From assembly GCA_944388995.1 (NCBI GenBank), contig CALXKN010000008.1, positions 17,160 to 81,159 on the forward strand: DNA of 64,000 nucleotides, in the 5' to 3' direction. Both the position numbers and the translations under genes were made by a program. How positions within the stretch are numbered: position 1 is the stretch's first letter; each line of letters opens with the position of its first letter. This DNA comes from an uncultured Spirochaetota bacterium (lineage in GTDB: Bacteria > Spirochaetota > Spirochaetia > JAFGXN01). This document shows, piece after piece, positions 1 through 64,000 of this stretch. The notes under the pieces are model-generated. The model was not told the origin of the DNA and made no database searches. It worked only from the letters and a program-made list of their open reading frames with translations.

Positions 1-1
1 G

Positions 2-826
2 CATTCGGTAGCGTTTCAGGGTGAGCACGGTGCGTTCAGCGAAATCGCACTGAAAAAATTTTTCGATCCTGAAAAATACTGCTCTCTGCCGTGTAAAACT
101 TTTCACGATGTTTTCGAATCGGTTCTGAAAGGCGAAGCCGAATTCGGTATTGTTCCGATTGAAAATTCGCTGGCTGGGTCGATTCATACAAACTACGATT
201 TACTGCTGCGCTATCCCGACCTGACGATTTGCGGCGAAACAAAAATTCGCGTTTCACACAACCTTATCGGTATCAAAACCACAGAATTGAAAAATATCAA
301 ACGGGTTTATTCGCATCCTCAGGCGCTTAGTCAGTGCGCGCGGTTTATCGAAGAGCACGGTTACCGGACATTCGCCGTTGTCGATACGTCGGGCTCCGTC
401 GCCATGGTGAAAGAGATGAACGACCCGCAGGCGGCCGCCATTGCCGGCGACGCGGCGGCCGAATACTGGGACATGAAAATCCTCAAACCGGGAATCGAGT
501 CCGATCCGAAAAATTTCACCCGTTTCTACATCGTCTGCCGCAAAGAAAACAAACCGAAAACCGAAAATCCGGACAAAGTGTCGATTGTCTTTTCAACAAA
601 GGACGAACCGGGCGCCTTGCTGAAAATTCTGAAAATCTTTGCCGACGGCGGCCTGAACCTTTCCAAACTCGAATCGCGGCCGATTTTCGGCAAACCGTGG
701 GAATACCTTTTCTACGCCGCTCTCGATACGGACGGAAAAACCGACACAAAGGGGATTTTCGAAAGCGTCAAAGACCACTCCGAATTTTTTAAAGTGCTCG
801 GCAGCTTTAAAAAAATGCAGGACTGA
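2..826 (+). CDS. pheA: prephenate dehydratase, 5' end cut by window edge (PDT domain + C-terminal ACT domain)
   Basis: Frame 2 is open from base 2. Translation reads HSVAFQGEHGAFSEIA..GIVPIENSLAGSI..YSHPQALSQC..TRFYIV..ESRP, which are typical PDT/ACT motifs. The track ORF 287..826 is only the part after an internal TTG. Confidence 0.85.
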   Translation, partial: HSVAFQGEHGAFSEIALKKFFDPEKYCSLPCKTFHDVFESVLKGEAEFGIVPIENSLAGSIHTNYDLLLRYPDLTICGETKIRVSHNLIGIKTTELKNIKRVYSHPQALSQCARFIEEHGYRTFAVVDTSGSVAMVKEMNDPQAAAIAGDAAAEYWDMKILKPGIESDPKNFTRFYIVCRKENKPKTENPDKVSIVFSTKDEPGALLKILKIFADGGLNLSKLESRPIFGKPWEYLFYAALDTDGKTDTKGIFESVKDHSEFFKVLGSFKKMQD

Positions 827-830
827 AATC

Positions 831-864
831 CGGCGGCAGTCAGCAGACTGTCCGCCGTTTTTTT
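831..864. terminator. stem-loop plus T-run between convergent pheA and the membrane-protein gene
   Basis: CGGCGGCAGTC-AGCA-GACTGTCCGCCG is followed by TTTTTTT. Confidence 0.6.
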
Positions 865-2429
865 ATTTTTCTTTTGAAATACAGATAACCAAATGTTATC
901 GGCAAAAAAGCTCCGATCAGTAATAAGCAGGCATAAAGCGCTAAATTTAAAAAATTCCACTGTATTGTTTTCAGAACGGGAAGAACCTGAAAAAAAACTC
1001 CCGCCGCAATTAACAGAACAAGAACAGAACATCCCCATTTGAAAATCAAAACAAACGGAGACCGTCCTAAAACAATTTTATTAACCGTAAACATCTGTAG
1101 CAAATCATACGTTAAAAACGATACGACAGGAGCTGTACTGACCGTTAAAAGCTGCTTATCCGGCGTTTCAAAAATAAGCAGTCCGACAATGGAAAATGTA
1201 AAAATGACGACAGCCTCAATAACAGCGATATACTTTGTCTTTTTATAATTTCCGGTAATATCGATTAAAATTGTAAAAGGAATCCTTATGCTTCTGAAAT
1301 AGTAGTGCGCGGAAAACAGAACCATCAGTGAAATAATCGAATAATCGGGCTTGTCGTGCAGATACCACTGCATAAACGGATAAAATCCGAACAGCAGTAA
1401 TATTGTAAAACAAGTAATCAGAATAAATGAAAAATTTTCATATTTCTTATATATAAGAGAAAACCGTTCTTTATTTTCGTTAAGTAAATTCCCCAAAGAA
1501 TTTTGAGGCGCCCGCAGCATTAACCCGGCAATAATGCTCACATAACCGATTAGCAAATAATAGACGCTGTATACAGAAACCGTTTTTAATGTAGAGAAAA
1601 ATGACAGCAGAATCGGAATTGTATTAAAAACCAATAAATCCGCTATTTTATGCGGAAGCAAGTCTTTTGTCATTCCGAAAATAGATGTGTCTTTTTCTTC
1701 CTTGTGCCTGTATAAAAACGGATAATGTCTGCGTACATAAGTGACGGTTATCAGCGATGAAAGAAAAGAAATCCCCGCTTTACAACATAAAATAACAATA
1801 TATAAAAAATTTTTATCCGTTTCAGGAAAAAACCGAACCGAATAAAAAATAATAATTGAAACCAACGGAATTCCCAGTGATGAAAAAATTCCTAAAATTC
1901 GTTGAATATAACCCTTTTGATTTGCCGTCAAAAACAACGATTCGGGAGCGGAAATAAAATATCCGTATATAGAAGAAAGACCCAACAGTAAAATTGTTAA
2001 AAAAGGCAAAATAAAAGGGAATTGTCCGCTACGGACATCTTTTATAAGAAAAGGATATAAAAAAGCCGCTGTTATCAACAAGGTTGCAAAAACATACCCT
2101 ATGCGTCTCATAATAATTTTTGCGCCGTTAAAAACAGCGCAAATTCTCAGCGTATCCCGCTCCGCCAACGGCTTGTAAAAATGAAAAATAAAAGCAGATC
2201 CGACGCCTAATTCGATAATATTCAAATAAGCCAAAACCTGCCCGGCTGTGCTTTGCAGTCCGTTGATTTCATCTCCCAGAACGGATAAAAAAAGCCGTAC
2301 TTCAAAAAACTTCAGAAATACGGTTCCGATCATAAACAAAGTCGGTATGAAAAAATTATAAAAGGTGTTTTTCTTTCTGGACTCGCCGGCCATGGAATAG
2401 AGTAAAACACAGAAAGCCGATATTGTCAA
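840..2429 (-). CDS. polytopic membrane protein, oligosaccharide/polysaccharide flippase-like (MOP/Wzx-type, tentative)
   Basis: 529-aa ORF, hydrophobic throughout with a dozen or more predicted TM segments. The size and topology resemble Wzx/MOP exporters. No diagnostic motif was recognised. Confidence 0.45.
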   Translation of the reverse strand: MTISAFCVLLYSMAGESRKKNTFYNFFIPTLFMIGTVFLKFFEVRLFLSVLGDEINGLQSTAGQVLAYLNIIELGVGSAFIFHFYKPLAERDTLRICAVFNGAKIIMRRIGYVFATLLITAAFLYPFLIKDVRSGQFPFILPFLTILLLGLSSIYGYFISAPESLFLTANQKGYIQRILGIFSSLGIPLVSIIIFYSVRFFPETDKNFLYIVILCCKAGISFLSSLITVTYVRRHYPFLYRHKEEKDTSIFGMTKDLLPHKIADLLVFNTIPILLSFFSTLKTVSVYSVYYLLIGYVSIIAGLMLRAPQNSLGNLLNENKERFSLIYKKYENFSFILITCFTILLLFGFYPFMQWYLHDKPDYSIISLMVLFSAHYYFRSIRIPFTILIDITGNYKKTKYIAVIEAVVIFTFSIVGLLIFETPDKQLLTVSTAPVVSFLTYDLLQMFTVNKIVLGRSPFVLIFKWGCSVLVLLIAAGVFFQVLPVLKTIQWNFLNLALYACLLLIGAFLPITFGYLYFKRKIKKRRTVC

Positions 2430-2744
2430 TTATTGCAATAACAAGAAGTTCCGTTCAAGGCGCTCCGGTTACCGGCGTATATTCTCCGGTAAGGGAATAT
2501 TGTTTTACCCGGAAATGCCATGTTTATATGCCTCTCCGATAAACATGAAGAAACAAAAAAGAAAGAATTCTTTTTCCAATATCTTTAAACAAATAAGGAA
2601 TCATTTCTTCCTTTGTTTTCGGAAAAAAAGACCTTCGGAATACAGTTCTTTCTAATTTTGTTTGCGTCAAAATAAACAGACAGCAAAAGTTCGCCAAAGA
2701 AACCCACCAATAATCATACATTGCGGTTGCATTATATAATAAAA

Positions 2745-3389
2745 TTATTTCACCTGCAAGAGACTGATAATCGCCTGGTTGCGGTTTAAAACCGGATTGA
2801 CAAGAGCGTAGTCGTAAGCGGTGCGGCCGGAGTAGTCGGTGAGGGAAATGTCGGCGCCGCCGTTAATCAGAGCGATGATAATCTGCGGATTGTAACTTTC
2901 ATCGGCGGCAATCATCAGCGCGGTCTGACCGTCTTCGTCCTGTAAATCGGGATTGGCGCCCGCTTCCAACAGCGCGACAATGATATCCGGATTGCTATTT
3001 TCCTCAGCCGCACACATCAGCGCCGTTTCGCCGTCTTCTTCGACGGCATTCACGTCGGCTCCGAGACGGATCAGCGTTTTAATGATTTCGACATTACGGT
3101 TTTTTTCAGCCGCCATCATCAAAGCGGTCTTCTGATCTTCCTCGCGGGCGTTGACGTCGATTCCGAGTCCGACCAGCCATTCGATCACTTCGGGATGCTG
3201 ATTGCGTTCCGCGGCAATCATCAGTGCGGTTTCCATGTCATCAAAACGGAAAGTGAAGTCGGCTCCCGCGTCGCGGGCGGCCTGCAACTCCTTCACCGTT
3301 GCAACCCGCAGCAAATCTTCAAGATAATTTGCAAAAAGCAGAGACGGTAAAAATAAAAGAACTGCCAATAAGCCGACTTTTTTCATCAA
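2745..3389 (-). CDS. secreted ankyrin-repeat protein
   Basis: N-terminal signal peptide MMKKVGLLAVLLFLPSLLFA. This is followed by five or more units of the form TALMxAAxxNxNPxIIxxLxxxGADVN. Confidence 0.85.
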   Translation of the reverse strand: MMKKVGLLAVLLFLPSLLFANYLEDLLRVATVKELQAARDAGADFTFRFDDMETALMIAAERNQHPEVIEWLVGLGIDVNAREEDQKTALMMAAEKNRNVEIIKTLIRLGADVNAVEEDGETALMCAAEENSNPDIIVALLEAGANPDLQDEDGQTALMIAADESYNPQIIIALINGGADISLTDYSGRTAYDYALVNPVLNRNQAIISLLQVK

Positions 3390-3448
3390 TTAAAGATACC
3401 ACGAGAAATTCTTTTTGTACAGAGCGGCGGTTTAAATATAATGAAAAT

Positions 3449-3781
3449 TTAATCTGTTTTTAAAGGAATCCACAGCTGGTAAGCGGTTTGTCCGTCCTCA
3501 AAAACCGTCCGGAAAACCGCCTGCTCAGGCCGGATTCCGATATTTTTATGAAGACAGAAGCTCTCCAAATCCGCCCGGTTTTGAGCGATAAAATCATCAG
3601 AAAGCGGTTCCCTCGACTGAAGAAAGACGTAAACGCCGCGGGGAATTGTCTTTCCGCCCTCCGGAGAACGGACGTAAAGCGCGGTTTCGCCGAAAAACCG
3701 GACGGTTTCCGCCGCGTTTTCATGACTTGCGGACGAGTAAAAAAAATCTTCGTACAAGCGCAGCCGTTTCCAGTTCAGCAT
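3449..3781 (-). CDS. hypothetical small protein, overlaps the pepD stop
   Basis: 110-aa ORF whose start overlaps the 3' end of pepD by 7 nt (operon-like). No family was recognised. Confidence 0.4.
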   Translation of the reverse strand: MLNWKRLRLYEDFFYSSASHENAAETVRFFGETALYVRSPEGGKTIPRGVYVFLQSREPLSDDFIAQNRADLESFCLHKNIGIRPEQAVFRTVFEDGQTAYQLWIPLKTD

Positions 3782-5196
3782 AGCGATAAAAGCATTTTCA
3801 GAACTTCGTAGGTACGGTCGGCAGAAGCGACGTCAAGAAATTCGCTGACCGAATGGACGTTTTCTGTCTGCGGTCCGAAGGAAATCATGTCAAGCCGCGG
3901 TTTCAGCGAAGCAAAGATTCCGCACTCCAATCCGGCGTGGATGACGGCAATCTGCGGCGGGCGGCCGGTTACTTTACGGAAGGCGGTCTGCGCCAGCTCT
4001 GACAGCGGCGATCGGGAAGCCGGTTCCCACATCGGATATTCGTCGGTTTTTTCGGCCTGAAAGCCGCAGGCGGCAAAAACGGCCGCGGTTTTTTCTTTGA
4101 CGGCGTTCAGTCCGCCGGCCGTCAGCGATCGGACGGAAACGGTCACCTGAACTTCTCCCCCTTCTTTGCAGCGGACAACCGCGACGTTGGCCGAAGTCTC
4201 CACCGTATCCGCAAAACGGCGGCTCATGGTTCCGACGCCGTTCGGCAGCGACGTTAAAAGCCGCAGAAGCGTTCCGCTTTCGTCAGCCGGAAAACATTCG
4301 GTTTCGGAAACCGGTGAAAGTCTGAATTCCGCTTCTTTCGGTAAAAATCCGGAAAGCCGCATCTGAAGTTCGGCCGCCGTCAGAGCGGTATTGACAACCG
4401 CCGACGAGCGCGACGGAATGACGTTGTGTTTGTCTCCGCCTTCAAAAGAAGCGATCCGAACGGGAGAGGTCCTGTTTACCTCCGCCAACGCTGCGGCGAG
4501 TGCGACAACCGCGTTCGGCCGGTTTTTACCGATGTCGCTTCCCGAATGACCGCCGGGAAGTCCGCTCAGTTCAATCCGGAAAAAACCCGCGGATTCTCCT
4601 TTTTCCCGTCTGATTTTCCGTCGGCCGCAAAACGTCGCGCCGCCGGCGCAGCCGACAATGATGACGCCGTCTTCTTCGGAATCCAGATTGATCAGCCGGT
4701 CGAAAGCAAGCGTTTCGGCGGACAGGGCGGCCGCACCGCAGAGACCTTCCTCTTCGCAGACGGTGAACAGCAGCCGCAGCGGCGGGTGAACGGCCTGCGG
4801 ATCATCGCATAACGCCAGCGCCATTGCCAGCGCTATGCCGTTATCGGCTCCCAACGACGTTCCGTCGGCCGAAAGCCGCTTTCCGTCGTCAATAACCGGA
4901 ATCGGATCGCGTTCAAAATCGACCGGCGAGGTTTCCGTTTTGACGCAGACCATGTCCATATGCCCCTGAATGAGGACGCCCGCATGCGTTTCAAAGCCGG
5001 CCGCCGCGGGAACGTCAATGCTCAGATTGCCGGCGCCGTCAACCGAATGCGCAAATTTTTTTTCTTCGGCAAACCGAATCAAATAACCGCGGATTTTTTC
5101 CTCCTTTCCGGACGGCCGCGGGATTTTCGCGATTTCCAAAAAGTAATCTTTCCAAGTCATCGTTCCGATTATACCGTTTTTTAAAAACGCGGACAA
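3775..5196 (-). CDS. pepD: aminoacyl-histidine dipeptidase (peptidase M20C, PepD-like)
   Basis: 473 aa. IPRPSGKEEKI...GHMDMVCVK...GADNGIALA...EEEGLCGA are motifs typical of Xaa-His dipeptidase. Confidence 0.8.
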   Translation of the reverse strand: MSAFLKNGIIGTMTWKDYFLEIAKIPRPSGKEEKIRGYLIRFAEEKKFAHSVDGAGNLSIDVPAAAGFETHAGVLIQGHMDMVCVKTETSPVDFERDPIPVIDDGKRLSADGTSLGADNGIALAMALALCDDPQAVHPPLRLLFTVCEEEGLCGAAALSAETLAFDRLINLDSEEDGVIIVGCAGGATFCGRRKIRREKGESAGFFRIELSGLPGGHSGSDIGKNRPNAVVALAAALAEVNRTSPVRIASFEGGDKHNVIPSRSSAVVNTALTAAELQMRLSGFLPKEAEFRLSPVSETECFPADESGTLLRLLTSLPNGVGTMSRRFADTVETSANVAVVRCKEGGEVQVTVSVRSLTAGGLNAVKEKTAAVFAACGFQAEKTDEYPMWEPASRSPLSELAQTAFRKVTGRPPQIAVIHAGLECGIFASLKPRLDMISFGPQTENVHSVSEFLDVASADRTYEVLKMLLSLC

Positions 5197-5300
5197 GCGG
5201 AGTTAAAAGAGAAAATCGGGAAAAAACGTCCGGAATTTCTGTTTTAAACCGGAAAATTTCCCCCGCTTGCAAGATTTACTTTAAAAAGGTATAGTCGGTT

Positions 5301-6020
5301 ATGGGCGAATTGTACATGGTGGCCACACCGATCGGAAATCTCGGTGACATTACGCTGCGCGCGCTTGAAACGCTGAAATCGGTCGATTTGATCGCGTGCG
5401 AAGACACCCGCCGCACGCTGCAGCTTTTAAACCGTTTTTCGATTGCCAAAAAACTGATCAGCTGCCGGGCTCAGAACGAAGCGGCCGCCGCGCAAACCGT
5501 CTGCCGCGCCCTGGAAGCGGGGCAGTCGGTGGCCTACTGCAGCGATGCGGGAACTCCCGGCGTCAGCGACCCCGGAGCGCGTCTGGCGCAGACCGTCCGC
5601 CGGAACGGTTTCCGCGTCGTACCGATTCCGGGAGCGTCGGCAGTTACTGCGTTAATCAGCGTCTCTGCAACGGAAAGTAAAGGCTTTCGATTTGAAGGCT
5701 TTCTCAGTCCGAAAGAAGGCCGCCGTAAACGACGTCTCGAAGAGCTGATGAACGGCGACGTTCCGTTTATTCTGTACGAATCTCCGTTCCGCATTATTAA
5801 ACTTTTGCACAACATAGCCGATACAGACAGTGAACGGCTTATTACCGTCGGCCGCGAACTGACGAAACAGCATGAAGAAATCGCCGAAGGAACGGCCGCT
5901 TCGATTCTGAATTTATTTGAATCGAGAAATATGATCAAAGGCGAGTGGGTTTTACTGATAAACGGAAAAAAAGAGTTAAAGTCGGAAATCAAAAAAACCG
6001 ATAATAAAAAAGAGAGGTAA
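5301..6020 (+). CDS. rsmI: 16S rRNA (cytidine1402-2'-O)-methyltransferase
   Basis: LYMVATPIGNLGDITLRALETLKSVDLIACEDTRRT is the canonical RsmI N-terminus. Length is 239 aa. Confidence 0.85.
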   Translation: MGELYMVATPIGNLGDITLRALETLKSVDLIACEDTRRTLQLLNRFSIAKKLISCRAQNEAAAAQTVCRALEAGQSVAYCSDAGTPGVSDPGARLAQTVRRNGFRVVPIPGASAVTALISVSATESKGFRFEGFLSPKEGRRKRRLEELMNGDVPFILYESPFRIIKLLHNIADTDSERLITVGRELTKQHEEIAEGTAASILNLFESRNMIKGEWVLLINGKKELKSEIKKTDNKKER

Positions 6021-6022
6021 TC

Positions 6023-6304
6023 ATGTTGGGAAAAATCAACGGAATCAATCCAATTTCTAATACGACTCGAATCGAAGAAACGGTAAAAACGAAATCGGTT
6101 GCGGGATCCGATTCTATTTCGATTTCTTCCGATGCCGAAAAAATGAGCCGCCTTCACGCCCTGTGCGAAAAAGTAGCTCAAACTCCCGATATCCGCCAGG
6201 ACAAAATCGACGAGGTGATGAATCAAATGAAAAATCCGGACTTCATCAACGACAAGGTTTTATCCGTTGTTGCGGATAAGTTAATGGAGATTTTCAAAAT
6301 CTGA
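6023..6304 (+). CDS. flgM: anti-sigma-28 factor FlgM-like
   Basis: 93 aa. The C-terminal DIRQDKIDEVMNQMKNPDFINDKVLSVVADKLM resembles the FlgM sigma-28 binding helix pattern. Confidence 0.65.
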   Translation: MLGKINGINPISNTTRIEETVKTKSVAGSDSISISSDAEKMSRLHALCEKVAQTPDIRQDKIDEVMNQMKNPDFINDKVLSVVADKLMEIFKI

Positions 6305-6330
6305 AAACCGGCTTTTGCCGGTTTTTTTTT
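6304..6330 (+). terminator. rho-independent terminator after flgM
   Basis: AAAACCGGC-TTTT-GCCGGTTTT is followed by a T-run. Confidence 0.7.
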
Positions 6331-6389
6331 ATCTCCGGCGCGGTGAAAGAAAGGGTTGAAAAAACGAATTTTTCCGTCTATAATGCGTT

Positions 6390-7145
6390 ATGAAGTTGAA
6401 AGAGCTTTGCGCCTATTACGAATCGCTGCTGCGGATTTCCGAAACCGACGACATCAGCCTGAACGGACTTCAGGTCGGCGACGACGAGGCGGAAATCAAA
6501 ACCGTCGCGTTTGCCGTTGACGCGGCGAAGGAAACCATCGGAAAAGCGGCCGATGCGGGCGCCGATTTGCTCTTTGTTCATCACGGTCTGTTTTGGGGGA
6601 AGCCGTACCCGCTGACCGGCTCCGTTTACAGACGTTTTGATTTGCTTTTCCGGCGGCCGCTGGCGTTGTTTGCCGTTCATCTTCCGCTGGATCTGCACCC
6701 GACGCTCGGCAACAACGCCCGGCTGGCGCAGACGCTCGGCCTGCGGAATCTCCGCCCGTTCGGCGAATACCGCGGCGTTAAAATCGGTTTCAAAGGGGAG
6801 TGGAGCCAACCGCTTTCAGTTGACGACGTCCTCGGCCGTTTGGGGCTGACCCGCGGCGACTGCCTGAAAGTGTACGGCTTCGGCAAAAAAGAAGTTCGGA
6901 ACGCCGCCGTCATTTCGGGCGGAGCGGTCGACGAACTCTCCCAAGCGGTCGCCGAAAACCTCGATTTGTACATCACGGGCGACGCCGGACACGAGATTTA
7001 CCACTTCTGCAAAGAATCGCATATCAATATGCTGAGTATCGGTCACTACGCAAGCGAAACTTACGGCGTGAAAGCCGTCGCCGCCCAAACGGAAAAAGAC
7101 TGCGGTTTGAAAACGCTGTTTATCGATTGTCCGACCGGACTGTAG
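6390..7145 (+). CDS. Nif3-like dinuclear metal centre protein (GTP cyclohydrolase 1 type 2 homolog)
   Basis: 251 aa with NGLQVG near the N-terminus, the HHGLFW motif and C-terminal GHYASE. This is the NIF3/YbgI family pattern. Confidence 0.8.
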   Translation: MKLKELCAYYESLLRISETDDISLNGLQVGDDEAEIKTVAFAVDAAKETIGKAADAGADLLFVHHGLFWGKPYPLTGSVYRRFDLLFRRPLALFAVHLPLDLHPTLGNNARLAQTLGLRNLRPFGEYRGVKIGFKGEWSQPLSVDDVLGRLGLTRGDCLKVYGFGKKEVRNAAVISGGAVDELSQAVAENLDLYITGDAGHEIYHFCKESHINMLSIGHYASETYGVKAVAAQTEKDCGLKTLFIDCPTGL

Positions 7146-7153
7146 GAGATTTT

Positions 7154-7795
7154 ATGGGAATCATTGCTAAAAAGAAAAAAGACAAAAAAAGTTTTCAAAC
7201 CGTTTTGAAGGAATTTCCGTCCGAAGTGAAAAAAAATTGGAAAATGAAGACGGCGATTTTGATGATTGCACCGATTGCGCTGCTGATCGATCAGATTACA
7301 AAATCGTTGGTCGTCCGCTTCATTCCGCTTTACGGTTCGCTTTGGGGCGATCCTTACGAAGGGATTCTGCGCATTATTCACGTCCGCAATACGGCGATCG
7401 CTTTCGGTTTGGGACGCGGTTTTGCCGACGAGGTGAAAGCGGTTCTGTTTATTCTGCTGCCGCTGATCATCGTCGTCGCGCTGATTGTTTATTCACTTTA
7501 CAAAAACGAACAGCCGCTTTATCAGCGGATTGCGTTTGCGCTGATTATCGGCGGCGGTTTGGGAAATCTGACGGACCGGATTTTCCGGCCCGGAAACGTC
7601 GTTGATTTTGTTGACACGGTTTGGTTCGGTATCGACGCGCTGCGCGATATTCCGCTTCTCAAGCTGCTGTCGTATGAACGGTGGCCGACCTGGAATTTTG
7701 CCGACGCCTGCGTTGTCGCCGCCGTCGCCATTCTTTTGGTCGGAATGATTGCCGAAGAAATTCAAATGAAGAAAAAAAAGAAACGGCCGGCTTAA
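7154..7795 (+). CDS. lspA: lipoprotein signal peptidase II
   Basis: NTAIAFGLG...GGGLGNLTDRI...VVDFVD...WPTWNFADA motifs. The ATG at 7154 follows AGGAG at 7144-7148. The track start at 7127 overlaps the upstream gene. Confidence 0.85.
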   Translation: MGIIAKKKKDKKSFQTVLKEFPSEVKKNWKMKTAILMIAPIALLIDQITKSLVVRFIPLYGSLWGDPYEGILRIIHVRNTAIAFGLGRGFADEVKAVLFILLPLIIVVALIVYSLYKNEQPLYQRIAFALIIGGGLGNLTDRIFRPGNVVDFVDTVWFGIDALRDIPLLKLLSYERWPTWNFADACVVAAVAILLVGMIAEEIQMKKKKKRPA

Positions 7796-8073
7796 ACGCC
7801 GACTGTTTCCGTTAACGCCGCAGTTTCCGCTTGAAATTCAGCAATCAGTTTTTCTTTTTGCTTTTTTGTCAGCTTTTTCAGGCGCGCCTCTTCCTTTAAT
7901 GCTTCCGGCCAGCCGGCTGTTTCGCGTAAAAAAACGACAGACAGCGGCTGACGGCCGCGGGTGTATTTGGCGCCTTTTCCGCTGCGGTGCTCTTCAAGCC
8001 GCGCCTTCCAGTCAGCCGCGGCTCCGGTGTAAAACGTTCCGTCACCGCAGGCCAGAATGTAAACGAATGCCAT
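7792..8073 (-). CDS. GIY-YIG nuclease-domain protein (UPF0213-like)
   Basis: MAFVYILACGDGTFYTGAAADWKARLEEHRSGKGAKYTRG is a GIY-YIG signature. Length is 93 aa. Confidence 0.8.
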   Translation of the reverse strand: MAFVYILACGDGTFYTGAAADWKARLEEHRSGKGAKYTRGRQPLSVVFLRETAGWPEALKEEARLKKLTKKQKEKLIAEFQAETAALTETVGV

Positions 8074-8076
8074 TTT

Positions 8077-9729
8077 TCAGTACCCGTCTGACTGGCTGCG
8101 GTTGATGTCCTTTTTGTACAGCTCGTTGTAGGCGAATCCGCGGTTTCTCAAATCGTCTTTGATTTCCTGCTTAAACGGCAGATACCGCCAAAAAATCTGA
8201 CGGACTTCCTTGTCAAGTTTCTGAATTCCGTGACTTTCCTTGGTAATCCAAATGACGTAATCGCGGATGAAATAATCTTTCAGATTACCTTTGAGTTTGT
8301 TATCATAAGCCCACTGATAGTAATTGCCGGTAATGCCTTCTTCCATCCAGTATTGAGCCGCCTTTTCCTTGGCAGTTTGCCAACGAAGATCGGCTACCGC
8401 AGTTAATACGGCAAATTCCAAATTTTTCGGATACATCGGAACGGCAACGCGGCCGCGGCTGGTAGCGCGGTTGTATTTTTCAAACGGCTCCCAACAGATT
8501 CCGAAATCCCCGTAACAAGGAACGGCAATGACATACGGTGGAATTCGATACTCTTCCCGTTTATACGGTCGCTTGAAAACCCCCGGTTCGATGTCTTCAA
8601 TTTTTGCCAAAATCCGCAAAATGTTTTCCCTGGTTCCCAAATTGTTTTTATCGGCAACAAAGTATGAAGAAAAGAAAATCGGAAAATGGTTTCCCTGACG
8701 ACCGACGCACATTTTCATCATCTGCCGAACGATTCCGAATTCCTCTTTCATGACATCTTCGTCAAAAACTGCGGAACTGCCGCCGGCTTCTGCAAGCGTT
8801 CCTTTCACCTGTTTGAGATTTTCCCGATACCGCTCCAAACTGTTCATGTCGGCGGTTAATTCGGCATCGATAGATTTGGCTTTTTGCATCAACATTCCGA
8901 ACTGATTAAATAGCTGCTTCTGCTGCGCATCATAAGGAAACAAAACACCGGGATATGACTGCGATTCTTTCTTTTGAAGGAAACAGGTCACCAACCGCTC
9001 CAACTCGGATTCCAGCTCCCTGCGCTGTGAAGATTTGGTTTTCGCATGATCGACGGTTGCCTGAATACTGGCTTCCACCCGCTGAATCTGTGATTCAAGA
9101 TGGCGGTTTTTGTTGTTGGCGTTAACGGTTTTCGTCTCGTCACCGGCAGAAGCTCCGATTTGGTTCTGTGCTACGCATTTCAGCCATTCGTCGACGTAAT
9201 ACACCGGGTTGTCGTTTTCTTTATCCAAAATCACGTGCGACAAAAGCAGTTTCGCATCACTGTTCATCAACGCCAAATTCAATACTCCGAAACGAATCAA
9301 ACCTTCCCGTTCCGGCGTCGGCTGCAGAATCATTTCGCGAATATGGTTTTCCAAAAAATTCCAAAAAGCGGAAATAACCTTTCCGCGGTACATGGTTTTT
9401 TCCTGCGAATCGGTCGCTTTTACGAATGCATTTAGATTTTTATGAAGAGCCGCCGCTTCCGTGCCGCCGTTTTCCAACAGCTTTCGGTAATAATCGGAAT
9501 CTTGGAAAAGACCGTTGGGGTCCGCCGAAAAAAATGAAGTAATTTCTTTGAATTGTGTTTGCGTTAAATCAACTGTCAGCCGCGTTTTTTTCTCTGCCTG
9601 CGGTTCATCCTGAGATCCGACCGTTTCTGAACCGCCGATGACATCGGAAGTTTCCGCATCGCGGTCGATTTGACCTTCAAACCGGTCAAGCATATCGCTC
9701 AAATCACCGAAATCATTCTGTTCGTCCAT
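8077..9729 (-). CDS. large hypothetical protein (acidic N-terminus, coiled-coil middle, Trp/Tyr-rich C-terminal domain)
   Basis: 550-aa uninterrupted ORF with good coding texture. No family was recognised. Confidence 0.6.
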   Translation of the reverse strand: MDEQNDFGDLSDMLDRFEGQIDRDAETSDVIGGSETVGSQDEPQAEKKTRLTVDLTQTQFKEITSFFSADPNGLFQDSDYYRKLLENGGTEAAALHKNLNAFVKATDSQEKTMYRGKVISAFWNFLENHIREMILQPTPEREGLIRFGVLNLALMNSDAKLLLSHVILDKENDNPVYYVDEWLKCVAQNQIGASAGDETKTVNANNKNRHLESQIQRVEASIQATVDHAKTKSSQRRELESELERLVTCFLQKKESQSYPGVLFPYDAQQKQLFNQFGMLMQKAKSIDAELTADMNSLERYRENLKQVKGTLAEAGGSSAVFDEDVMKEEFGIVRQMMKMCVGRQGNHFPIFFSSYFVADKNNLGTRENILRILAKIEDIEPGVFKRPYKREEYRIPPYVIAVPCYGDFGICWEPFEKYNRATSRGRVAVPMYPKNLEFAVLTAVADLRWQTAKEKAAQYWMEEGITGNYYQWAYDNKLKGNLKDYFIRDYVIWITKESHGIQKLDKEVRQIFWRYLPFKQEIKDDLRNRGFAYNELYKKDINRSQSDGY

Positions 9730-9761
9730 TTACTCCTCCTTTTTTCTGTCCTCTTCGGGAT

Positions 9762-10583
9762 TCAATTCACTTTTTCGGCTAAAACGGTTCGTTCGCGTTC
9801 ACTCAAATCGGGTTCTTCACCGGCCAGCAGCGCTTTGACCGCTTTTTTCTCTTTTTCCGACAATTTTACGCTTTTCAAAACGTGGTTACGGAACGCTTCG
9901 CATGCATATGGGCATACTTTTTCAGCAATCATCAGCAGAACTTCGGCATAACTTCGAATTTCTTTTTGCGCATGACCGTCGAGCCGCAATTTTAGAAAGT
10001 GAAACAGATTATGCAAATCGATTTGCCAATACCATTCCGTGTATAAACTGAGCGGCAGGTTGATTCGCGACAGTTCACGTGCAATGTTTTCGCCGATCAA
10101 CTTTTCGTAAGAATCGTAAGCGGCAGTTTGCTGATCAATTAAATTTTGCAGAACCGCTTCCCGAAGCACGGCAGGAACTTCTTCCTCCGAACGCCCTTGT
10201 TTATTATTCTGACTTTGAAACGCAATATCTTCGGCGGCCGGAACGTAAAACTCATTACGCATAACAGAATAACGGCCGGAAATTTCGTTCAGCCGCGCTG
10301 TTCGGTGACGAATCCATTGACGAGCAACAAAAATCGGCAGTTTGACGTGAAATGTGAAAACCACCTGTTCGAACGGAGAAGTGTGTTCGTTTCGCAGTAA
10401 ATAATTGATAAGCCCCTGATCTTCCCGAACTGTTTTCGTTCCGTCGCCGTAGGAAACGCGTGCCGACTGCACAATCCGCGAATCGCTTCCCATATAATCG
10501 ACCAAGCGAACAAATCCTTTATCCAAAACGGGAAACGCTTTGTCCAATACGGCTTCCGCTTCCGGAACGACACAATGCGCCAT
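9762..10583 (-). CDS. thyX: FAD-dependent thymidylate synthase
   Basis: WIRHRTARLNEISGRYS matches the ThyX RHRxxSxxxxSxR motif. Length is 273 aa. Confidence 0.9.
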   Translation of the reverse strand: MAHCVVPEAEAVLDKAFPVLDKGFVRLVDYMGSDSRIVQSARVSYGDGTKTVREDQGLINYLLRNEHTSPFEQVVFTFHVKLPIFVARQWIRHRTARLNEISGRYSVMRNEFYVPAAEDIAFQSQNNKQGRSEEEVPAVLREAVLQNLIDQQTAAYDSYEKLIGENIARELSRINLPLSLYTEWYWQIDLHNLFHFLKLRLDGHAQKEIRSYAEVLLMIAEKVCPYACEAFRNHVLKSVKLSEKEKKAVKALLAGEEPDLSERERTVLAEKVN

Positions 10584-10636
10584 AATCTTACCTCAATTTC
10601 GATTATAATATATTGAACGAAATTTGTCACGTCTTT

Positions 10637-11974
10637 TTAAAAAACAACCGAAACCGCCGGCGCTTCCGGCAAAGGCAGAGCGGCGGCTGGGTTTTCCGCC
10701 GCGCCGTTTTTTTGGACAATGACAACGGAACCGTCGGGCGCGTTTCCGTTGTCCGTATCGTAAGTCGAAAAATTGTACCGGTACAGATAATCCTGCATGG
10801 TGCGGCCGTCGGCGTAAGTATAAACGGCCTTTTCAGGATTTTTCAGTTCGCCGTCATAATAGGAAACGTCGTAGGCGTAGACAAATGTGCCGTCCGCACT
10901 GTAATACTCGCCGCGGACAATGGCAGATCCGTTGACGGCAAAAGTGTAGTAAAAAGTGATTTCTCCGGAGGAAGAGTAGTGGTTTTCCTTAATGGACCGC
11001 GGTGAGCCGCCGCTGTAATTGTAAATCCGTTCCTTTGAAAGAACAAAATACTGCGTCAGAAACTCATTGTCGGACAAACCGGCGCCGGTTTCGTTTTCCG
11101 TTCCCGGACGGCGGGTAAAGTATTCGATCCGTTCGATTTTACCGCTGCGGATGACGCGCCGCTCCGTTCCCTCCCACCGCGTGCGGTCGGGTTCGGTTTG
11201 GTTAAAATCTTTCGAATAATACTGATTGATGTTCAGATAGCGAACCTCCGAATCGGCATTCGCTGTTTCTTCTGTTACTGAGTAATAAAAATGGGCGCGG
11301 TAATGCGACGGCTGTGCTTTCGGATCGGTGTAAATTCCTTCATATCTCAAAAGTCCGTCGCTGTCGTAACCGTAAACGATTGTTTCGATATGCCGCTCTT
11401 CGGAGACGCCCGAAACGGAGGTGTAAAGATAATACGTATCTTCTTTTTTGTACAATCCGTCGTTGGTGTAACTGTAAACCGAATAATTTGAATCATCCGC
11501 CCAGCCTGCTTTGATTTGCTTCAGTTTTTGTGTGAACGTTGTCGGCCGCGACCATGTGACGAAGCGATTGCCGGTCGATTCATTGGAGACGGAAGCGCGC
11601 ACAAAATACGTTCCGGCACCTAAGCGATCCAAATACTGTGAATTGTAGGCAATAAACCAGCCGCCGTTTTGCGTAAAGGTTTCTGTCGTAATCAATCGAG
11701 AGGCGGAAAAAACGCCTTGATAGTTGTCGATATGATATGAAAAATCTTCGTTTTTAGAGAATTCCAGATAATAAACTGAATCGGAAATTGAAGTCCAAAC
11801 GAGGGCAGGATAGTAACACTCCCCGTAATCGGTTTTCGAAAAGACAACCGCATTGGTTCCGATCTCAACAGGAAAACCGACGTAATTTCCGCTTTTCGGA
11901 TCAACGGGATTTTCGAATGCAAAACAGGAAAAAAGAAAAAAAACCGACAATAAGACTAAAATTTTCTTTTTCAC
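10637..11974 (-). CDS. lipoprotein with Tyr/Asp-rich YD-like repeats
   Basis: Signal peptide and lipobox MKKKILVLLSVFFLFSC. Repeated segments resemble YxYDxxG (VYGYDSDGLLRYEG, YAYDVSYYDGE, YTYADGRT). Confidence 0.6.
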   Translation of the reverse strand: MKKKILVLLSVFFLFSCFAFENPVDPKSGNYVGFPVEIGTNAVVFSKTDYGECYYPALVWTSISDSVYYLEFSKNEDFSYHIDNYQGVFSASRLITTETFTQNGGWFIAYNSQYLDRLGAGTYFVRASVSNESTGNRFVTWSRPTTFTQKLKQIKAGWADDSNYSVYSYTNDGLYKKEDTYYLYTSVSGVSEERHIETIVYGYDSDGLLRYEGIYTDPKAQPSHYRAHFYYSVTEETANADSEVRYLNINQYYSKDFNQTEPDRTRWEGTERRVIRSGKIERIEYFTRRPGTENETGAGLSDNEFLTQYFVLSKERIYNYSGGSPRSIKENHYSSSGEITFYYTFAVNGSAIVRGEYYSADGTFVYAYDVSYYDGELKNPEKAVYTYADGRTMQDYLYRYNFSTYDTDNGNAPDGSVVIVQKNGAAENPAAALPLPEAPAVSVVF

Positions 11975-12579
11975 AGACTGTTCCTGTTTAAATAAGTCTG
12001 GCGATATTTTTCTTCAGCTGCATTGATAAATGCCGTCTTTTGAGGTCGGTCTCCGGAAAACAGAACCGCCGCCGCAATCAAAAAACCGCCGGCCGCTGCA
12101 GTGCAAACTCCGGCAGGAACCAGACAAGCAACCGTTTCTTTGCGTGCCTGAACGGCAATCGATGTTTCGACAGCGGCTGTGTAGCGGCTGTACGGAACGA
12201 GCGCACCGCCGAACAAGGCGGCGCCCGCAGCCGCCAGCCCGGCGCCGCTGCCGAGAAACTGAAACGCCAACCGATCACGTTTGCGTCTTGTTTCCAGACG
12301 ACCGATTTTTCCATCGGTTTTTTCGCTCTCTTTTGAAACAATCCGCCTCGATACGTCGAAAAATCGGGCAACAGTCGCCGGTGATTCTTCGGCGATCATC
12401 CGGTCAAAGGCGGCCGTCAGCGTTTGAAATTCATGCAGCAGATCTTCGTCTAAAGGCAGCGGATTCGCCAAAGAGGCTTCGGCTTTTATCAAAAAAAGTT
12501 CCGTCCGGCTGCCGTCAATTCTCTGAGCCGCCGCCGAAAGAGCCGTAAAAAGAAAAACCGTTACAATAAAATTTTTCAT
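11971..12579 (-). CDS. hypothetical secreted/membrane protein
   Basis: An internal ATG at 12579 gives the signal-like N-terminus MKNFIVTVFLFTALSAAAQ. The longer track ORF (to 12693) would overlap the upstream gene. Confidence 0.5.
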   Translation of the reverse strand: MKNFIVTVFLFTALSAAAQRIDGSRTELFLIKAEASLANPLPLDEDLLHEFQTLTAAFDRMIAEESPATVARFFDVSRRIVSKESEKTDGKIGRLETRRKRDRLAFQFLGSGAGLAAAGAALFGGALVPYSRYTAAVETSIAVQARKETVACLVPAGVCTAAAGGFLIAAAVLFSGDRPQKTAFINAAEEKYRQTYLNRNSL

Positions 12580-12643
12580 GCCGCAAAAAAAAGCATCAAC
12601 CGTTATTTTAAACCGATTGATGCTTTTGTCACTGATTTTTATC

Positions 12644-13891
12644 TTATTCGGCAACCGTTTCCGCAGCTGTCTCTTCTCCCGTTCCGGCATCATCGGTTTC
12701 GGTTTCCATCACCGAATCGTCGATTCCGTCATCAACAACGGGGGAATCTTCCGGAGGCAGAACAATCTCTTCCTCTTCCAAAATGATTTCTTCTTCGGCC
12801 GCAAGACGGTCGGCTTCATTGTAAACCACGTCGGCCGCGGCAATTTTCTCGTTGAACTGACGGACAGCTTCCTGATTCAGCTGAAAGCCGGTTTCGATTT
12901 CGGCAAACGCCCGGATTTGATCCAACTCAATCGTGTGTTCGGGAATCATCGAATAAACGTAAAAAACAATATAAGCGTTATAATCACTGTAATCGTACAC
13001 AGCGCTGACGCCGCCGTTCGGAACATCTTTCAATAAATCATCCACGTCTTTTGTGTTCTCGGTGATATAAACAAATCCACGGTTGGCTTTGTAGTCTTTT
13101 CTATCAAAATACGGATTGTCTTTCATGTATTTGGCTGCGGTCTTCATAAAGGCTTTTTCGGAATCGATTTTTGCAATATCCGCTTCCAGTTCTTTGAGAA
13201 GTTTTTCCGCAGCCGTCTCTTCGACAACCTCTTCGACGGTTTCCTCAACGCCTTCCACAATTCCGACCGTTTCTTCCGTTCCGTCGGCATTTTCTTCCGT
13301 AATTTCGCCTTCAATGACCTCTTCCGTTACTTCTTCCTCAACCGGTTTTGTAACAAACAGCTGACTGACATAATAACATTTCGGAACTGTGAAAAAATCT
13401 TCTTTTCTTTCGTCGTACCAACTCCGAACCTGATCTTCCGTCGGTTTTTGGTAAGTGTCGGCATAAATGGTTTCAATCAGTTTGTTCTGTAAAAGCGCAT
13501 CGGCCGTCATCTGACGGACTTCTTCCTTTGTTTTTCTTTCATAATAAGGAAACAACTCTTCGGCAATTTCCAGCGTCGGATAACGGCGGGCGCTTAAAAC
13601 AAAGTAATTGTAAATTTGATCGATTTCTTCATCTTCCAACTGAATCTGATACTCTTGCTGTAATTGCTCTACAACTGTTTCCCGAATAAACTGAGATTCA
13701 ACCATGCTTTTGGCCTGTTCTTCAATTCCCGGAAACCTCTCTTCTTCAGGCGGCAGAATATCTTCTACGGCTTTATTGAATTCGCTGACCGTAATGACTT
13801 TTCCGTTAACGGTCATATACGGACGGTTTCCGCAAGCGGCAACAGTCAAAATAAAAATTACGGACAAAGCCGCAAATAAAGATCTTTTCAT
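12644..13891 (-). CDS. lipoprotein, SurA-N / degenerate parvulin (PpiC)-like chaperone with an acidic low-complexity insert
   Basis: Lipobox LTVAAC. It has a SurA-like N-terminal helical region, an E/V/T-rich tract and a C-terminal parvulin-like segment. It is a paralog of 14693..15718. Confidence 0.55.
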   Translation of the reverse strand: MKRSLFAALSVIFILTVAACGNRPYMTVNGKVITVSEFNKAVEDILPPEEERFPGIEEQAKSMVESQFIRETVVEQLQQEYQIQLEDEEIDQIYNYFVLSARRYPTLEIAEELFPYYERKTKEEVRQMTADALLQNKLIETIYADTYQKPTEDQVRSWYDERKEDFFTVPKCYYVSQLFVTKPVEEEVTEEVIEGEITEENADGTEETVGIVEGVEETVEEVVEETAAEKLLKELEADIAKIDSEKAFMKTAAKYMKDNPYFDRKDYKANRGFVYITENTKDVDDLLKDVPNGGVSAVYDYSDYNAYIVFYVYSMIPEHTIELDQIRAFAEIETGFQLNQEAVRQFNEKIAAADVVYNEADRLAAEEEIILEEEEIVLPPEDSPVVDDGIDDSVMETETDDAGTGEETAAETVAE

Positions 13892-13982
13892 GCGTTTTGC
13901 TCCTTGATATCATTTATTAAATTATAAACCGATTTTCCGCCGCCGTCAAGTCATTTTTACGCCGCGCGGAGATTACGGACCA

Positions 13983-14696
13983 CTACCAACAACCGCCGCG
14001 CTCCAAAATCAATGCCGCGGCGGCGGCCGCTGCCGTTTCGGTCCGCAAAATCCGCTCACCGAGAGCGTAAACGGAAAAACCGTAATCCGCAAACAGCCGC
14101 CGTTCATTGTCGGTCCAGCCGCGTTCACTGCCGACTGCCGCCGTTGCCGGAAGTAAAAACGCACTCTGATGCCGAAACGAAACGGCATTAGGCCGATTAT
14201 CGAAAACAAACCGCGGCTCTTCCGGCGGAAGTTTTTCCAAGGCGGCTTTCAGCGAATAAGGAACGGCAATTTCCGGAAGACGGGTTTCTCCTGCCTGAAC
14301 CGCGCCTTCAATCAGAAATTTTCGATAATTTTCCTCCTTCCACAAAGATCCGGCGCGGTAACTTTTATCGGTCAGTTCGGTCTGTGCAAACCAAATCCGG
14401 CCGACGCCCATGGCGGTTAAATCCTTTAAAAGCCGCCGCGCGGTAATCGGTCTTACCATGCCGACAATCAGGGTCAGTGCAAACAGCGGCGGCGATTCCG
14501 ACTGCGGCTCAAACCGGCAAACGCACTCTTTTCCGTCCATCGCCTCGATGTAAGCCGTTCCTTTCATGCCGTTGACAATACCGGCGGAAAAAGTGTCGCC
14601 TTTGCCTTTTTTCAGGATTTCTTTTAAATGACGGTAGCGTCCGTCATCCGAGGGCAGCACAAATGCCCCCGGTTCGAACAAAATCAGGTTCATCAA
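13983..14696 (-). CDS. rsmE: 16S rRNA (uracil1498-N3)-methyltransferase
   Basis: 237 aa with a PUA-like N-terminus (MNLILFEP) and C-terminal GSERGWTDNE...LGERILRTETAA. This is the RsmE/SPOUT pattern. Confidence 0.8.
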   Translation of the reverse strand: MMNLILFEPGAFVLPSDDGRYRHLKEILKKGKGDTFSAGIVNGMKGTAYIEAMDGKECVCRFEPQSESPPLFALTLIVGMVRPITARRLLKDLTAMGVGRIWFAQTELTDKSYRAGSLWKEENYRKFLIEGAVQAGETRLPEIAVPYSLKAALEKLPPEEPRFVFDNRPNAVSFRHQSAFLLPATAAVGSERGWTDNERRLFADYGFSVYALGERILRTETAAAAAAALILERGGCW

Positions 14697-15718
14697 GCCT
14701 CCGGAACCGCATCGTATTCCAAAGAGAAAACGATTTCGGCATCCTCAAAAAGCAAATCGGTGAGCCGGTAATAAAGATTTTCATTTTTTTGAAGCGTGAG
14801 CAGCAACGCCGCCCAATCCCTCCACTGCGCTTCGGGAAGCGTTTCCGCCGGCAAAATTTCCCCGACATAAAAAACGGAAAAGGAGAGCGGTTCGCCCTCA
14901 TACACGGCGGAACATTCTCCCGGCTCCAACGCCCAAACCGTATCAGTCACGGCCTTTCCGTAACCTCGAAACTCCGGCCAAAAAGCGCCTAAAAATGTTG
15001 CCGGATCATCGAATTCCAAATCAGAGTATTTTTTGACGGCTTTCTCGAATTCCATGCCGTTCTCGACAGCTTTTTTCGCTTTTTCAAGCGTTTTTCGCGC
15101 TTTTTGTTTCCCTTTTTCTGTTCCGTCATGACGTTTCAGAATTTGAAAAACGATTTTGCGCTGCGGTTTTTCGGCAAAAGTTTTTCGATTCTCTTCGACA
15201 AATTGATCGATTTCGGCATTCGTCGGCTTTTCAGCTTCGGGCAAACCGGCTAAAAATTTCATCTTTTTATATTCAATTAAATTATCTCGCAGCATTTCCG
15301 AAACGGGAATATTTTTGTATGCGGCGGCTTTTTCAATCCGGCTTCTGTCTTTGTAAACGAACTCCATAAGAATTTCGGTTTGAGCATCTTCTTCGGCCGT
15401 TGTCATCGTTCCGTTTTCAGCCGCTTTTTGATCAAGCAGCAGCGCTTCGGCTATAGACAGTGCAACGGTTTTTCGAGCGCCGCGAATGTCGTCTTCGCCC
15501 GCAAACGGGTTGTAAATAAGGTAGGCGCCGAGTTTGGCGTCCGTCATGTCTTCCGTGATTTCGGTTCCGTTGACGGTTAAAACGACCTGTTCCGGACTGC
15601 CTTCCGGTACTTCCGGAATATTGTCTGAATTTTCTTTTTTGCAGCCGCTCATCAAAAAGAGGGCGCACAAAACAAACACAATTCTGTTCTTAACAAATAA
15701 ATCCTGCAAAACCGACAT
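14693..15718 (-). CDS. lipoprotein, SurA-N plus parvulin-type peptidyl-prolyl isomerase-like domain
   Basis: Lipobox LMSGC. The C-terminal ENGMEFEKAVKKYSD...ALEPGECSAVYEGEPLSFSVFYV resembles a PpiC-type PPIase domain. Confidence 0.55.
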   Translation of the reverse strand: MSVLQDLFVKNRIVFVLCALFLMSGCKKENSDNIPEVPEGSPEQVVLTVNGTEITEDMTDAKLGAYLIYNPFAGEDDIRGARKTVALSIAEALLLDQKAAENGTMTTAEEDAQTEILMEFVYKDRSRIEKAAAYKNIPVSEMLRDNLIEYKKMKFLAGLPEAEKPTNAEIDQFVEENRKTFAEKPQRKIVFQILKRHDGTEKGKQKARKTLEKAKKAVENGMEFEKAVKKYSDLEFDDPATFLGAFWPEFRGYGKAVTDTVWALEPGECSAVYEGEPLSFSVFYVGEILPAETLPEAQWRDWAALLLTLQKNENLYYRLTDLLFEDAEIVFSLEYDAVPEA

Positions 15719-16703
15719 AATCTCCTTTATAAAATACGCAAAGTTGTCCCGGCGTCACGGCGCGAACCGACGTTTCCCATTCGATAACAATACGACCGTC
15801 GGCTTTCACCTCTTTTACGCGGCCGGGGCGGCCTTCGTCGCGGTAACGGATTTTAACGGTTCCTTCCGTTCCGACGGAACACTCTGTCAGAGCCGAAAAA
15901 TTGACATCACGAATAGTGACTGTTTTGCTAAGAAGCATCTCTTCTTTACCGACGTAAACGGTATCCGATTCGGCGTCAATTTTCAATACAAACAGCGGAT
16001 AGCCGATTCCGATATTTAATCCGCGCCGCTGTCCGACTGTGTAACGGTGAATTCCGCGATGGCGGCCGACTTCTTTTCCGTTCGGCAGCTCTATAAACGG
16101 ACCGTCGGTTTCATCGGAAAAAAACCGTTTGTAATCACCGACGCACAAATCCTGACTCTCTTTTTTTTCGGCTGTCGGAAGACCGGCTGCCGCCGCTATT
16201 TTGCGTACTTCCGCTTTTGTCATTTCTCCCAGAGGAAAAATCGTTTTCGCTAACTGCCGCTGTGAAAGCATCGCTAAAAAATACACCTGATCTTTTTCGG
16301 CATGAGCACCCTTTTTTAAGCGATAGCGCCTCATTTTTTCGTCGTAATCAATGACGGCATAGTGTCCGGTTGCAAAACGGTCGAATTCGATTCCAAGTTC
16401 TTCCGCTTTCTCCCAAAAAATTCCGAATTTAACTTCTCGATTGCAGCGGACGCACGGATTGGGCGTTCTCCCGTTTTCATAATCTTCTTTGACATAAGCG
16501 ATAATTTTTTCGCGATACTCTTTTGTCAAATCAATTTCATAAAACGGGATCTTTAAAAATTCCGCCGTTTTCTTGGCGTCACTGTGGTCATCTTCGGAGG
16601 TCAGTTTCATGGTAATTGCCGTCACATCATGTCCCTGTTGTTGCAGCAAATAAGCACAGACGGAAGAATCGACTCCGCCGCTGAGTCCGATAGCAATTTT
16701 CAT
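15690..16703 (-). CDS. mnmA: tRNA 2-thiouridine(34) synthase
   Basis: MKIAIGLSGGVDSSVCAYLL is the PP-loop motif. The remainder, including NPCVRCNREVKF, is typical of MnmA. Confidence 0.9.
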   Translation of the reverse strand: MKIAIGLSGGVDSSVCAYLLQQQGHDVTAITMKLTSEDDHSDAKKTAEFLKIPFYEIDLTKEYREKIIAYVKEDYENGRTPNPCVRCNREVKFGIFWEKAEELGIEFDRFATGHYAVIDYDEKMRRYRLKKGAHAEKDQVYFLAMLSQRQLAKTIFPLGEMTKAEVRKIAAAAGLPTAEKKESQDLCVGDYKRFFSDETDGPFIELPNGKEVGRHRGIHRYTVGQRRGLNIGIGYPLFVLKIDAESDTVYVGKEEMLLSKTVTIRDVNFSALTECSVGTEGTVKIRYRDEGRPGRVKEVKADGRIVIEWETSVRAVTPGQLCVFYKGDYVGFAGFIC

Positions 16704-16792
16704 GTTGTTATTATAACAGAATTCGTGTAAATTTTAAATATTTTTATTGAAAATTCGCCCGTCATCCTCCATAATAAAAATAGGAGTTTTTT

Positions 16793-17659
16793 ATGAAAGA
16801 GATTAAAGGTATTATTCCGGCAATGGTGACTCCGTTTGACCAAAACGGCGAAGTCAATACCGATTCCGTAAAAAAATTGGTCAACGTTTTGATTGATGAA
16901 AACGCTGACGGGTTTTATGTCTGCGGCAGCACGGGTGAATCGCTTTTGCTTTCCTTAAACGAACGGAAACTGATCCTGGATACGGTTTTGGAAGCCGTCA
17001 ATGGCCGCGTACCGGTTATTACGCAGGTTGGCTGTATTGCTACCCGCGAAGCGGTTGAATTGGCGGCGCACGCAAAAAAAGCCGGCGCCGATGCGGTCTC
17101 TTCTCTTCCCCCGTTTTATTACAAATTCTCCGGAAAAGAGTTGGAGACCTACTACAAAACCGTTATGGATGCTGCCGAACTGCCTATGATTGTTTATAAC
17201 ATTCCGGCTCTGACAGGCGTCAATATGTTTTCCCAGTGTCCGAATTTATTTAAAGATGAGCGCGTTTACGGCGTAAAACACACCACAACAGACTTATACC
17301 AAATGTCGATGTTCAGGGAATTAAACCCGAAACTGAAACTTTATTTCGGAAGTGACGAGCAAATGATTGCCGGACTTTCCATGGGAGCCGACGGCGCCAT
17401 CGGTTCAACATTTAACTTTCAGTGCAAAGAAACCGTCGCTTTATACCGAACGCTGCAGAACAATGATTTCATCGGAGGGCTGCCGCTTCAAAAGAAACTG
17501 AACGAAGCGATTACACTGATTTTGGAAACCGGTTTATATAACTCGATTAAATATATTATCGAGAAAAAATACGGCTTCCCGATGGGAGAATGCCGCAAAC
17601 CGTTCGCTTCTTTGCCCGATGCGGAAAAGACCAAACTGAACCGGTTTTTCGGATTTTAA
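16793..17659 (+). CDS. DapA-family class I aldolase, N-acetylneuraminate lyase-like
   Basis: IIPAMVTPFD...GFYVCGSTGES...YNIPALTG motifs of the DHDPS/NanA family. Length is 288 aa. Confidence 0.75.
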   Translation: MKEIKGIIPAMVTPFDQNGEVNTDSVKKLVNVLIDENADGFYVCGSTGESLLLSLNERKLILDTVLEAVNGRVPVITQVGCIATREAVELAAHAKKAGADAVSSLPPFYYKFSGKELETYYKTVMDAAELPMIVYNIPALTGVNMFSQCPNLFKDERVYGVKHTTTDLYQMSMFRELNPKLKLYFGSDEQMIAGLSMGADGAIGSTFNFQCKETVALYRTLQNNDFIGGLPLQKKLNEAITLILETGLYNSIKYIIEKKYGFPMGECRKPFASLPDAEKTKLNRFFGF

Positions 17660-18252
17660 TTGTTTTCGAGAAAGCGGACGCGGGCGGCTGTCAGTTCCGA
17701 AATTCCGCTTCGAAATTCGCCGGCTTTCGACAGCGGAACAACAACGGAACAGCCGACCGTTTCTCCGAAATTTTCTTTTTGCCATTCGCCGCCGTTTTTC
17801 TCTGCAAAACGGCGGATTTTTTCGTAATCGGCGTAAGAAACTTCAAACGTCACAGCCGCTTTTTCCGTCAATTCTTCGGTTTCCAAATGCGTCAGCAGCT
17901 CTTTGACCGCATCGGAGTATGCACGCACCAATCCGCCGGTTCCCAGCTTGGTTCCGCCAAACCATCGGACGACAGTCACCAAAATGTCGGTCAGTCCGCT
18001 GCCTTTCAAAACTTCCAGCATCGGCCGCCCAGCCGTTCCGGAAGGTTCATGATCATCGGAACAGCCGGCAAACTCTCTTCTTGGGCCGCAAAGGAATGCA
18101 TGACAGACGTGCGTCGCGTCGGGATAACGTTCTTTTTGCCGCCTGATAATTTCTTTGACTTGAGCCGGATTATCAATAAGAAAGTTTTCAGCAAGAAATT
18201 TCGATTTGCAGACAACTGTTTCGCTTTGTCCGCTGCCGACAGCTCTTTTCAT
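17656..18252 (-). CDS. yigZ: IMPACT/YigZ family protein
   Basis: HVCHAFL...DDHEPSGTAGRPMLEVL is the UPF0029/IMPACT signature. Confidence 0.8.
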   Translation of the reverse strand: MKRAVGSGQSETVVCKSKFLAENFLIDNPAQVKEIIRRQKERYPDATHVCHAFLCGPRREFAGCSDDHEPSGTAGRPMLEVLKGSGLTDILVTVVRWFGGTKLGTGGLVRAYSDAVKELLTHLETEELTEKAAVTFEVSYADYEKIRRFAEKNGGEWQKENFGETVGCSVVVPLSKAGEFRSGISELTAARVRFLENN

Positions 18253-19289
18253 ACGATCAGCTTTTCAAATAAACTGCCGATTTTGTTCTTCAATGATGGA
18301 TTTTCATTGAATTTTGAACGAATCAGGCGGGAAATCTCTTCGAAACGATATAAAACAATGCGCTCAAAGTTGAAATGTTTTGCCAACACATCGGCAACGG
18401 CAATTTCCGGTTTGATATAATAACGCAGATTTTTCGGCATAAGACGGCGGTATTCTTCCGATAATCCGGGATTCAGCAGTTTTCCGCGGGCTTTCAGGGC
18501 GCATTCGTCCTCTTCTATAAAATAATCGGTTCCGAAACAGCGGCCGAAAATTTTCAGCGTATCCAAATATCCCAAACGGCAGAAACGATCCAGAAATTCG
18601 CTTTCAAAATCAAAAACGCCGAAAAGCGTCGAAATTTTTCCGAAATCAATCGAATTTTTGATGTAAATCAGATTGACGCCTTCGTAATCGGGCGCTTTAT
18701 TCCGTCCCAATCCGGAAATATCGACGGTAATGATGTTTTTGTATCCGCTGTCGCGGACAATCCGGAAAGGGATATTGTCGGCAATACCGCCGTCCATGCA
18801 CCGTTTTCCGTGAAGCGGCTGCGTTTTGATGCCGGGAAAGGCTGTGGCCGCCAGAAGATACGGAATCAGTTCTCCTTCGGGAATCTCTTCGATAAACAGC
18901 TCTTCCTGCCGAAGCCGGGAGAGGTTAAACGTTGTCAGACCGTAACGGATTCCGCTTGTTCTGATTTTTTTCTCGTCAATATGCCGTTCAAGCAGCCGTT
19001 TCAGAGGCGCGGCGCTGACGCCGAAATTTTTAACAACTCCGATAAGGAAATCTTTTACTCCGGCGTCCGGCGGCAGTCCGAGAATTTTTTCGAGGGTAAC
19101 GGCGCGCCACAACTCAAAGGCCGAATCCCAATCGTTTTGCGCCATCAGAGCGCCGTTTACGGCGCCGATACTGGAACCGATAACAACGTCGTAACAAATG
19201 CCAAGCTCCCGCAACGCTTTCCATACGCCGATTTGGTAAATGCCTTTGGCGCCTCCGCCGGCCAAAACCAGCGCATACCGGTTTTCCAT
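18249..19289 (-). CDS. patatin-like phospholipase
   Basis: LVLAGGGAKGIYQIGV (oxyanion GGG), GSSIGAVNG (GxSxG) and a downstream D-G catalytic Asp motif (MDGGIADN). Confidence 0.85.
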   Translation of the reverse strand: MENRYALVLAGGGAKGIYQIGVWKALRELGICYDVVIGSSIGAVNGALMAQNDWDSAFELWRAVTLEKILGLPPDAGVKDFLIGVVKNFGVSAAPLKRLLERHIDEKKIRTSGIRYGLTTFNLSRLRQEELFIEEIPEGELIPYLLAATAFPGIKTQPLHGKRCMDGGIADNIPFRIVRDSGYKNIITVDISGLGRNKAPDYEGVNLIYIKNSIDFGKISTLFGVFDFESEFLDRFCRLGYLDTLKIFGRCFGTDYFIEEDECALKARGKLLNPGLSEEYRRLMPKNLRYYIKPEIAVADVLAKHFNFERIVLYRFEEISRLIRSKFNENPSLKNKIGSLFEKLIV

Positions 19290-19299
19290 ATACGCCTCC

Positions 19300-20673
19300 T
19301 TAAATCCCGGAATTTTCCTGCCCGATTTTCCGTCTCAGCCGGAAAATCAAGGCGGCCGAAATCAAAAGCGTTACGGCTTCGGCGGCGGGAACGGCCGTAT
19401 AAATTCCGTGAATTCCGAACGCTTTCGGGAAAAAGGTCAGAAACAAAACCGGCAGAACCAAGGCCCGCGCTCCGGAAATCAAAAGCGATTCGACGGGCCG
19501 GTGAACGGCCGTCATCCACGCCGAATTAATCATATTAAAACCGATAAAGAAAAACGCAAACCGGATGTACTTCGTAAATTCGCAGCCGATTTCATACGCC
19601 TTCGAAGATTTGTCGTCCAAAAAGAGATGAACCGCCGCGTCGCCGAAAAACGTTAAGAACAGAATACAGCCGGCGGAAAAGGCAAACGCGGTTATCCTCG
19701 AAATTTTTAAAATTCCGCGGATTCGGTCGCGGCGCCCGGCGCCGTAATTGACAGAAACCAACGGAGTAATGGCGTCGCTGACGGCGTACAAAGTCATTTG
19801 CCCGAACCATAAAATGTAATTGATTGCCGTAAAGGCAGCGACCCCGTCCGTACCAAAACCGGCAATCATAATCCGGTTGAAGAGAAAAACCACCACTCCC
19901 GCCGAAATTTCCGACAGAAATTCTGAGGAACCGTTAAACGCCGCCAGAAGCAGTTCATGCCAACGCCCGTCCGGCCGTTTCAGTTTCAGATTTTTCGAGA
20001 AAAAGAGAATGTAAACCAAAAACACGGCTGTCGGTCCGACCGAAGAGAGTCCGGTTGCCAACGCGGCGCCGGAAACGCCCCATTGAAAACCGACAATGAA
20101 CAGCGCGTCCAAAGCAATGTTAATGACAGCCGTCGATAACAAGCCGAACGTTGCCAGCTTCGGTCTGCCGTCAACCCGGATAAACAACGAAAACGTGTAA
20201 ACGAGTCCCCATGTCAGAAAAAACGGACTGACAGCGCGCAAATAAGCGACTGCCAGCGTGTGAAGCGAACCTTCTTTGGCTCCCAAAAAAGAGGTGACTT
20301 CTTCGGCAAAAACGAAAAAGAAAACCGAGAAAAAAATCATAACGGAAGAAACGGCTACAACCGTTTTTGTGAACATGGCGTGCGCTTTATCAAAGCGGTT
20401 TTCACCCAGATATTTTCCGACCCTCACCGATCCGCCGCTGCCGAAAACCAAATTCAGTCCGCTCATCAGCGACATAACGGGGGAAATCAGGTTGACGGCC
20501 GCCAATGACTCTTTTCCGCAAAAATTCCCGACAAACATGGCGTCGATCATGCTCGCCGACGATAACGCCAACAATGAAATGACGTTGGCAATTCCGAATT
20601 TAAAAAAAAGAGGCGTAATGCTTTTTGTCAGAATTTCGTTTTGGTTTTCATTCATAGCCGAAATGTTCGTCAT
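19300..20673 (-). CDS. MATE family efflux transporter
   Basis: 12-TM protein with a MATE-like repeat organisation. The start is placed at the ATG at 20673, because the longer track ORF would cover the divergent promoter of the next gene. The ATG at 20655 is also possible. Confidence 0.75.
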   Translation of the reverse strand: MTNISAMNENQNEILTKSITPLFFKFGIANVISLLALSSASMIDAMFVGNFCGKESLAAVNLISPVMSLMSGLNLVFGSGGSVRVGKYLGENRFDKAHAMFTKTVVAVSSVMIFFSVFFFVFAEEVTSFLGAKEGSLHTLAVAYLRAVSPFFLTWGLVYTFSLFIRVDGRPKLATFGLLSTAVINIALDALFIVGFQWGVSGAALATGLSSVGPTAVFLVYILFFSKNLKLKRPDGRWHELLLAAFNGSSEFLSEISAGVVVFLFNRIMIAGFGTDGVAAFTAINYILWFGQMTLYAVSDAITPLVSVNYGAGRRDRIRGILKISRITAFAFSAGCILFLTFFGDAAVHLFLDDKSSKAYEIGCEFTKYIRFAFFFIGFNMINSAWMTAVHRPVESLLISGARALVLPVLFLTFFPKAFGIHGIYTAVPAAEAVTLLISAALIFRLRRKIGQENSGI

Positions 20674-20774
20674 TCTATTAAATTTACTCCGAAAAGTAAA
20701 GCAACGGAATATTTTTTTCTTGTTTTTCAAAAAAATCATGGTATAATTTTGTATAATCAAACAAGAGGTATTTT

Positions 20775-21587
20775 ATGCATCCGTTTTTTTCTCCGAACCC
20801 GGTTGTTTTGGCTCACCGCGGCGATTCAAAACGTTTTCCCGAAAATACGATGCCGGCTTTCCGTTCCGCACTGCAAATGAAAGTCGATGTTATCGAAACC
20901 GACGTTCACATTACAAAAGACGGAACGGTTGTTATCTGGCACGACGACGACTTGTCCCGGCTTTGCGGAGAAGCGGTTCCCGTTTACGAAAAAACCTATG
21001 AACAACTGCTGACGTATGACGCCGGCTGTTTTTACGTTGACGAAAACGGAAACAAACCGTTTGAAGGAAAAGGAATCACGATTGCCCGTTTTGACGAGCT
21101 TCTTGAGGCGGATGCGAATCAAAGAATCAACGTTGACATGAAAGACCCTAAACCGGAACTGGTGCGGGCCATGGCGGATCTGCTGCAGAAATACAACGCG
21201 GCCGGACGGGTTTGCGTAGCGTCGTTCCATCCGCAGAATATCCTGCTTCTGAGAAAAATCATGCCGGAAGCGTTAACGTCTTTTACTTCAAAAGAGGTGG
21301 CAAAATATGTTCTGACTGTCAATTTGGGACTCGGATTTTTATGGAAGCGTTTTCCCTCCTGTGTGTTTCAGATGCCGGAACGGATGCCGGAAACCAAACA
21401 CGGAATCCGGCTGCTGACAAAGCGTTTCATCAGATATTGCCATAAAAGAGACATCAAAATTCAAATTTGGACGATTAACGAAGCCGACGAAATGCGGCGG
21501 CTTTTGGCGATGGGAGTCGACGGATTGTTTACCGATGATCCGTCGCTGATGCTCGAAGTTCTGAAACGGCCGGTTCAAAATCCATGA
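20775..21587 (+). CDS. glycerophosphodiester phosphodiesterase
   Basis: VLAHRGDSKRFPENT...ETDVHITKDGTVVIWHDDDL are GDPD motifs. It is preceded by TGGTATAAT/TGTATAAT and an AGAGG RBS. Confidence 0.85.
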   Translation: MHPFFSPNPVVLAHRGDSKRFPENTMPAFRSALQMKVDVIETDVHITKDGTVVIWHDDDLSRLCGEAVPVYEKTYEQLLTYDAGCFYVDENGNKPFEGKGITIARFDELLEADANQRINVDMKDPKPELVRAMADLLQKYNAAGRVCVASFHPQNILLLRKIMPEALTSFTSKEVAKYVLTVNLGLGFLWKRFPSCVFQMPERMPETKHGIRLLTKRFIRYCHKRDIKIQIWTINEADEMRRLLAMGVDGLFTDDPSLMLEVLKRPVQNP

Positions 21588-22246
21588 CACTTTCAATCAC
21601 CGGTATTCTGATTCTCTTTGCCCTTTACGCTTTTTTGCTGGCGGATATTTTTGCCATTTCGTTTCACAAACCGTATTTACGGTGGGTTTTGGGGAAACCG
21701 GAACTGATGCCGATTCTGGCGCTGTTCTACTGGTACAATGCGCCGGAAATCAACCCGTTTATTATGGCGGCACTGTTCTTCGGATGGATCGGGGATCTTT
21801 TTCTTCTGAAAAAAGAAAAAACGGTATGTTTCCTTGCCGGAACGGGAGCTTTTCTCATCGGACATATTTTTTACATTCTGACCTTTGCCGAAATTTCCGG
21901 GTTTTACAAAACCGTTCCGCCGTTTGCATGGCTGATTTTAGCGGTCGGAATCGTTTTGTTGTTCGCCGCTTACTTTATTGTTCTTCAATACAAAAAAATT
22001 ATGATCCTTCCCGGACTGATTTATTATTCAGCCGTTATTTTTCTGAATTTCACTATTGCCTGTTGTTATTCTCATTTAAATCAAACGGCTTTCACTGTGA
22101 CGCTTTTAGGAAGTCTGCTTTTTTTGATTTCCGACTCACTCTTGGCTTTGCGCTCCATCGCCAAAAAACTGCCGCCGCATACGCCGTTGATTATTCTGAC
22201 TTATGTACCGGCTCAGTTTTTATTGATTATGGGAACGCTGCTGTAA
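21584..22246 (+). CDS. YhhN-family lysoplasmalogenase-like membrane protein
   Basis: 220-aa 8-TM protein with GWIGDLFLL and ISDSLLA motifs typical of YhhN/TMEM86. Confidence 0.7.
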   Translation: MTLSITGILILFALYAFLLADIFAISFHKPYLRWVLGKPELMPILALFYWYNAPEINPFIMAALFFGWIGDLFLLKKEKTVCFLAGTGAFLIGHIFYILTFAEISGFYKTVPPFAWLILAVGIVLLFAAYFIVLQYKKIMILPGLIYYSAVIFLNFTIACCYSHLNQTAFTVTLLGSLLFLISDSLLALRSIAKKLPPHTPLIILTYVPAQFLLIMGTLL

Positions 22247-22248
22247 TT

Positions 22249-23049
22249 TTACCGCCACAAATAAATTTTGTACAATTTCCTCGCATAAAAATAATAGACC
22301 GCAAAATACAGAACCGTCAGAACCGCCAGAACGGGAAGCCGGTTCAAGCTGTAAATCGCCAGAAACAGGAACGAAAAAACCAGCTCGGAAAACATCAGCA
22401 GCAAATTGTCTTTCAGAGTGTTGACCTTCCGATCCGCCAGATAAATAACAGCCGTCAGCAATTCCAAAAGAATAAAAAGCAGACAAATGTACAAAAGAAC
22501 ATAAGAACGGTAATAAAGTTCCTTTCCAACGGTTGCCGAATCAATCGGAATCAGAACGGAAAGAAACGCGAATCCGACAAGCAGAACGTAAAAAATGACA
22601 TCAAACCGGTTGTTTTCGCTTCCCAGAGAAAAAAACGCGCCGCAAAACGAGTAGAGCGGAACCAGCAAAATCACCGCATAAAAAATTTTCATCCCGTAAA
22701 CGAAGAAAAAATCAAGTCCGGTTAAAATCGGATAATTCAGAAAAAATGTCTTTAAGTGAATGAACAACAGAACAAAAAGGGACAGAATATGGAAAAAAAT
22801 CTCATTGGACATAATCGTGCGGAACCGGTAATAAGTCAGTCCGATAAAACCGTAAATGAGAATCGTCAGAACAAAGAGAAAAACATAAAACGCTGCTATC
22901 GAAAAAAAATCGGGAAAATCGGCAAAACGGTAATCGTAATGGCTGCGGTTCGTCAAAAAAAAGACAAAGTTGAAAACCGATAGCAGCGGCAAAAAAAGTC
23001 CCGCCGCAAAAACGATTTTCAGCAATCGGTTGCGCATTCGGAGTGTCAT
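22249..23049 (-). CDS. hypothetical polytopic membrane protein
   Basis: 266-aa hydrophobic ORF. No family was recognised. Confidence 0.5.
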   Translation of the reverse strand: MTLRMRNRLLKIVFAAGLFLPLLSVFNFVFFLTNRSHYDYRFADFPDFFSIAAFYVFLFVLTILIYGFIGLTYYRFRTIMSNEIFFHILSLFVLLFIHLKTFFLNYPILTGLDFFFVYGMKIFYAVILLVPLYSFCGAFFSLGSENNRFDVIFYVLLVGFAFLSVLIPIDSATVGKELYYRSYVLLYICLLFILLELLTAVIYLADRKVNTLKDNLLLMFSELVFSFLFLAIYSLNRLPVLAVLTVLYFAVYYFYARKLYKIYLWR

Positions 23050-23126
23050 ACTTCATTATTATAAAAAAACGAAAATCATTCAAGGATTTTTTCGTTTTGT
23101 TCGATAATATAAAGACGGGAGGTTCC

Positions 23127-23804
23127 ATGAAGAAATTCGTTTTTATCGCTTTTTGTCTGCTGTCCGCGTTTTCGGCAACCGCAAACGATGTCGCTTCTTT
23201 TGCCAATTTAGGTTTTTCAAATGATTCCCGGTTCTTTTTGTTTGCCGAAACGGGGCAAAATCTCGAAAAAGGGCAAATTTACGCCAACGGATATTTGGTT
23301 GACGTTGTTAAAAATCAGTTTGTCAGAAACGGTATAAAAAAAGCCGTTTACGAAGGATCGGTCAATGCCGGTTATTCCGATGCGGGCGCTTTATTTAATT
23401 TACTTGCCGAATGGAACAATTTTTTGAAACCGTACGCCATCAACCATTTGAACACCGGCCGTTTGATTTATTCGTTGGAACCGGGAGCCGAAGCGAAGAA
23501 CGTTTTGACTTACCGTGATTTTTTTACAAAGAAAAATTACGAAATCGAGCTGAACCAAATGAAAATCGAAAATCCGTTAAAGTCGTCGTTTTTCATTTCA
23601 GTGAAGGTGACGGACGCCGACGGAAACCGGCTGGCGAAAGCGGTCGGAATGCCCGATTTTCAGCGGGAAAATGTTTCCGATTACTTTATCCGGCAAGTCA
23701 TCATATCTCCGGATAACAAACAGATCGTATTTGTAATAGCAAAAACCGTTATTATTGACGGAGAGACCTCCATTCGTTATATGGTGGAAACGCTTTCGTT
23801 ATAA
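23127..23804 (+). CDS. hypothetical secreted protein
   Basis: The ATG at 23127 follows GGGAGG. The signal peptide is MKKFVFIAFCLLSAFSATA. The track start at 23043 is unlikely. Confidence 0.55.
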   Translation: MKKFVFIAFCLLSAFSATANDVASFANLGFSNDSRFFLFAETGQNLEKGQIYANGYLVDVVKNQFVRNGIKKAVYEGSVNAGYSDAGALFNLLAEWNNFLKPYAINHLNTGRLIYSLEPGAEAKNVLTYRDFFTKKNYEIELNQMKIENPLKSSFFISVKVTDADGNRLAKAVGMPDFQRENVSDYFIRQVIISPDNKQIVFVIAKTVIIDGETSIRYMVETLSL

Positions 23805-23893
23805 TATTGTCTTTGAAAGAAGAACGACGCTTTTGTGAAAACCTTTTCGGTATCGTTGACAAAACGCCGTTCTCTCTTTATAATAATTCCATT

Positions 23894-23980
23894 GGAGAGA
23901 TGTCCGAGTGGTTTAAGGTGCACGCTTGGAAAGCGTGTGTACGGTAACACGTACCGGGGGTTCGAATCCCCCTCTTTCCG
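23894..23980 (+). tRNA. tRNA-Ser (anticodon GGA), long variable arm, no encoded CCA
   Basis: The acceptor stem GGAGAGA pairs with TCTTTCC. The anticodon stem-loop is CACGC-TTGGAAA-GCGTG. The T-arm is GGGGG-TTCGAAT-CCCCC, and the discriminator is G at 23980. Confidence 0.9.
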
Positions 23981-23989
23981 TTTCCCTTG

Positions 23990-24082
23990 GGTAAGACGGC
24001 AGACAAATCGGAGCGGCTCAACCCTGCCAGGTTCGGAAGAAAGCAACAGTCGGCTGTTTCCGGTTGTGCCTGTTTTGTTTTA
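23990..24082 (+). ncRNA. ffs: small (4.5S-type) SRP RNA; ends approximate
   Basis: CCTGCCAGGTTCGGAAGAAAGCAACAG matches the conserved domain IV core (CAGGuxCGGAAGgAAGCAgc) with a GGAA tetraloop. The flanks GGCAGAC..CGGCT and AGTCGGCTG..GTTGTGCC can pair. Its position just upstream of dnaX is common in bacteria. Confidence 0.6.
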
Positions 24083-24108
24083 TTCAAGGGTTTTCTTTGG
24101 GAAAAGCC

Positions 24109-25830
24109 ATGTCCTACGAAGTCACAGCCATCCGAAAGCGTCCCCATACCTTTGAATCCCTCGTCGGGCAGGAATTTGTTGTCTCTGCCTTAACGAATTC
24201 CATTGCCAACGGAAATTTTGCCCGCGCCTACCTTTTTTCCGGTCCCCACGGGGTCGGAAAAACATCCGTTGCGCGTATTTTGGCGGCCGCTTTAAACTGT
24301 GAACACGGTCCGACGCCCCATCCGTGCTGCCGGTGCGCTTCCTGCAAAGAAATCATTGCCGGCAATTCCCTTGACGTTACCGAAATTGACGGTGCTTCCA
24401 ACACATCAGTCAGCGATATCCGCGTGATAAAAGACGAAATTCTTTTTCCTCCGAATTCATCGCGTTTTAAAATCTATATTATTGACGAAGTTCATATGCT
24501 TTCCAACAGCGCGTTCAACGCTTTATTGAAAACCATTGAAGAGCCGCCTGAACACGTTGTTTTTATTTTCGCCACAACCGAAGTTCACAAAGTTTTGCCG
24601 ACCATCCGCAGCCGCTGCCAGCAGTTTCATTTCCGGTTAATCGATACCGACGTCGTTAAAAATCTGCTGAAGGACCGCTGTCTGGAAAGAACCATCCGTT
24701 TCGAAGACGACGCCCTGCTCTGGATTGCGAAGGAAGCGGCCGGTTCCGTGCGCGATGCCTATATGCTTTTCGATCAGATTTTAACCTTTTCTAATGGAGA
24801 AATAACGCTTCAAAAAATCCGGGAAAACATGGGCGTCATCGGGTTCGACCGTATCAACGATTTGGTCGTGCTGATGGCGGAGGGAAAGGAAAAAGAAGTC
24901 TTGGAAACCGCTTCCGCAATTCTTTCAGCCGGCGTTTCCATCGAACAATTAATCAACGATTTGGCCGAATATTTCCGCGGAATTCTGCTGATAAAAACCG
25001 GTATTGAAAAGGAATCTTTAATCGGAGTGCGGAAAGACCGTTATCATGCGGAAGCCGTCGGGGCATTCTCCGTTTCCGGAGTCGAAAACGCTTTATCCCT
25101 TCTGTTTTCTCTTTACAGGGATATCCGCTTTTCCGTCAACCCCCGATTTGAATTGGAATTGATTTTAAGCCGTTTATCCCGTCTAAAAGATTTTCTGACA
25201 AAAACGGAAATTTTGGAAGAACTCGGCATTCTGAAGCAACAGCTTTTAAAACAGATTTCCCTGCACGGCTCGTCCGTTTCTGTACCGGAAAAAGAGAGGG
25301 AAATTCCTGCTAAAACAACGGAGCGTCCTCCTGCCGAAGACTTGCTGTCGTCTCCGGCCGAAACGGTTTTCCGCCAACCGCCTGCCGGGTTCGCGCAACG
25401 GTCGGAGCAACCGCTGCCGGCGGCCGCGGAAACACACTCTGCCGGCGGAACGGCGGAACGGCCGCTGACCTCAAAAGAAATTCTGCCGCTTTTAATCCGG
25501 ATTGCGGTCGAAAACAAAAAACCTCTTTTGAAAACCGTCCTGTCGGAAATCAAAAAAGCGCACGCCGACGGAACGCGGCTGACGCTTTACTGTAAAAATG
25601 ATTACGGCCGGGATGCGGTTTGCCAATCGGCTCCGCTGCTTGAAAGAGAGGTTTTTGAGAAAACCGGTATCGCTTACAAAATCGACGCGGAAACCGCCCC
25701 CGATTTATCGGCCAACCTTCAGACGCCGTCGGAAGCGGCCGAACTCGAACTTTTCAGGCAGGTCTTCAACGCCGAACCGGTCGGGAAGAATCCTGTTCCT
25801 TCCGCAGAAAGCGGGGACTTGAATTTTTAA
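24109..25830 (+). CDS. dnaX: DNA polymerase III subunit gamma/tau
   Basis: FESLVGQEFV...GPHGVGKTS (Walker A), a Cys4 zinc module (CxxCxxC region), DEVHMLS and SRCQQF. The start is placed at the ATG at 24109. Confidence 0.9.
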   Translation: MSYEVTAIRKRPHTFESLVGQEFVVSALTNSIANGNFARAYLFSGPHGVGKTSVARILAAALNCEHGPTPHPCCRCASCKEIIAGNSLDVTEIDGASNTSVSDIRVIKDEILFPPNSSRFKIYIIDEVHMLSNSAFNALLKTIEEPPEHVVFIFATTEVHKVLPTIRSRCQQFHFRLIDTDVVKNLLKDRCLERTIRFEDDALLWIAKEAAGSVRDAYMLFDQILTFSNGEITLQKIRENMGVIGFDRINDLVVLMAEGKEKEVLETASAILSAGVSIEQLINDLAEYFRGILLIKTGIEKESLIGVRKDRYHAEAVGAFSVSGVENALSLLFSLYRDIRFSVNPRFELELILSRLSRLKDFLTKTEILEELGILKQQLLKQISLHGSSVSVPEKEREIPAKTTERPPAEDLLSSPAETVFRQPPAGFAQRSEQPLPAAAETHSAGGTAERPLTSKEILPLLIRIAVENKKPLLKTVLSEIKKAHADGTRLTLYCKNDYGRDAVCQSAPLLEREVFEKTGIAYKIDAETAPDLSANLQTPSEAAELELFRQVFNAEPVGKNPVPSAESGDLNF

Positions 25831-25853
25831 CCGAAATTCTCTTTAATACCGGT

Positions 25854-26174
25854 ATGAATCCTTTTGAAGCCTTTAAAAATTTAGGAAAAATCCAGTCCCA
25901 AATGAAAGAAATTCAGGATAAACTTGACCGCCTGTCTGAAACGGGATGTTCATTGGGGGAAACCGTCCGTGTCACACTGAACGGAAAATTTGAAATGACC
26001 GACATTCAGATCGATCCCACGTCTCTGAAGCCGGAAGATTGGGATTTGCTTCCGCCGCTCATCAAAGCCGCCCACGCCGACGCCGTTGAAAAAATTCGCA
26101 GCGCCGTGCAACGAGAAACGGCCGCTTTAACCGGCAGTTTAAATATTCCCGGTTTTCCCGGATTCGGAATGTGA
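25854..26174 (+). CDS. ybaB: YbaB/EbfC nucleoid-associated protein
   Basis: 106 aa in the conserved position between dnaX and recR, with a YbaB-like sequence pattern. Confidence 0.85.
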   Translation: MNPFEAFKNLGKIQSQMKEIQDKLDRLSETGCSLGETVRVTLNGKFEMTDIQIDPTSLKPEDWDLLPPLIKAAHADAVEKIRSAVQRETAALTGSLNIPGFPGFGM

Positions 26175-26175
26175 A

Positions 26176-26760
26176 ATGGACGCGCTTGACGCTTTGGCAC
26201 TCAGTTTTTCCAAACTGCCGGGAATCGGCCGCAAAAGCGCCCGGCGGATTGCTTTCTCGCTTTTAAAAACCGATGACCGTTTCAACGCGCTTTTGGCTTC
26301 TCAAATCATTGAACTGAAAGAAAAAATCCGGGAGTGTTCGGTTTGCGGCGCTTACTGCGAAGGAGAAATTTGTCCGATTTGCGATAACCCGCAGCGGGAC
26401 AGAACTCAAATCTGCGTTGTGGAACAGTCATCCGATTCGGCTTCGATTGAAAGCACGGGAGAATTCCACGGTCTGTACCACGTTCTGCACGGAACCATTT
26501 CCCCGCTGGACGGCGTCGGCCCTCAGGATCTGACCATTGACAAGCTGCTCAGGCGGTGCGACGGAACCGTCAGAGAGGTGATCATTGCAACAAACGCAAC
26601 GGTTGAAGGCGACACGACAGCGCTTTACCTTGTTTCATTGTTAAAAGAAAAAAACGTCAAAGTTTCCCGATTGGCATCGGGGCTTCCTGTCGGAGGCGAT
26701 TTGGAATACATCGACAAAATCACGCTTTCCCGCTCGCTGCGGGGACGAATTGAATTTTAA
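26176..26760 (+). CDS. recR: recombination protein RecR
   Basis: LPGIGRKSARRIAF (HhH), a C4 zinc finger CSVCGAYCEGEICPIC and a Toprim region. Confidence 0.9.
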   Translation: MDALDALALSFSKLPGIGRKSARRIAFSLLKTDDRFNALLASQIIELKEKIRECSVCGAYCEGEICPICDNPQRDRTQICVVEQSSDSASIESTGEFHGLYHVLHGTISPLDGVGPQDLTIDKLLRRCDGTVREVIIATNATVEGDTTALYLVSLLKEKNVKVSRLASGLPVGGDLEYIDKITLSRSLRGRIEF

Positions 26761-26773
26761 CGCTTTGAATCGC

Positions 26774-29700
26774 TTATTCAGTCAGTTGCTGAACAAGAAG
26801 ATCCATTCGGTATTCAGCCGCTTCAAACGCCGACAGATGACGGAAAAATTCTTTTGCCGCCTTTTCGGGCGCGGCACCGCTCAAAACGCGGTAAAAAGCA
26901 AAAACCGCAATCAAATCAAGCATTTTTTCGCCGCGGAACCAATACTTTTCCCGGTACAGATTGACTTCCGCAAACGACAAGATTTTTTTATCTTTTAAAG
27001 CGGAAGCAAGCGTTTTATCTTTGCGGCACAACAACCGCGCAAAAACCGACAGCAAAGCGAATGTCCGGCTGCGATCTGCCTTAACGGAAGAGCGGCCGTT
27101 CAATGCTTCGAAAACCGTTTCAAACAGAATCTGTCCGTTTAAAAACTCTTCGGTCTCGGGAATACCGGCTAAAAGAGACAAAGCGGCGGTAAACGTCCAC
27201 TCTTCATGATAACCGATAAGAGAAGCCAACCACTCTGTTTGTGACGGAGAGGCGTCCGAAAGCGTTTGAGCAATTTTACCGAGCTTTTCGCAATTTTTCC
27301 CGATTCGGCTGAAAATCCGTTCCTTCCGGGTAAAAAGCGTCTGAAAGCGTTCTTTTTCTTTCAGTTTTTCGGCTGCCTTTTCGGTCTCTTTCCGGATTTT
27401 TTCGTCAAATTTCCACTGCGGAAGCTTTCCGGTTTTTTTTCCGAGAACAACGGCCGTCAGTTTTTCAAAATTCGCTTTATTTTTGTCAAAAAACGGTCTG
27501 AAAAATGCCGAAACTGCTTCAAATTCGAGTTTTTCAGCTTCAAACGCGACATCTTCGCAGCCGCTGCCGTTTAACTTCGCTCTCAGATTTTCATAACGGC
27601 CATCGAAATCTTCAACGATATGAAAATCGGTGAACAACTGATATTCGTAACCTGCCAAAAGGCAAAACAAACCGTTGTCAACCAGATCGCGAGCAGAACG
27701 AATGTACGACAAGCTTTTAATGAAATCGGTAAAAATAACATACCGCCGCTCCGTCTCTTCTATTCCGATAAAATCAGCCAACACAGTGTGTTTCATTTGC
27801 CCATCAGCTTTGTCTTTATATAAAACAGTGTGTTTTATGGTTCCGGCTGTTGATTCGTATTTATTGTTGTAAACAACCAATGCGTTTTCGTTACCGCATT
27901 TATTGGAATAGGCAAAAACATTTTCGTTTAGTCGTCCTTCGGTATCATTGAAATTGTAAAGCCGAAAATTGACGACTTCCGAAAATAGATAGCGTTTGCG
28001 AAAAATGGGGAAAATTTCCCTTTCATGCCGGTCTATCAGCCACTGATCGGGTTTTTCGTCCCATTGCGGACGGGAAAATTCCATTCCGTACTTTTCGTAA
28101 AAACCTTCGATTTGACCGTGACCGATCATCGGTAAACCCGGCATGGTTGCCAGGAGCAGACAAACTCCGAAGTATTTATCTCCTTTTCCGAATTGTTCGG
28201 CAGCAGTCTTTTCATCGGGATTGTTCATGAAATTAACATACCGCTTGAGAATATCGGGATCAAACTCCAGTGTTTCCCGAATCAAATAACGGTATTTCGC
28301 ATTTTCTTCTTTTTTGAGCATATTCATAAAAGCGCTGTTGTAAACGCGGTGCATTCCGAGAGTCCGGACAAAATAACCTTCCATCATCCAGAACGCTTCC
28401 GCCAACAGCAGTGTGTCGGGAACTTCCGCCGCCACTCGATCAACCACTTCCCGCCAAAACTCCTGCGGCATAGCTTTATTGAAATCAACCGTCAGCATTC
28501 CGTGTTCGGCACGCGTCGGAATATCTCCGCCTTGCCCGGGAGCAGGGAACCACAGCCGCTGAATGTGACGCTTGGCAAGCGTCATTGCCGCGTCAAAACG
28601 GATAATTGGAAAATTGCGGGCCACATGAAGAATCACCTGAATGACTGCTTCTTTTGCTTCCGTATTCAAAAAATTAATTTGCGCCGTATCGTTCCACGGC
28701 AAACCGGTCCCGTCGTTTCCATGGTAAATGTAACGGTTTTCATTTTTGTTTTTATCGTAGCGGCGGAACACAACGGCGCAGTCTTCTTTGCTGTAATATT
28801 TATCTTCGATTTGAACCGTAATGTTCGGATCGCCGCTCAGATCGGGTCCGTTAAAGTTGTACTGCGGATACGGATTCTCCGGCAGCTGAAGAAACCAATC
28901 CGGATGGATACTGATCCACCGCGAATCGATGGCCGTATGATTGGGAACCATGTCAGCCGAAAGCCGAATTCCCCGTTTGGAACACCGCTCTTTTAAACGT
29001 GTCAACGCCGGCCAACCGCCGAGCGAAGCGGCAATTTCGTAATCGTAAAGGGAATAAGCTGAAGCTTCCGCATCCGGATTTCCGCAAATCTGTTTGATAC
29101 GCTTGGAAGCGGCACTTCGTTCCCACAAACCGATCAGCCATAATGCTGTAATTCCTCTATCCCGTAAAATATCCAATTCGGCGTCAGGAATTTGATCCAA
29201 ACGGCGGATTTCTTTTTCGTATTTTTGCGACAGCTGCGAAAGCCAAACCAGAGTGCTTTTAGCAATCATAATGACTTTTGGCATCCAGTCGCGGTCTTCA
29301 CTGTACGCTTCAAATTCATCCAGTCCCAACCCGTAATCCGGAATTTCCGATGAACCCTCTTCGCCGCCGCTCCAAGGAAGTTTGTAATCTTCCTTGAGCA
29401 TATTGAGCGCCAGCTGCAGATCGAACAAAAAATCGGGAATTAAATCTGCCCAATTTTCAGCAATAAACGCCAACTGATCAAAAATCGAATTTGGAAAGCG
29501 CTTAAACGGTTCCCTTAAAAAATCATCAAATGAAAGCCCTTTCAATTTTCCTGAAGTTTTAAAAACCGCAGCATCGCTTTTGATTTTTTTCCGGTACAGA
29601 CTGTTTTGAAGAAGTTTTGTATTATCAAAAACCGGTTTGTATCTTAAAAGAGCCGGATTTTCATTATTTAAATCAATAATCAGGGATTTAACAAAAAATC

Positions 29701-30076
29701 CTTCAAATAAATCGAATTTTTCTCTTTTTTCGGGAAATTCGGTAAAAAATTCTTTTTTTAAATCTTCCTGTTCGGTTGTTGTCAAAGCCGCGTTTAACGA
29801 TTTTTCCAATCTTTCAGCCAAATCCGGCTGAACGGTTTCTGTGTAAACGCGGACAATCGTCAGATAAACGGCATTAATCAATCCGATGGCGCTGATTTCC
29901 GCCGGACCGGCAAAAGATGTCTCGGAACGACTGTTTAAAGCAAATGCCAATCTCCGAGCAACCGTTGCCGACTTGATTTTAAGATACGTTTCAGGAGAAA
30001 ACTCAAATTCTGTCAACCGATAGCGGGTAACAGCGTTTTTATTTACGGGAATGAAAGAATCTGCTTTCTTTGCCAT
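26774..30076 (-). CDS. large alpha-amylase family (GH13-like) protein
   Basis: The four GH13 regions are recognisable: DMVPNH, IRFDAAMTL, LLAEAFW and FMNNPDE. Length is 1100 aa. Confidence 0.75.
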   Translation of the reverse strand: MAKKADSFIPVNKNAVTRYRLTEFEFSPETYLKIKSATVARRLAFALNSRSETSFAGPAEISAIGLINAVYLTIVRVYTETVQPDLAERLEKSLNAALTTTEQEDLKKEFFTEFPEKREKFDLFEGFFVKSLIIDLNNENPALLRYKPVFDNTKLLQNSLYRKKIKSDAAVFKTSGKLKGLSFDDFLREPFKRFPNSIFDQLAFIAENWADLIPDFLFDLQLALNMLKEDYKLPWSGGEEGSSEIPDYGLGLDEFEAYSEDRDWMPKVIMIAKSTLVWLSQLSQKYEKEIRRLDQIPDAELDILRDRGITALWLIGLWERSAASKRIKQICGNPDAEASAYSLYDYEIAASLGGWPALTRLKERCSKRGIRLSADMVPNHTAIDSRWISIHPDWFLQLPENPYPQYNFNGPDLSGDPNITVQIEDKYYSKEDCAVVFRRYDKNKNENRYIYHGNDGTGLPWNDTAQINFLNTEAKEAVIQVILHVARNFPIIRFDAAMTLAKRHIQRLWFPAPGQGGDIPTRAEHGMLTVDFNKAMPQEFWREVVDRVAAEVPDTLLLAEAFWMMEGYFVRTLGMHRVYNSAFMNMLKKEENAKYRYLIRETLEFDPDILKRYVNFMNNPDEKTAAEQFGKGDKYFGVCLLLATMPGLPMIGHGQIEGFYEKYGMEFSRPQWDEKPDQWLIDRHEREIFPIFRKRYLFSEVVNFRLYNFNDTEGRLNENVFAYSNKCGNENALVVYNNKYESTAGTIKHTVLYKDKADGQMKHTVLADFIGIEETERRYVIFTDFIKSLSYIRSARDLVDNGLFCLLAGYEYQLFTDFHIVEDFDGRYENLRAKLNGSGCEDVAFEAEKLEFEAVSAFFRPFFDKNKANFEKLTAVVLGKKTGKLPQWKFDEKIRKETEKAAEKLKEKERFQTLFTRKERIFSRIGKNCEKLGKIAQTLSDASPSQTEWLASLIGYHEEWTFTAALSLLAGIPETEEFLNGQILFETVFEALNGRSSVKADRSRTFALLSVFARLLCRKDKTLASALKDKKILSFAEVNLYREKYWFRGEKMLDLIAVFAFYRVLSGAAPEKAAKEFFRHLSAFEAAEYRMDLLVQQLTE

Positions 30077-30181
30077 GATGACTCCTTCCAGATTATAGCA
30101 CAGCTTTTAAATTTCGGCTACTTTTTTATTTTTTCTTTTCAAAAGCCATTTTTTATTGTATAGTGATAATGGAGAGAAATC

Positions 30182-31438
30182 ATGAAACAAATTCAAATAG
30201 CCGAAAATACGTGGAAAATCGGCAGTAATTTGGGAAACGAAGAACTTTTTGAAGGAATTTGGCCGACTCCCGACGGAGTTTCCGTCAATTCGTATTTTAT
30301 CCGTGAAGAGAAATCGGTTTTAATTGATATTGTCAAAAAAGACAGCGGATTCATTGACGAATACGAAGAAGAACTGAACGCCGTCGGCGCTTCCCTGAAA
30401 ACCATCGATTATTTGATTGTCAACCATATGGAACCGGATCACACCGGCGCGCTGCTGCAATTAACCCGCTTCAATCCGGAGGTCAGGATATTCTGCACAA
30501 AAAAATCCGTTCCGATGCTCAAAGCGTTTTACGGAATCGAAAAAAACGTGACCGCCGTTTCCGACGGCGAAACTTTGGATTTAGGCAACGGACGGGTTTT
30601 AACCTTTCTGGAAACGCCTAATATTCATTGGCCGGAAACAATGATGACCTACGATTCAAAAAACCAAATTCTGTTTTCCTGCGACGCTTTCGGTTCGTTT
30701 AAAGCGCTTCCGGAGGGAAAAACCTTCGACGATGAAATGACCGGGCAGGAGATGAATGAATTTCAGGCGGAAACGCTGCGTTATTATTCCAACATTGTTT
30801 CGACTTTTACGCCGTTTGTCATTAACGGACTGAAAAAACTCGAGGCTCTGAAGGTTAAAATCATCGCGCCTTCCCACGGAATGGTGTGGAGAAAAAATCC
30901 GCAAACCATTGTTTCCTGGTACCAAAAACTGTGCGACTTTGCTGTCCGCGGCGGCCGGCGTATCACGGTGATTTGGAGCAGCATGTATGGCAATACGGAA
31001 GCGATGTTAAAAACCGTTACCGATACTCTGAACGAAACCGGAATTCCGTATTCAGTCTACCGCATTCCCGACGAACCGAAACTTTCGTATATTTTGGCCG
31101 ACTGTTGGCGTTCGGAAGGCATCATTCTCGGAATGCCGACATACGAATACCGGATGTTTCCGCCGATGGCGCACGTCATCGATTTGCTTGACAGAAGCCA
31201 CATAAAAAACCGGCTGGCGTTCCGTTTCGGTTCGTTCGGTTGGTCCGGAGGCGCCCAAAAACAGCTTGATGAACTGACAGCCAAACTGAACTGGACGTTT
31301 TTGAATCCGGTTGAATTTCAAGGCGCGCCGAAAGAGGAAGACAAGGCTAAAGCTGCCGCTGAAATCCGCGAAATGGCAAACCGGATTAACGCCGGACGCG
31401 GTAATGATTCTCCGCTGAAAGACGGCGCCGTTTTCTGA
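30182..31438 (+). CDS. FprA-type flavodiiron protein (metallo-beta-lactamase-like plus flavodoxin-like domains)
   Basis: NHMEPDHTG di-iron ligand motif followed by a C-terminal flavodoxin fold (ITVIWSSMYGNTE). Confidence 0.85.
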   Translation: MKQIQIAENTWKIGSNLGNEELFEGIWPTPDGVSVNSYFIREEKSVLIDIVKKDSGFIDEYEEELNAVGASLKTIDYLIVNHMEPDHTGALLQLTRFNPEVRIFCTKKSVPMLKAFYGIEKNVTAVSDGETLDLGNGRVLTFLETPNIHWPETMMTYDSKNQILFSCDAFGSFKALPEGKTFDDEMTGQEMNEFQAETLRYYSNIVSTFTPFVINGLKKLEALKVKIIAPSHGMVWRKNPQTIVSWYQKLCDFAVRGGRRITVIWSSMYGNTEAMLKTVTDTLNETGIPYSVYRIPDEPKLSYILADCWRSEGIILGMPTYEYRMFPPMAHVIDLLDRSHIKNRLAFRFGSFGWSGGAQKQLDELTAKLNWTFLNPVEFQGAPKEEDKAKAAAEIREMANRINAGRGNDSPLKDGAVF

Positions 31439-31450
31439 CGCCCGTCCGTA

Positions 31451-31490
31451 AAAAAAATCCCGCGCCGAAAAAAGCGCCGGGATTTTTTTT
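31451..31490. terminator. bidirectional terminator between the flavodiiron gene and jag
   Basis: A7-ATCCCGCGC...GCGCCGGGAT-T8, a hairpin flanked by an A-run and a T-run. Confidence 0.7.
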
Positions 31491-31509
31491 ACGTTAAAAT
31501 ACCGCGGAA

Positions 31510-32184
31510 TCAGGCGTTGAAATTCTTCTTGTAAATAACCCTTACTTTTTTGTAAAGCCCTTCGCCTTCGCTGATGGTTTCAATATCTTCCCATTCCGCC
31601 AACGTCAAATGAATAATTCTCCGTTCAAACGGATTCATCGGATCCAGTAAATGCGAAGTTTTCGTCCGCCGCACGTGTCTTGCCGTTTTTTCCGCCAAAT
31701 CCTGCAGCGAATGCTCGCGGCGGCCGCGGTAATTTTCGATGTCAACGACGATTTTCAAATCTTCTTTTTTCTTGGAAACAAAAACATTCGCCAATAATTG
31801 AAGCGCGTCCAATGTTGAACCTTTGCGGCCGATTAACAGGTTGGTTTTATCGCTTTCAATATTAATGTGAATTTTGTTTTCTTCCGTTTTGTTGATTTCC
31901 AAAGTCGCCGAAATACCCATTTTTTCAACGATATTTTTCAGAAAATCAACGGTTTCCAGTTCGATTTCCGTAATTTCATACGATTCGGCGGATGATTCCT
32001 CCTCCTCTTCTTCTTTTTCCTCAATCCCGTCGTCAATATAAACCTTGATTTTGACGGGGCCTTTTTTGAAAAAACCTTTTTTTTCTACGACTTCAACGTC
32101 AAAAGCGTCTCTTTCCAATCCGAGCTCGTTGACGGCATTCTGAACGGCTTCTTCTTCTGTTTTTCCTGTAAACTCATATGTCAT
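31510..32184 (-). CDS. jag: Jag/KhpB RNA-binding protein (Jag-N, KH, R3H domains)
   Basis: 224 aa located downstream of yidC. The C-terminal R3H pattern is LDPMNPFERRIIHLTL. Confidence 0.85.
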   Translation of the reverse strand: MTYEFTGKTEEEAVQNAVNELGLERDAFDVEVVEKKGFFKKGPVKIKVYIDDGIEEKEEEEEESSAESYEITEIELETVDFLKNIVEKMGISATLEINKTEENKIHINIESDKTNLLIGRKGSTLDALQLLANVFVSKKKEDLKIVVDIENYRGRREHSLQDLAEKTARHVRRTKTSHLLDPMNPFERRIIHLTLAEWEDIETISEGEGLYKKVRVIYKKNFNA

Positions 32185-32201
32185 ATTTTTCTCCTTAAAA
32201 A

Positions 32202-33974
32202 TTATTTTGCAAACGCTTTTTTCTTTCCGGCAATTTTCTTTCCGCCGGAAGAAGAATTTTTATTCCGGGCATTTTTCTTTACCGCGTTGTAAATCAACTG
32301 CTGAATGACCGACAGAATATTCATGACAATCCAGTAAACAAACAGACCGGACGGCATATTGTAAAGCGTAAAAAAGAAAATAACCGGCAGCAGATACATC
32401 ATGATTTTCATCTGTTTATTGGCCGCCTGTTCCGTTCCGATTTGCATGATTTTCATCGACAAAAGCTGAGTGACAATGAACAAAATCGGCAGAATCCGGA
32501 TACTGTTTTGCGAAAACGCGGTAATTAACGGAATATTCTTTTCCCAAGTATAAACCGAATCGGGCGATGAAAGGTCGGTAATCCACCAAATAAACGGTTC
32601 CTGAAAAAGATCATAATCGGAACGCAGTAAATTGAACAGCGGAATTAAAATCAGCATCTGCAAAATCATCGGCAGACAGCCTTTCATCGGATTGATTTTA
32701 TTATCGCGGTAAAAATTAGCCATTTCGGCCTGCATTTTCTGCGGATTGTTTTTGTATTTATCCTGAATTTCTTTGATTTTCGGTTGGAGTTTCTGCATCG
32801 CCGCCGAAGATTTCATTTGTGACATGGAAAAAGGAACCAAAATCAACTTGATAAAAATCGTCAGAAGAACGATGACCCAACCCCAGTTATGAATGTGAAG
32901 AATATTGTGAAAGAAATTCATCACTCCTTTCAGAGCAACCGAAATGATGCCGCGGCCGGCGCCGGCTTTATCCAGCGACATTCCGCTGTAACCGAATGCG
33001 TTGTCATTGCTGTTGTTGTAAACGGCCAAAAAATGTTTGACGCGCGGACCGATGTAAAACCGGTACGTATCCGTAATTTCGATTTCGTTAAAAGGCTTCC
33101 GTTCAAAGAAAATTTCGCTGAAGACATAACCGTTATCGGAATATTTATCCATAACGATTCTGTGAGTTGTCAGTTTCGGTTCGACGCCGATAGCGGCAAA
33201 ATAACGGCTTTCGATTCCGACCCAATCAACCCGCGTCGTAATCAGAACCCGTTCATAGTCGGAATATTTTCTCAGTTTTTCATCTTTATAGATGATAAAA
33301 TCCCTGTAATTGGCCGAACCGGATTTGTTTTTTTTGGAGGTTTCGACAAACGCCGGACCGATTTGCGGTAAAAATTCCAATGTGTAGGAAGGCTGTTCGT
33401 TGGACAAAAACGGAATTTTCGTTTCCTGACTGAGAATTTCAACGGTCAGTTCAATCATGAACTCACCGTTAAAAATCCTGTATTTCTTGTTCAAAGTGAA
33501 AGGAACGCTGTTTTTATCCGTAAAATCTCGGGTAAAAACAACCGATGTTTCATTTTCCTTCTGTTCAACCGTGTAATCAAAAACGGAATCAATGTCGTTG
33601 CCGCGGTAATTCCCGAATCTCAAATCGAAAGCCTTTTCCGTTCCGTTACCGTGAACCAAATCAATCACTTCCTGAGATTTTTCATTCGGTCTGACAAAAA
33701 TATGGGAAACGGTTCCGCCGACAGGGGAAAACACAATATCGTAGACATCGGTTTTAACCGAAAACTCTTCCTTATCTGCCGCATCCTCTCCGATCGGCAG
33801 AACGGGAACGTTGTTAAATTCAGCGTTTTCCGGCCGCGTATCGGCAACAGCGGATCGGTTTTCGCCGACAGTATTGTTCCGGTTTTCGAACGAACGGTTA
33901 AACCAGAAAATAATCAAAAACGAAACGGTTCCCAAAAAAAGGAAGAACATAAAATTCTTTATAAAATTAACCAC
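32202..33974 (-). CDS. yidC: membrane protein insertase YidC (long, diderm type with periplasmic domain)
   Basis: 590 aa. The C-terminal 60-kDa IMP core is recognisable (NPMKGCLPMILQMLILIPLF...PSGLFVYW). Confidence 0.9.
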   Translation of the reverse strand: MVNFIKNFMFFLFLGTVSFLIIFWFNRSFENRNNTVGENRSAVADTRPENAEFNNVPVLPIGEDAADKEEFSVKTDVYDIVFSPVGGTVSHIFVRPNEKSQEVIDLVHGNGTEKAFDLRFGNYRGNDIDSVFDYTVEQKENETSVVFTRDFTDKNSVPFTLNKKYRIFNGEFMIELTVEILSQETKIPFLSNEQPSYTLEFLPQIGPAFVETSKKNKSGSANYRDFIIYKDEKLRKYSDYERVLITTRVDWVGIESRYFAAIGVEPKLTTHRIVMDKYSDNGYVFSEIFFERKPFNEIEITDTYRFYIGPRVKHFLAVYNNSNDNAFGYSGMSLDKAGAGRGIISVALKGVMNFFHNILHIHNWGWVIVLLTIFIKLILVPFSMSQMKSSAAMQKLQPKIKEIQDKYKNNPQKMQAEMANFYRDNKINPMKGCLPMILQMLILIPLFNLLRSDYDLFQEPFIWWITDLSSPDSVYTWEKNIPLITAFSQNSIRILPILFIVTQLLSMKIMQIGTEQAANKQMKIMMYLLPVIFFFTLYNMPSGLFVYWIVMNILSVIQQLIYNAVKKNARNKNSSSGGKKIAGKKKAFAK

Positions 33975-33990
33975 AACATCTCCTTATATC

Positions 33991-34224
33991 TCATTTTAAA
34001 GGATCGTAACCGCCCGGATGAAAAGGGTGACACTTTAAAATTCTTTTGACAGTCAGAAACAAACCTTTAACCGGTCCGTATTTTTTCAGCGCCTGAACCG
34101 CATAAGCGGAACAGGTCGGATAAAACCGGCAGGTCGGCGGAAAAAGAGGAGAGATGCAAATCTGATAGAAACGAATCGGTAAAATCAAAAGAGCCGAAAA
34201 AAACGAACCGGCTTTAACACACAA
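33991..34224 (-). CDS. yidD: membrane protein insertion efficiency factor YidD
   Basis: [40 protein letters not shown]...[11 protein letters not shown] is the YidD signature. The start is uncertain: TTG at 34224 overlaps the rnpA stop, and ATG at 34278 is the alternative. Confidence 0.75.
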
Positions 34225-34555
34225 AAAATTTATTTTTGAGAATTTTATTAAATTGTTTTTCCCGTTCTTCGTATTCATACAGACCCGGATAAACGATAAA
34301 AACAAAATCAAATCCCGTTTTGATTTTTTTCTTGTTTTTTCTGAAAATTTCTTTTAACTGTCTTCTGATTTTGTTTCTTTTGACGGAACACCCGAATTTT
34401 CTGACAGGACAAATTAAAACACGGCTGTAGTTTAAACCGTTTTTCCGATAGCGTAAACTCATCCCTTCCGCAGAAATTTTTTCCGCCTCCGCAAAGAGCG
34501 TTTTTATGTCTTTACGGAGGCGGATAATTTCTTTCTTAGTAAGGCTTTCTCTCAT
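34214..34555 (-). CDS. rnpA: ribonuclease P protein component
   Basis: 113-aa basic protein directly downstream of rpmH, with an RnpA-like RNR-type basic motif ([14 protein letters not shown]). Confidence 0.85.
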
Positions 34556-34685
34556 CGGAAACGGTTAAATTCTTTCTGCCTTTTTTTCTTCTTCTGGCCA
34601 AAACCAAACGGCCGCCTTTGGTTGCCATTCTCGCTCTGAAACCGAATTTTCTGTTTCTTTTAACCCGACTGGGCTGATAAGTCAT
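34536..34685 (-). CDS. rpmH: 50S ribosomal protein L34 (49 aa; too short for the ORF track)
   Basis: Manual translation gives [49 protein letters not shown]. Its 3' end overlaps the rnpA start by 20 nt. Confidence 0.9.
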
Positions 34686-34793
34686 TTTCATCTTCTTTTC
34701 TCCAATTCAGCAATTTATCTTTATATTAAATTAAGACGATTCAGATTGATTGTCCTGTCAGTATAAATTTTACATCCAAGATTGTCAAGGGCT

Positions 34794-35228
34794 TCAATTT
34801 TCCGATATTATTTTTTTGATTTCTTTTATAACGGAATTTAGTTTTTTCTGTTCTTCTTTACTTTTCGGAATCAAGTCGGAGCAGTAGCGGTCTTTAAATA
34901 AATCGGGACGGGAAACATAAAAAATTTCTTTGAGATTTTCACATCCTTTGTTTTTTCTCAAACCGTCAATGATTTTTCCCTCTATGAATTTCATCGTAAT
35001 TTGGAACGATGAATGGGAAACGGCTGCAATCAGTCTGGTTCCGTTTTTATCAAAATATAAAGGATAACTGTTTTCAGCCAAACCGGCGCCAACAATTTCC
35101 TTCCAGTTATGAAAAGGCGATTTTTTTACAATTTTTGATTCTTCCAGTAAAGAAGCGAGTGAAACCGTTTTTATAACTTTTCCGTATTCTTTTAATTTCA
35201 ATTCTTCAAAAAACGGACGACCGTTCAC
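34794..35228 (-). CDS. DUF721/DciA-like protein downstream of recF
   Basis: 144 aa in the conserved position after recF, overlapping the recF stop. The assignment rests on synteny plus size. Confidence 0.55.
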   Translation of the reverse strand: MNGRPFFEELKLKEYGKVIKTVSLASLLEESKIVKKSPFHNWKEIVGAGLAENSYPLYFDKNGTRLIAAVSHSSFQITMKFIEGKIIDGLRKNKGCENLKEIFYVSRPDLFKDRYCSDLIPKSKEEQKKLNSVIKEIKKIISEN

Positions 35229-36291
35229 TGATTTCTCCTCCTTCGACGAATAAAACCGTTGTCTCTTTCTTCATATAATCGCTGTAATTTTCTTCCGGTA
35301 AAAAAGTAAAAAAAATTTGGTCGTAAAAATTCAGTCGTTTTAAAAATCTTTTTCTTTTTTCGCCGTCCACTTCGAGAATTACGTCGTCAAGAAGCAGAAT
35401 CGGTCTGATTCCGGCTTCTTTTAAAAATTCGGTCTGAATCAGCTTCAAAATAAGCGACAGAATGCGTTTTTGTCCTGTCGAAGCGGTTTTTGAAAAGTCT
35501 TTTTTTTCCGAAACAAAAACAAAGTTGTCGCGGTGAGGCCCTTTTGAAGTTGTTAAAAACCGGATATCGTCGTTTCTGGCCCCGCGGATTTCTTTCAGCT
35601 GTTCTTCTTCCGTTTTTCCTTTTAACGAAGAACGGTAAACCAGCTCAATATCTTTTCTTTGGCCTGTGATGTCTTTATAAATTTCCGAAAACATTCCGTT
35701 GATTTTTTTTACCTGTTCTTCCCTGAAACGGAAAACGGAGAATGCCGTTTGAGACAACTGACGGTCGTAAATATCAAGAAGATGGTAGTTTTTTTCTTTC
35801 AGTAAAGTATTCCTTTGGTTTAAAATCAGTTTGTATCTGCGTTTCAAATCGATATATTCGCAGTGATAAAAACAGATAATCTGATCAATGTATTTCCGTC
35901 TCAAATCCGGTTCTCCGGTAATAATGTGAAAATCCTCATGAGAAAACAAGACAACGGGATTAAGACGAATCATCTCCTTTCTGTCTTTTAAAGGATTTCC
36001 GTTCAGTAAAATCTGACGGTTTTTTTCTTCTTTGAAGCGGATTTCGTTGTCTTCGTCTTCTTCAATATTGAATTTTCCGGTTAAAGAACAGCTGTTGGTT
36101 CCGTATTTTTTGAAAATTTGTTCGCTTTTCCGTTTAAAAGAGGAACCGTAAGAGAGAATATACAATGATTCGAGAATGTTTGTTTTTCCCTGTCCGTTAT
36201 TCCCGACAAGAAAAATTTCTCTGGACGGAAAGCGGACGGTTCCGTTCCGGATGTTGCGGAAATTATAAAATGTAACCGATCGGAAACTCAT
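35206..36291 (-). CDS. recF: DNA replication and repair protein RecF
   Basis: FYNFRNI...GNNGQGKTNILESL (Walker A), the signature TGQKRILSL and LLLDDV (Walker B). Confidence 0.9.
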   Translation of the reverse strand: MSFRSVTFYNFRNIRNGTVRFPSREIFLVGNNGQGKTNILESLYILSYGSSFKRKSEQIFKKYGTNSCSLTGKFNIEEDEDNEIRFKEEKNRQILLNGNPLKDRKEMIRLNPVVLFSHEDFHIITGEPDLRRKYIDQIICFYHCEYIDLKRRYKLILNQRNTLLKEKNYHLLDIYDRQLSQTAFSVFRFREEQVKKINGMFSEIYKDITGQRKDIELVYRSSLKGKTEEEQLKEIRGARNDDIRFLTTSKGPHRDNFVFVSEKKDFSKTASTGQKRILSLILKLIQTEFLKEAGIRPILLLDDVILEVDGEKRKRFLKRLNFYDQIFFTFLPEENYSDYMKKETTVLFVEGGEISERSSVF

Positions 36292-37400
36292 TGAGATGCT
36301 GTCATCGGCATAACGATGTGCAGAAATTTCTCCTGAGGCACGCTGTAAACCGTCACGGCTTTTTCCGGATGAGAAAAACGGATTTCGATGTTTTCGGAAT
36401 CAATGATTTTTAAAGGATCAAGAAGAAACATATAATTCAGTGAAATCGTAACGTTACCGCCGCCGGTATAAACGCACGGAATTTTTCCGAACGCCTTTCC
36501 GAACGTGTTTTCTTTATCGGTTTCGACCGACATTTCATTGTCCGTAATCCGCAAGTTGATTCTGTTGGTCTTATTCTCAATCATAACGGAAATTCTGTTG
36601 ATAACGCTGATCAGCTCGTTTTTATTCACAACGATTGATTTGTCGTCGTCTTTGGGAATGATTCTTTCGTAGTCGGGATAGGAATTATTGATGATAAACG
36701 AATACAGATAAGTGCTGCCGAATTTAAAGACGATTTTTTTATCGCCGATCATAATTTCAAAATCACCATCGTTGCCGGTCAGTCTTTTGAAAAGGGTCAG
36801 CGCTTTTTTCGGAATGATGATGTCTTTAAAGTCGGGAACTTCCGTTTCGGAAGAATCAATAATCGACATCTGTTTCATATCGGTGGAAACCATTCTCAGC
36901 GAAGAGTTTTTTTTGCAGAAGAGAACGCCGGTCAGATAAATTCTGTTTTCGTCGTTGGAAACGGAAAACAGAGTGTGATTAATCATTTTCAGAAATTCTT
37001 TTTGTGAAAATGAAAAAGAAACGACATTCTCATCCATACCGATTTCGGGAAAGGTATCGGAAACAGTCATTTTCAGAGTATAAAAAAGACTGTCGTTGTT
37101 TTTTAAAGATACATTGAAATCCGTATGAACCGATTCAAAAAGAAGTTCTTCATCGGGACAGCTTCTCAGCACTGTTAAAAACTTATCGCAGTAAACGACG
37201 GCCGATCCTTCTTCCAGAACATCGACCTTCAGCGAAGTTTCATAACTGAAATTGGAGTCGGTTGCTTTGATAATCAGTATATTGTCGGCAGCCTGAAGAT
37301 AAACGCTCGACATGAAAGAGGCAAAATTCCTCGAAGAAGCAATTTCGTAAGCGATACCGATTTCTTTTAAAAGAGCTTCTTTTTGACAGGTGAATTTCAT
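36288..37400 (-). CDS. dnaN: DNA polymerase III beta sliding clamp
   Basis: 370 aa between dnaA and recF with three-domain clamp-like periodicity. Confidence 0.9.
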   Translation of the reverse strand: MKFTCQKEALLKEIGIAYEIASSRNFASFMSSVYLQAADNILIIKATDSNFSYETSLKVDVLEEGSAVVYCDKFLTVLRSCPDEELLFESVHTDFNVSLKNNDSLFYTLKMTVSDTFPEIGMDENVVSFSFSQKEFLKMINHTLFSVSNDENRIYLTGVLFCKKNSSLRMVSTDMKQMSIIDSSETEVPDFKDIIIPKKALTLFKRLTGNDGDFEIMIGDKKIVFKFGSTYLYSFIINNSYPDYERIIPKDDDKSIVVNKNELISVINRISVMIENKTNRINLRITDNEMSVETDKENTFGKAFGKIPCVYTGGGNVTISLNYMFLLDPLKIIDSENIEIRFSHPEKAVTVYSVPQEKFLHIVMPMTASQ

Positions 37401-37652
37401 AAAATTTCTCCTTATAAACAGATAACGATTAATATATTAATATATATTAATTCATTATCTTTATTACACTGTTGATTTGTTGATAATCCTTTTAAATCCT
37501 TTTAACATATAAAATAAGCTGTATAACAGTCTGTCAGTTAAAAGTGTTTTCATGTATGTAAATTGTCAGTTTCTCCTTTTTCTTTTAAAAAGCATATTCA
37601 TATCATATCAAAAAAAACAGAGTTTGCACAGTTTTTATATAAGTTATCAACA
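37401..37652. other. candidate oriC (AT-rich dnaA-dnaN spacer with DnaA-box-like sites)
   Basis: The spacer is a very AT-rich ~250 bp. It contains TGTTGATAA (37478-37486) and the inverted TTATCAACA (37644-37652), each one mismatch from TTATCCACA. A possible unwinding tract TTAATATATTAATATATATTAAT lies at about 37429-37451. Confidence 0.5.
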
Positions 37653-39029
37653 GTTTTTCAGACTGTTTTGAATTTCATTGATGTCGGATTTTAAAATGGA
37701 GTCAAACTGAATGCGGTTCGAAATTTTATTTTTTGAATTAATGACTGTTGAGTGATCCTGTCCGAAATACTCTCCGATTTCGGTTGTGGTCAGTTCCGTC
37801 ATTTGAGTTGCGATGTAAACGGCGGCTTGTCTGTGTATGATAATATTTTTTTTTCTGCTTTTTGATTTTATATCGGCGGTCGGAATATTGTAAAAGTCGG
37901 CAACTTTTTTGACAATCAAATCCATGGAAATTTTTGTATTGTTCTGAACTTTGGACATATTTTTATTCTCTTTGATATACTCTTTTGCATCTTCCAAAGT
38001 TCCCGTATCCGAATTAAAATCGATAAAGAAGAGAAAGGATTTTAAAATTCCTTCCAAATCACGGACGTTTCCGAAAATATTTTCCGAAAGATAAAAGTAG
38101 ACCTCCTCTTCCAGTTTTAAATTTTTATGATTGAAGATATTCTCTTTTTTCAGCTGTTCGGTTTTCTGCTTTAAAATTTTGAATTTAACGTCTGCCGTCG
38201 GTTCGGAAATATCAACCGTAATTCCGCTTTTAATCCGCGAAGCCAGTCTGTCGGTAAAATTCGGAAGTTCCGAAATCGGTCTGTCGCAGGTAAAACAAAT
38301 CTGTTTTCCGTTATCTTTCAGTTTATTGAAAAGAATAAAAAGTTCATGCTGAAGACCGTCTTTGCCTTTAAAAAGATGAATGTCGTCAATTAAAAAAGCG
38401 TCGGCATTTTCGAATAAAGAAAAACTTGTGTTGTTTTTTTTATCCATTTTGGATTTTACATTGTCGTAAAGGGCGTCAATTAAATCCTGGGAACTGATAC
38501 AGATGACATTCATTTCCGGATTTTCTTTGAGAATACGGTGGGCAATGGCCTGCATTAAATGGGTTTTTCCCATTCCGACCTGACCTAAAATCAAAAGCGG
38601 GTTACAGGCTTCCGATCCGATGTGTGACGCTGCCAGCAAAGCGATTTTTTTTGCGTGGCTGTTGTTCTGTCCTTCGATAAAAGTTTCGAATGTGTACAGC
38701 GGATTCAATTTACAGAATCTGTTTTCCTTGTTTTGTTTTTCCGGTGTTTCCGACGGGGATTCTTTTTTTGACGGATTCGCTACCGCAACCGGTTCTTCGC
38801 TGATGACGTAGTTTAAGGAAATTTCGTCGTCAAAACTGATGTTCAGATAGTTTTCGATATCGGACTGATAATTTTTTTTGATTTTTGATTCGATGAAAGA
38901 AGGACAGGTGATTGTCAGTGTTTTTCCGTTCAGAGAAAACGAAACATAGTCGAAAAAAGGAGTAAAATTTTTCTTTTTAATCTTTTTCAGATAATCAACC
39001 AAGTCTTCTTTCAACTCATCGTTATTCAT
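37647..39029 (-). CDS. dnaA: chromosomal replication initiator DnaA
   Basis: GQVGMGKTHLMQAI (Walker A), LIDDIH and the C-terminal DNA-binding helix (HSTVINS). Confidence 0.95.
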   Translation of the reverse strand: MNNDELKEDLVDYLKKIKKKNFTPFFDYVSFSLNGKTLTITCPSFIESKIKKNYQSDIENYLNISFDDEISLNYVISEEPVAVANPSKKESPSETPEKQNKENRFCKLNPLYTFETFIEGQNNSHAKKIALLAASHIGSEACNPLLILGQVGMGKTHLMQAIAHRILKENPEMNVICISSQDLIDALYDNVKSKMDKKNNTSFSLFENADAFLIDDIHLFKGKDGLQHELFILFNKLKDNGKQICFTCDRPISELPNFTDRLASRIKSGITVDISEPTADVKFKILKQKTEQLKKENIFNHKNLKLEEEVYFYLSENIFGNVRDLEGILKSFLFFIDFNSDTGTLEDAKEYIKENKNMSKVQNNTKISMDLIVKKVADFYNIPTADIKSKSRKKNIIIHRQAAVYIATQMTELTTTEIGEYFGQDHSTVINSKNKISNRIQFDSILKSDINEIQNSLKNC

Positions 39030-39089
39030 AAATATCCCCTCACCATCATAACACAGGATTTGAAAAAGTCCAAGGAAAAAAAGCGAATG

Positions 39090-39118
39090 TTTACTTTTTA
39101 TCGGAAAAAATGTATAAT
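39090..39118 (+). promoter_or_regulatory. gyrB promoter with extended -10, only 5 nt from the ATG
   Basis: TTTACT (39090-39095), a 17-nt spacer, then TG-T-TATAAT (39111-39118). The ATG is at 39124 and there is no Shine-Dalgarno between them. Confidence 0.5.
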
Positions 39119-39123
39119 GACCT

Positions 39124-41058
39124 ATGCAGAAAGATTATTCGGCAAGTAATATTCAGATTTTAAAAGGTTTGGAAGCGGTCAGAAAAAGGCCTGGTATGTA
39201 CATCGGTACGACAGGCGAAGAGGGGCTTCATCATCTTGTTTATGAGATTGTCGATAACAGTATTGACGAGGCTTTAGCCGGTTACTGCGATCAAGTTGAT
39301 GTTTTCATCGAACAAGGAAATATTATAAGAGTTGAAGATAACGGACGCGGAATTCCGACAGATATTCATCCCGAAGAGGGAGTTAGCGCTCTGGAGGTGG
39401 TTTTAACTAAACTTCATGCCGGAGGAAAATTTGATAAGAATTCGTATAAAGTTTCCGGAGGTTTGCACGGCGTCGGTGTTTCTGTTGTCAACGCTCTTTC
39501 GGAATGGCTGGAAGTAACCGTTTACAGAAACGGAAAGATTTTTTATCAGCGTTATAAAAGAGGAATTCCGGAAAAGGCGGTTGCCGTCCTGGGAGAAACG
39601 GAAAGAACGGGAACGGTTGTCAGATTCAAACCGGACGGGGAAATTTTTAAGGATACGCAGATTTTCAAATTCGACATTCTTTCATCGCGTCTGCGTGAAC
39701 TTTCGTTTTTGAATAAAGGAATCAAAATCAACATTACCGATTTCAGAACTCCCGTTCCGAAAGAAAACAAATTTCTGTTTGAAGGCGGGGTAAAATCGTT
39801 TGTGTCGTTTTTAAACGAGAACAAAAAACCGCTTCAGTCGGAACCGATTTATTTTGAATCCGAAAAAGAGACCGAAAAAGGCGTTGTAAAAATTGAAGTG
39901 GCGATGGAGTACAGCGAGAGCTACAACGAGCTGATTTTGTCTTTTGTCAACAATATCAATACGCGCGAAGGCGGAACCCATCTCAGCGGGTTTAAAACGG
40001 CTTTGACAAGAGTTTTTAACGAAAAGTTAAAAACATCCAAAGTCGGTAAGCGTTCGAAGCTGACCGAACCTTTGAGCGGTGAAGATACCCGCTTCGGTTT
40101 GACGGCCGTCGTCTCGGCAAAAGTTCCCGACCCTCAGTTTGAAGGGCAGACAAAAGCCAAACTGGGAAATACCGAAATCAGAAAAATTACGGAAACAATC
40201 GTTTACGATAATCTGCTGCTGTATTTTGAGCAGAATCCCGATACGGTCGAAGTGATACTTTCAAAAGCGGTGGAATCTTCCATGGCGCGGATGGCCGCTC
40301 AGCGCGCGCGCGCGAATGTGCTTCGGAAAAACAGTCTGGAAAGCGGATCCCTTCCCGGAAAATTGGCCGACTGTTCGGAAAAAGATCCGTCGCTTTGTGA
40401 GATTTACATCGTTGAGGGAGATTCAGCAGGAGGAAGCGCCAAAGGAGGGCGTGATAGCAAACATCAGGCCATTCTTCCTCTTTGGGGAAAAATGCTGAAT
40501 GTCGAAAAAGCCAGAATCGAGCAGGTGGTAGACAACGATAAACTGAAGCCGGTGATTCAGGCTTTGGGAACAAACGTCGGAAAGCACTTTAATTTGGAAA
40601 AGTTACGGTATGACAAAGTCATCATTATGGCCGATGCCGACGTTGACGGTTCCCATATCCGTACACTGCTGCTGGCGTTTTTTTTCCGCTATATGACGCA
40701 GTTAATCGAGACCGGGCATGTTTATCTGGCAATGCCGCCGCTTTATAAAATCGAATATAAAAAAAAGCACCATTACGCATACGACGATAATGAAAAAGAC
40801 CGGATTCTGAACGAGATCGGCGTTTCGGAAGAAGAGAATTCTGTAAAAATTCAACGGTACAAAGGTCTCGGAGAGATGAATCCGGAACAACTTTGGGATA
40901 CAACGATGAATCCGGAAACAAGGCAAATGATGAAAGTGACAATGGAAGATGCCGTTGAAGCCGACAGAATTTTTACCGTTTTAATGGGAAGCGAAGTCGA
41001 GCCCAGGAAAAAATTCATTGAAGAAAACGCGTTGTCGGTCACTAATCTGGATATTTAG
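39124..41058 (+). CDS. gyrB: DNA gyrase subunit B
   Basis: LEAVRKRPGMYIG, HHLVYEIVDNSIDEA, EGDSAGG and PLxGK motifs. Length is 644 aa. Confidence 0.95.
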   Translation: MQKDYSASNIQILKGLEAVRKRPGMYIGTTGEEGLHHLVYEIVDNSIDEALAGYCDQVDVFIEQGNIIRVEDNGRGIPTDIHPEEGVSALEVVLTKLHAGGKFDKNSYKVSGGLHGVGVSVVNALSEWLEVTVYRNGKIFYQRYKRGIPEKAVAVLGETERTGTVVRFKPDGEIFKDTQIFKFDILSSRLRELSFLNKGIKINITDFRTPVPKENKFLFEGGVKSFVSFLNENKKPLQSEPIYFESEKETEKGVVKIEVAMEYSESYNELILSFVNNINTREGGTHLSGFKTALTRVFNEKLKTSKVGKRSKLTEPLSGEDTRFGLTAVVSAKVPDPQFEGQTKAKLGNTEIRKITETIVYDNLLLYFEQNPDTVEVILSKAVESSMARMAAQRARANVLRKNSLESGSLPGKLADCSEKDPSLCEIYIVEGDSAGGSAKGGRDSKHQAILPLWGKMLNVEKARIEQVVDNDKLKPVIQALGTNVGKHFNLEKLRYDKVIIMADADVDGSHIRTLLLAFFFRYMTQLIETGHVYLAMPPLYKIEYKKKHHYAYDDNEKDRILNEIGVSEEENSVKIQRYKGLGEMNPEQLWDTTMNPETRQMMKVTMEDAVEADRIFTVLMGSEVEPRKKFIEENALSVTNLDI

Positions 41059-41067
41059 GAGTCGGCC

Positions 41068-43518
41068 ATGGAAGAAACGCAGCCGGGAAATATCATTCCC
41101 GTATCCATAGAAGATGAAGTCAAACAGTCTTATCTGAATTATGCCATGTCGGTTATCGTCAGCCGCGCGTTGCCGGACGTCCGCGACGGACTGAAACCGG
41201 TTCACCGCAGAATCTTATACGCGATGAATGAACTGGGACTGGCGTCAAATAAAGAAACCAAAAAATGCGCCCGCATTGTCGGTGAAGTTTTGGGTAAGTA
41301 CCATCCGCACGGCGATCAGTCGGTTTACGACGCGTTGGTCCGTATGGCGCAATGGTTTTCGCTGAAGTATCCTCTGATTTACGGCCAGGGCAATTTCGGA
41401 AACTTGGACGGCGATTCGGCCGCCGCCATGCGGTATACCGAAGCCAAAATGGAAAAGTACGCTGAATTGATGATGACAGACATCAATAAAGATACGGTTG
41501 ACTGGATGCCGAATTATGATGAATCGACGCAGGAACCGACCGTTCTTCCTTCAGCTTTTCCGAATTTGCTTGTCAACGGATCAAACGGAATTGCTGTCGG
41601 TATGGCGACGAATATGGCTCCGCATAATATCAACGAAGTCTGCGCTGCTGTTTCCGCCTATATCCGGAATCCCGATATTACCGTTGAAGAATTGATGCAG
41701 TATATAAAAGGCCCCGATTTTCCGACCGGCGGTCTTATTTACGGTACAGAAGGAATTAAAAAAGCGTACAGAACGGGTCGCGGAAAAGTTTTGATTCGGT
41801 CAAAGTGTTCGATTGAGACAATGAAATCCGGAAGGATGTGCATTGTTGTTACCGAAATTCCTTACATGGTCAACAAAAAGTCGTTGCTGGAACGGATTGC
41901 CGATTTGGTGAAAGACAAAAAAATCGAAGATATTTCCGCTCTGCGCGATGAATCTTCCGACAGGGTTGGCGTCCGGATCGTTATTGAGTTGAAAAAAGAC
42001 GCCAATGTCAAATTGGCGCTCAATAAACTTTATCTGCTTTCCGATCTCCAGAAAAGTTTCAGTATTATCAATTTGGCTTTGGTGAAAGGCCGTCCGGAAA
42101 CATTAAATTTAAAACAGCTGATTTTTCATTATGTTGAACACCGGAAAGAAGTGGTTACCCGCAGAACGGTTTTCGATTTGAATAAAGCCAAAGCCCGCTG
42201 TCATATTCTGGAAGGGTTAAAAATTGCGCTTGCCAATATCGATGAAATCATCGCCCTTATTAAAGCGTCAAAAACGGTTGATGAGGCAAGAAAGCGCTTG
42301 ATTGAACGTTTTGCCTTTTCCGAAATTCAAGCCAACGCCATCCTCGAAATGAGACTTCAGAAACTGACCAACCTGGAAACGGAAAAAATCCTGAACGAGT
42401 TGGCGGAAATCCTGAAAATGATTGCGTATTACGAAGACTTGCTGACACATGAAGATAAACTGATGGGGGTTGTACGGTCGGAAATCGAGCAAGTTTCCGA
42501 AGCAAATCAGTCAGACCGGCAAACCGAAATTCTGCTGCAGGAAGCGGAAGAAATCGACGCCGAAGACATGATTGCCGAAGAAAACGTGGTTGTTCTGATT
42601 TCAAACAAAGGTTTTATCAAACGGCAGCCCGTTTCATCATACCGGATTCAAAACCGCGGCGGCGCCGGTTCTTCTTCGACAAAATTTCATGTTGACGATT
42701 TTCTTGAACATCTTTTTATTGCCTCAACTCATGAGTACATCGTCTTTCTGACAAACGAAGGACGGGCTTATTATCTGAAAGTTCACGAAATTCCCGAAAG
42801 CAGCAAAGCGGCTAAAGGAACGCATATCAAACAGCTGCTTTCCATTACCGCAAACGAAGAGATTTCCGCTGTAGTAGCTTTAAAGGAATTTAATGAAACT
42901 TCGTTTTTATTTATGGCAACCGGATGCGGAAATGTTAAGCGTCTGGCTACATCAGAGCTGGAAAACGCCAAAACGCGCGGAAAAATCGTAATCCGTCTGC
43001 AGCAGGGCGACCGCCTTGTCAGCGTTATTCCGACAGACGGAAAACGGGAAATGTTTCTCGTTACAAGAAGGGGGCTTGCCCTCCATTTTAAAGAGGAAGA
43101 CGTCCGCGTTATGGGAAGAACCGCCTCCGGCGTGCGCGGAATCAGATTAACCAAAGGTGATGAAGTCGTTGCCGTTCTGTCTTTTAAGGAAAACGAACAG
43201 CTTTTTCTGATTTCCGAATTTGGATTTGCAAAGAGAACTAATCTTGAAAACAGCACTTCGCACTCGCGCGGATCGAAGGGAATCATTTACTATAAAGCCG
43301 GAGAAAAGACAGGCGAACTGGTCGGCGCTCTATGCGTTTCAGAAAAAGACGAATTGGTCTGCATTACCTCTCAAGGAATGACATTAAAATTGAAAGTTGA
43401 TCAAATCCCCGTATTGGGAAGATCTGCTTCAGGCGTGCGTGCGGTTCGCGTAAAAGAACCTGATTGTCTCGTCGGAGTGGCGCGCGTTGTTAACGAAGAT
43501 GCTCCGGATGAAAAATAA
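41068..43518 (+). CDS. gyrA: DNA gyrase subunit A
   Basis: [21 protein letters not shown], the active-site AAMRYTE and C-terminal beta-pinwheel repeats. Length is 816 aa. Confidence 0.95.
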
Positions 43519-43534
43519 TCCGCAGAACGACATC

Positions 43535-43575
43535 AGCACCCCGAAGCCGAATGGCTTCGGGGTGCTTGTTTTATT
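43535..43575 (+). terminator. rho-independent terminator after gyrA
   Basis: AGCACCCCGAAGCC-GAAT-GGCTTCGGGGTGCT is followed by TGTTTTATT. Confidence 0.75.
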
Positions 43576-43590
43576 ATAAAGACAGTACCG

Positions 43591-43614
43591 TCAATGTTCC
43601 ACGTGGAACATTGA
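43591..43614. other. parS: parS centromere-like site 1 (perfect 24-bp palindrome)
   Basis: TCAATGTTCCACGTGGAACATTGA. The 16-bp core TGTTCCACGTGGAACA is within one or two positions of the classical parS consensus TGTTNCACGTGAAACA. Confidence 0.8.
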
Positions 43615-43643
43615 GAGCTTCTTCACGGCTTTATCGATTTTTG

Positions 43644-43663
43644 AATGTTCCACGTGGAACATT
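43644..43663. other. parS: parS centromere-like site 2 (perfect 20-bp palindrome)
   Basis: AATGTTCCACGTGGAACATT has the same core as site 1. The two centres are 51 bp apart. Confidence 0.8.
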
Positions 43664-43696
43664 GACATGGATTTTTATCCGTGTTAATTATACGGT

Positions 43697-44992
43697 ATGA
43701 AACGGTGTGTTTTTCTATTTTTAACGGTTTTTACGGCGTTCGGTTCGTTTGCTGAACAAAATGGAATTCGGATTGAAATTGACGGATCCGGGGAAAAGAC
43801 CGTTGCTGTTAAAGAATCTGAAGTTGCGGGAACCTCTGCTTTTGTTTTTTCTTTTAAAAAACAAGTCGGGTTATTTGCCGATAAAGTTACCGTTGAAGAT
43901 GCAGTGAAGGGGTTTAAATTTTATTCCGAGATTCGGGAAAAGGCAAATTTATACCGCAAAGAAGAAGAAAAAATTCGCAGCGATATTCTTGAAAAAGAAA
44001 AACATTTCAAAAAGGAAGCTGATCGCTTATATGATATTTACAACAGAAAACTCGAACCTCTTGTCCGAGCATTGACCGTTTTAGAAAAAAGCCGCTCTTC
44101 CGGCGGAGAAGTCGATGTAAATTCGGTTAAACAAAAGATTATTGAGCTGGAAACGGCACGCGATGAGGAAATTGCCGGCGAGAGAAAAAAATATTTTCCC
44201 GACGGATTGCAAACGAATATTGAAGTGACGATTGAAGAAACGGTTGAGGAAAAAATTATCGAAGAGTTCCGGCTGAACCGTTCTTCGTTTTCGGGGACAC
44301 AGATGTCACTTTCCGATGTAAAGAATTCCGTTTCTCTTCAAAATGCTGTACTTTCTTTTGTTCCGGTGAAAAATCTTAAATTGATTTATGAAGACGAAAA
44401 GACGGAAACATCATCAACAGTTTTAAAAAACGCAGCGCCGGACTTTCAAGCCGTAGGATTGCGTTTAAATTTTCCGAATACAGAAAAAACGTTTCGTTTT
44501 GACTGTGAAGAATTTCTTCGTTTGCTTTCGTCTTTTTTTGATTCACAAAACACGGCGCCGGTCGAAGTTCCGAAAACGGCGGCGGCTCAACAGGTCGGTT
44601 ATGTACTGAAAGCAAGGCGCTGCCTTCCCGAGGAATTTGGTTTAAGAAAAACACGACGCATCAGCAAAGAGTTGTTTGTTCCTGTTTCATTTGAAACCAA
44701 AACAGCGAACATTTCCGTTTCAGCGGCTGAGGTCGGCGGAAAGCGTTTTGTGTTTGTTCTTCCCGAAAAACAGGAAGGGAGTTTGGCTGAACATGTTTGC
44801 CTGATTTTTGAAGAAGCCGAAGTTGTCCGTTTGATACGGCTGATTGAAGAAAAACAAAAGTCTGTCGGTACGGTTTCCGTTGATTGGGATTTTCTTTCGT
44901 TCGATTCTGATTTGAAGACGGAAGTCGAAATAACGGATAACGGAGCGATTTTTCCCGAAGAAAAAATGAAGCAGCTGTTTCGGATAAAGTAA
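43697..44992 (+). CDS. hypothetical secreted protein
   Basis: 431-aa ORF with the signal peptide MKRCVFLFLTVFTAFGSFA. No family was recognised. Confidence 0.55.
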   Translation: MKRCVFLFLTVFTAFGSFAEQNGIRIEIDGSGEKTVAVKESEVAGTSAFVFSFKKQVGLFADKVTVEDAVKGFKFYSEIREKANLYRKEEEKIRSDILEKEKHFKKEADRLYDIYNRKLEPLVRALTVLEKSRSSGGEVDVNSVKQKIIELETARDEEIAGERKKYFPDGLQTNIEVTIEETVEEKIIEEFRLNRSSFSGTQMSLSDVKNSVSLQNAVLSFVPVKNLKLIYEDEKTETSSTVLKNAAPDFQAVGLRLNFPNTEKTFRFDCEEFLRLLSSFFDSQNTAPVEVPKTAAAQQVGYVLKARRCLPEEFGLRKTRRISKELFVPVSFETKTANISVSAAEVGGKRFVFVLPEKQEGSLAEHVCLIFEEAEVVRLIRLIEEKQKSVGTVSVDWDFLSFDSDLKTEVEITDNGAIFPEEKMKQLFRIK

Positions 44993-44995
44993 ATT

Positions 44996-45021
44996 TACAA
45001 AAAAAGCGGGCCTTCGCCCGC
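44996..45021 (-). terminator. terminator for the Nfu-like gene (hairpin plus T-run on the minus strand)
   Basis: GCGGGC-CTTC-GCCCGC is preceded on the plus strand by an A-run, which is a T-run on the minus strand. Confidence 0.6.
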
Positions 45022-45038
45022 CTGTCGTTAAATCCGAA

Positions 45039-45257
45039 TTAAACCGATTCGACGCCTTCCAGTTCAGGAATATTGTCTTTTAAGTATTTTTCGATACCGT
45101 TTTTCAGAGTCATTTGAGCCATCGGACAGCCGTGACAGCTGCCTTTCAGTTTTACATAAGCGATGTTTCCTTCCATTTTAACAAATTCTACATCGCCGCC
45201 GTCGGCTTGAAGGGAAGGGCGGACATGCTCGATATATTGTTTGACTTGTTCTTCCAT
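45039..45257 (-). CDS. NifU/Nfu C-terminal-domain Fe-S cluster protein
   Basis: VRPSLQADGGDVEFV...GSCHGCPMAQMTLKNGIE is the CxxC Nfu motif. Length is 72 aa. Confidence 0.8.
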   Translation of the reverse strand: MEEQVKQYIEHVRPSLQADGGDVEFVKMEGNIAYVKLKGSCHGCPMAQMTLKNGIEKYLKDNIPELEGVESV

Positions 45258-45369
45258 AAAAATCTCCTTATTTGCAGTTTAACACTTTTTTTGTGCGGAG
45301 ACAAGAAATTTCGATTTTTTTTTGTTTTTATTGAAGAAAAAATCCTTTTTGACTATTATTATTTATAGT

Positions 45370-46131
45370 ATGAAAACAAAAATTACGGCATTTGTCAATC
45401 AAAAGGGCGGCGTCGGAAAAACGACGACAACAGTAAATCTCGGTGCGTATTTAGCCGACGCGGGGAAAAAAGTTCTTTTAATCGATTTTGATCCACAAGG
45501 AAATCTTTCTTCAAATGTCGGTATTGCCGACGTTGAGAAGGGTATTTACGAATTGCTGGCAGGGCAGGCCGATGCAAATGAATGTGTTTATGAAACGCCT
45601 GTTGACAATCTTTTTGTTTGTCCGACCGATATCAATTTGGCGGGAGGAGCTGTCGAATTGATTTCGGTTGATGATCGGGAATTTGTTTTAAAAGAAGCGA
45701 TGGATGAATGGCGCGGCGTTTACGATTATATTTTTATTGACTGTCCGCCCGCATTGGGAGTACTGACTATTAACGCGTTGACGGCAGCCGATGAGGTGAT
45801 TGTTCCGCTTCAATGTGAATATTTTGCGTTGGAAGGTTTGTCACAGTTATTGGATACGATTGAAATGGTGCGGAATACCACTAACCCGAAATTAACATTT
45901 CCTCGTATACTGTTTACAATGTACGATTCAAGAACCCTTCTTTCCCGCGACGTTGTGGATAATTTGAATCAAAACTATCCGGATCGGCTTTTTAAAACCA
46001 TCATTCCTCGGAATGTCAAGTTGGCAGAAGCGCCGTCTCATGGCGTTCCGATTAATTTATACGACAGTTTATGTCTTGGAGCAAAGAGTTACGAAAATTT
46101 GGCAAAGGAGTATATGAACGATGGCAAATGA
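45370..46131 (+). CDS. parA: chromosome partitioning ATPase ParA/Soj
   Basis: NQKGGVGKTTT is the deviant Walker A motif. The start is placed at the ATG at 45370. Confidence 0.9.
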   Translation: MKTKITAFVNQKGGVGKTTTTVNLGAYLADAGKKVLLIDFDPQGNLSSNVGIADVEKGIYELLAGQADANECVYETPVDNLFVCPTDINLAGGAVELISVDDREFVLKEAMDEWRGVYDYIFIDCPPALGVLTINALTAADEVIVPLQCEYFALEGLSQLLDTIEMVRNTTNPKLTFPRILFTMYDSRTLLSRDVVDNLNQNYPDRLFKTIIPRNVKLAEAPSHGVPINLYDSLCLGAKSYENLAKEYMNDGK

Positions 46132-47029
46132 AAATCGTCCTGCAAGAATGAAACGATCGGGATTAGGAAAAGGGATCGAAAATCTGAAACCGAAGGCAGC
46201 GGCTCCTTCCGTAAAAAAGTGGGAAGAAGAGGCGGCCCAAAACGGCGGTATTCGCGAAATTGCGCTCGATGATATTTTTGCCTATACCGATCAGCCGAGA
46301 AAATATTTTGATGAAGAGTCTTTAAACGAACTGGCCGATTCGATTCGGCAAGTCGGCGTTCTGCAGCCGATTTTGGTTATCAGTCGCGAGTCGCGGTATA
46401 TGATTGTTTCCGGAGAACGGCGTTACCGCGCCGCGGTCAAAGCCGGCTTGAAAACCATTCCGGCAGTGGAAATGTCGTTGACTGACGAAAAAGCGGATGA
46501 AATTGCGGTTATTGAAAATATTCAGCGTGAAGATTTAACTCCACTGGAAGAAGCGCGCGCTTATCAGGCGTTAATGCGCCGTTACGGTTATACGCAGGAG
46601 CAGGTTGCCGAAAAAGTCGGAAAAAAGCGTTCGACAATCACCAATGCCGTCCGTTTACTGAAATTACCTGAAGACATTTTAACCGGATTGGAAGAAAATA
46701 AAATTACAGCGGGACATGCACGGAGTTTGGCCGGGTTAAAAAAAGAATCGGAAATGCGGAAGTTTTATCAGATGATTATCTCAAAAGGTTTAAGCGTCCG
46801 CGATATTGAAAAACTTCTGGCAAAAGACGAAAAAAAGGCGGAACCGACAGCGGCCGCCGGAAAACCGTCCAAATCGGAGGATATTCTCGCCGTTGAATCG
46901 CAGTTGATGGAACGGCTGGGAACTCACGTTCTTATCAACGGAACGGAAAAACGGGGAAAAATTGTCATTGATTATTATTCGCTCGATGATTTAAATCGAT
47001 TGATCGAACTGTTGGGAGGCGGTTTTTAA
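46121..47029 (+). CDS. parB: chromosome partitioning protein ParB/Spo0J
   Basis: DQPRKYFDEESLNELADSIRQVGVLQPILV and GERRYRAA (ParB box), plus an HTH (QEQVAEKVGKKRSTITN). Confidence 0.9.
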   Translation: MANENRPARMKRSGLGKGIENLKPKAAAPSVKKWEEEAAQNGGIREIALDDIFAYTDQPRKYFDEESLNELADSIRQVGVLQPILVISRESRYMIVSGERRYRAAVKAGLKTIPAVEMSLTDEKADEIAVIENIQREDLTPLEEARAYQALMRRYGYTQEQVAEKVGKKRSTITNAVRLLKLPEDILTGLEENKITAGHARSLAGLKKESEMRKFYQMIISKGLSVRDIEKLLAKDEKKAEPTAAAGKPSKSEDILAVESQLMERLGTHVLINGTEKRGKIVIDYYSLDDLNRLIELLGGGF

Positions 47030-47046
47030 CCGCCGCGCAGAGAGTT

Positions 47047-48054
47047 TTAAAATTCCAATTCAATCAAAAGCGGGAAGTGATCCGAAACTCCGGTAAATGT
47101 TTTGGTTGAAAACGAACGCGGTTTTCCGTTCCGGTTGACCATAAAATCGTATTCCGGAATTTCGCAGCGAATTAAATTCGGTTTTTGGGTCGGATCGATA
47201 ATCGGTTCATTGACAAAAATGTGATCGATTTTTTCCCATTCGGAGCTGTAAAAATAGCTGCCTTTTTCCGGCGGCAGTTCGCTCCAAATCGAATACAAAA
47301 CATCGCCTTTTACTTCTTCTTTGTTTTCGGAAAAAACCAAACAGCGATTCCGTTCTTCTTTCGGAATACGGTGCAGGTTCTTTTTCGAAACCAGTGCTGT
47401 CGGGTAACGAAACTCCTGTTTTTTGAATTCATACAGATCTTCGTTTAAGTCGCCCGCCACAATCACCGGCAGCGGGTTATTTTGAATCAGCCGTCTCACC
47501 GTTTGAGCTGACAGTTTGCGTTTTTCTTCGGTCTCTTCATCGCCGCCGAGTTTACTCTTCCAATGGTTGAGGATGATTTCGAATTCGATTCCGCGGTATT
47601 CGAAAAAGACTTCATTAATATTGCGTAAAATACTGCGGCCGAGTTCAAGTCGGTGGGTTTTGACTTCGTTTACCGGAATGCGTGAAATCACGGCGGAGTT
47701 AATATTGGAATTTTCCTGATCCAGACAGTAATTAAAACGATACCCGCGCGTCGGTAAATAGAATCGAACAAGAGAGTCAATACAGTTTTGATTTTCGACT
47801 TCAAATAAAAGAACGATGTCGGCATCGGTTTCTCGAATCACCTCTGCCAAATTGTTCAGTTTGTTTTGAAACATTTCCGAACCCCATTGACCGGATTCGG
47901 GATTGTAATTGTGATATTCTCCGCCGTCGGCAACGTCGTCAAAAAGATTTTGAACGTTGTACGACAAAATGGAAAGCGATTCGGCCGGCACAAAACAGCT
48001 GCACGAAAGCAGAAGAACCAAAATCAAAACCGGGAAAATATTTCTTGTTTTCAT
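47047..48054 (-). CDS. endonuclease/exonuclease/phosphatase (EEP) family lipoprotein
   Basis: LSYNVQNLFD near the N-terminus and SDHFPLLIELEF at the C-terminus. The ATG at 48054 gives the lipoprotein signal MKTRNIFPVLILVLLLSC. The upstream ATGs at 48090 and 48102 overlap corA. Confidence 0.75.
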   Translation of the reverse strand: MKTRNIFPVLILVLLLSCSCFVPAESLSILSYNVQNLFDDVADGGEYHNYNPESGQWGSEMFQNKLNNLAEVIRETDADIVLLFEVENQNCIDSLVRFYLPTRGYRFNYCLDQENSNINSAVISRIPVNEVKTHRLELGRSILRNINEVFFEYRGIEFEIILNHWKSKLGGDEETEEKRKLSAQTVRRLIQNNPLPVIVAGDLNEDLYEFKKQEFRYPTALVSKKNLHRIPKEERNRCLVFSENKEEVKGDVLYSIWSELPPEKGSYFYSSEWEKIDHIFVNEPIIDPTQKPNLIRCEIPEYDFMVNRNGKPRSFSTKTFTGVSDHFPLLIELEF

Positions 48055-48092
48055 ATAAATAATAATGCGGTTTTTAAGCGAATTCTGCATTT

Positions 48093-49121
48093 TTACCACC
48101 ATTTTTTCTTTTTAAAATAAATAATCATTCCGAGTGTCACGGCAGTCATCAGCAAAAGGGCAAACGGATAGCCGAATTTCCAACGCAGCTCCGGCATATC
48201 GGTGAAATTCATCCCATAAACACCGGCAATAAATGACAACGGCATAAAAACAGTTGAAACGATAGTCAGAACCTTCATAATGCGATTGACCGATTGCGCG
48301 TTTTTCGAATCCAAAGAGTCAATTAGAAAAGAAAACGAATCGCGCAGTTTTTCGGTGAGGTTGACTGCCTGTGTGACGTTGTTTGTCAAATTAGCAAACA
48401 GTTTTTTGGTTTTTGAAGAAGCGAATGAAAATTCCGGTTGACAGATTTTGTTCAGAATAACAAGGAGAGGCATCAATGAACGGGAGAGTCGTGTCACTTG
48501 TTTCCGAAATGCGTGAAGCTTCGAAATGTCGTCAAAATCGGAGAAAAAAAGCTGTTCTTCCAAATCATCGTAGTAGTCAAGCATGCTCTTTGCCGTTTTG
48601 TACGCATTGTCAATCAAAAAATTGAGAATCGAAAAAAGTAAATAATCAGATCCGAGGGTACGTACGTTGGAAGAGGGGTCGGTTAATCTTGTTAACAAAA
48701 AGTTTAAATCGCTATTGGCTGCTTCGGAGAGCGAAATCAGCAGTCGTTTTTTCCATAAAAAAGACATTTGATTTTCTTCGATACAGTGTTCCTGCTCGTT
48801 CCAATCGACGGCGTTGAGCGTTAAAAAACAGCTGTCGTCATATTCGTCCAGTTTCGGCGGCTGAGGCACGACGGCGGCGTCTTCGAGAATCAGTTTGTTG
48901 AAGCCGAATCGTTTTCCCAATCGGTCGGTGAGTTCCCGAGAAATGCCGCTGCCGCATTCGATCCACACATTATCGGGTTCCGGCAGTTCACTGAGTTCCG
49001 GTAAGTCTATTCGGCAGGCGTATTTTTCTTTCGAGTACTGGTGATAGAGAATTTTTGCCTCGCCCCTCTCTTTGCGTTTGGAAACAGCGGCCGGCGGCTT
49101 CTGTTTTTGTAAAGAATTCAT
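48093..49121 (-). CDS. corA: CorA-family magnesium/cobalt transporter
   Basis: The YGMNF motif plus two C-terminal TM helices. Length is 342 aa. Confidence 0.85.
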   Translation of the reverse strand: MNSLQKQKPPAAVSKRKERGEAKILYHQYSKEKYACRIDLPELSELPEPDNVWIECGSGISRELTDRLGKRFGFNKLILEDAAVVPQPPKLDEYDDSCFLTLNAVDWNEQEHCIEENQMSFLWKKRLLISLSEAANSDLNFLLTRLTDPSSNVRTLGSDYLLFSILNFLIDNAYKTAKSMLDYYDDLEEQLFFSDFDDISKLHAFRKQVTRLSRSLMPLLVILNKICQPEFSFASSKTKKLFANLTNNVTQAVNLTEKLRDSFSFLIDSLDSKNAQSVNRIMKVLTIVSTVFMPLSFIAGVYGMNFTDMPELRWKFGYPFALLLMTAVTLGMIIYFKKKKWW

Positions 49122-49195
49122 AAAAAACTCCGAAATACGAAAAACCGATGGAAAAAATTTTTCCTTTTATATATTATATCGGCAAGAGGGAAAGA

Positions 49196-50356
49196 ATGAA
49201 ACAGAAAATTGTTTATATTGCCGGCTTTCGTCAGCATGCCGGAAAAACAACCACCTCGCTCGGCATGATCCATTCGTTGAGCCGAATTTTCGATCCCGAC
49301 GACATCGGCTACATTAAACCGGTCGGTCAAGAAACCGTCGAAATCGAGGATGGAAAAAAAATCGATAAAGACGCGGCTGTCATCAAAAAATTCTGTCTGC
49401 CCAATCTCGACCTACGCTATGTTTCTCCTGTTCAAATTGCTTCCGGCGTCACGAAACAGTATTTGACTTCAAAGCATAAATCGCATTTGACAAAAGAGTA
49501 TGCGCAGAAAATTGCCGACTCCGTCGAAAAAATGAAAGATAAAAAAATCATTATCGCTGAAGGAACCGGACACCCCGGCGTCGGCAGCCTCATCGGATTA
49601 TCGAATGCCGACGTCAGCAAAATGCTGAAAGCGCCGGTTTTGTATTTAGCAGGCGGCGGCTTGGGTAAAAGCCTCGATATGCTTTCGCCCGATTTGAGTT
49701 ACTTCACCGTCAACGGCGCCGATTTCCGCGGTGTGATTTTCAATAAACTTTTTCCGCAAAAATTGGATGAGATGAAAGGATACCTCTCCGAAAAAAATAT
49801 CAACGACATTTACCGCCGCCGTCGCTCACTGTCGGTGCTCGGCTATTTTCCCGAAGACGATATTTTGAATCAGCCGTCAATGGCGCTGTTGGTCCGCAAA
49901 TTTCCCAATGCGTATTTAACGGAAATTGTCAGTGAAAAACAGTGGGAGAAGCCGTCGCGTTCGGTAAAAATCATCACTCTTCCTCATCAAATTTTCGAAC
50001 CGGAAGAGTATCTTCATGCCGGAGATATTGTTCTTCTGAATGCGGCTTCGACAAGAAGGTTAAAGAAGATTTTGGAATTCAACAGTGTTCTTGAAGATAA
50101 ACTCGGCGGCATCATCCTCTCTTGCAGTGACAAACAGCCTCGGGAGGTTTTAGAGGAAAAAGCAAAGCTGCTTGAAAAACAGAATCTGCCGTTCTTTTTC
50201 GTTCCGCTGACAACAAGTGAAATTGAGACAACAGTCAGAAAAGCCGCTGAAAATACAAAATTGCAAATCTACGACGATGATAAAATCGCCAAAGTCAAAG
50301 CCATGTTCGATCACTATTTTGACTTGGAAAAATTTCGGAGAATTTATAAAATATGA
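49196..50356 (+). CDS. stand-alone BioD-like P-loop plus DRTGG-domain protein (like the N-terminal half of long phosphotransacetylases)
   Basis: The ATG at 49196 follows AGAGGGA. IAGFRQHAGKTTTSLG is the P-loop. The architecture resembles the Pta N-terminal regulatory region, and no PTA catalytic domain is present. Confidence 0.55.
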   Translation: MKQKIVYIAGFRQHAGKTTTSLGMIHSLSRIFDPDDIGYIKPVGQETVEIEDGKKIDKDAAVIKKFCLPNLDLRYVSPVQIASGVTKQYLTSKHKSHLTKEYAQKIADSVEKMKDKKIIIAEGTGHPGVGSLIGLSNADVSKMLKAPVLYLAGGGLGKSLDMLSPDLSYFTVNGADFRGVIFNKLFPQKLDEMKGYLSEKNINDIYRRRRSLSVLGYFPEDDILNQPSMALLVRKFPNAYLTEIVSEKQWEKPSRSVKIITLPHQIFEPEEYLHAGDIVLLNAASTRRLKKILEFNSVLEDKLGGIILSCSDKQPREVLEEKAKLLEKQNLPFFFVPLTTSEIETTVRKAAENTKLQIYDDDKIAKVKAMFDHYFDLEKFRRIYKI

Positions 50357-51177
50357 AAAATCCCAATGAAGACTTTAAACGCATTACGGTTGACCAAAAT
50401 CTCTTCGACACCATTCGCCGAAAAAACGCCTTTATCTGCGATATGGATGGTGTTCTGTATCACGGCAATCGCCTGATTCCCGGCGCCAAAGATTTTATCG
50501 AGTGGCTGAAACGGGAAAAGAAAAAATTCCTGTTTCTCACCAACAGCTCCGAACGATCACCGCAGGAGTTGGCTGACAAACTGCACCGGTTGGGAATTGA
50601 TGTTGATAAGGAGCATTTTTATACCAGTGCTCTGGCGACAGCCGAATTTCTGGCGTCCCAAAAACCGGGCGGCAGTGCCTATATTATCGGGGAAGCAGGA
50701 CTGATTAATGCTCTTTACAATGTCGGATATACAATCAATGATGTCAATCCCGATTATGTGGTAGTCGGAGAGGCCCGAACCTACAATTTGGAGGTACTGA
50801 CTCATTCCGTCAATCTGGTTCGACGCGGCGCACGGCTGGTCGGCACCAACCCCGATATTACGGGACCGGTTGAGAAAGGAATTATGCCGGCGACGGGAGC
50901 GCTGGTCAAACCGATCGAGCTGGCAACGGGGAAAAAATGCTACTTTGTCGGAAAACCGAATCCGCTGATGATGCGCACCGCTTTGAAAAAATTGGGGTGT
51001 GTGCGGGAAGAAACGGCGATTATCGGCGACCGGATGGATACCGATATCCTCGCCGGCGTCGAAACCGAAATGGATACCGTTCTCGTCTTATCCGGCGTCA
51101 CATCGCCCGAAGAAATCGACACCTATGCTTACAGGCCGAAAATTGTTATCAATGATGTCGGGGATTTTGCCCGGTAA
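50353..51177 (+). CDS. HAD-IIA family hydrolase (NagD-like)
   Basis: FICDMDGVLY (DxDG), LTNSS and GDRMDTDI motifs. The start overlaps the upstream stop by 4 nt. Confidence 0.8.
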   Translation: MKNPNEDFKRITVDQNLFDTIRRKNAFICDMDGVLYHGNRLIPGAKDFIEWLKREKKKFLFLTNSSERSPQELADKLHRLGIDVDKEHFYTSALATAEFLASQKPGGSAYIIGEAGLINALYNVGYTINDVNPDYVVVGEARTYNLEVLTHSVNLVRRGARLVGTNPDITGPVEKGIMPATGALVKPIELATGKKCYFVGKPNPLMMRTALKKLGCVREETAIIGDRMDTDILAGVETEMDTVLVLSGVTSPEEIDTYAYRPKIVINDVGDFAR

Positions 51178-51324
51178 CAGATAACCGGGTTATATCCGAA
51201 AAAAGAGAAAAAAACGGACGAAATATGAACGTCCGCTTTTTTTATATTGACAGAAAAATGAACATAAATTATATTTGTAGTGAGTGTATCACTCATTTTA
51301 AAACATTTTTTATGAGAGGAAGAG

Positions 51325-53007
51325 GTGGAGTTTATGGGAAGTTTTTCTGTTCGGAAACGGAAACAGTTCGTTTGTTTTTCTGTATTAAAAGCGTTGACAG
51401 CAGCAGCCGTCTTAACGGTCATGTCGTGCGGCGGAGCCGTAGCTGTCGAAAATGTCAAAGTCACGCCGACGGCACTGTCGCTGGGCATCGGCGAAACGGC
51501 GGTTTTAAAAGCGGAAGTGGAACCGGCAGACGCCTCCGTGAACGCGGTGCTTTGGAGCGTTACGCAAGGAACGGCCGTCACGGTGGACGGATACGGCAAG
51601 GTCACGGCAATGACAGCCGGTACGGCAACCGTCACAGCGGAAACGGTCGACGGCGGTAAAACGGCTTCGTGTACGGTGACGGTCGGCAGTATCAGCGACG
51701 GAACAGGCGGAACAGACGGAACAGGAGAAACAGGCGGAACGGTGGCCGTTGAATCCGTTACGCTTGACCGTTCGTCGGTGACGCTGGGAGTCGGCAACTC
51801 GGTCACGCTGCAGGCAACGGTCGAACCGGCGGAAGCAGCCGCCACGGTGGTCTGGAGTCTGGCTTCCGGTGACGGCATTGTGACGGTCGACCAGAAAGGA
51901 CGTATTACGGCAAAAGCGATCGGTGCGGCAACTGTGGCTGTCGAAGCCGGCGGTGAAACGGCCACCTGTCTGGTTACGGTCATTCGGGAAGGTGTCATTG
52001 CCGATTTGGCTTTTATTGACGCGGTTGAAAGAGATATGCAATCAACTTGGGGCCTTAACGACGGTTGGGTTAAAGAAATTGACGGAACCGTACGGATGAA
52101 TTGGCGAAATATGAAAATCGTTAAAGAGGTTACAGAATTGTACTTGAGTAATGAAAATCTTTCTTCTTTGGACGGAATCGAATATTTTACCGGTTTGGAA
52201 TTGTTATCCTGCAGCAATAACCGGCTGACAGCATTGGATGTCGGAAATTTGCACAATTTAAAAACATTGTATTGCGGTAACAATCAGATAGAAACAGGGA
52301 AGCTGATTTTACCGCCGCAGCTTACCTATTTGAGCTGCTCTGATAACCGGTTGGAACAACTGGATGAAACGGTATTACCGGCCGGTCTGACGGAATTGTA
52401 TTGCCAAAATAATCCGCTGACAAAATTGGAAGTGGGAACGCTTACGAAACTGACAAAATTGGACTGTGCCGGAGGACAATTAACACGATTATCGGTAAAC
52501 GGATTAACCGAATTGACCTATCTGGCCTGCGGTTTTAACAATCTTTCTCATCTGGATATAGCAATGGGTAGAGAAGAAATCAATTCAAATCTGGAAACAT
52601 TGTACTGTCAGTATAATAATTTGGCTTATATAAACGTATATGAAATAAAGACATTGAAAGTTCTTGTCTGTGACAATAATAAAATCAGCAGTTTGAACCT
52701 ACCGTACTCGACTTCCACAGAGCAAAGTCCGTTGTACTATCTGACATGTTCCGGAAATAATATAAGCCGGCTGGATGTGGCAAAGTACATAAAGCTCAAC
52801 GCTCTGGATTGCGAAAAAAATGAAATAACCGAATTAAATATTACTAAGCTGACCGGTTTAACATCAACATCTTTTTTCCGCTGCGGAGGGCAGAGAAATG
52901 AAAGCAATCAAATGGTTTTACATCTGACAAGTGATCAGAATACTTTATGGACAAAGAATTGGAAAAAATATAACAACGGTGTCGAAACCCGAATCGCAGA
53001 GCCGTAA
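51325..53007 (+). CDS. surface lipoprotein with three Big_2 Ig-like domains and a C-terminal leucine-rich-repeat array
   Basis: Lipobox LTVMSCGG. There are three units of the form VxVxPxxxSLxxGETxxLxAxVEPAxA...TVTA. These are followed by about ten 22-23-aa LRRs (LxxLxCxxNxLxxLDV). Confidence 0.8.
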   Translation: MEFMGSFSVRKRKQFVCFSVLKALTAAAVLTVMSCGGAVAVENVKVTPTALSLGIGETAVLKAEVEPADASVNAVLWSVTQGTAVTVDGYGKVTAMTAGTATVTAETVDGGKTASCTVTVGSISDGTGGTDGTGETGGTVAVESVTLDRSSVTLGVGNSVTLQATVEPAEAAATVVWSLASGDGIVTVDQKGRITAKAIGAATVAVEAGGETATCLVTVIREGVIADLAFIDAVERDMQSTWGLNDGWVKEIDGTVRMNWRNMKIVKEVTELYLSNENLSSLDGIEYFTGLELLSCSNNRLTALDVGNLHNLKTLYCGNNQIETGKLILPPQLTYLSCSDNRLEQLDETVLPAGLTELYCQNNPLTKLEVGTLTKLTKLDCAGGQLTRLSVNGLTELTYLACGFNNLSHLDIAMGREEINSNLETLYCQYNNLAYINVYEIKTLKVLVCDNNKISSLNLPYSTSTEQSPLYYLTCSGNNISRLDVAKYIKLNALDCEKNEITELNITKLTGLTSTSFFRCGGQRNESNQMVLHLTSDQNTLWTKNWKKYNNGVETRIAEP

Positions 53008-53042
53008 TCCGCACCGGACTTATTGATTCAACAGATAAAACG

Positions 53043-53068
53043 AAAACGGCCCGGATTCGGGCCGTTTT
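53043..53068 (+). terminator. rho-independent terminator after the LRR gene
   Basis: AAAACGGCCCG-GATT-CGGGCCGTTTT. Confidence 0.7.
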
Positions 53069-53403
53069 CGATAAGGAATATTGTGCGGAAAGCGGATCAT
53101 AAAGAGAGAAAACACTCATTATAAATGAGATAAAAATTCAATTTAAACAAGGACAAAAAAGAAATCCGTTCGGGCATTCCGAATACTTTAATGAGTACAT
53201 TAATCATTTAAAATGAGTAAACCGGCCGTCTTCCGGGTTGCGCCGGAAAAATGTCTGTTTGTCCTTGGCAGAAATCACTGCCGTCGGAAAGAATCGCCGA
53301 CAGGTTAAACTGTCGACGGTCTGATTCGGTCGGCATGGTTTTACAGCGGCTTTTCAAACCGATCGAGGCGGCGCCATTCTGCCTGAGCACTCATAAATGA
53401 TTC

Positions 53404-55218
53404 CTATTCTTTTTTTTCGAAAACGTATCTGATGTCAAAACTGTCGAGAGCATCAAATGTCACATTTTCCCATTTATTGCGAACGGCCAAAAACGCATAC
53501 GGCCGCACCAGATAAACCAGCGGCACCTCTTCCCAAATGATTGACTGGTAACGGTCCCACAACGCTTTCGCCTTTTCGGCATCCGCGGTGTAGGAGGCTT
53601 CCGTATACAGACGGTCGATTTCGGCTTCCCATTCGGTTGCCGGCGTTTTCTGATTTGGATACCACATATGGAGGTTGCCGCCGCTCGGCCACACGTTGAC
53701 GCCCTGGCTCGGAAACAGGTTGCTGCCGGAAAGCGCAATCGACAACGACTGCCAATCGAACGAGTAGAGGAGGGAGTCTACCATTTTCGCAAAATCGACC
53801 GTGCGGATTTCCATCGCAATTCCCTGTTTTTTCAAATCATCGGCATAAATGTTGGCAATGTCCGACAGCTGCGGATTGTCAGCGGAAATCCAAAAGTCAA
53901 ACGCGACGGCGTTGCCCTCTTTATCGCGTAAAACGCCGGCAGAGTCCTTCTCCATTCCGATAGACGTCAACAGCGCGGCCGCTTTTTCCGGATTGTAAAA
54001 ATAGTTGAAAACAAGACTCTCCTCAAACACCGGCGAGGCTTCATGAAAAAAGTGGGTGACCGGTTTCGCTAAACCACGGTAAACATTGCGGATGATTTTT
54101 TCCCGATCCAGAAGGCAGCTCATTGCCTGCCGGAACTCTTTCTGTGAAAACCAATTATAATACTTGCGAGGCAGCGCACTGCGGTTAGGGTTTTGATTCC
54201 ACGTGATAAAAGCCGCTGTCGGAGCCGGACCGCCGTTAATCACCTCGTAACCGCCTTTTTCCTGTTCGGACAGCACGGAATCCAAATCGGCAGGCATCAC
54301 CGACAGCGTTTCCAGTTCGCCGTTTTTGAAAAGCAGCAGCTGCGTTGAAGGATTGGAAACGAACGAAAAACGCACCGTATCAAGGTAGGGCAGCCGCTGA
54401 CCGACGCTGTCTTCCAAAAAATAGTGCGGGTTGCGCCGCAGCTCCAAAACCAGTCCGGGCGTGTAACGGCTGATGTAAAACGGTCCGGCAGTCGGAACGG
54501 TGCTCGGATCGGTATTAATGGTAATAAAATCAATGACACGTTGAGAGCCGCCTTCCTTCTTTGCCGCCTCATAAAGAAACCGCGGCCCGATTTGCAGATT
54601 CGCCGCCAACAAAGGATCGGCGACAATTCGCGGAAAAGTCAGCCGAAACGACGAATCGGTCAGCTTCTCCGCGGTAATTTCGCCGCGGCTCCCGTCCGGC
54701 ATCGGCACAAACATCCCCGAATATTCAGCCATATTCAAAGCCGGATCTTTGATGATTTCCTCAATCCAAAAAACAGCGTCGTCGGCATTGAATGCGATTG
54801 TTTCGCCTGTCTTCGGCACAAACCAACACAAACCCGACTTAAATGTGAAATCAACCTCGGTGACCTGACGCTGCTCATCAACACGGACTTCAAAATCGGC
54901 AATGTGCCCCGACCATTTTTTTTCATAAACATCATATTCCAACAAATACGGACAAAGGTAACTCATCACAGCGCTCGTTGGTAAATCATTGATACGCGTC
55001 AAATTGAATGTCGACGGGTCCGACTCCATCGCCTCGTTCCAAACCCCACCGTAACGTCCGATTTTCCGCTCTCCGCCGCCCGGCCGAACCGTCATCTGCG
55101 ACAGAAAGCCGTTTTGGGCTTCCGCCCGCAAAGCCGCCGCCTCCTGCGTCGACACTTCCTTTTTCGGACCGCATGAAACTGCAGCCGCCGCCAAAACCGC
55201 CAAAAAAAAGCCCTTCAT
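53404..55218 (-). CDS. ABC transporter substrate-binding lipoprotein, family 5 (peptide/nickel, OppA/DppA-like)
   Basis: Lipobox AAAVSCGP. The 604-aa size and sequence texture fit SBP_bac_5. No cognate permease genes lie in the window. Confidence 0.75.
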   Translation of the reverse strand: MKGFFLAVLAAAAVSCGPKKEVSTQEAAALRAEAQNGFLSQMTVRPGGGERKIGRYGGVWNEAMESDPSTFNLTRINDLPTSAVMSYLCPYLLEYDVYEKKWSGHIADFEVRVDEQRQVTEVDFTFKSGLCWFVPKTGETIAFNADDAVFWIEEIIKDPALNMAEYSGMFVPMPDGSRGEITAEKLTDSSFRLTFPRIVADPLLAANLQIGPRFLYEAAKKEGGSQRVIDFITINTDPSTVPTAGPFYISRYTPGLVLELRRNPHYFLEDSVGQRLPYLDTVRFSFVSNPSTQLLLFKNGELETLSVMPADLDSVLSEQEKGGYEVINGGPAPTAAFITWNQNPNRSALPRKYYNWFSQKEFRQAMSCLLDREKIIRNVYRGLAKPVTHFFHEASPVFEESLVFNYFYNPEKAAALLTSIGMEKDSAGVLRDKEGNAVAFDFWISADNPQLSDIANIYADDLKKQGIAMEIRTVDFAKMVDSLLYSFDWQSLSIALSGSNLFPSQGVNVWPSGGNLHMWYPNQKTPATEWEAEIDRLYTEASYTADAEKAKALWDRYQSIIWEEVPLVYLVRPYAFLAVRNKWENVTFDALDSFDIRYVFEKKE

Positions 55219-55224
55219 GCCGCC

Positions 55225-55253
55225 ATAGTAAAAGAAAGCCGCCGTCCTGTCAA
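55225..55253 (-). promoter_or_regulatory. sigma70-type promoter abutting the start codon of the SBP gene (leaderless geometry)
   Basis: On the minus strand the sequence is TTGACA, 17 nt, TACTAT, GGCGGC, then ATG (55218). No Shine-Dalgarno is present. Confidence 0.5.
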
Positions 55254-55254
55254 C

Positions 55255-55421
55255 CTTTTCGTTTTTTGGGCGCGCGCCCCTGCGGGGCGCCGGGCTTTCC
55301 GCTGCAATTCGCAGCCTCCCTGCGCCTTCACCGCGGCAAAGCTGCCGCTTTGCCCTGCGCCTTCTCTCCGTCGGCAGCTCATTTCCGCTTCAATCCCTCG
55401 CGCCTTCGGCAAGGTGCTGCG
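55255..55421. repeat. GC-rich structured repeat, copy A (167 bp)
   Basis: Identical to 56426..56591 apart from one extra T. It contains the hairpins GCGCCCC-TGC-GGGGCGC, GCTGC-AATTC-GCAGC and GCGGCA-AAGC-TGCCGC, plus internal sub-repeats (TTTCCGCTnCAAT, CCTGCGCCTTC). Confidence 0.9.
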
Positions 55422-55631
55422 GAAATCGGCATTTTATTGTTTTAGTGTAAAAATGGGAACTTCCGAAAACAGTCAACCGTTTTTCGGAAAAATAACTGCC
55501 CTAAACGTATTTTTGTGTTATAATAACTCCAATAAAAATTTCGTATGGCAAACACAGCAAAAGCAAAACCCGAAAAAAACGCCGATTAAAACCGGAGCGG
55601 AAGATTCGGGAGAAACTTGGAGCGATCGGGT

Positions 55632-55922
55632 ATGAGCTGTAATCTTCCTGAAAGCGTGGTTTTCGATATTGAACGATTCGCAAAGAAAAACAAGATTAAA
55701 AAGGTCGTTCTGTTTGGCTCCCGCGCGAGGGGCAATCATTCGGAACGAAGCGACATTGATTTGGCGGTCAGCGGTGGAAACGCGGCGGATTTTTATTACG
55801 ACGTCAATGAAGAAGCGCGGACTCTTTTAATTTTTGATGTGGTCAATCTGGACGGACCGGTCAGCGGCGAACTGCGCGCCGAAATAGAAAAGGACGGAGT
55901 TTTACTCTATGAAGAAATTTGA
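55632..55922 (+). CDS. minimal nucleotidyltransferase (MNT), antitoxin partner of HEPN (HI0073-like)
   Basis: LFGSRARGNHSERSDIDLAV carries the GSxxRG...DxD NTase motif. The ATG at 55632 is used, whereas the track uses an upstream TTG. Confidence 0.85.
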   Translation: MSCNLPESVVFDIERFAKKNKIKKVVLFGSRARGNHSERSDIDLAVSGGNAADFYYDVNEEARTLLIFDVVNLDGPVSGELRAEIEKDGVLLYEEI

Positions 55923-56304
55923 CAATTTTTGCAAAGCGCTTTCGAATTTGCGGGAAGGATTGCAGCTTGAAGAACCGTATTCTGTCGTCGAACGGACGGG
56001 CATCATCGGGCTGTTTGAAATTTGCTTTGAGCAGGCATGGAAGCTGATGAAAGCGGTTTTGGAAGAGCACGGCAGGACAATCGACCGCGTCGGTTCCCCG
56101 AAAGTTGTCATTCAGCTTGCATATCAGAGCGGGATGATTGACGACAGCGAAAAATGGCTTTCCCTGCTCAGAGATCGAAATATCCTTGCTCACACCTACA
56201 GCGACGAAGATTCGCTTGCCGTGATTCGAACGTTAAAGACGGACTACGAGCCCTTGTTCGCCACCCTCAAAGAAGAGATTGAAACGCGCCGGCTTTCGGC
56301 GTAA
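55909..56304 (+). CDS. HEPN-domain toxin / nucleotidyltransferase substrate-binding protein (HI0074-like)
   Basis: 131 aa. It overlaps the MNT gene by 14 nt and carries the RNILAH Rx4H HEPN motif. Confidence 0.85.
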   Translation: MKKFDNFCKALSNLREGLQLEEPYSVVERTGIIGLFEICFEQAWKLMKAVLEEHGRTIDRVGSPKVVIQLAYQSGMIDDSEKWLSLLRDRNILAHTYSDEDSLAVIRTLKTDYEPLFATLKEEIETRRLSA

Positions 56305-56425
56305 AGCGGAGGCGCGAAACAACTGAGTCCGGTATGAAAGTAGAAGAAATGGGAGCGAAAACTCTTTCAATCGCCACTGATTCTGCCAGCATCTTTACAT
56401 TTGGCTCCGCCCCCCCTCGCTGAAT

Positions 56426-56591
56426 CTTTTCGTTTTTTGGGCGCGCGCCCCTGCGGGGCGCCGGGCTTTCCGCTGCAATTCGCAGCCTCCCGCGCCTTCA
56501 CCGCGGCAAAGCTGCCGCTTTGCCCTGCGCCTTCTCTCCGTCGGCAGCTCATTTCCGCTTCAATCCCTCGCGCCTTCGGCAAGGTGCTGCG
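56426..56591. repeat. GC-rich structured repeat, copy B (166 bp)
   Basis: A direct repeat of 55255..55421 in the same orientation, on the other side of the MNT/HEPN pair. Confidence 0.9.
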
Positions 56592-56655
56592 AAAGAGGCG
56601 TCTGAAAACTATAAATATGAGAACAATCTCATTTAAACCTCATCCATTTTTATCT

Positions 56656-59541
56656 TCAGCAGAAATGCGCCATATCGCGCGGATAATACTTGCAGTCGTG
56701 CAGTTCCGTGTCGTCAAGCCCCAGCGCCTTTACCAGGGCAGCAGACGCTATGCACCAGTACCCGCGGTACTGGTTCTTTTTCAAGTCAAATTTTGTTATA
56801 AGCCCATCAGTCTTCGTGTGAATCCACTGTCTTTTAAGATACCGTTTTAACCGCTCAACAGCCGCCGCTTTATTCTCTTTTGAAAGCAGTACCACCTCAT
56901 ATACCGCATTGGAATATTTCGGACAGCAGAGCTTTTCCGTGCGTATCTGCCAGGATGAGTCCAGCGTCTGCATAAGGAAATCCAGATAAAAATCCCGCTG
57001 TTCCGATTTTTGTAACAATTTTCGATAGTCATCCAGAAATTCAGTCCTGTTAAAAAGCATAATCAAGTACAGAACAGTTTCCATATCTTCATAATTATCA
57101 TTGCCGTCCTGTGCGTCTATCAAATGACGCAAAATCAGGTCTACTTCGGGAAGCAGCTCATGCATATCTAGCCCTAAGGAATATCCTGTATAAAATTTGT
57201 AAAATGCATAAGTATATATTTGATATTTAAACGCTCTTATGTCCGATTCTGCCTGATGTTCATCAGTCTCAATATTATGATGATGATACGTTTGCAGTAT
57301 TTCTTTCAGCTTTTGGGAATCTTTCTTGAATCTTTCGTCAAAATATTCCTGGGGTTTGACTTTATCCCTCATCATTCTTACCCGGGGCGGAAGTTTTTCC
57401 CGCTCCTCCTCCGTAAGAAATTGCGACAGTTCAACTAAAAAGGGCTCTATAAACTCCGACATGAGTTTCGCTTTATTCCCGGCTGAGTGATCATAAGGTA
57501 TTTCAATTGCCGATGTCCGCCGTTTCTCATCCTTCCACAAGCGTCCTATTTTAATAAATGAACCGCCTTTCTCAAATATGTACAACGATATAATCAGTGT
57601 GCAGTCTTCATACTCACATTCTATATAATCTTGCTCCCCCAAGCAGTAATCTCTGTAGGTAAGATTCCTCAAAGTGGTTATTATCCAGGGTATCCACTCT
57701 TTTTTGATGACAACACTATCCCATGACTGCCATGACCCGGTACCGAAACGGCTGCCGGTTCTGGTGTTGATTCGTAGTTCGCCTTTGGGACTCCAGGGCG
57801 TGGGAAGTTTTTTCCGTTCTTCTTCAGGAAGAAATTGTGACAAGGCCACTAAGAAGGGTTCTATAAATTCCGACATGATTTTCAAGTCGTTGTCCGATTC
57901 TTCAAAATTAAATTCGAAACGGGTATAACGCCACTTTGATGTCAGGGTATAACTCTGCTCATTTTTTGCATGCCAAGGAAAATAAGGTATTTCAAGTGCC
58001 GGCGATATCTTCTTTTCATCCTTCCACATGGGAAATATTTTTATATAGGAATACCCATCCCCTATAGGACAGATACTTAATGTTAATTGGCACGTTCCCC
58101 ATTTATTTATGATGCTTTCAACTCCTGTTTGATAATTATCAACACTAAGATTTCTCAATGTGCTTATTATCCAGGGTATCCGGTTTTTTTGTATAACAAT
58201 ACTTTTCTGCTGCCCGCCGCCGAATGTACCGGTTCTTTTTCCGTTAATCCGTAATTCATCGTTATCTAATTCCTCGAAGCTGTATTCAAAATCGGCATTC
58301 AGAGTTTTTTTGCTTTGATATTTTGTTATCTTCTCTATTTTGGCTACTATCGATTCGTCGTCCGACTTATCGGTTTCGCCTGCATACCAATCTTTGCCTT
58401 CGAGCCATACCCCGAACCAGAAAGGAAGATCCCCCCAAGGTCTTTGACAGAGTTCTTTCTTTTCGTTGACACTCCAGGGGGGCGACAGTTTACCCCTTTC
58501 TTCTTCCGTGAGAAACTGCGACAATGCAACCAGAAACGGCTCTATAAATTCCGACATTAATTTTGTTTCTTTCCGGGATACATAGGGTATTTCAATATTC
58601 CATGAACTCTTATTTTCATTTTTCCAGACAGGATAAATTTTGATATAGGAATAATCAAAGGGTACTACATTTATAATAAAACTTAAATTACAGTAACCGT
58701 ATTCATATACGAGAGTTTGCGGGGTGTTATAATCGTCGATAGTGGCATTTCTTAGTGTGGTAATGATCAAAGGTATCCACGCTTTTTTTATGATAATACT
58801 TTCCCATTGTCCCCTGCCGAATGAATCTGTTCGCTTTGCATTGATTTCCAACTCGTCATCATTTAATTCTTCATTGTCAGCTTTTTCCTCAAAATAAAAT
58901 TCGAAATGAACATTCCCGCCCTTACTGATCAGGTATTCTTTTTCTGCCAGTCCGTATTGTGTTATACCGGTCATTGCTTTGAAAAAATTGAGGGAACCGC
59001 TTTCCTTATCGGCAAAAATGATGTTCTGTTTTTTGTTTTCCCTCCAGGGAGGCGGAAGTTGTGTTCTTTCTTCTTCGGTAAGGAATTGTGCCAATTCAAC
59101 CAAAACAGGTTCGATAAATTCCGCCATTAACCTGCTTTTATCCCAGGGTAGATATGGTATTTCAATAAACGGTGTCGTTTTTTCCTTCGGTTCCTTCCAT
59201 ATGGGCATTATTTGAAGGGTCGCATAATCTTTGGCAGATGGTAAAAACTCCAGATTGACTTGACATTCTTCATATTCGTGAACGATATGTCTGTTCCAAA
59301 TCCCTTCCGGAAAGTTGATGTCGTAATCCTCAAAAGGAAGGGTTCTCAGTGTGGTGATAATCCGGGAAATCCACGCTTTTTTTATGACGATACAGTAATA
59401 CAAAGGCATACGTTCCGCTTCATCCAACAATGGAAAGGTTATTTTTTCGAAAATCCGTATTTCGTCGTTGTCCGATTCCTCAAAATGAAATTCAAAGGTA
59501 TCGGATATTTCGGCATCTCCCCTTCTGCCTGTAATGAACAT
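56656..59541 (-). CDS. 961-aa fusion protein: four tandem copies of an unrecognised ~150-190 aa module plus a C-terminal PoNi-like (DUF1910/DUF1911) immunity domain
   Basis: Repeats lie at about aa 15-166, 212-356, 417-523 (+541-583) and 588-719. They share FEFxFEExDNDELRIN, IIKKAWIPxIITTLRN, YIKIxPxWKDEKK, IEIPY and KLMSEFIEPFLVxLSQFLTEEERxKLPPPW. Residues 723-961 begin MRDKVKPQEYF and end YRGYWCIASAALVKALGLDDTELHDCKYYPRDMAHFC. Confidence 0.65.
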   Translation of the reverse strand: MFITGRRGDAEISDTFEFHFEESDNDEIRIFEKITFPLLDEAERMPLYYCIVIKKAWISRIITTLRTLPFEDYDINFPEGIWNRHIVHEYEECQVNLEFLPSAKDYATLQIMPIWKEPKEKTTPFIEIPYLPWDKSRLMAEFIEPVLVELAQFLTEEERTQLPPPWRENKKQNIIFADKESGSLNFFKAMTGITQYGLAEKEYLISKGGNVHFEFYFEEKADNEELNDDELEINAKRTDSFGRGQWESIIIKKAWIPLIITTLRNATIDDYNTPQTLVYEYGYCNLSFIINVVPFDYSYIKIYPVWKNENKSSWNIEIPYVSRKETKLMSEFIEPFLVALSQFLTEEERGKLSPPWSVNEKKELCQRPWGDLPFWFGVWLEGKDWYAGETDKSDDESIVAKIEKITKYQSKKTLNADFEYSFEELDNDELRINGKRTGTFGGGQQKSIVIQKNRIPWIISTLRNLSVDNYQTGVESIINKWGTCQLTLSICPIGDGYSYIKIFPMWKDEKKISPALEIPYFPWHAKNEQSYTLTSKWRYTRFEFNFEESDNDLKIMSEFIEPFLVALSQFLPEEERKKLPTPWSPKGELRINTRTGSRFGTGSWQSWDSVVIKKEWIPWIITTLRNLTYRDYCLGEQDYIECEYEDCTLIISLYIFEKGGSFIKIGRLWKDEKRRTSAIEIPYDHSAGNKAKLMSEFIEPFLVELSQFLTEEEREKLPPRVRMMRDKVKPQEYFDERFKKDSQKLKEILQTYHHHNIETDEHQAESDIRAFKYQIYTYAFYKFYTGYSLGLDMHELLPEVDLILRHLIDAQDGNDNYEDMETVLYLIMLFNRTEFLDDYRKLLQKSEQRDFYLDFLMQTLDSSWQIRTEKLCCPKYSNAVYEVVLLSKENKAAAVERLKRYLKRQWIHTKTDGLITKFDLKKNQYRGYWCIASAALVKALGLDDTELHDCKYYPRDMAHFC

Positions 59542-59780
59542 TGCATCTACCAGTTTAAGAAAAGCTTTTGTATCAGCGGATTGGGCAGATTCTTCATGTT
59601 GATCGTCTTCTTTATTATATTTTATTCCGACTCCTAAGGAACGCAGCCGTCATATCGAAGGGGTGCAACGGTATGACGGCCAACACTCCGCTTTCACGCG
59701 GTGGTCTTATGCTGTTCATGTCGATACCGGACCGCTTCCGACACAACCGAATGAAGTTTTCCGATTTTCCGAATCAATTT

Positions 59781-60486
59781 CTAACAGAAATGGGTCATAT
59801 CGTAGGGATAGTATTTACAGTCTTTCAGTTCCGTATCGTCAAGTTTGAGGGCTTTTACCAAAGCGGCGGCGGCGATGCACCAATACCCCCGGTACCACCC
59901 TATTTTCAGATCCCGGTTGGTTATAACACCTTCGGTTAATGACATAAACCACTGCCTTTTAAGATACCTCTTTAACCGCTGGACGGCTTCCGCCTTGTTT
60001 TCTTTTGACAGCATTACCACCTCGTATACCGAATTGGTCTCTTTGGGGCAACGAAGTTTTTCCGTACTTATCTGCCATGTGGAGTCTACTATCTGTACAA
60101 GATAATCCAGGTAAAAATCCCGCATTTTCGATTTTTGTAATAACTCCTTATATTCATCCAGAAATTCTGTCCGGTTAAAAAGAATGATTAAGTATATAAT
60201 CATTTCCATATCATCATAACCTCTGTCCCTTTCTCTCGTTGTATCAATCAAATTTCTTATGATAAGGTCTACTTCGGGAAGCAGCTCATTCATACCAAGC
60301 CCCAGGGAATAGCCTGCATAAAATTTACAAGCTGCTTCCATATATATGTGATATTTAAACGACCATACATTATATTTTTCCGGATGGCTTATTCTCTTCA
60401 TATTTACTCATCCGTTCAGCAAGATCAGACGCATCCTTATTATATCTTTCCCTAAAATATTCTTCTGTTTTTATGGTGTCTCTCAT
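59781..60486 (-). pseudogene. PoNi-like (DUF1910/DUF1911) immunity gene, apparently split by a 1-nt frameshift; the 206-aa ORF 59781..60401 may still be expressed
   Basis: ORF 59781..60401 aligns with aa 770-961 of the 961-aa protein. The missing N-terminus (MRDTIKTEEYFRERYNKDASDLAERMSKY) is encoded at 60486..60400 in another frame and stops at 60370. Confidence 0.6.
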
Positions 60487-60489
60487 CTG

Positions 60490-60630
60490 TTATTCCTTGT
60501 GTATTTTGTAAATTTTTGGTTTATTCTCGTTATACATAACATTGCCATTTTCATCAAGTTGGTAATATGTTACTTTTCCTCCCTTCGGAACGCCTGCGGC
60601 GTGGCTACAATCCTTTGTGCGAGAAGATTT
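60490..60630 (-). pseudogene. start-less 46-codon remnant, probably the C-terminal tail of a toxin, ending 3 nt before the PoNi-like ATG
   Basis: The open frame KSSRTKDCSHAAGVPKGGKVTYYQLDENGNVMYNENKPKIYKIHKE* has no ATG/GTG/TTG. It begins right after TGA TAA at the edge of the 58-bp repeat. Confidence 0.4.
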
Positions 60631-60642
60631 TTATCAATGGTG

Positions 60643-60700
60643 TCCGTACACACCCATTGATGTTGTCAAAGAACTCCTTCTGTACGGAGATAGGGGGAGG
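60643..60700. repeat. 58-bp junction repeat, copy 1
   Basis: TCCGTACACACCCATTGATGTTGTCAAAGAACTCCTTCTGTACGGAGATAGGGGGAGG is identical to 63943..64000. It contains the 8-bp inverted arms TCCGTACA and TGTACGGA separated by 30 nt. Confidence 0.9.
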
Positions 60701-60701
60701 G

Positions 60702-60929
60702 TTATTCAAAAGTTATTACCATATGCGAACCTGCCGTTTTTTCGGTTACTTTCTGTATAATCTCTTTTTTGTCATCTTCAGTTAATGGCTCGTTTTCTGG
60801 AACAAGCCAATTTTTCATTGAACTTTTATAACAGACAAAACCGCCTACTATCATTTCGCCTGCGATTCTCGCAGTTCTGCCATCGAGTTCTACATCTATG
60901 TATGTGTTTGTTCCGGTTATTTTTGTCAT
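60702..60929 (-). CDS. small hypothetical protein (75 aa) in the immunity-gene array
   Basis: The ORF lies 9 nt downstream of the DUF600 gene. Its first 10 codons are duplicated at 62353..62324. Confidence 0.5.
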   Translation of the reverse strand: MTKITGTNTYIDVELDGRTARIAGEMIVGGFVCYKSSMKNWLVPENEPLTEDDKKEIIQKVTEKTAGSHMVITFE

Positions 60930-61036
60930 ATATTAATCCTATGCATTATCCCATTCGTCTTGAAGAGCCTGATCCCATTCAAAGGTCATATCAAAGTGAC
61001 CGTTCTTTTCAAGGGTGTAAATAGCTTTGTTCCATT
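60899..61036. repeat. 138-bp segmental duplication, copy 1
   Basis: Matches 62323..62460. The first 64 bp are identical and the rest is roughly 85 percent identical by eye. It spans the 3' end of a DUF600 gene, the spacer and the 5' end of the 75-aa gene. Confidence 0.85.
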
Positions 61037-61271
61037 GTGCAAAATGTAACTCTTTTGCACTATTATGAAATTTTATTAAATCAATTTTTGTTTCTCGATT
61101 AAGTGCTAAGTTTAAAGCATTTTTCCATTCTCCATTAATCTGATATTTTGCATTCGTACCAATATATTTATCACTACATTCAATATTCAGTTCAATTTTA
61201 TCCCAAGAGGAATCAATACTATCATTCAATTGCGAACCAATATTTTTATATATATCTTCAATATTTTTCAT
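60939..61271 (-). CDS. DUF600 / YezG / EsaG-type immunity protein
   Basis: 110 aa, starting 11 nt after the nuclease-domain stop with an AGGAG RBS. The overall pattern (acidic, WDKIELNIE...W..A.Y.L...G.F...F) fits DUF600 antitoxins of EsaD/YeeF nucleases. It is a paralog of 62363..62686. Confidence 0.7.
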   Translation of the reverse strand: MKNIEDIYKNIGSQLNDSIDSSWDKIELNIECSDKYIGTNAKYQINGEWKNALNLALNRETKIDLIKFHNSAKELHFAQWNKAIYTLEKNGHFDMTFEWDQALQDEWDNA

Positions 61272-61282
61272 AAATACTCCTA

Positions 61283-61648
61283 TTAATTTAAGAAGAACAA
61301 ATTTTCTGTTTTTTCTATTTTTCCATCCGATGTTTTTATAATGTATGTTACATCAAAATCTGTCGGTCTTAGATTATCAGCATAGTTTATTTTTATATCA
61401 ACTTCAACCTTTTTTCCCTCTGAAAGTGCATCGTTCCATTTTTTTTCCATGGTTTTCCATTCACCATTATTTAGTGTGGCGGTTTGTGGAACATAATTTA
61501 TTTGTTCTCCAGGACCATTGAAAATTCTTGCAATAATATGTCCGCCCTGGTCATCACCTTTAATACCATCTTTTATATCAACTGATTTTCCTTGTTGATA
61601 AACATTTCTGTCTTTTGTTTCAAGTTTTAATTCTCCGCTTACTTTGTT
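61283..61648 (-). pseudogene. orphan, start-less C-terminal nuclease toxin domain (EsaD/YeeF-type, Endonuclease_NS_2-like)
   Basis: Manual translation gives NKVSGELKLETKDRNVYQQGKSVDIKDGIKGDDQGGHIIARIFNGPGEQINYVPQTATLNNGEWKTMEKKWNDALSEGKKVEVDIKINYADNLRPTDFDVTYIIKTSDGKIEKTENLFFLN*. The frame opens after a TAA at 61649-61651 and has no ATG/GTG/TTG until codon 68, so it is absent from the ORF track. Confidence 0.7.
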
Positions 61649-61731
61649 TTACAACTATTTTCTTTTACTTGCAATTGTTCCAAAACGATTAAGTGCAGCA
61701 ACAATATCTTCATAATCAGCATCTATTTCAT

Positions 61732-62262
61732 CTAACTGTCCCAGATTTCCTTAAATTTTAAACCTTTGATACTGTTTTTCTTAACAATATCTATAAACTC
61801 ATCTGTTACAAAATAATCTCGAATAATTAATTGATTTTGTAGTTTAACTTGAAAAAGAGGTGGATAATTGTTTTCCTTAAAATAATATTGCTCAACACCT
61901 AAAATATCATTCTCAAAATACTTATATTTAGTTTTTTTTCGATCTAAGCAGTCCAAAACAGTTAAATTATTTAATAGTACAAAATCGTCATTAAGCGGAA
62001 CAAATCTTATATTTATTTGAGAAATGTCAGAAAGTACTGCCATAAATTTTTTATTTATGAAGAATCCTCTACAATCATAACATTCACAAATATCCCCTGC
62101 AGGATTATTAGAATCTCTATCGTATTCTAATTGAAAATCAGAAGGAATGCTTATTTCTATACCTTTATTAAACTGACGTAAAATTTTTCTATCAGTTTCT
62201 TCGTTTTTTATATAGCATCCTTTGTAATTATCAATATCTGTTTCTAAAATGTATATTTTCAT
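61732..62262 (-). CDS. hypothetical 176-aa protein, immunity-protein-like by context (family not firmly recognised)
   Basis: An AT-rich ORF within the immunity array. Its size and composition resemble DUF1629/Imm-type proteins, but no diagnostic motif was identified. Confidence 0.45.
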   Translation of the reverse strand: MKIYILETDIDNYKGCYIKNEETDRKILRQFNKGIEISIPSDFQLEYDRDSNNPAGDICECYDCRGFFINKKFMAVLSDISQINIRFVPLNDDFVLLNNLTVLDCLDRKKTKYKYFENDILGVEQYYFKENNYPPLFQVKLQNQLIIRDYFVTDEFIDIVKKNSIKGLKFKEIWDS

Positions 62263-62299
62263 ATATCCCCCCCCTAATTGTGAATTTTTAAGAAACCAC

Positions 62300-62353
62300 T
62301 CAATAATTCCTTTCGGATTGTTTGTATGTGTTTGTTCCGGTTATTTTTGTCAT
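62300..62353 (-). pseudogene. 17-codon relic of the 75-aa gene
   Basis: MTKITGTNTYKQSERNY*. The first 10 codons are identical to 60929..60900, after which the sequence diverges and stops. Confidence 0.6.
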
Positions 62354-62460
62354 ATATTAATCCTATGCATTATCCCATTCGTCTTGGAGAGTTTGATCCC
62401 ATTCAAATGTCATATCAAAATGACCATTCCTTTCAAGAGAGTAAACAGCTTTGTTCCATT
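62323..62460. repeat. 138-bp segmental duplication, copy 2
   Basis: See 60899..61036. Confidence 0.85.
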
Positions 62461-62686
62461 TATGCTCAGGCGACATAGATTCTTGAAGTTCAAAAACGCT
62501 ATCCATTAAAGTATTTACAGTTAATAAAGGAAACTTTAATTCTTTTTTTTCAAACGATGATAAAGTATATTCTGCCTGAAATGAACACATTTTATTTAGA
62601 CTTGATTCTATTTTTACAGTCACTTTTTCCCATTTACCGGAAATATTATCTTGAACCGCCTTGCCTAATTCTTTATATAAATCCAT
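62363..62686 (-). CDS. DUF600 / YezG / EsaG-type immunity protein, second paralog
   Basis: 107 aa. The C-terminal KWNKAVYSLERNGHFDMTFEWDQTLQDEWDNA is nearly identical to the C-terminus of 60939..61271. Confidence 0.7.
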   Translation of the reverse strand: MDLYKELGKAVQDNISGKWEKVTVKIESSLNKMCSFQAEYTLSSFEKKELKFPLLTVNTLMDSVFELQESMSPEHKWNKAVYSLERNGHFDMTFEWDQTLQDEWDNA

Positions 62687-62732
62687 AGCATCTCCATTAA
62701 TTGTTGAATATTTTTTTGAATAGTTGGCTCAT

Positions 62733-63842
62733 TTATTTCTCTTTATTTAAAATAAACAGATACTCAGAGACGTGTATATTACGGTTATTCAAATTTCTGC
62801 TTCCCCGGAATGTATTATAAGTCATTTCAACGGTTTTCAGTTTTCCGTAGTGTTCCAGCATTGTTTTCATTTGCTCAAAAGTAATAAATCCTTCAGAATT
62901 ATAAGAGATAATGACAAACTTTGAATCAATTTTATCTATGATTTTTTCCATGGATTTTAAGGCTGAATAAGGTTTGTTGAATTCCGAGCGGTTCCAATCC
63001 TGAGTTATCCCTGAAACTTTACTGATTTCAGCATCCAGCCTGTTCTTTATGATAAGATTCAGCATAAAATAATTTGAACCATAGGGATGCTGGTTATACG
63101 GGGGATCCAGATAAGTAATATCTATTTTTTTTAATTCCCCGGCAAGTTCCACAGCATCTTTTTTATAGATTTTAACCTTTGAATTGAAATTGCTTAAAAC
63201 CGGCTCTTTCAGTTCTATTTTTCCAAAAATGCGGGTTAAAGCGTTTTTCCCGGCAGCGCCGAAACATCCGATTCCGGTATTTTTGTCCTTGTAAAACCCT
63301 TTGAAAACCCCGCTTGTATTGACATGAACCGAAGCCTCCGTTACGAGCGGCGCTAAAAAAAATTTTTTCATGTCTTCTTCCTGCACCACTTTATCAATCA
63401 GACTGCGGTAAGTGTCGATTAACAGAGCGTTCTCATGGGTATAAAAAACCCTTTCTCCTCTTTGAATATTTCCGTCATCCTGAGGGGCATAATTTTTTGT
63501 GATAATTCTCGGTTCTTTTTTGCTGCGGCACATTTCTTCTATTATTGATTTATATTCCCGCCATTTTTCATGCGGAAAATCTTTTTTGTCAGTCAGATAG
63601 CATTCATTGATGAGGCGGGAATATTCTTCCAGATCATTGGCAATTAAAACACTGCTGTATTTTTTCAGCATCCGGGCAACAATTCCCGAACCGGAGAAAA
63701 TATCCGCACAAACAAGTTTTTCTTTTCCCAATAAACCGGCAATTTTTTTGACTTCTTCTTCTATATTCCTGATAAGCTGCCGTTTGTTCCTGATATAAGT
63801 AATGATCTGTGCAGTAAGATATTCTTTATTTTCTTCTTTCAT
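62733..63842 (-). CDS. N6-adenine DNA methyltransferase (SAM motif then DPPY), no cognate endonuclease visible
   Basis: DIFSGSGIVARML (FxGxG, motif I) near aa 48 and YLDPPYNQHPYGSNY (motif IV) near aa 244. Length is 369 aa. Confidence 0.8.
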   Translation of the reverse strand: MKEENKEYLTAQIITYIRNKRQLIRNIEEEVKKIAGLLGKEKLVCADIFSGSGIVARMLKKYSSVLIANDLEEYSRLINECYLTDKKDFPHEKWREYKSIIEEMCRSKKEPRIITKNYAPQDDGNIQRGERVFYTHENALLIDTYRSLIDKVVQEEDMKKFFLAPLVTEASVHVNTSGVFKGFYKDKNTGIGCFGAAGKNALTRIFGKIELKEPVLSNFNSKVKIYKKDAVELAGELKKIDITYLDPPYNQHPYGSNYFMLNLIIKNRLDAEISKVSGITQDWNRSEFNKPYSALKSMEKIIDKIDSKFVIISYNSEGFITFEQMKTMLEHYGKLKTVEMTYNTFRGSRNLNNRNIHVSEYLFILNKEK

Positions 63843-63877
63843 GGCTGTAAAGATTTATATTGTTCCAAATTTCCGGT

Positions 63878-64000
63878 TTATTCTATGCTTTTTGACAGAC
63901 CTTTATACTCAGTATCCCTCTCCGCAAAAATCAACCCGGATTTCCGTACACACCCATTGATGTTGTCAAAGAACTCCTTCTGTACGGAGATAGGGGGAGG
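63878..64000 (-). CDS. 3' end of a gene whose body lies beyond the window edge; its last 40 codons include the 58-bp repeat
   Basis: Only one minus-strand frame is open from 64000: PPPISVQKEFFDNINGCVRKSGLIFAERDTEYKGLSKSIE*. It stops 35 nt before the methyltransferase ATG. Confidence 0.45.
   Translation of the reverse strand, partial: PPPISVQKEFFDNINGCVRKSGLIFAERDTEYKGLSKSIE
63943..64000. repeat. 58-bp junction repeat, copy 2 (may extend past the window)
   Basis: Identical to 60643..60700. Confidence 0.9.

Follow-up and report, generated by a model that had tools for sequence, protein, structure and literature searches.

The window analysed here is a 64,000-nt stretch of DNA from a Treponema-like gut spirochaete. 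In it, a 206-aa open reading frame (ORF) with similarity to PoNi immunity proteins is preceded by a short start-less frame. The arrangement poses the question what these two frames once were, and if either of them still encodes a working product. The initial annotation had read them as a degraded toxin-immunity pair, and the core of this reading is supported by comparison with other sequences: the region is very probably an orphan PoNe/PoNi toxin-immunity module within a low-GC array of co-oriented immunity genes, and both of its functions appear to have been lost. The module comprises the following parts.

59781..60401, minus strand: 3' part of the putative PoNi immunity pseudogene, the 206-aa ORF, which reads MKR followed by native residues 33-235
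60370..60486, minus strand: 5' part of the putative PoNi pseudogene, a 38-aa ORF of native codons 1-31, 7 out-of-frame codons and TAA
between 60394 and 60393, minus strand: site of the inactivating 2-nt deletion, placed by DNA alignment with the intact gene in contig L001
60490..60576, minus strand: putative remnant of a PoNe-type DNase toxin gene, its last 28 codons (KVTYYQLDENGNVMYNENKPKIYKIHKE) and TAA, without start codon

The 206-aa ORF is the larger part of a PoNi (DUF1910/DUF1911) immunity gene, the native form of which has 235 aa. It matches the Pfam model PoNi_C (PF08929) with 72.5 bits (cut-off 25; 6e-20), and the protein with the 2-nt deletion repaired does so with 71.3 bits. PoNi_N (PF08928) gives no match in the 206-aa ORF and 28.4 bits after the repair (cut-off 22.4), so this domain is encoded as well, but divided between two frames. 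Among the 120 matches listed, the nearest full-length homologues have about 235 aa and 94% (BLASTP) or 96% (alignment) identity; five intact 235-aa homologues (P0001-P0005) are 94-96% identical to the 206-aa ORF, and the named PoNi relatives come from Treponema. It is hence the 235-aa and not the 206-aa form that the homologues give as native. As had been proposed, the ORF is a paralogue of the C-terminus of a neighbouring 961-aa protein (65% identity), and its missing N-terminus is encoded upstream in another frame: the ATG at 60486 starts MRDTIKTEEYFRERYNKDASDLAERMSKYEENKPSGKI, followed by a stop codon, of which the first 31 codons are the native ones. The portion lacking amounts to residues 1-32 of the 235-aa protein rather than the ~45 residues originally estimated. 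The native protein is predicted to bind and neutralise the cognate PoNe toxin.

P0001, with 96% identity, was modelled by AlphaFold (pLDDT 85.8); residues 8-34 form a confident helix 1 in the model, and its best PDB fold match is PA2201 (2fef; TM 0.66, probability 1.00). One may ask if the 206-aa ORF is a working, N-terminally truncated immunity protein translated from the internal ATG 60401, with only the toxin being dead. All 206 codons of the frame are open, 7 contigs carry it in identical form, the PoNi_C domain is kept whole at 72.5 bits, and a weak GGAtGAG is located 6-12 nt upstream of this ATG. In addition, the sequence profile matches the PDB DUF1911 proteins 9waq and 9vy2, and solved DUF1911 structures align only from about residue 43 on, so that helix 1 may matter less than its conservation implies. 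We nevertheless consider a working truncated protein unlikely, because the N-terminus is complete in the closest full-length homologues, and M1, R2 and D3 do not vary among 29 homologues with identities as low as 40%, whereas the 206-aa form has lost the confident first helix of an all-helical bundle together with the PoNi_N match. Moreover, ATG 60401 lies within the 38-aa ORF, a strong ribosome-binding site is missing in front of it, and the exchange A232T alters a nearly invariant residue. A232T is one of two non-synonymous lineage-specific changes in the pseudogene, beside one synonymous change; these three are too few to decide on relaxed selection on the pseudogene branch. Their small number and the still open 206-aa frame suggest that pseudogenisation is recent, or that the truncated product is partly constrained.

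The lesion that separates the two parts of the pseudogene is a 2-nt deletion at codon 32. At this site, the intact gene in L001 reads GAAGAG[GT]AATAAGCC (GAAGAG-GT-AATAAG), and the GT is missing from the window; across the lesion, the deleted form is GAAGAGAATAAG, the undeleted form GAAGAGGTAATAAG / GAGGTAAT. All intact homologues show SKYEE-V-ISHPEKY here in the protein alignment. The annotation had instead assumed a single-nucleotide indel in an A5 run. This is ruled out, as the run is the same in the window and in the intact L001 gene, and the GT deletion lies 14 nt upstream of it.

The A5 run is also where +1 ribosomal slippage could still yield a full-length protein (234 aa with a 7-residue substitution), if the P-site tRNA-Lys on GGA-AAA-A re-paired with the overlapping AAA, immediately ahead of the ATA-TAA with which the upstream frame ends. 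Although the frames overlap by 32 nt and the overlap holds GGAAAAATATAA, which would permit such AAA-to-AAA re-pairing directly ahead of the stop codon, we regard this as very improbable: intact homologues have the very same A5 run, which thus did not evolve for slippage, a stimulatory element is not evident, no homologue has a conserved two-frame arrangement, and in relatives the gene has decayed in other, unambiguous ways. Only codons 113-235 of the same PoNi remain in two other spirochaete genomes (L025 and L027).

An error of sequencing or assembly, the main caveat of the initial annotation, is hardly credible as the source of the frameshift, with the gene being intact in the organism: single-genome frameshifts in draft and metagenome assemblies are frequently errors, but this one is a 2-nt deletion in non-repetitive sequence without homopolymer change, the identical pair of 206-aa and 38-aa ORFs is present on 7 contigs, the four of them that were read represent four samples (BRZ_CI, BRZ_DP, BRZ_EK and BRZ_BR), and three of these contigs carry 14-16 SNPs elsewhere relative to the window and are therefore not the same molecule assembled again. 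Independent assemblies thus repeat the frameshift rather than restoring a single frame. Judging from these contigs, the broken allele is authentic and common to several closely related strains.

Upstream of the PoNi pseudogene, the 46-codon start-less frame (60630..60493) ends, as described before, with a TAA 3 nt ahead of the ATG at 60486. Its interpretation as the end of the cognate toxin is borne out for the last 28 codons only (60576..60493); the first 18 fall inside an inter-cassette element of ~125 nt, which is treated below. The C-terminus of P0121 shares 27 of the 28 residues with the tail, and the contig encoding it (L063) has ~97% base identity from AGGAAAAGTAAC on and the same TAA-CAG-ATG junction. 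P0121 is the one near-identical tail known. As called, it is N-terminally incomplete, encoded on a contig of 942 nt by a gene that is apparently frameshifted upstream; hence, no complete toxin close to the tail has been seen, the complete ones (L036, L045) being ~50% identical to it.

Alignment with homologous loci yielded intact 235-aa immunity genes and upstream PoNe-motif ORFs with tail-like C-termini. In L036 (at least 451 codons), L045 (584 codons), L035 and L043, long ORFs directly precede PoNi genes; they end in ...TGK(L/V)TYYQLD..GKV...IYNINKE plus stop codon, and their C-termini align with the tail. L036, L035 and P0121 carry K-x3-G-E ... G-I-D-x2-Y ... F-x3-D-x-K, L045 has a looser first motif block (HGNFGE), and in L043 the first block is absent. 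The full-length relatives of the remnant read KSNYGE ... GIDGIY ... FIIVD(A/S)K. The published PoNe motif is Kx3GExnGIDx2YxnYx3ExK, and 90% of PoNe genes lie immediately upstream of a DUF1911 gene (PMC6688995). In the full-length upstream toxins, Pfam reported no family above cut-off, the sole listing being a sub-threshold DUF4112. Pfam thus appears to lack a PoNe model, and it is by the published motif and gene order that these toxins are assigned to PoNe. Located downstream of the motif position, the 28-codon remnant includes no part of the motif and no catalytic residues. It appears to descend from a PoNe-motif nuclease gene and is itself no PoNe domain; DNase activity and toxicity are predicted for the ancestor.

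When 5.8 billion proteins were searched with the 46-aa tail by means of a word index, no candidate was returned, and Pfam gave no match. The contexts of the PoNi homologues P0001, P0020, P0010, P0099, P0115 and P0113 are immunity arrays with no adjacent full-length toxin, and an intact PoNe toxin was not found across the 64-kb window either. Matches of the tail to P0126 and P0127, repeat proteins with a G-x-x-T-Y-x-x-D-x-x-G-N-like unit, were judged to reflect compositional resemblance, not homology; longer multi-stretch matches look like these two and were set aside by appearance. The fused protein P0052 suggested HKE plus stop codon as a PoNi C-terminus, but an AAGGA ribosome-binding site accounts better for the K-E codons that are shared.

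The upstream border of the toxin remnant is formed by the inter-cassette element, which is present twice.

60576..60701, minus strand: conserved inter-cassette element of ~125 nt, starting directly after an Imm74 stop codon
63943..64000, minus strand: repeat of the element's initial 58 nt, cut by the window end; a second Imm74 precedes it outside the window

The toxin was originally held to be truncated exactly at a 58-bp repeat. The repeat itself exists, as 60643-60700 are 100% identical to 63943-64000, and represents the 5' part of the element. It is, however, longer than was recognised: positions 1-281 of L020 match 60923-60643 of the window at 98.9%, and L020 contains the second Imm74 beyond the window end, so that the duplication covers at least 281 bp, not 58 bp. 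The breakpoint between toxin remnant and element is located ~65 nt further downstream, at the end of the longer element and within a 5-nt microhomology, AGGAA (60580..60576). This microhomology points to illegitimate, microhomology-mediated deletion or insertion and not to a site-specific cut. In L013, a diverged copy of the tail joins the element within ~6 nt of the same toxin position, with the element being cut elsewhere, which is not expected under a purely random deletion model. As a side observation, the similar position of the toxin junction in the PoNe tails of the window and L013 hints at a preferred junction.

The element was found in six spirochaete genome contigs (L023-L028), with a constant 5' edge, a variable 3' extent and different sequences after it. 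Five of the six hosts are Treponema or other spirochaete MAGs; the sixth was binned as Mucispirillum, which we take to be a mis-binning. It occupies two boundaries in the window and single boundaries in the six other genomes, and most intergenic spacers are devoid of it. It does not fold significantly (z = -1.6, with 11 of 200 shuffled sequences folding equally well), Rfam gave no match beyond sub-threshold noise over 55-64 kb, and promoter-like and terminator-like sites occur in it at chance level. A role of the 58-bp repeat as the coding junction of a large polymorphic toxin (VENN/Rhs-core) was rejected, since in all copies the frame is open for no more than 8 codons upstream and the repeat always follows a stop codon. 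That the element (core CTCCGTACAGAAGGAGYTCTTTGACAAC) is more than flanking DNA duplicated passively, and serves as the site of attachment or capture in an integron-like acquisition of immunity genes in gut Treponema, a spirochaete counterpart of Bacteroidales rAID-1, is a speculative and rather unlikely idea. Its start after a stop codon in every case, and the different cassettes that follow it in different spirochaete genomes, are hints in that direction.

For the orphan PoNe/PoNi module we propose the following history. Judging from the homologous loci, a gene for a PoNe-family PD-(D/E)xK DNase would originally have been followed by TAA-CAG and the cognate 235-aa PoNi gene. As recorded by the junction in the window, the toxin gene has disappeared but for its last 28 codons, which are joined to the inter-cassette element at AGGAA. 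The immunity gene left as an orphan would still have been able to protect against the same toxin from neighbouring cells. Then, the GT deletion divided it into a 38-aa peptide and a 206-aa ORF without the entire first helix (8-34) and the invariant N-terminal M-R-D. The gene would now be non-functional or, at best, badly impaired. Its loss was perhaps tolerated, either with the matching toxin no longer being met or with the intact PoNi domain of the 961-aa protein covering the need.

The module is embedded in a low-GC, scar-rich polyimmunity locus (56.6-64 kb). Within 60-64 kb the GC content is 28-38%, compared to ~45% in the remaining window.

56656..59541, minus strand: 961-aa polyimmunity protein, with four ~190-aa modules of no assigned family, then intact PoNi_N and PoNi_C
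60702..63842, minus strand: rest of the visible array, with D12 methyltransferase, YezG-like, Imm74 5' fragment and AHH tail, Imm11-like, Endonuclea_NS_2 fragment, YezG-like and Imm74 (Pfam)

Between 56.6 and 62.7 kb, the co-oriented immunity families on the minus strand are Imm74, YezG-like (twice), Imm11-like and PoNi (twice). At a distance of 240 bp downstream of the pseudogene, the 961-aa protein has the internal repeat families D1, D3, D7 and D10, and Pfam places its PoNi_N and PoNi_C at residues 725-957. Two toxin tails are present besides the PoNe remnant: an AHH tail (62327..62277), fused to the Imm74 5' fragment ahead of the Imm11-like gene and 94% identical to the AHH toxin of L028, and an Endonuclea_NS_2 fragment (~61615..61283) ahead of a YezG-like gene. 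Decay is general at the locus, and decay of this kind is ordinary for such islands. The array runs past the window end at 64000, and the matching contigs L019-L022 stop at or just beyond the repeat.

With the PoNe/PoNi pairs of Jana et al. 2019 (PMC6688995), the module shares PoNi_N (DUF1910) and PoNi_C (DUF1911), the predicted PA2201 (2fef) fold and, in the homologous loci L036, L035, L045 and L063, an immunity gene directly downstream of a PoNe-motif gene. In contrast to those pairs, the module belongs to a spirochaete, retains only 28 codons of the toxin and has a frameshift in its immunity gene, and the full-length toxins of related loci have F-x3-D-x-K as their last block; Pfam detected no FIX, VgrG, PAAR or LXG marker on these toxins. 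Like the heterogeneous polyimmunity loci of Zhang et al. 2012 (PMC3482391), the array consists of unrelated immunity families (Imm74, YezG-like, Imm11-like, PoNi) in tandem, co-oriented and with short spacers, and its gene content differs between related genomes; the 961-aa protein, with four modules joined to a PoNi domain, agrees with what is defined there as a polyimmunity protein. Such loci are described as never being interrupted by toxin genes or cassettes (PMC3482391), whereas the present array has three toxin 3' remnants (PoNe, AHH and Endonuclea_NS_2) and also includes a D12 DNA methyltransferase. Spirochaetes are not among the phyla listed with extended polyimmunity loci in the 2012 survey (PMC3482391).

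The AID and rAID-1 clusters of gut Bacteroidales (Ross et al. 2019, bioRxiv 10.1101/471110) resemble the locus in being low-GC, co-directional assemblies of orphan immunity genes in a gut bacterium, with pseudogenised immunity remnants and a repeated intergenic sequence. Here, however, the repeated element occurs at only two cassette boundaries, while rAID-1 has a repetitive intergenic sequence between most cassettes (10.1101/471110); the host does not belong to the Bacteroidales, and the toxins are not known T6SS effectors. A gene for a XerD-like tyrosine recombinase marks the 5' end of rAID-1 arrays (10.1101/471110). None is visible here, as the array extends past the window at its 5' end.

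Orphan modules of CDI and Rhs systems keep the whole toxin domain and a stretch of homology to the main gene, and can thus be re-armed by recombination. With only 28 codons and no catalytic residues left, re-arming is impossible in the present case. The toxin-CT/immunity modules (Koskiniemi et al. 2014, PMC3967940) are otherwise comparable: toxin genes without 5' part are followed by the cognate immunity gene, and several modules occur in succession.

The case belongs to a known kind and adds no new mechanism or principle. For annotation, it means that the two ORFs should be merged into one pseudogene, and that no gene should be called in the 46-codon frame. Its value is that of a clean, fully documented example of how an orphan-immunity island is assembled and eroded, in which a toxin is reduced to a stub at a microhomology and the immunity gene is lost thereafter. 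The same PoNi gene decays by different routes in sister lineages. The case also shows that polyimmunity arrays rich in scars, with a boundary element specific to the lineage, exist in Treponema-like spirochaetes of the gut.

The 206-aa ORF carries the Pfam domain PoNi_C (PF08929, 72.5 bits) and is, as the initial annotation had proposed, paralogous to the C-terminus of the 961-aa protein (65% identity, with PoNi domains in both). Translation also bore out that its missing residues are encoded from 60486 in a different frame. The features, all on the minus strand, are:

60630..60493, minus: start-less frame of 46 codons, its TAA three nt before the ATG at 60486
60486 (start), minus: ORF opened by this ATG, MRDTIKTEEYFRERYNKDASDLAERMSKYEENKPSGKI*, overlapping the 206-aa ORF by 32 nt
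59781..60401, minus: 206-aa ORF, in the +1 frame relative to the preceding ORF

A homologue search with the joined reading frame yielded 150 relatives. The nearest full-length ones span the whole query and are about 235 aa long (best identity among the matches listed 94% by BLASTP, 96% by alignment), which speaks against the 206-aa form being the native gene. All intact proteins read ...MSKYEE-V-ISHPEKYNVW..., whereas in the window ...MSKYEE and ISHPEKYNVW lie in different frames. Alignment to the intact copy on contig L001 places the difference between 60394 and 60393, where two bases are missing from the window (GAAGAG[GT]AATAAGCC); the A5 run (60379..60375) does not differ between the two. 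The lesion is thus a 2-nt deletion and not, as initially assumed, a single-nucleotide indel at the A5 run; the residues absent from the 206-aa ORF are 1-32 rather than about 45.

It is unlikely that the truncated immunity protein is still functional, as the lost N-terminal part matters. M1, R2 and D3 are invariant across 29 homologues, down to 40% identity, and the repaired protein regains a PoNi_N match (28.4 bits, cut-off 22.4 bits). The AlphaFold model of the homologue P0001 (pLDDT 85.8, pTM 0.86) has a confident first helix of 27 residues (8-34), and its best PDB match is PA2201 (entry 2fef, TM 0.66); the sequence profile likewise matches solved DUF1911 proteins. A +1 ribosomal slippage on the A5 run, which would give a 234-aa product, is very unlikely. 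A sequencing artefact in an organism with an intact gene is least probable of all, to the point of being scarcely credible: the exact 206-aa ORF together with the overlapping 38-aa ORF was found on seven contigs by exact-sequence look-up, and of the four that were read (samples BRZ_CI, BRZ_DP, BRZ_EK and BRZ_BR) one is 99.99% identical to the window, while the other three differ by 14-16 SNPs over 2.3-4.5 kb. Recurrence of a deletion in non-repetitive sequence in independent assemblies of slightly different strains shows it to be a fixed mutation. The pseudogene's own branch carries one synonymous and two non-synonymous changes, among the latter A232T at a nearly invariant residue; these few changes (n=3, too few for dating) are consistent with a recent loss.

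The 46-codon tail gave no match in a word-indexed protein search or in Pfam, and the neighbourhoods of six PoNi homologues comprised immunity arrays with no adjacent toxin. In metagenome contigs with PoNi relatives, a long ORF ends 2-6 nt upstream of the PoNi start codon (at least 451 codons in L036, 584 in L045, at least 245 in L035, and 144, truncated, in L043). The C-termini of these ORFs, ...RVDSVAAKIDNTGKLTYYQLDNYGKV...PIIYNINKE*, align with the window tail. L036 has the blocks KSNYGE ... GIDGIY ... FIIVDSK and L035 the same with FIIVESK; in L045 the first block is more loosely conserved (HGNFGE), and in the truncated L043 it is missing. Judged from sequence, these blocks correspond to the published PoNe motif Kx3GExnGIDx2YxnYx3ExK (PMC6688995), the last one being an F/D variant. 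For 90% of PoNe genes, the next gene downstream is reported to be one with DUF1911 (PMC6688995). An exhaustive phmmer scan of 1.84 billion proteins with the tail revealed that 27 of the last 28 residues of protein P0121 match; its contig, L063, has about 97% base identity to the window from AGGAAAAGTAACATATTAC onward and shares the junction TAA-CAG-ATG-AGAGA. Together with the C-termini from the four metagenome contigs, this match shows the tail to be a true remainder of a PoNe-type toxin gene. P0121, the tail's nearest relative, is itself apparently frameshifted near its 5' end (L063 1-110 reads ...EADDKF* then MLLKKLDAEDVY, where L036 has ...GADDIIITLLKKLDAEDVY); in this 942-nt Logan assembly contig, this could be an assembly error.

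Identity to L063 starts at AGGAA (60580..60576); further upstream the window matches a conserved element found between cassettes, CCCTCCCCCTATCTCCGTACAGAAGGAGYTCTTTGACAACATCAATGGGTGTGTACGGACACCATTGATAAAAATCTTCTCGCACAAAGGATTGTAGCCACGCCGCAGGCGTTCCGAAGGGAGGAA. The first 18 codons of the start-less frame are therefore element, and only the last 28 (60576..60493, minus strand) are the cognate toxin's last residues, as the whole frame had been thought to be. The toxin breakpoint accordingly lies at the end of this longer element rather than exactly at the 58-bp repeat. The 64-kb window harbours no intact PoNe toxin.

From 56.6 kb to the window end, every gene is on the minus strand, and GC content is 28-38%, compared with about 45% elsewhere in the window. 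From the upstream end, the array reads:

outside the window: Imm74
63943-64000, minus: initial 58 nt of the element
62733-63842, minus: D12-class N6-adenine DNA methyltransferase (GC about 30%), directly following the element copy
next: YezG-like gene
62277-62362, minus: start of Imm74 (10 codons) running straight into the end (17 codons) of an AHH nuclease toxin gene
61732-62262, minus: Imm11-like gene
about 61283-61615, minus: start-less Endonuclea_NS_2 fragment
next: YezG-like gene
next: Imm74, then the full element
next: PoNe tail
next: frameshifted PoNi gene
56656-59541, minus: 961-aa protein

The Imm74-AHH fusion carries a second decapitated toxin tail, 94% identical to an intact 286-aa toxin in L028 and located just upstream of the Imm11-like gene. 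A third toxin remnant is the Endonuclea_NS_2 fragment, a frame of about 100 codons in which the C-terminus of Endonuclea_NS_2 survives together with a nuclease-like DQGGH motif; the called ORF covers its last 55 codons only, and a YezG-like immunity gene lies downstream. The pattern of a toxin 3' stub followed by its cognate immunity gene thus occurs three times. The fragment belongs to a trio (45/55-aa, 107-aa and Imm74) that is seen again in L013-L015. No restriction enzyme gene is visible, and the D12 gene may be an orphan methylase carried in the array or an immunity against a DNA-targeting toxin. Outside the array, two direct copies of a GC-rich sequence of about 175 bp (55252-55424 and 56423-56594, 98-99% identical) flank a nucleotidyltransferase/HEPN (MNT/HepT-like) toxin-antitoxin pair (55617-56304, plus strand); each copy matches the Flavo-1 RNA below threshold (21.6 bits, E 0.76). 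The arrangement resembles a cassette insertion, or else a separate repeat family.

The 961-aa protein retains intact PoNi_N and PoNi_C domains (residues 725-957) behind four tandem modules of about 190 aa, which share the motif ...SEFIEPFLV.LSQFLTEEER.KL.PPW... and match no Pfam family; with this composition it resembles a polyimmunity protein. Some relatives, e.g. P0024 and P0110, are chimeric. In two other spirochaete genomes (L025 and L027), PoNi is reduced to codons 113-235 behind an SH3b ORF; there the gene has decayed independently. Related metagenomes also contain homogeneous PoNi arrays and fusions: PoNi genes follow one another in tandem (P0052, L032), and in P0052 (293 aa) one PoNi continues in frame from its C-terminus into the next, ...YYPYDLVHYKESQMRDTV....

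Most probably, what is seen here is a PoNe/PoNi module left as an orphan within a polyimmunity (orphan-immunity) locus. The toxin gene would have been reduced to its 28-codon stub first, and PoNi inactivated afterwards by the 2-nt deletion. Of the degraded toxin-immunity pair suggested initially, the raw observation and the decay hold, in contrast to the frameshift site, the remnant length and the nature of the repeat. The array agrees with what has been described as heterogeneous polyimmunity loci and polyimmunity proteins (PMC3482391), but departs from the definition in that toxin stubs interrupt it. AID and rAID-1 clusters of gut Bacteroidales contain pseudogenised remnants and repetitive intergenic sequences (bioRxiv 10.1101/471110). 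The array resembles them, yet is not assignable there, given a recombinase end that falls outside the window, an element at some cassette boundaries only, and its spirochaete host. It differs from CDI and Rhs orphan modules in that only 28 non-catalytic toxin codons are left. Genomic decay of this kind is ordinary.

The 58-nt sequence at 60643-60700 recurs with 100% identity at 63943-64000 (none of 100 window shuffles gave any match) and is only that part of the element common to both window copies. In L020, a second Imm74 gene lies just past position 64000, so the duplication spans at least 281 bp. When one genome per species was scanned, the element core turned up in six contigs, five from Treponema or other spirochaete MAGs and one binned as Mucispirillum, taken to be a mis-binning. 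Copies begin directly after a stop codon, often that of Imm74, are never located within a long ORF among those compared, and extend for 38 to about 125 nt before unrelated sequence follows. The element's folding is not significant (z = -1.6), and it has no Rfam match and no promoter or terminator signal above chance. The 5-nt microhomology at the toxin-element junction suggests illegitimate recombination. In L013 (5860-6000), a diverged tail that comes closest to the toxin of L038 type abuts a shorter element version, and its junction falls no more than about 6 nt from the toxin position seen in the window (60490-60700). Both junctions lie just before T-Y-Y-x-L-D codons; the element is cut at about nt 50 in L013, and in the window at about nt 125. 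Such a coincidence in the toxin is not expected under independent random deletions. In L013, a 57-aa fragment of the 961-aa protein's module precedes the element. The lineage-specific boundary element is the only lead here with wider potential: it could, although we consider this rather unlikely, be the site at which an integron-like system of spirochaetes captures immunity genes.

Follow-up and report, generated by a model that had tools for sequence, protein, structure and literature searches.

A 58-nt element repeated in a spirochaete toxin/immunity island is probably the hitch-hiking 3′ spacer of a duplicated Imm74 cassette

The window, i.e. the whole 64-kb stretch of DNA analyzed here, contains two exact copies of the 58-mer TCCGTACACACCCATTGATGTTGTCAAAGAACTCCTTCTGTACGGAGATAGGGGGAGG. 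These are found at positions 60643–60700 and 63943–64000, in the same orientation and 3300 nt apart, which confirms what a preliminary description of the DNA had reported. Further copies are not present in the window when as many as three mismatches are allowed, and 0 of 100 dinucleotide-preserving shuffles contain a match. In this part of the window the minus strand carries all genes. The features are listed below in the order of that strand, with related contigs and loci designated by L numbers and junctions marked by a slash.

63943–64000, minus strand: element copy 2, spacer nt +2 to +59 after Imm74 copy A, a gene just past the window edge (L001 7529–7586)
63843–63942, minus strand: native methyltransferase upstream region joined to the spacer at +59; homologous to L009, L012, L013 and L014 up to ...GGAG/ATCCGGG, with CGGA microhomology
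62733–63842, minus strand: D12-class N6-adenine DNA methyltransferase, 369 aa, orphaned (PF02086, E = 9e-18)
62363–62686, minus strand: YezG-like immunity gene, 107 aa (PF04634, E = 7.5e-5)
62323–62353, minus strand: remnant of a third Imm74 gene, its first ~30 nt, in repeat D4; Imm74 start motif at 62353, L019 homology resumes at 62326
61732–62262, minus strand: Imm11-like immunity gene, 176 aa, AHH partner (weak Imm11 match, E = 5e-4)
61283–61700, minus strand: degraded Endonuclease_NS_2 toxin fragment (PF13930, E = 3.5e-6 on a 55-aa ORF; 93% identity over 255 nt to the 212-aa NS_2 gene of L001)
60939–61271, minus strand: YezG-like immunity gene, 110 aa, directly 5′ of Imm74 copy B (PF04634, E = 4.5e-4; C-terminal repeat D4)
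60930–60953, minus strand: upstream end of the long repeat, last codons of the preceding immunity gene and ribosome-binding region (blastn, alignment and upstream comparison)
60702–60929, minus strand: Imm74 copy B, 75 aa, body of the long repeat (PF15603, E = 1.3e-15; 93% nt identity to copy A)
60643–60700, minus strand: element copy 1, exact 58-mer, spacer nt +2 to +59 after Imm74 copy B; equals the first part of the 158-nt L019 spacer
60576–60642, minus strand: spacer continuation, +60 to +126, kept only at copy 1 (126-nt common prefix with L019, L020 and L024)
60402–60575, minus strand: remnant of a toxin-tail-like ORF, ending in GVPKGGKVTYYQLDENGNVMYNENKPKIYKIHKE and a stop, and displaced PoNi start (three-frame translation; homology to the 238-aa PoNi of L009 resumes at ~60525)
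59781–60401, minus strand: PoNi immunity gene, 206-aa ORF (PF08929, E = 6e-20; N-terminus in another frame compared with the 238-aa L009 ortholog)

The sequence beyond the window edge is available in contig L001, retrieved with the 369-aa methyltransferase as an exact protein match. From position 64000 towards lower coordinates this contig shares 99.9% identity with the window, and it carries a further 7.5 kb past the edge; L001 position 7529 corresponds to window position 64000. Element copy 2 had been thought to lie inside a gene that runs past the window. Extension past 64,000 shows instead the stop codon of a second 75-aa Imm74 gene 1 nt beyond 64000. This gene, copy A, is at L001 7300–7527 and ends 1 nt before element copy 2 (7529–7586), and no toxin gene runs on past the window. 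The position given earlier for copy 1, directly after the stop of a 75-aa gene, is correct: the element starts 1 nt past the stop codon (60702–60704), and the gene is Imm74 copy B. The match of copy B to PF15603 scores 57.6 bits, where the curated cut-off is 27.1, and covers residues 5–75.

The real repeat is ~311 bp in length, L001 7277–7586 versus window 60953–60643, and displays 93.2% identity by blastn and alignment. Its parts are the 228-nt Imm74 gene, ~23 nt in front of it and 59 nt after it. Copies A and B do not differ over the final 92 nt; their mismatches are concentrated in codons 40–66. The 58-nt length of the element is bounded by the window edge on one side and by the breakpoint of copy 2 on the other.

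Element copies 1 and 2 are preceded by the same 33 nt, and consequently the frame PPPISVQKEFFDNINGCVR (PPPISVQ...) is closed at both, 5 codons upstream (a stop followed by LLNNPPPIS). Past the element, this frame has 15 codons at copy 1 and 21 codons at copy 2 before it stops, and at copy 2 it represents at most a 43-aa TTG-started ORF. The element is spacer DNA that does not code for protein and lies immediately 3′ of an immunity gene. L021–L023 and L025–L028 have C instead of T at element position 28. This T>C variant is the only SNP among ~28 copies, but it shows that the element is not invariant; the pattern that allows for the T/C SNP is CCCATTGATGTTGTCAAAGARCTCCTTCTGTACGGAGATAGG.

Beyond the window, L001 carries an Imm11-like 180-aa gene, a 142-aa AHH chimera and the 212-aa Endonuclease_NS_2 gene, and then a Na/Ala symporter and transporters. 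The 142-aa gene is a chimera of a YezG-like N-terminus and an AHH C-terminal fragment. The island, with a length of ~12 kb, ends ~2.2 kb further on, at the 212-aa NS_2 gene adjoining the Na/Ala symporter. On the minus strand, the order in L001 is NS_2 (212 aa), the 142-aa chimera, the Imm11-like gene (180 aa) and Imm74 copy A. It continues in the window with the 59-nt spacer, the methyltransferase, the YezG-like gene of 107 aa, the 30-nt Imm74 remnant, ~53 nt of an AHH gene end and the 176-aa Imm11-like gene that these precede. Then follow the NS_2 fragment, the YezG-like gene of 110 aa, Imm74 copy B, the 126-nt spacer, the toxin-tail remnant, PoNi and a 961-aa multi-repeat PoNi protein. Gene calls and scans of the window end and L001 gave no integrase, transposase or recombinase. 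The gene content supports the reading of this region as a polymorphic toxin/immunity island, a mosaic of immunity genes and toxin fragments.

The methyltransferase (62733–63842) is the first gene of the 3.3-kb block between the element copies. It has 86% aa identity to the L021 methyltransferase, which adjoins an EcoRI-family endonuclease; of such an endonuclease gene only ATGAGCCAAC is left in the window. In L009 and L014 the methyltransferase, the YezG-like gene and Imm74 are directly adjacent, and a full Imm74 gene is found directly after the 107-aa YezG-like gene in L009, L010, L014 and L017. Direct repeat D4, in which the window's Imm74 remnant is located, comprises 60899–61036 and 62323–62460 (93% identity).

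The 176-aa Imm11-like gene has 99.5% nt identity to a 179-aa gene that lies between AHH and Imm74 in L019. Compared with L019, the Imm11-like and Imm74 genes of the window are split by a 795-bp insert, which contains the NS_2 fragment and the 110-aa YezG-like gene. L008 has the order AHH, 180-aa gene, Imm74 and SH3b fragment. AHH toxins have Imm11 (DUF1629) as their partner (PMC3482391), in agreement with the pair of AHH and 179-aa genes found here. Imm74 is an immunity family for ADP-ribosyl cyclase (Tox-ARC) toxins and is found in heterogeneous polyimmunity loci (PMC3482391); one Imm74/ADP-ribosyl cyclase toxin pair has been tested experimentally (PMC12356396). A Tox-ARC toxin is not next to Imm74 in any locus examined, where the neighbours are AHH, Imm11-like, YezG-like and NS_2 genes. 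With no ARC toxin as neighbour, both Imm74 copies look like orphan immunity genes.

Exact matches to the window's Imm74 protein are listed in 236 blocks of a protein-position index, and ten loci with this protein were examined (L019–L028). Most of these display an eCIS_core (DUF4157) protein, a 286-aa AHH toxin, a 179-aa gene, Imm74, a 158-nt spacer and a 136-aa gene. The segment from eCIS_core through AHH and the 179-aa gene to Imm74 looks like an intact operon. The 158-nt spacer has a GGAGG ribosome-binding site at its end, before the 136-aa gene. The element corresponds to nt +2 to +59 of this spacer in L019 and related loci, and L019 3491–3854 equals window 60940–60576 with 98.6% identity. 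The number of spacer nt kept after the Imm74 stop codon, before unrelated DNA begins, was compared across 30 loci and is as follows.

0 nt: L014, then unrelated DNA; homology to L009 stops exactly at the stop codon
18 nt: L017, then a Mor-family gene
59 nt: window copy 2 and L001–L006, then the methyltransferase cassette
62 nt: L008 and L009–L013, then an SH3b-domain fragment, in frame
85 nt: L007, then a 305-aa secreted SH3b protein
about 105 nt: L023, then unrelated DNA
126 nt: window copy 1, then the toxin-tail remnant and PoNi
158 nt: L019 and related loci, then the next operon gene

The Imm74-plus-element unit is joined to at least five other downstream sequences in related contigs. That the element is followed at copy 1 by a differing sequence (toxin-tail remnant and PoNi) had been pointed out before and is borne out, and homology between the two cassettes ends at the element. 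The +59 junction, GTACGGA/AATCCGGG, has only CGGA in common with the native methyltransferase upstream sequence TCCGGAGGAGATCCGGG of L009 and L014. At the +62 junction the end of the spacer, AATGGGTGTGTACGGACA, is similar to AACGGGGTGTACCGGGCA, where the SH3b domain of the L007 gene begins, although this similarity is imperfect (AAYGGG.GTGTAC.GG.CA). The breakpoints are nested and scattered and show microhomology, which argues for illegitimate joining into a hitch-hiking flank and not for a site-specific system.

Diverged loci provide a measure of constraint. In L015 and L016 the Imm74 gene has 87.3% nt identity to copy B, and the 59-nt flank has 63.5% identity with indels, by which it can still be told apart from shuffles (46.6 ± 3.7). 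The longest inverted repeat in this flank is 4 nt, versus the 8-bp arms of the element. In L018, where the Imm74 gene has 85.6% identity, the element is not detectable. Among 13 copies of the Imm74 gene there are 3 variable sites in ~120 nt outside the two variant blocks; among ~28 copies of the element there is 1 variable site in 58 nt. These levels are alike; conservation of the element does not exceed that of its gene.

The 8-bp inverted arms TCCGTACA and TGTACGGA are present, as first described, and an arm of that length occurs in 56 of 5000 shuffles. Folds of the element as DNA are no better than those of shuffles (z = −0.84 and −0.41), and the same is true of RNA folds (z = 0.04 for the element region and −0.74 for the whole 158-nt spacer). 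There is no Rfam match in 59500–64000 at E ≤ 1. A scan for coding-strand terminators and promoters shows none at the element, with counts equal to those of shuffles.

A 42-mer of the element is found in 2 of 185,579 species-representative genomes, one copy each, both uncultured Spirochaetales/Spirochaetia MAGs; this GTDB scan 42-mer spans the SNP position, such that copies with the C variant would be missed. With a 29-mer chosen to exclude the SNP, JGI metagenome contigs and IMG/VR gave no match. A genome-wide count had been suggested earlier as a check for a common dispersed repeat. The two single-copy genomes, together with the absence from the JGI and viral collections, show that the element is not dispersed; it is lineage-restricted and tied to Imm74.

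The element is probably a hitch-hiking spacer of a duplicated Imm74 cassette. It would have no function of its own and would now act as a substrate for homologous recombination, being neither a special site nor a toxin part. The ~311-bp direct repeat is formed by two paralogous copies of the Imm74 cassette, whose fuller context is displayed by the operon of related contigs, with AHH toxin, Imm11-like gene, Imm74, 158-nt spacer and next gene. This cassette appears to have been copied and reshuffled within and between strains, and other DNA may have been joined into the spacer at varied distances by illegitimate, microhomology-level recombination. Copy 2 would have kept 59 nt, followed by the methyltransferase cassette, and copy 1 126 nt, followed by the toxin-tail remnant and PoNi, and the stretch shared by both is for this reason 58–59 nt long. 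The two copies would represent a homology tract for ordinary homologous recombination, with loss or duplication of the intervening 3.3-kb block as the predicted outcome. The extent of the repeat, the identity of the element as spacer, the scattered breakpoints, the decay of the flank in the diverged lineage and the lack of structure signals are the observations that carry this explanation. The direction of events, with the full spacer as ancestral (polarity by parsimony only), and the recombination mechanism are what we infer from them.

The preliminary description can be taken as a model in which the element is conserved coding sequence near the C-terminus of a polymorphic toxin gene and provides a shared 5′ homology for the swapping of toxin-tail and immunity modules. 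The island does hold toxin fragments together with immunity genes, and what follows the element varies from copy to copy and from strain to strain. However a stop closes the PPPISVQ... frame 5 codons upstream of each copy, Imm74 ends 1 nt before the element, and only 15–21 codons remain before a stop. The sequence PPPISVQKEFFDNI is inside a longer protein in 0 of 5.8 billion proteins, and the only ORFs that start with it are of 95 and 97 aa. The divergent stretches that follow the element do not represent alternative toxin C-termini. Copy 2 is followed by a methyltransferase cassette with its native upstream region. The extension past the window, where there is no large toxin gene, refutes this toxin-coding reading, which is exceedingly improbable. 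What stands of module swapping in a polymorphic-toxin locus is the type of locus and the strain-level rearrangement at this boundary; the element as toxin coding sequence does not. A related proposal is that the element is coding in another sense, as the first ~21 codons of a small SH3b-domain gene translationally coupled to Imm74 by a TTG start that overlaps the Imm74 stop, with the window copies as truncated remnants. In L008 and L009–L013 the frame does lead on to a bacterial SH3 domain (ORFs of 95 and 97 aa; PF08239, E = 5.8e-8), and there are two SH3b variants, only 72% identical, that both have the open frame. Other homologs, however, align only from ..NG.YR onward, and these are the C-terminal parts of 305- to 584-aa secreted proteins, so that the ORF looks like a fusion to a fragment. 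The nested series +85, +105, +126 and +158 shares a different continuation, in which the frame stops after 15 codons; the start would be TTG, and indels in L015 break the frame. An SH3b gene start is unlikely. Duplication by faulty assembly has next to no probability. These are metagenome assemblies, and the long contigs L007 and L029 break inside the repeat, but L002, L003 and L004 are independent assemblies from different samples, and all three carry both copies with the 3300-nt spacing and distinct flanks, which rejects an artefact.

A site-specific mechanism or an RNA structure had also been considered from the inverted arms. The element could be a target of site-specific recombination, or a single-strand hairpin of the kind known from attC and IS200/IS605, for insertion of cassettes after Imm74; a hypothetical recombinase cut would fall at ...GTGTACGGA. 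The arms are rarer than chance, the +59 and +62 junctions are at the 3′ foot of the stem, and the element is identical in five downstream contexts, to which further loci add one SNP. Against such a site are the other breakpoints at 0, 18, 85, about 105 and 126 nt, the other cassette boundaries of the island that do not have the element, the lack of an integrase or transposase in the gene calls and scans of the window end and L001, DNA folds no better than shuffles and arms that are not conserved in the diverged homolog. In addition, the 58-mer has no GTTRRRY core by eye. The attC-like version is rejected by the missing core sites and integrase and by the scattered breakpoints, and site-specific recombination in general is very unlikely. 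It is also very unlikely that the element is a regulatory RNA, terminator or promoter of the Imm74 operon and conserved as such. The element is always located after the Imm74 stop codon and contains GAAGGAG and TTGACA motifs. However its RNA folds no better than shuffles, the Rfam and coding-strand terminator and promoter searches gave nothing at the element, and in L015 the flank has decayed more rapidly than the gene, while L014 and L018 lack it. The spread of the breakpoints over 0–158 nt and the loss of the inverted repeat in the diverged homolog weigh against a site-specific mechanism and a hairpin alike.

Variable sites of Imm74 are concentrated at positions 45–72 and 120–198. One haplotype of block 120–198 occupies position A in L001, while L003 and L004 have it at position B, and L002 has the other haplotype at both positions, all in short-read metagenome assemblies where chimeric threading is possible. 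The distribution fits gene conversion between Imm74 paralogues, as far as short-read assemblies go. Long contigs L007 and L029 end inside the ~311-bp repeat. A search for rearrangements between the copies, which had been advised earlier, was run on the 7 contigs that carry the window's PoNi gene and gave no simple deletion product, i.e. copy-A upstream sequence joined to copy-1 downstream sequence (0 of 7). The ~311-bp repeat breaks, and may mis-thread, short-read assemblies of these genomes. For repeats that touch a window edge, the sequence is best extended first and interpreted after.

The +59 and +62 junctions are two independent junctions within 3 nt of the 3′ end of the inverted repeat. 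This speaks against a purely hitch-hiking spacer and could hint at a hairpin-associated hot spot. There is a small chance that the foot of the inverted repeat (...TGTACGGA) is a preferred break-and-join point, a hairpin-prone hot spot that captured the methyltransferase (+59) and the SH3b fragment (+62). If true, it would represent a recombinase-independent or not-yet-identified mechanism of cassette capture for spirochaete immunity islands.

Several known systems resemble this island. Tandem immunity paralogues of type VII secretion loci, EsaG and TipC, recombine through homology blocks (Garrett et al. 2022, PMC9484751). Like these arrays, the present locus has same-orientation paralogues, near-identical blocks that flank variable blocks and a gene content that varies between strains, and variant blocks may be exchanged between copies (here in short-read assemblies, with chimeric threading possible). 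Unlike the homogeneous EsaG/TipC strings, it has two full Imm74 copies and a 30-nt remnant that are split by unrelated cassettes; it also differs in the Imm74 family, the uncultured spirochaete host and a homology that reaches into the 3′ spacer.

Heterogeneous polyimmunity loci are similar in being same-strand arrays of unrelated immunity families with short spacers (here Imm74, YezG-like, Imm11-like, PoNi and the 961-aa multi-domain PoNi protein), whose content varies between close strains. By definition, however, toxin cassettes never break up a polyimmunity locus (Zhang et al. 2012, PMC3482391). The present region contains NS_2 (61283–61700), a toxin tail (~60500–60575), the AHH fragment and full NS_2 gene of L001 and an orphan methyltransferase. 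Thus the island looks more like a decayed polymorphic-toxin cassette array than a strict polyimmunity locus.

Integron attC sites are similar in that a short element immediately 3′ of a cassette ORF has inverted arms, here at two cassette ends. Unlike attC, the element is accompanied by no integrase among the genes seen, displays no conserved core sites and is missing from other boundaries; its breakpoints are scattered and its arms are not conserved.

In Vibrio T6SS loci, sequential displacement leaves immunity arrays (PMC5361080), and orphan modules downstream of Rhs/CdiA genes are displaced and then re-activated by homologous recombination (Koskiniemi et al. 2014, PMC3967940). The present island is like both, in that sequential displacement leaves immunity genes and toxin remnants, and short homologies allow later recombination. 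It represents one more immunity/toxin island, from an uncultured gut-type spirochaete lineage, with the duplication, illegitimate joining and homologous cassette exchange already described for T6SS, T7SS, Rhs and CDI loci. In Rhs/CdiA orphans the kept homology is the pre-toxin coding region, whereas the repeat here is an immunity gene with its non-coding spacer. That the homology tract takes in non-coding spacer is a minor peculiarity of this locus.

An equivalent of the pre-toxin homology of Rhs/CdiA orphans is also present, outside the window. An 88-nt stretch that encodes MAETVIFERKAGTVYVKPNETLIKNG.WD (MAETVIF...) is common to the AHH toxin of L019 (286 aa) and the NS_2 toxin of L001 (212 aa), with 95.5% identity followed by divergence into different toxin domains. 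The genuine toxin-swapping homology of the system is this N-proximal 88-nt stretch, which is unrelated to the 58-mer.

The 142 amino acid "AHH" gene at positions 6316–6744 of L001, a related contig that overlaps the window and extends 7.5 kb past position 64000, is a chimera. Residues 1–45 are similar to the N-terminus of YezG-like immunity proteins, and the remainder is the C-terminal part of the AHH nuclease toxin of contig L019, with 99% nt identity. The chimera is another recombination scar. The sequence MAETVIFERKAGTVYVKPNETLIKNG.WD is common to the 286 amino acid AHH toxin (L019 2291–2378) and the 212 amino acid Endonuclease_NS_2 (NS_2) toxin (L001 5658–5745), spanning 88 nt at 95.5%, and past this stretch the two proteins split into different nuclease domains. 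It is here that the true polymorphic-toxin homology lies. The start of the NS_2 gene is an internal Met, which resembles an orphan C-terminal cassette.

A Trp-Asp (TGGGA) motif is found as an end or switch point in several unrelated proteins.

Sites of the Trp-Asp (TGGGA) motif
window 60930–60960
window 61732–61745
L001 7270–7299
L019 3470–3500

The motif is present at the C-termini of Imm11-like proteins (EIWDREKD, EAWDSEKD and EIWDS), at the C-terminus of a YezG-like protein (DEWDNA) and in the toxin pre-domain (NGEWD/NGAWD), and the direct repeat that carries the Imm74 immunity gene (the Imm74 repeat) has its 5′ edge within the codons of the motif. Its recurrence may represent recurrent microhomology or may be due to chance.

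Within the Imm74 genes of L014 (2443–2691) and L017 (529–795), tandem duplications of 21 nt and 39 nt preserve the reading frame and lead to products of 82 and 88 amino acids, respectively; the length variation may be real, or it may have arisen as an artefact of assembly. Two contigs, L007 (327 kb, at its end, position 7465) and L029 (61 kb, at its start), end inside the Imm74 repeat, so assemblies of these genomes break repeatedly at this duplication.

Also inside the island is an orphan D12-class adenine methyltransferase gene (window 62733–63842). In L021 (5574–7228) a methyltransferase gene with 86% identity is followed by an EcoRI-family endonuclease gene; only the first 10 nt of the latter (ATGAGCCAAC) are left in the window, where a YezG-like cassette follows.

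The PoNi immunity gene of the window (60402–60490 and 59781–60401) looks frameshifted. Its N-terminal 30 codons (MRDTIKTEEYFRERYNKD...) match the 238 amino acid ortholog in L009 and are in a different frame from the 206 amino acid open reading frame. Positions 56656–59541 encode a 961 amino acid protein with four internal repeats of ~190 amino acids followed by PoNi_N and PoNi_C domains, i.e. a polyimmunity-type fusion protein; the L009 counterpart has 987 amino acids and its encoding DNA is 92.6% identical. Tandem repeats of ~22 nt (GTTTCACAGTCTGAAACAAAGT) lie directly 3′ of a truncated PoNi_C gene in L008 (430–600), and similar units are present in L007.

A nucleotidyltransferase/HEPN toxin-antitoxin pair of the MNT-HepT type (55617–56304) is located between GC-rich direct repeats of ~173 nt (55247–55424 and 56418–56594), which are 98% identical and are the only two copies within the window. 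With a duplicated flank on either side, the pair resembles an inserted cassette at the border of the immunity island.

What the first reader, a model, noticed from the sequence alone, without database searches (positions are those of the whole stretch)
61283..61648. Start-less EsaD/YeeF-type nuclease toxin domain missed by the ORF track, tightly coupled to a DUF600 immunity gene
The minus strand encodes 121 codons that include DDQGGHIIARIFNGPGEQINYVPQTATLNNGEWKTMEKKWNDALSEGKKVEVDIKINYADNLRPTDFDVTY.

This follows the pattern of the C-terminal DNase domain of T7SS LXG/EsaD/YeeF toxins: GH-x-IA..F.G......N.vPQ....N.g.W..mE..W...l..Gk.V.v.i...Y.....RP..f.V.Y.

The frame opens right after a stop codon and has no ATG/GTG/TTG for 67 codons. 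It is therefore a toxin C-terminal domain without any N-terminal delivery region. It stops 11 nt (containing AGGAG) before a DUF600/YezG-type gene at 60939..61271, which is the cognate immunity family for this nuclease class.

This is the classic signature of an orphan CT-immunity cassette that could be reactivated by recombination onto a full-length toxin gene.
Basis: partly seen in the sequence, partly recalled or inferred. Interest (0 to 1): 0.75.

Follow-up and report, generated by a model that had tools for sequence, protein, structure and literature searches.

The report
Dead nuclease-toxin remnant beside live immunity gene
This is the beheaded, untranslatable leftover of a DNA-cutting toxin gene that survives only because it sits directly in front of a still-intact antidote (immunity) gene, inside a chromosomal array of collected antidote genes; this is a well-known and ordinary arrangement.

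Summary
Window 61648..61283 (-) is a 121-codon stop-free frame whose first ATG/GTG/TTG is codon 67. It matches Pfam Endonuclea_NS_2 (E=6.8e-25) and the S. aureus EssD/EsaD nuclease structure. It ends 11 nt (TAGGAGTATTT) before a 110-aa gene of the DUF600/YezG/EsaG (Imm36) family.

- The piece is not a whole toxin domain. DNA homology to intact copies starts abruptly at 61649, 73 codons into the nearest intact ORF. The first ~21 positions of the nuclease profile are missing.
- Other contigs carry the same 110-aa immunity protein behind a series of differently truncated nuclease genes (homology starting at codons 1, 74, 108, 136, 153). The toxin decays while the immunity gene is kept.
- The host looks like a diderm, probably Treponema, not a T7SS Firmicute. 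The nearest full-length toxins have a non-LXG N-terminus.
- The neighbourhood is a mixed array of immunity genes (two DUF600, Imm11-like, Imm74, two PoNi). Short 3' relics of toxin genes lie in front of several of them.
- Reactivation by recombination is possible in principle, since alleles are mosaic. However, the conserved pre-toxin stretch is gone and no full-length toxin lies nearby.

Verdict: an ordinary new member of a known kind, of low interest.

The parts
61283..61648 (-). 5'-truncated relic of a Tox-NucA / Endonuclea_NS_2 nuclease toxin gene. It has 121 sense codons plus TAA and no usable start. It keeps the GGH catalytic histidine and the conserved Asn but lacks the first ~21 profile positions of the domain.
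   Evidence: Homology to intact copies starts at 61649, which is codon 74 of P0003.
61272..61282 (-). 11-nt spacer TAGGAGTATTT carrying the Shine-Dalgarno-like AGGAG for the immunity gene.
   Evidence: The same nuclease 3' end plus immunity gene is kept after every truncation class; the spacer lies between them and is seen directly in L074 and L007.
60939..61271 (-). Intact 110-aa immunity gene of a short subfamily of DUF600 / YezG / EsaG (Imm36).
   Evidence: The identical protein is listed on 157 contigs and was seen in at least five different upstream contexts. pN/pS about 0.07 against the copy in L074.
61649..61731 (-). Relic of the 3' end of a different toxin-like ORF (...LDEIDADYEDIVAALNRFGTIASKRK*). 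It is joined to the nuclease relic across TAG-TTG-TAA.
   Evidence: The longer ORF in contig L079 contains NPHAHHILF but has no Pfam hit.
61732..62262 (-). 176-aa Imm11-like (DUF1629) immunity gene.
   Evidence: PF07791 E=5.3e-4, 19.8 bits against a cut-off of 22.1, so sub-threshold. There is a paralogue in L001.
62274..62327 (-). 17-codon relic (IQTIRKELLSGFLKIHN*) of the tail of an AHH-family nuclease toxin, directly before the Imm11-like gene.
   Evidence: 59% identity to the C-terminus of the AHH chimera in L001, E=0.006 within the window.
62324..62353 (-). First 10 codons of an Imm74 gene (MTKITGTNTY), cut off.
   Evidence: (repeat D4).
62363..62686 (-). Second DUF600/YezG-like immunity gene (107 aa).
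   Evidence: PF04634, 23.4 bits against a cut-off of 21.7. Also.
62687..62733 (-). Relic of about 11 codons of a second nuclease allele (tail variant '...NEPTVQMIFNN'), lying immediately after the stop of the methyltransferase gene.
   Evidence: 91.7% identity, window 62733-62323 against L074 12683-13091.
60702..60929 (-). Imm74 immunity gene (75 aa).
   Evidence: PF15603, E=1.3e-15.
60899..61036 (.). 138-nt direct repeat, 93% identical to 62323-62460. It consists of the DUF600 3' end plus the Imm74 5' end. The two copies bracket the Imm11-like gene and the nuclease relic.
   Evidence: (family D4).

Best explanation
The feature is a dead, 5'-truncated remnant of a polymorphic nuclease toxin gene (Tox-NucA / Endonuclea_NS_2, the fold of S. 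aureus EsaD). It persists because it abuts an intact immunity gene of the DUF600/EsaG family (Imm36) that is presumably still selected.

Shown:
- A deletion joined codon 74 of the nuclease ORF to the 3' end of an unrelated toxin-like ORF.
- This removed the start codon, all upstream sequence and the first part of the nuclease domain.
- The last 121 codons, the 11-nt spacer with its ribosome-binding site, and the immunity gene were kept.

Inferred:
- The relic is not translated. If it were, it would not fold into an active DNase.
- The 110-aa protein is made and protects the cell against this allele of the nuclease when competitors deliver it. By analogy with EsaG, it would do so by inserting into and splitting the toxin's beta-sheet.

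The cassette is one unit of a mixed array of immunity genes (two DUF600, Imm11-like, Imm74, two PoNi) in a diderm, probably Treponema, chromosome about 20 kb from the replication origin. Homologous recombination between conserved blocks and illegitimate deletions keep reshuffling the array.
For: - Domain identity.
- No start codon, and in-frame TAG and TAA immediately upstream.
- Sharp homology breakpoint at 61649 against intact copies (95.9-97% identity over 643-799 nt through the immunity gene).
- Truncation inside the domain (profile positions 22-130 of 132, against 1-132 in intact relatives).
- By alignment to EssD, the fragment starts at '...KEVYVDNL'. I infer this is beta3, so the N-terminal loop and beta1-2 are lost. 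Wang et al. 2022 (PMC9616950) show that beta1-3 form the N-terminal half of the core sheet and that neither half of EsaD alone has DNase activity.
- Nested 5' deletions upstream of the same 110-aa immunity protein, with four different junction partners among the truncated copies and homology starting at codons 1, 74, 108, 136 and 153. Contexts.
- Immunity gene conserved: the identical protein is listed on 157 contigs; pN/pS about 0.07.
- Pairing of nuclease and this immunity family in 26 of 41 loci across phyla.
- Other toxin-tail relics in the same array.
- Array composition.
- Published associations: Zhang et al. 2012 (PMC3482391) list Tox-NucA with Imm36 (=DUF600), Tox-AHH with Imm11, and Tox-Arc with Imm74. 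They list these immunity families as found in heterogeneous polyimmunity loci and list spirochaetes for Tox-NucA, Imm36 and Imm11.
Against: - There are no expression data, so 'not translated' rests on the absence of canonical starts.
- The relic is still free of stops and keeps the catalytic His and the conserved Asn. pN/pS against an intact allele is 0.14, so decay is not visible in the retained part. I attribute this to recent truncation and gene conversion: the first ~100 nt resemble one allele and the rest another.
- An internal ATG gives a 55-aa ORF (61283..61450) that gene callers do call, and its translation cannot be excluded.
- Only about 71 kb of the genome was visible, so a full-length partner toxin elsewhere is not excluded.
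Confidence: 0.8

Rival explanations
1. Silent reserve cassette. The fragment and its immunity gene are kept as a unit so that homologous recombination can load a new nuclease tail and matching immunity gene onto an expressed toxin gene, changing the strain's toxin and immunity type.
For: - Alleles of this nuclease are mosaics with different crossover points.
- The fragment shares 261 nt at 92.7% identity, in direct orientation, with a 212-aa nuclease ORF about 4 kb upstream in the near-identical contig L001.
- L007 carries that ORF's 5' part joined to this fragment's tail and immunity gene.
- The variable C-terminal tails co-vary with distinct DUF600 paralogues.
- Orphan modules have been loaded onto full-length genes in CDI and Rhs systems (PMC3150448; PMC3967940, abstract).
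Against: - The fragment lacks the conserved pre-toxin stretch (AETVIFERKAGTVYVKPNETLIKNGAWDEILE) after which different C-terminal domains diverge.
- It is truncated inside the fold.
- The only upstream partner, the 212-aa ORF, itself has no delivery region. It corresponds to residues 234-445 of P0056.
- The L007 product is frameshifted.
- No N-terminal toxin body is present in the window or L001.
- The nested deletion series looks like decay, not maintenance.
Confidence: 0.12
2. An expressed small protein. Translation would start at a non-canonical codon (ATA at 61576 or ATT at 61564), or at the internal ATG 61450 giving a 55-aa peptide. The product could, for example, bind or titrate the DUF600 protein.
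For: - Gene callers call the 55-aa ORF in several assemblies.
- In EsaD, the C-terminal fragment (helix alphaB plus beta6-8) contacts EsaG from the side of its sheet opposite the N-terminal fragment (PMC9616950). In YeeF the two fragments bind YezG independently.
Against: - There is no convincing Shine-Dalgarno sequence before any of these codons.
- The 55-aa ORF lacks the catalytic His.
- Other relics in the same array are only 11-27 codons long, so no minimum length is maintained.
- Promoter and terminator scans show nothing above chance.
Confidence: 0.05
3. Part of an intact larger gene read through by frameshifting, stop-codon readthrough or recoding.
For: The 31-codon open stretch upstream (61743..61652) happens to be in the same frame as the nuclease relic.
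Against: - Two in-frame stops (TAG, TAA) separate the two stretches.
- The upstream stretch is the tail of an unrelated ORF and is itself closed by a TAA 31 codons further up, inside the Imm11-like gene.
- DNA homology to nuclease genes ends exactly at the junction.
Confidence: 0.02

Closest known systems
EsaD(EssD)/EsaG of Staphylococcus aureus and YeeF/YezG of Bacillus subtilis (T7SSb nuclease toxin with DUF600 immunity)
   Same: - Same nuclease domain family: PF13930, and the family profile hits 8GUO_B at 2e-24.
- Same immunity family: the profile hits EsaG 8GUO_A at 9.3e-6.
- Same gene order, toxin then immunity, tightly spaced.
- Tandem DUF600 paralogues share conserved blocks that recombine (138-nt repeat D4), as in Garrett et al. 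2022 (PMC9484751).
   Different: - No LXG or other N-terminal region and no start codon.
- The domain is truncated.
- The host appears to be a diderm, probably a spirochaete.
- The immunity proteins are a short (~106-123 aa) subfamily covering only part of the 146-position Pfam model.
- The closest relatives of the domain (57-70% identity) are in Treponema, Flavobacteriales and Proteobacteria. The clostridial loci found are at 31-46%.
Orphan cdiA-CT/cdiI and rhs-CT/rhsI modules (Poole et al. 2011, PMC3150448; Koskiniemi et al. 2014, PMC3967940)
   Same: A toxin fragment lacking translation-initiation signals is followed by an immunity gene with its own Shine-Dalgarno sequence and ATG, arranged in arrays.
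   Different: - Classical orphans usually keep the whole toxin domain plus the conserved junction (VENN motif or Rhs core) and are toxic when given a start codon.
- This one is cut inside the domain and has lost the junction.
- No full-length gene is seen upstream.
Heterogeneous polyimmunity loci (Zhang et al. 2012, PMC3482391), T6SS orphan-immunity arrays in Vibrio cholerae (Kirchberger et al. 2017, PMC5361080) and acquired interbacterial defence islands (Ross et al., bioRxiv 10.1101/471110)
   Same: - A same-strand array of immunity genes from unrelated families.
- Each toxin-immunity pairing matches the published associations: NucA-Imm36, AHH-Imm11, Arc-Imm74.
- Old effectors are displaced or deleted while their immunity genes are retained.
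   Different: - No recombinase, T6SS cluster or integron-like constant boundary was found next to the array. The downstream ends of the shared segments vary.
- The taxon, probably a Treponema known only from metagenome assemblies, has not been described for this as far as my literature searches show.

Membership tests
Endonuclea_NS_2 (PF13930) / Tox-NucA beta-beta-alpha-metal nuclease, EsaD type | Sequence matches the family model above its curated threshold. | tested here: met
   88.2 bits against a cut-off of 27, E=6.8e-25. The family profile hits EssD 8GUO_B at E=2e-24.
Endonuclea_NS_2 (PF13930) / Tox-NucA beta-beta-alpha-metal nuclease, EsaD type | Catalytic His in the GGH motif and the metal-binding Asn are present. 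| tested here: met
   H37 and N60 of the fragment are invariant in alignment A1. GGHIIARIF aligns with EssD GGHLIARMF. H528 and N551 are the catalytic residues in EsaD (PMC9616950). The Asn equivalence is my inference from the alignment.
Endonuclea_NS_2 (PF13930) / Tox-NucA beta-beta-alpha-metal nuclease, EsaD type | Complete domain, including the N-terminal strands of the core sheet. | tested here: not met
   Only profile positions 22-130 of 132 are present, against 1-132 in intact relatives. DNA homology starts at codon 74 of P0003.
Endonuclea_NS_2 (PF13930) / Tox-NucA beta-beta-alpha-metal nuclease, EsaD type | DNase activity. | not testable with these tools
   Needs expression and a DNase assay. 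Predicted inactive, by analogy with split EsaD.
T7SSb LXG toxin (full-length EsaD/YeeF class) | N-terminal LXG or other T7SS-targeting domain on the same polypeptide. | tested here: not met
   There is no upstream coding continuation. The nearest full-length relatives (L008, P0057) have no LXG or any other Pfam hit in residues 1-440.
T7SSb LXG toxin (full-length EsaD/YeeF class) | Host is a monoderm with a T7SSb (Ess) apparatus. | tested here: inconclusive
   YidC has a periplasmic domain, and the origin region has a divergent dnaA|gyrB layout that I take to be spirochaete-like. nr names a close full-length homologue 'uncultured Treponema sp.'. Only 64 kb was seen and only 28 window ORFs were scanned against Pfam.
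DUF600 / YezG-like / EsaG (Imm36) immunity protein | Matches the family model or solved members. | tested here: met
   The 110-aa protein alone is marginal (20.8 bits against a cut-off of 21.7). A profile of 16 homologues hits EsaG at 9.3e-6 and BH3703 at 3.2e-5. 14 of 16 members hit PF04634, best E=5.5e-9.
DUF600 / YezG-like / EsaG (Imm36) immunity protein | Encoded immediately downstream of a Tox-NucA toxin domain. | tested here: met
   In 26 of 41 loci examined, the next gene after the nuclease domain is a homologue (phmmer E from 3e-4 to 4e-75). The gap is -17 to +48 nt in all but one locus, where it is 81 nt.
DUF600 / YezG-like / EsaG (Imm36) immunity protein | Binds and neutralises the cognate nuclease. 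| not testable with these tools
   Needs co-expression and pull-down experiments.
Orphan CT/immunity module in the CDI/Rhs sense | Toxin fragment without initiation signals, followed by an immunity gene with SD and ATG. | tested here: met
Orphan CT/immunity module in the CDI/Rhs sense | Retains the conserved pre-toxin junction that allows reloading onto a full-length gene. | tested here: not met
   The shared stretch 'AETVIFERKAG...GAWDEILE' (near-identical DNA in L001 and L079, followed by different C-terminal domains) lies upstream of the breakpoint and is absent.
Orphan CT/immunity module in the CDI/Rhs sense | Lies downstream of a full-length toxin gene of the same family. | tested here: not met
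   None is present in the window or in the L001 extension. The rest of the genome was not available.
Heterogeneous polyimmunity locus (Zhang et al. 2012) | Tandem same-strand array of immunity genes from different families, with toxin remnants. | tested here: met
   YezG-like twice, Imm11-like, Imm74 and PoNi twice, all on the minus strand between 56656 and 62686. Four toxin-tail relics (and this finding).

The most novel reading that the evidence does not exclude
The relic-plus-immunity units may not be mere debris. They could be the working substrate of a recombination-driven diversification system for a family of polymorphic toxins in gut and rumen Treponema. That family has a conserved ~440-aa N-terminal trafficking region matching no known domain (no Pfam hit; the AlphaFold model is poor). 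The region is shared by proteins ending in Endonuclea_NS_2, Tox-SHH, TNT or HNH-like domains. In that reading, the variable last ~35 residues of the nuclease set immunity specificity and are swapped, together with the matching DUF600 paralogue, by crossovers inside the conserved nuclease core. This would be a new delivery route in spirochaetes and a swap point inside the catalytic domain rather than in front of it.
Probability: 0.15. Interest if true: 0.5.

Novelty: new member of a known kind. Interest (0 to 1): 0.2.

Why it matters
On its own it matters little. It is a pseudogene fragment of a well-characterised toxin fold next to its expected immunity gene, in the kind of array catalogued since 2011-2012.

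Its practical value is for annotation. The 55-aa 'Endonuclea_NS_2 (weak)' ORF that pipelines call here is an artefact of a truncated gene. The sub-threshold 110-aa neighbour can be named a DUF600/Imm36 immunity protein with confidence.

The comparative data add two small points. First, the same 110-aa immunity protein is spread over many metagenome contigs behind differently decayed toxin genes, consistent with collection of defensive immunity genes in a spirochaete-like gut bacterium. Second, an uncharacterised polymorphic-toxin N-terminal region exists in Treponema. This lies outside the window and was not resolved here.

Tried and rejected
- Non-canonical start: I listed all ATA/ATT/CTG codons with their upstream 20 nt. 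None has a convincing ribosome-binding site.
- Upstream continuation: all three frames have stops, and the in-frame upstream stretch is the tail of an unrelated ORF.
- Promoter and terminator scan of 59500-64000: counts equal the shuffled expectation, so it is uninformative.
- Rfam scan of 54500-64000 at E<=0.1: nothing.
- Integron/attC or other site-specific cassette idea, prompted by the identical 58-nt hairpin-containing element after Imm74 (60643-60700 = 63943-64000). Rejected because the downstream ends of the shared segments differ between contigs (window positions 60576, 60587, 60591, 60643, 60684, 60702). No recombinase was seen.
- My from-memory reading of the domain upstream of the nuclease in P0056/L079 as Tox-ARC, and of the L079 C-terminus as AHH: no Pfam hit at E<=0.01. 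I therefore do not claim either.
- Organism name: the one genome-contig scan did not return the window's own species, and cluster look-ups carry no names. The assignment to Treponema rests on gene order, the YidC type and one nr name of a homologue.
- Structure of the full-length toxin P0057: mean pLDDT 43, too poor for a fold search, so none was run.
- dN/dS of the relic against an intact allele (0.14) is not usable as evidence of selection on the relic. The differences cluster in a gene-converted block.
Full report
**1. The observation**

On the minus strand, 61648..61283 reads NKVSGELKLETKDRNVYQQGKSVDIKDGIKGDDQGGHIIARIFNGPGEQINYVPQTATLNNGEWKTMEKKWNDALSEGKKVEVDIKINYADNLRPTDFDVTYIIKTSDGKIEKTENLFFLN*. 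The frame opens right after an in-frame TAA. The first ATG/GTG/TTG is codon 67, so the mechanical ORF list shows only a 55-aa ORF, 61283..61450. The stop is followed by TAGGAGTATTT and then the ATG of a 110-aa ORF, 60939..61271.

The local DNA is about 28-30% G+C, against about 45% for the rest of the window. In that composition, 121 consecutive sense codons have a chance probability of about 6e-6.

The translation matches Pfam Endonuclea_NS_2 at E=6.8e-25. A profile of its relatives matches the crystallised nuclease domain of S. aureus EssD/EsaD at E=2e-24, with GGHIIARIF aligned to GGHLIARMF.

**2. The neighbour**

The 110-aa protein alone scores 20.8 bits against YezG-like/DUF600, just under the 21.7-bit cut-off. 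I tested the pairing independently.
- I examined 41 loci found with the nuclease domain, from Treponema, Flavobacteriales, alpha- and gamma-proteobacteria and others. In 26 of them, the gene directly after the nuclease domain is a homologue of the 110-aa protein. These homologues are mostly 106-123 aa (two are longer, 257 and 267 aa). phmmer E-values run from 3e-4 to 4e-75.
- A profile of 16 of these proteins hits EsaG (8GUO_A, 9.3e-6) and BH3703 (3.2e-5). 14 of the 16 hit PF04634 individually.

Toxin relic and neighbour thus match the two chains of one solved toxin-immunity complex.

**3. Where the gene is broken**

Database relatives at 95-97% identity are 137-199 aa (P0001-P0006; the 210-aa P0010 is 83% identical). 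All carry extra N-terminal sequence that the window lacks.

DNA alignment to an intact cassette (contig L074: the 194-aa P0003 plus the same 110-aa gene) is 95.9% identical over 799 nt. It runs through the immunity gene but starts abruptly at window 61649, which is codon 74 of P0003.

Pfam coverage tells the same story: positions 22-130 of 132 here, against 1-132 in intact relatives.

By alignment to EssD, the fragment begins at the residues corresponding to '...KEVYVDNL'. I infer this is strand beta3, so the N-terminal loop and beta1-2 are gone. Wang et al. 2022 show that beta1-3 form the N-terminal half of the core sheet and that neither half of EsaD alone is active (PMC9616950). I therefore infer that the piece would be inactive even if translated. 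This step is an inference, not a test.

**4. What it is joined to**

The 83 nt upstream (61649-61731) are in the same frame but separated from the relic by TAG-TTG-TAA. An exact-match scan found the same sequence at the end of a longer ORF in a JGI metagenome contig (L079). That ORF has a different C-terminal domain containing NPHAHHILF, with no Pfam hit. The junction is therefore a deletion joint between the tail of one toxin-like gene and the middle of another.

**5. The neighbourhood**

All genes from 62686 down to 56656 are on the minus strand and are immunity-type:
- DUF600 (107 aa)
- Imm11-like (176 aa, sub-threshold)
- the relic plus DUF600 (110 aa)
- Imm74
- PoNi (206 aa)
- a 961-aa protein with internal repeats and PoNi domains.

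Further relics sit in front of the other immunity genes:
- about 11 codons of a second nuclease allele, right after the stop of a D12 methyltransferase gene and before the 107-aa DUF600;
- the first 10 codons of an Imm74 gene;
- a 17-codon AHH-toxin tail before the Imm11-like gene.

A 138-nt direct repeat (DUF600 3' end plus Imm74 5' end, 93% identical) brackets the Imm11-like gene and the relic. This resembles the conserved blocks that drive esaG recombination in S. aureus (PMC9484751).

Contig L001 is 99.94% identical to window 64000-60839 and extends the array. Beyond the window it carries another Imm74, an Imm11-like paralogue, a chimera of a DUF600 N-terminus with an AHH nuclease C-terminus, and a 212-aa ORF with a complete nuclease domain. 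Beyond that lies a divergently oriented Na/Ala symporter gene.

These pairings are the ones tabulated by Zhang et al. 2012: Tox-NucA with Imm36 (=DUF600), Tox-AHH with Imm11, and Tox-Arc with Imm74. They list these immunity families as found in 'heterogeneous polyimmunity loci' and list spirochaetes for Tox-NucA, Imm36 and Imm11 (PMC3482391).

**6. Comparative evidence for decay**

The identical 110-aa protein is listed on 157 contigs. In the contigs examined, the nuclease gene upstream of it falls into these classes:
- intact from codon 1 (L074, L076-78);
- present from its own start but frameshifted (L007);
- homology starting at codon 74 (this window, L001-4, L088-89);
- homology starting at codon 108, directly after the stop of a methyltransferase gene next to fliH-fliI-fliJ (L081-86);
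- homology starting at codon 136, fused to a DUF600 3' end (L087);
- homology starting at codon 153, fused to a repeat unit of the PoNi protein (L080).

Many database 'proteins' are such chimeras. In every class the nuclease 3' end and the immunity gene are retained.

The immunity gene shows pN/pS of about 0.07 against L074. The relic's pN/pS of 0.14 is not informative, because its differences cluster in a block that matches another allele, which points to gene conversion.

**7. Host and delivery**

The window contains recF-dnaN-dnaA divergent from gyrB-gyrA, with a GC-skew minimum at about 35-36 kb. It also contains a YidC with a periplasmic domain, which I take as a diderm feature.

The closest full-length toxins carrying this nuclease are about 605 aa (76% identical to the fragment). 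nr names one of them 'uncultured Treponema sp.'. Their ~430-aa N-terminus is 91-100% identical in a further twelve proteins (54-74% in five more), and the C-termini include Endonuclea_NS_2, Tox-SHH, TNT and HNH-like domains. That pattern marks a genuine polymorphic toxin family. The N-terminus has no LXG or any other Pfam hit, and the AlphaFold model is poor, with mean pLDDT 43.

More distant relatives of the domain sit on DUF4280-containing and RHS-repeat-like proteins of Gram-negative bacteria. DUF4280 has a Pfam hit; the RHS reading comes only from inspecting the sequence.

The T7SS/LXG label is therefore right for the fold but not for the system.

**8. Can it be reactivated?**

For:
- alleles are mosaic;
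- the relic shares 261 nt at 92.7% identity with the 212-aa ORF about 4 kb upstream;
- L007 looks like the product of such a crossover, though it is frameshifted.

Against:
- the conserved stretch AETVIFERKAG...GAWDEILE, after which different C-terminal domains diverge (near-identical DNA in L001 and L079), lies upstream of the breakpoint;
- the 212-aa ORF itself corresponds only to residues 234-445 of a longer protein;
- no N-terminal toxin body occurs in the window or L001.

I put this rival at about 0.12.

**9. Verdict**

This is a dead 5'-truncated Tox-NucA remnant hitch-hiking on an intact DUF600/Imm36 orphan immunity gene, inside a recombining array of mixed immunity genes in a probable Treponema chromosome. 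It is a new member of a known kind. Interest 0.2.

Noticed in passing
window 55252-55424 and 56423-56594: Two ~173-nt G+C-rich direct repeats (98-99% identical). They flank a nucleotidyltransferase / HEPN-like (Polbeta + NTase_sub_bind/HepT-like) toxin-antitoxin pair at 55617-56304, as if the pair were a bounded insert. No Rfam match.
   Followed up: partly
window 56656-59541 and 59781-60401: A 961-aa ORF with four internal repeat units spaced ~370-680 nt apart, ending in PoNi_N and PoNi_C domains. A 206-aa PoNi_C paralogue (76-78% nucleotide identity) lies just upstream of it in the direction of transcription. Repeat units of the large protein turn up fused to nuclease tails in database chimeras (P0006, P0043-46).
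   Followed up: partly
window 62733-63842: A D12-class N6-adenine DNA methyltransferase gene sits inside the immunity array. Its stop codon abuts the last ~11 codons of a nuclease gene, as if it had replaced the rest of that toxin.
   Followed up: partly
window 60643-60700 and 63943-64000: An identical 58-nt element follows each Imm74 gene. It contains an 8-bp inverted repeat (TCCGTACA...TGTACGGA). The ends of the shared segments vary between contigs, so it is not a fixed cassette boundary.
   Followed up: partly
L001 5659-6297 and 6316-6744 (extension of the window beyond 64000): A 212-aa ORF has an ATG and a complete nuclease domain, but the DUF600 gene after it is destroyed: about 48 N-terminal residues are fused to an AHH nuclease C-terminus. 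If that ORF were expressed it should be self-toxic unless it is cross-protected. This is unexplained.
   Followed up: no
L001 5659-5765 and L079 700-594 (minus strand): About 105 nt of near-identical DNA encoding AETVIFERKAGTVYVKPNETLIKNGAWDEILE is followed by two unrelated C-terminal domains in the two contigs. It is a candidate swap junction for this toxin family.
   Followed up: partly
proteins P0042, P0050, P0051 and P0007: Chimeric ORFs join the first ~42 residues of a phage-tail-tube-like protein (PF06841; P0042 is on 56 contigs), or the N-terminus of a serine resolvase (P0007), to the nuclease at the GGH motif. The L081-86 breakpoint falls at GGH too, and P0008 and P0011 join one to four residues later, so this may be a recombination hotspot.
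   Followed up: no
proteins P0057, P0249-P0264; locus L008 105-1919: A polymorphic toxin family, one member named 'uncultured Treponema sp.' by nr, has a conserved ~440-aa N-terminus with no Pfam match and predicted membrane-like helices. It carries at least four different C-terminal toxin types. The AlphaFold model is too poor to classify it.
   Followed up: partly
L007 2138-2563; proteins P0018, P0025, P0053: Several copies of the nuclease gene are frameshifted, in L007 at an A-run (GTAAAAAATGG). This could be either real pseudogenisation or homopolymer sequencing error.
   Followed up: no
window 35206-43518: Chromosomal replication-origin region: recF-dnaN-dnaA on the minus strand, divergent from gyrB-gyrA on the plus strand. 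The cumulative GC-skew minimum is at about 35-36 kb. The immunity array lies about 20 kb away.
   Followed up: partly
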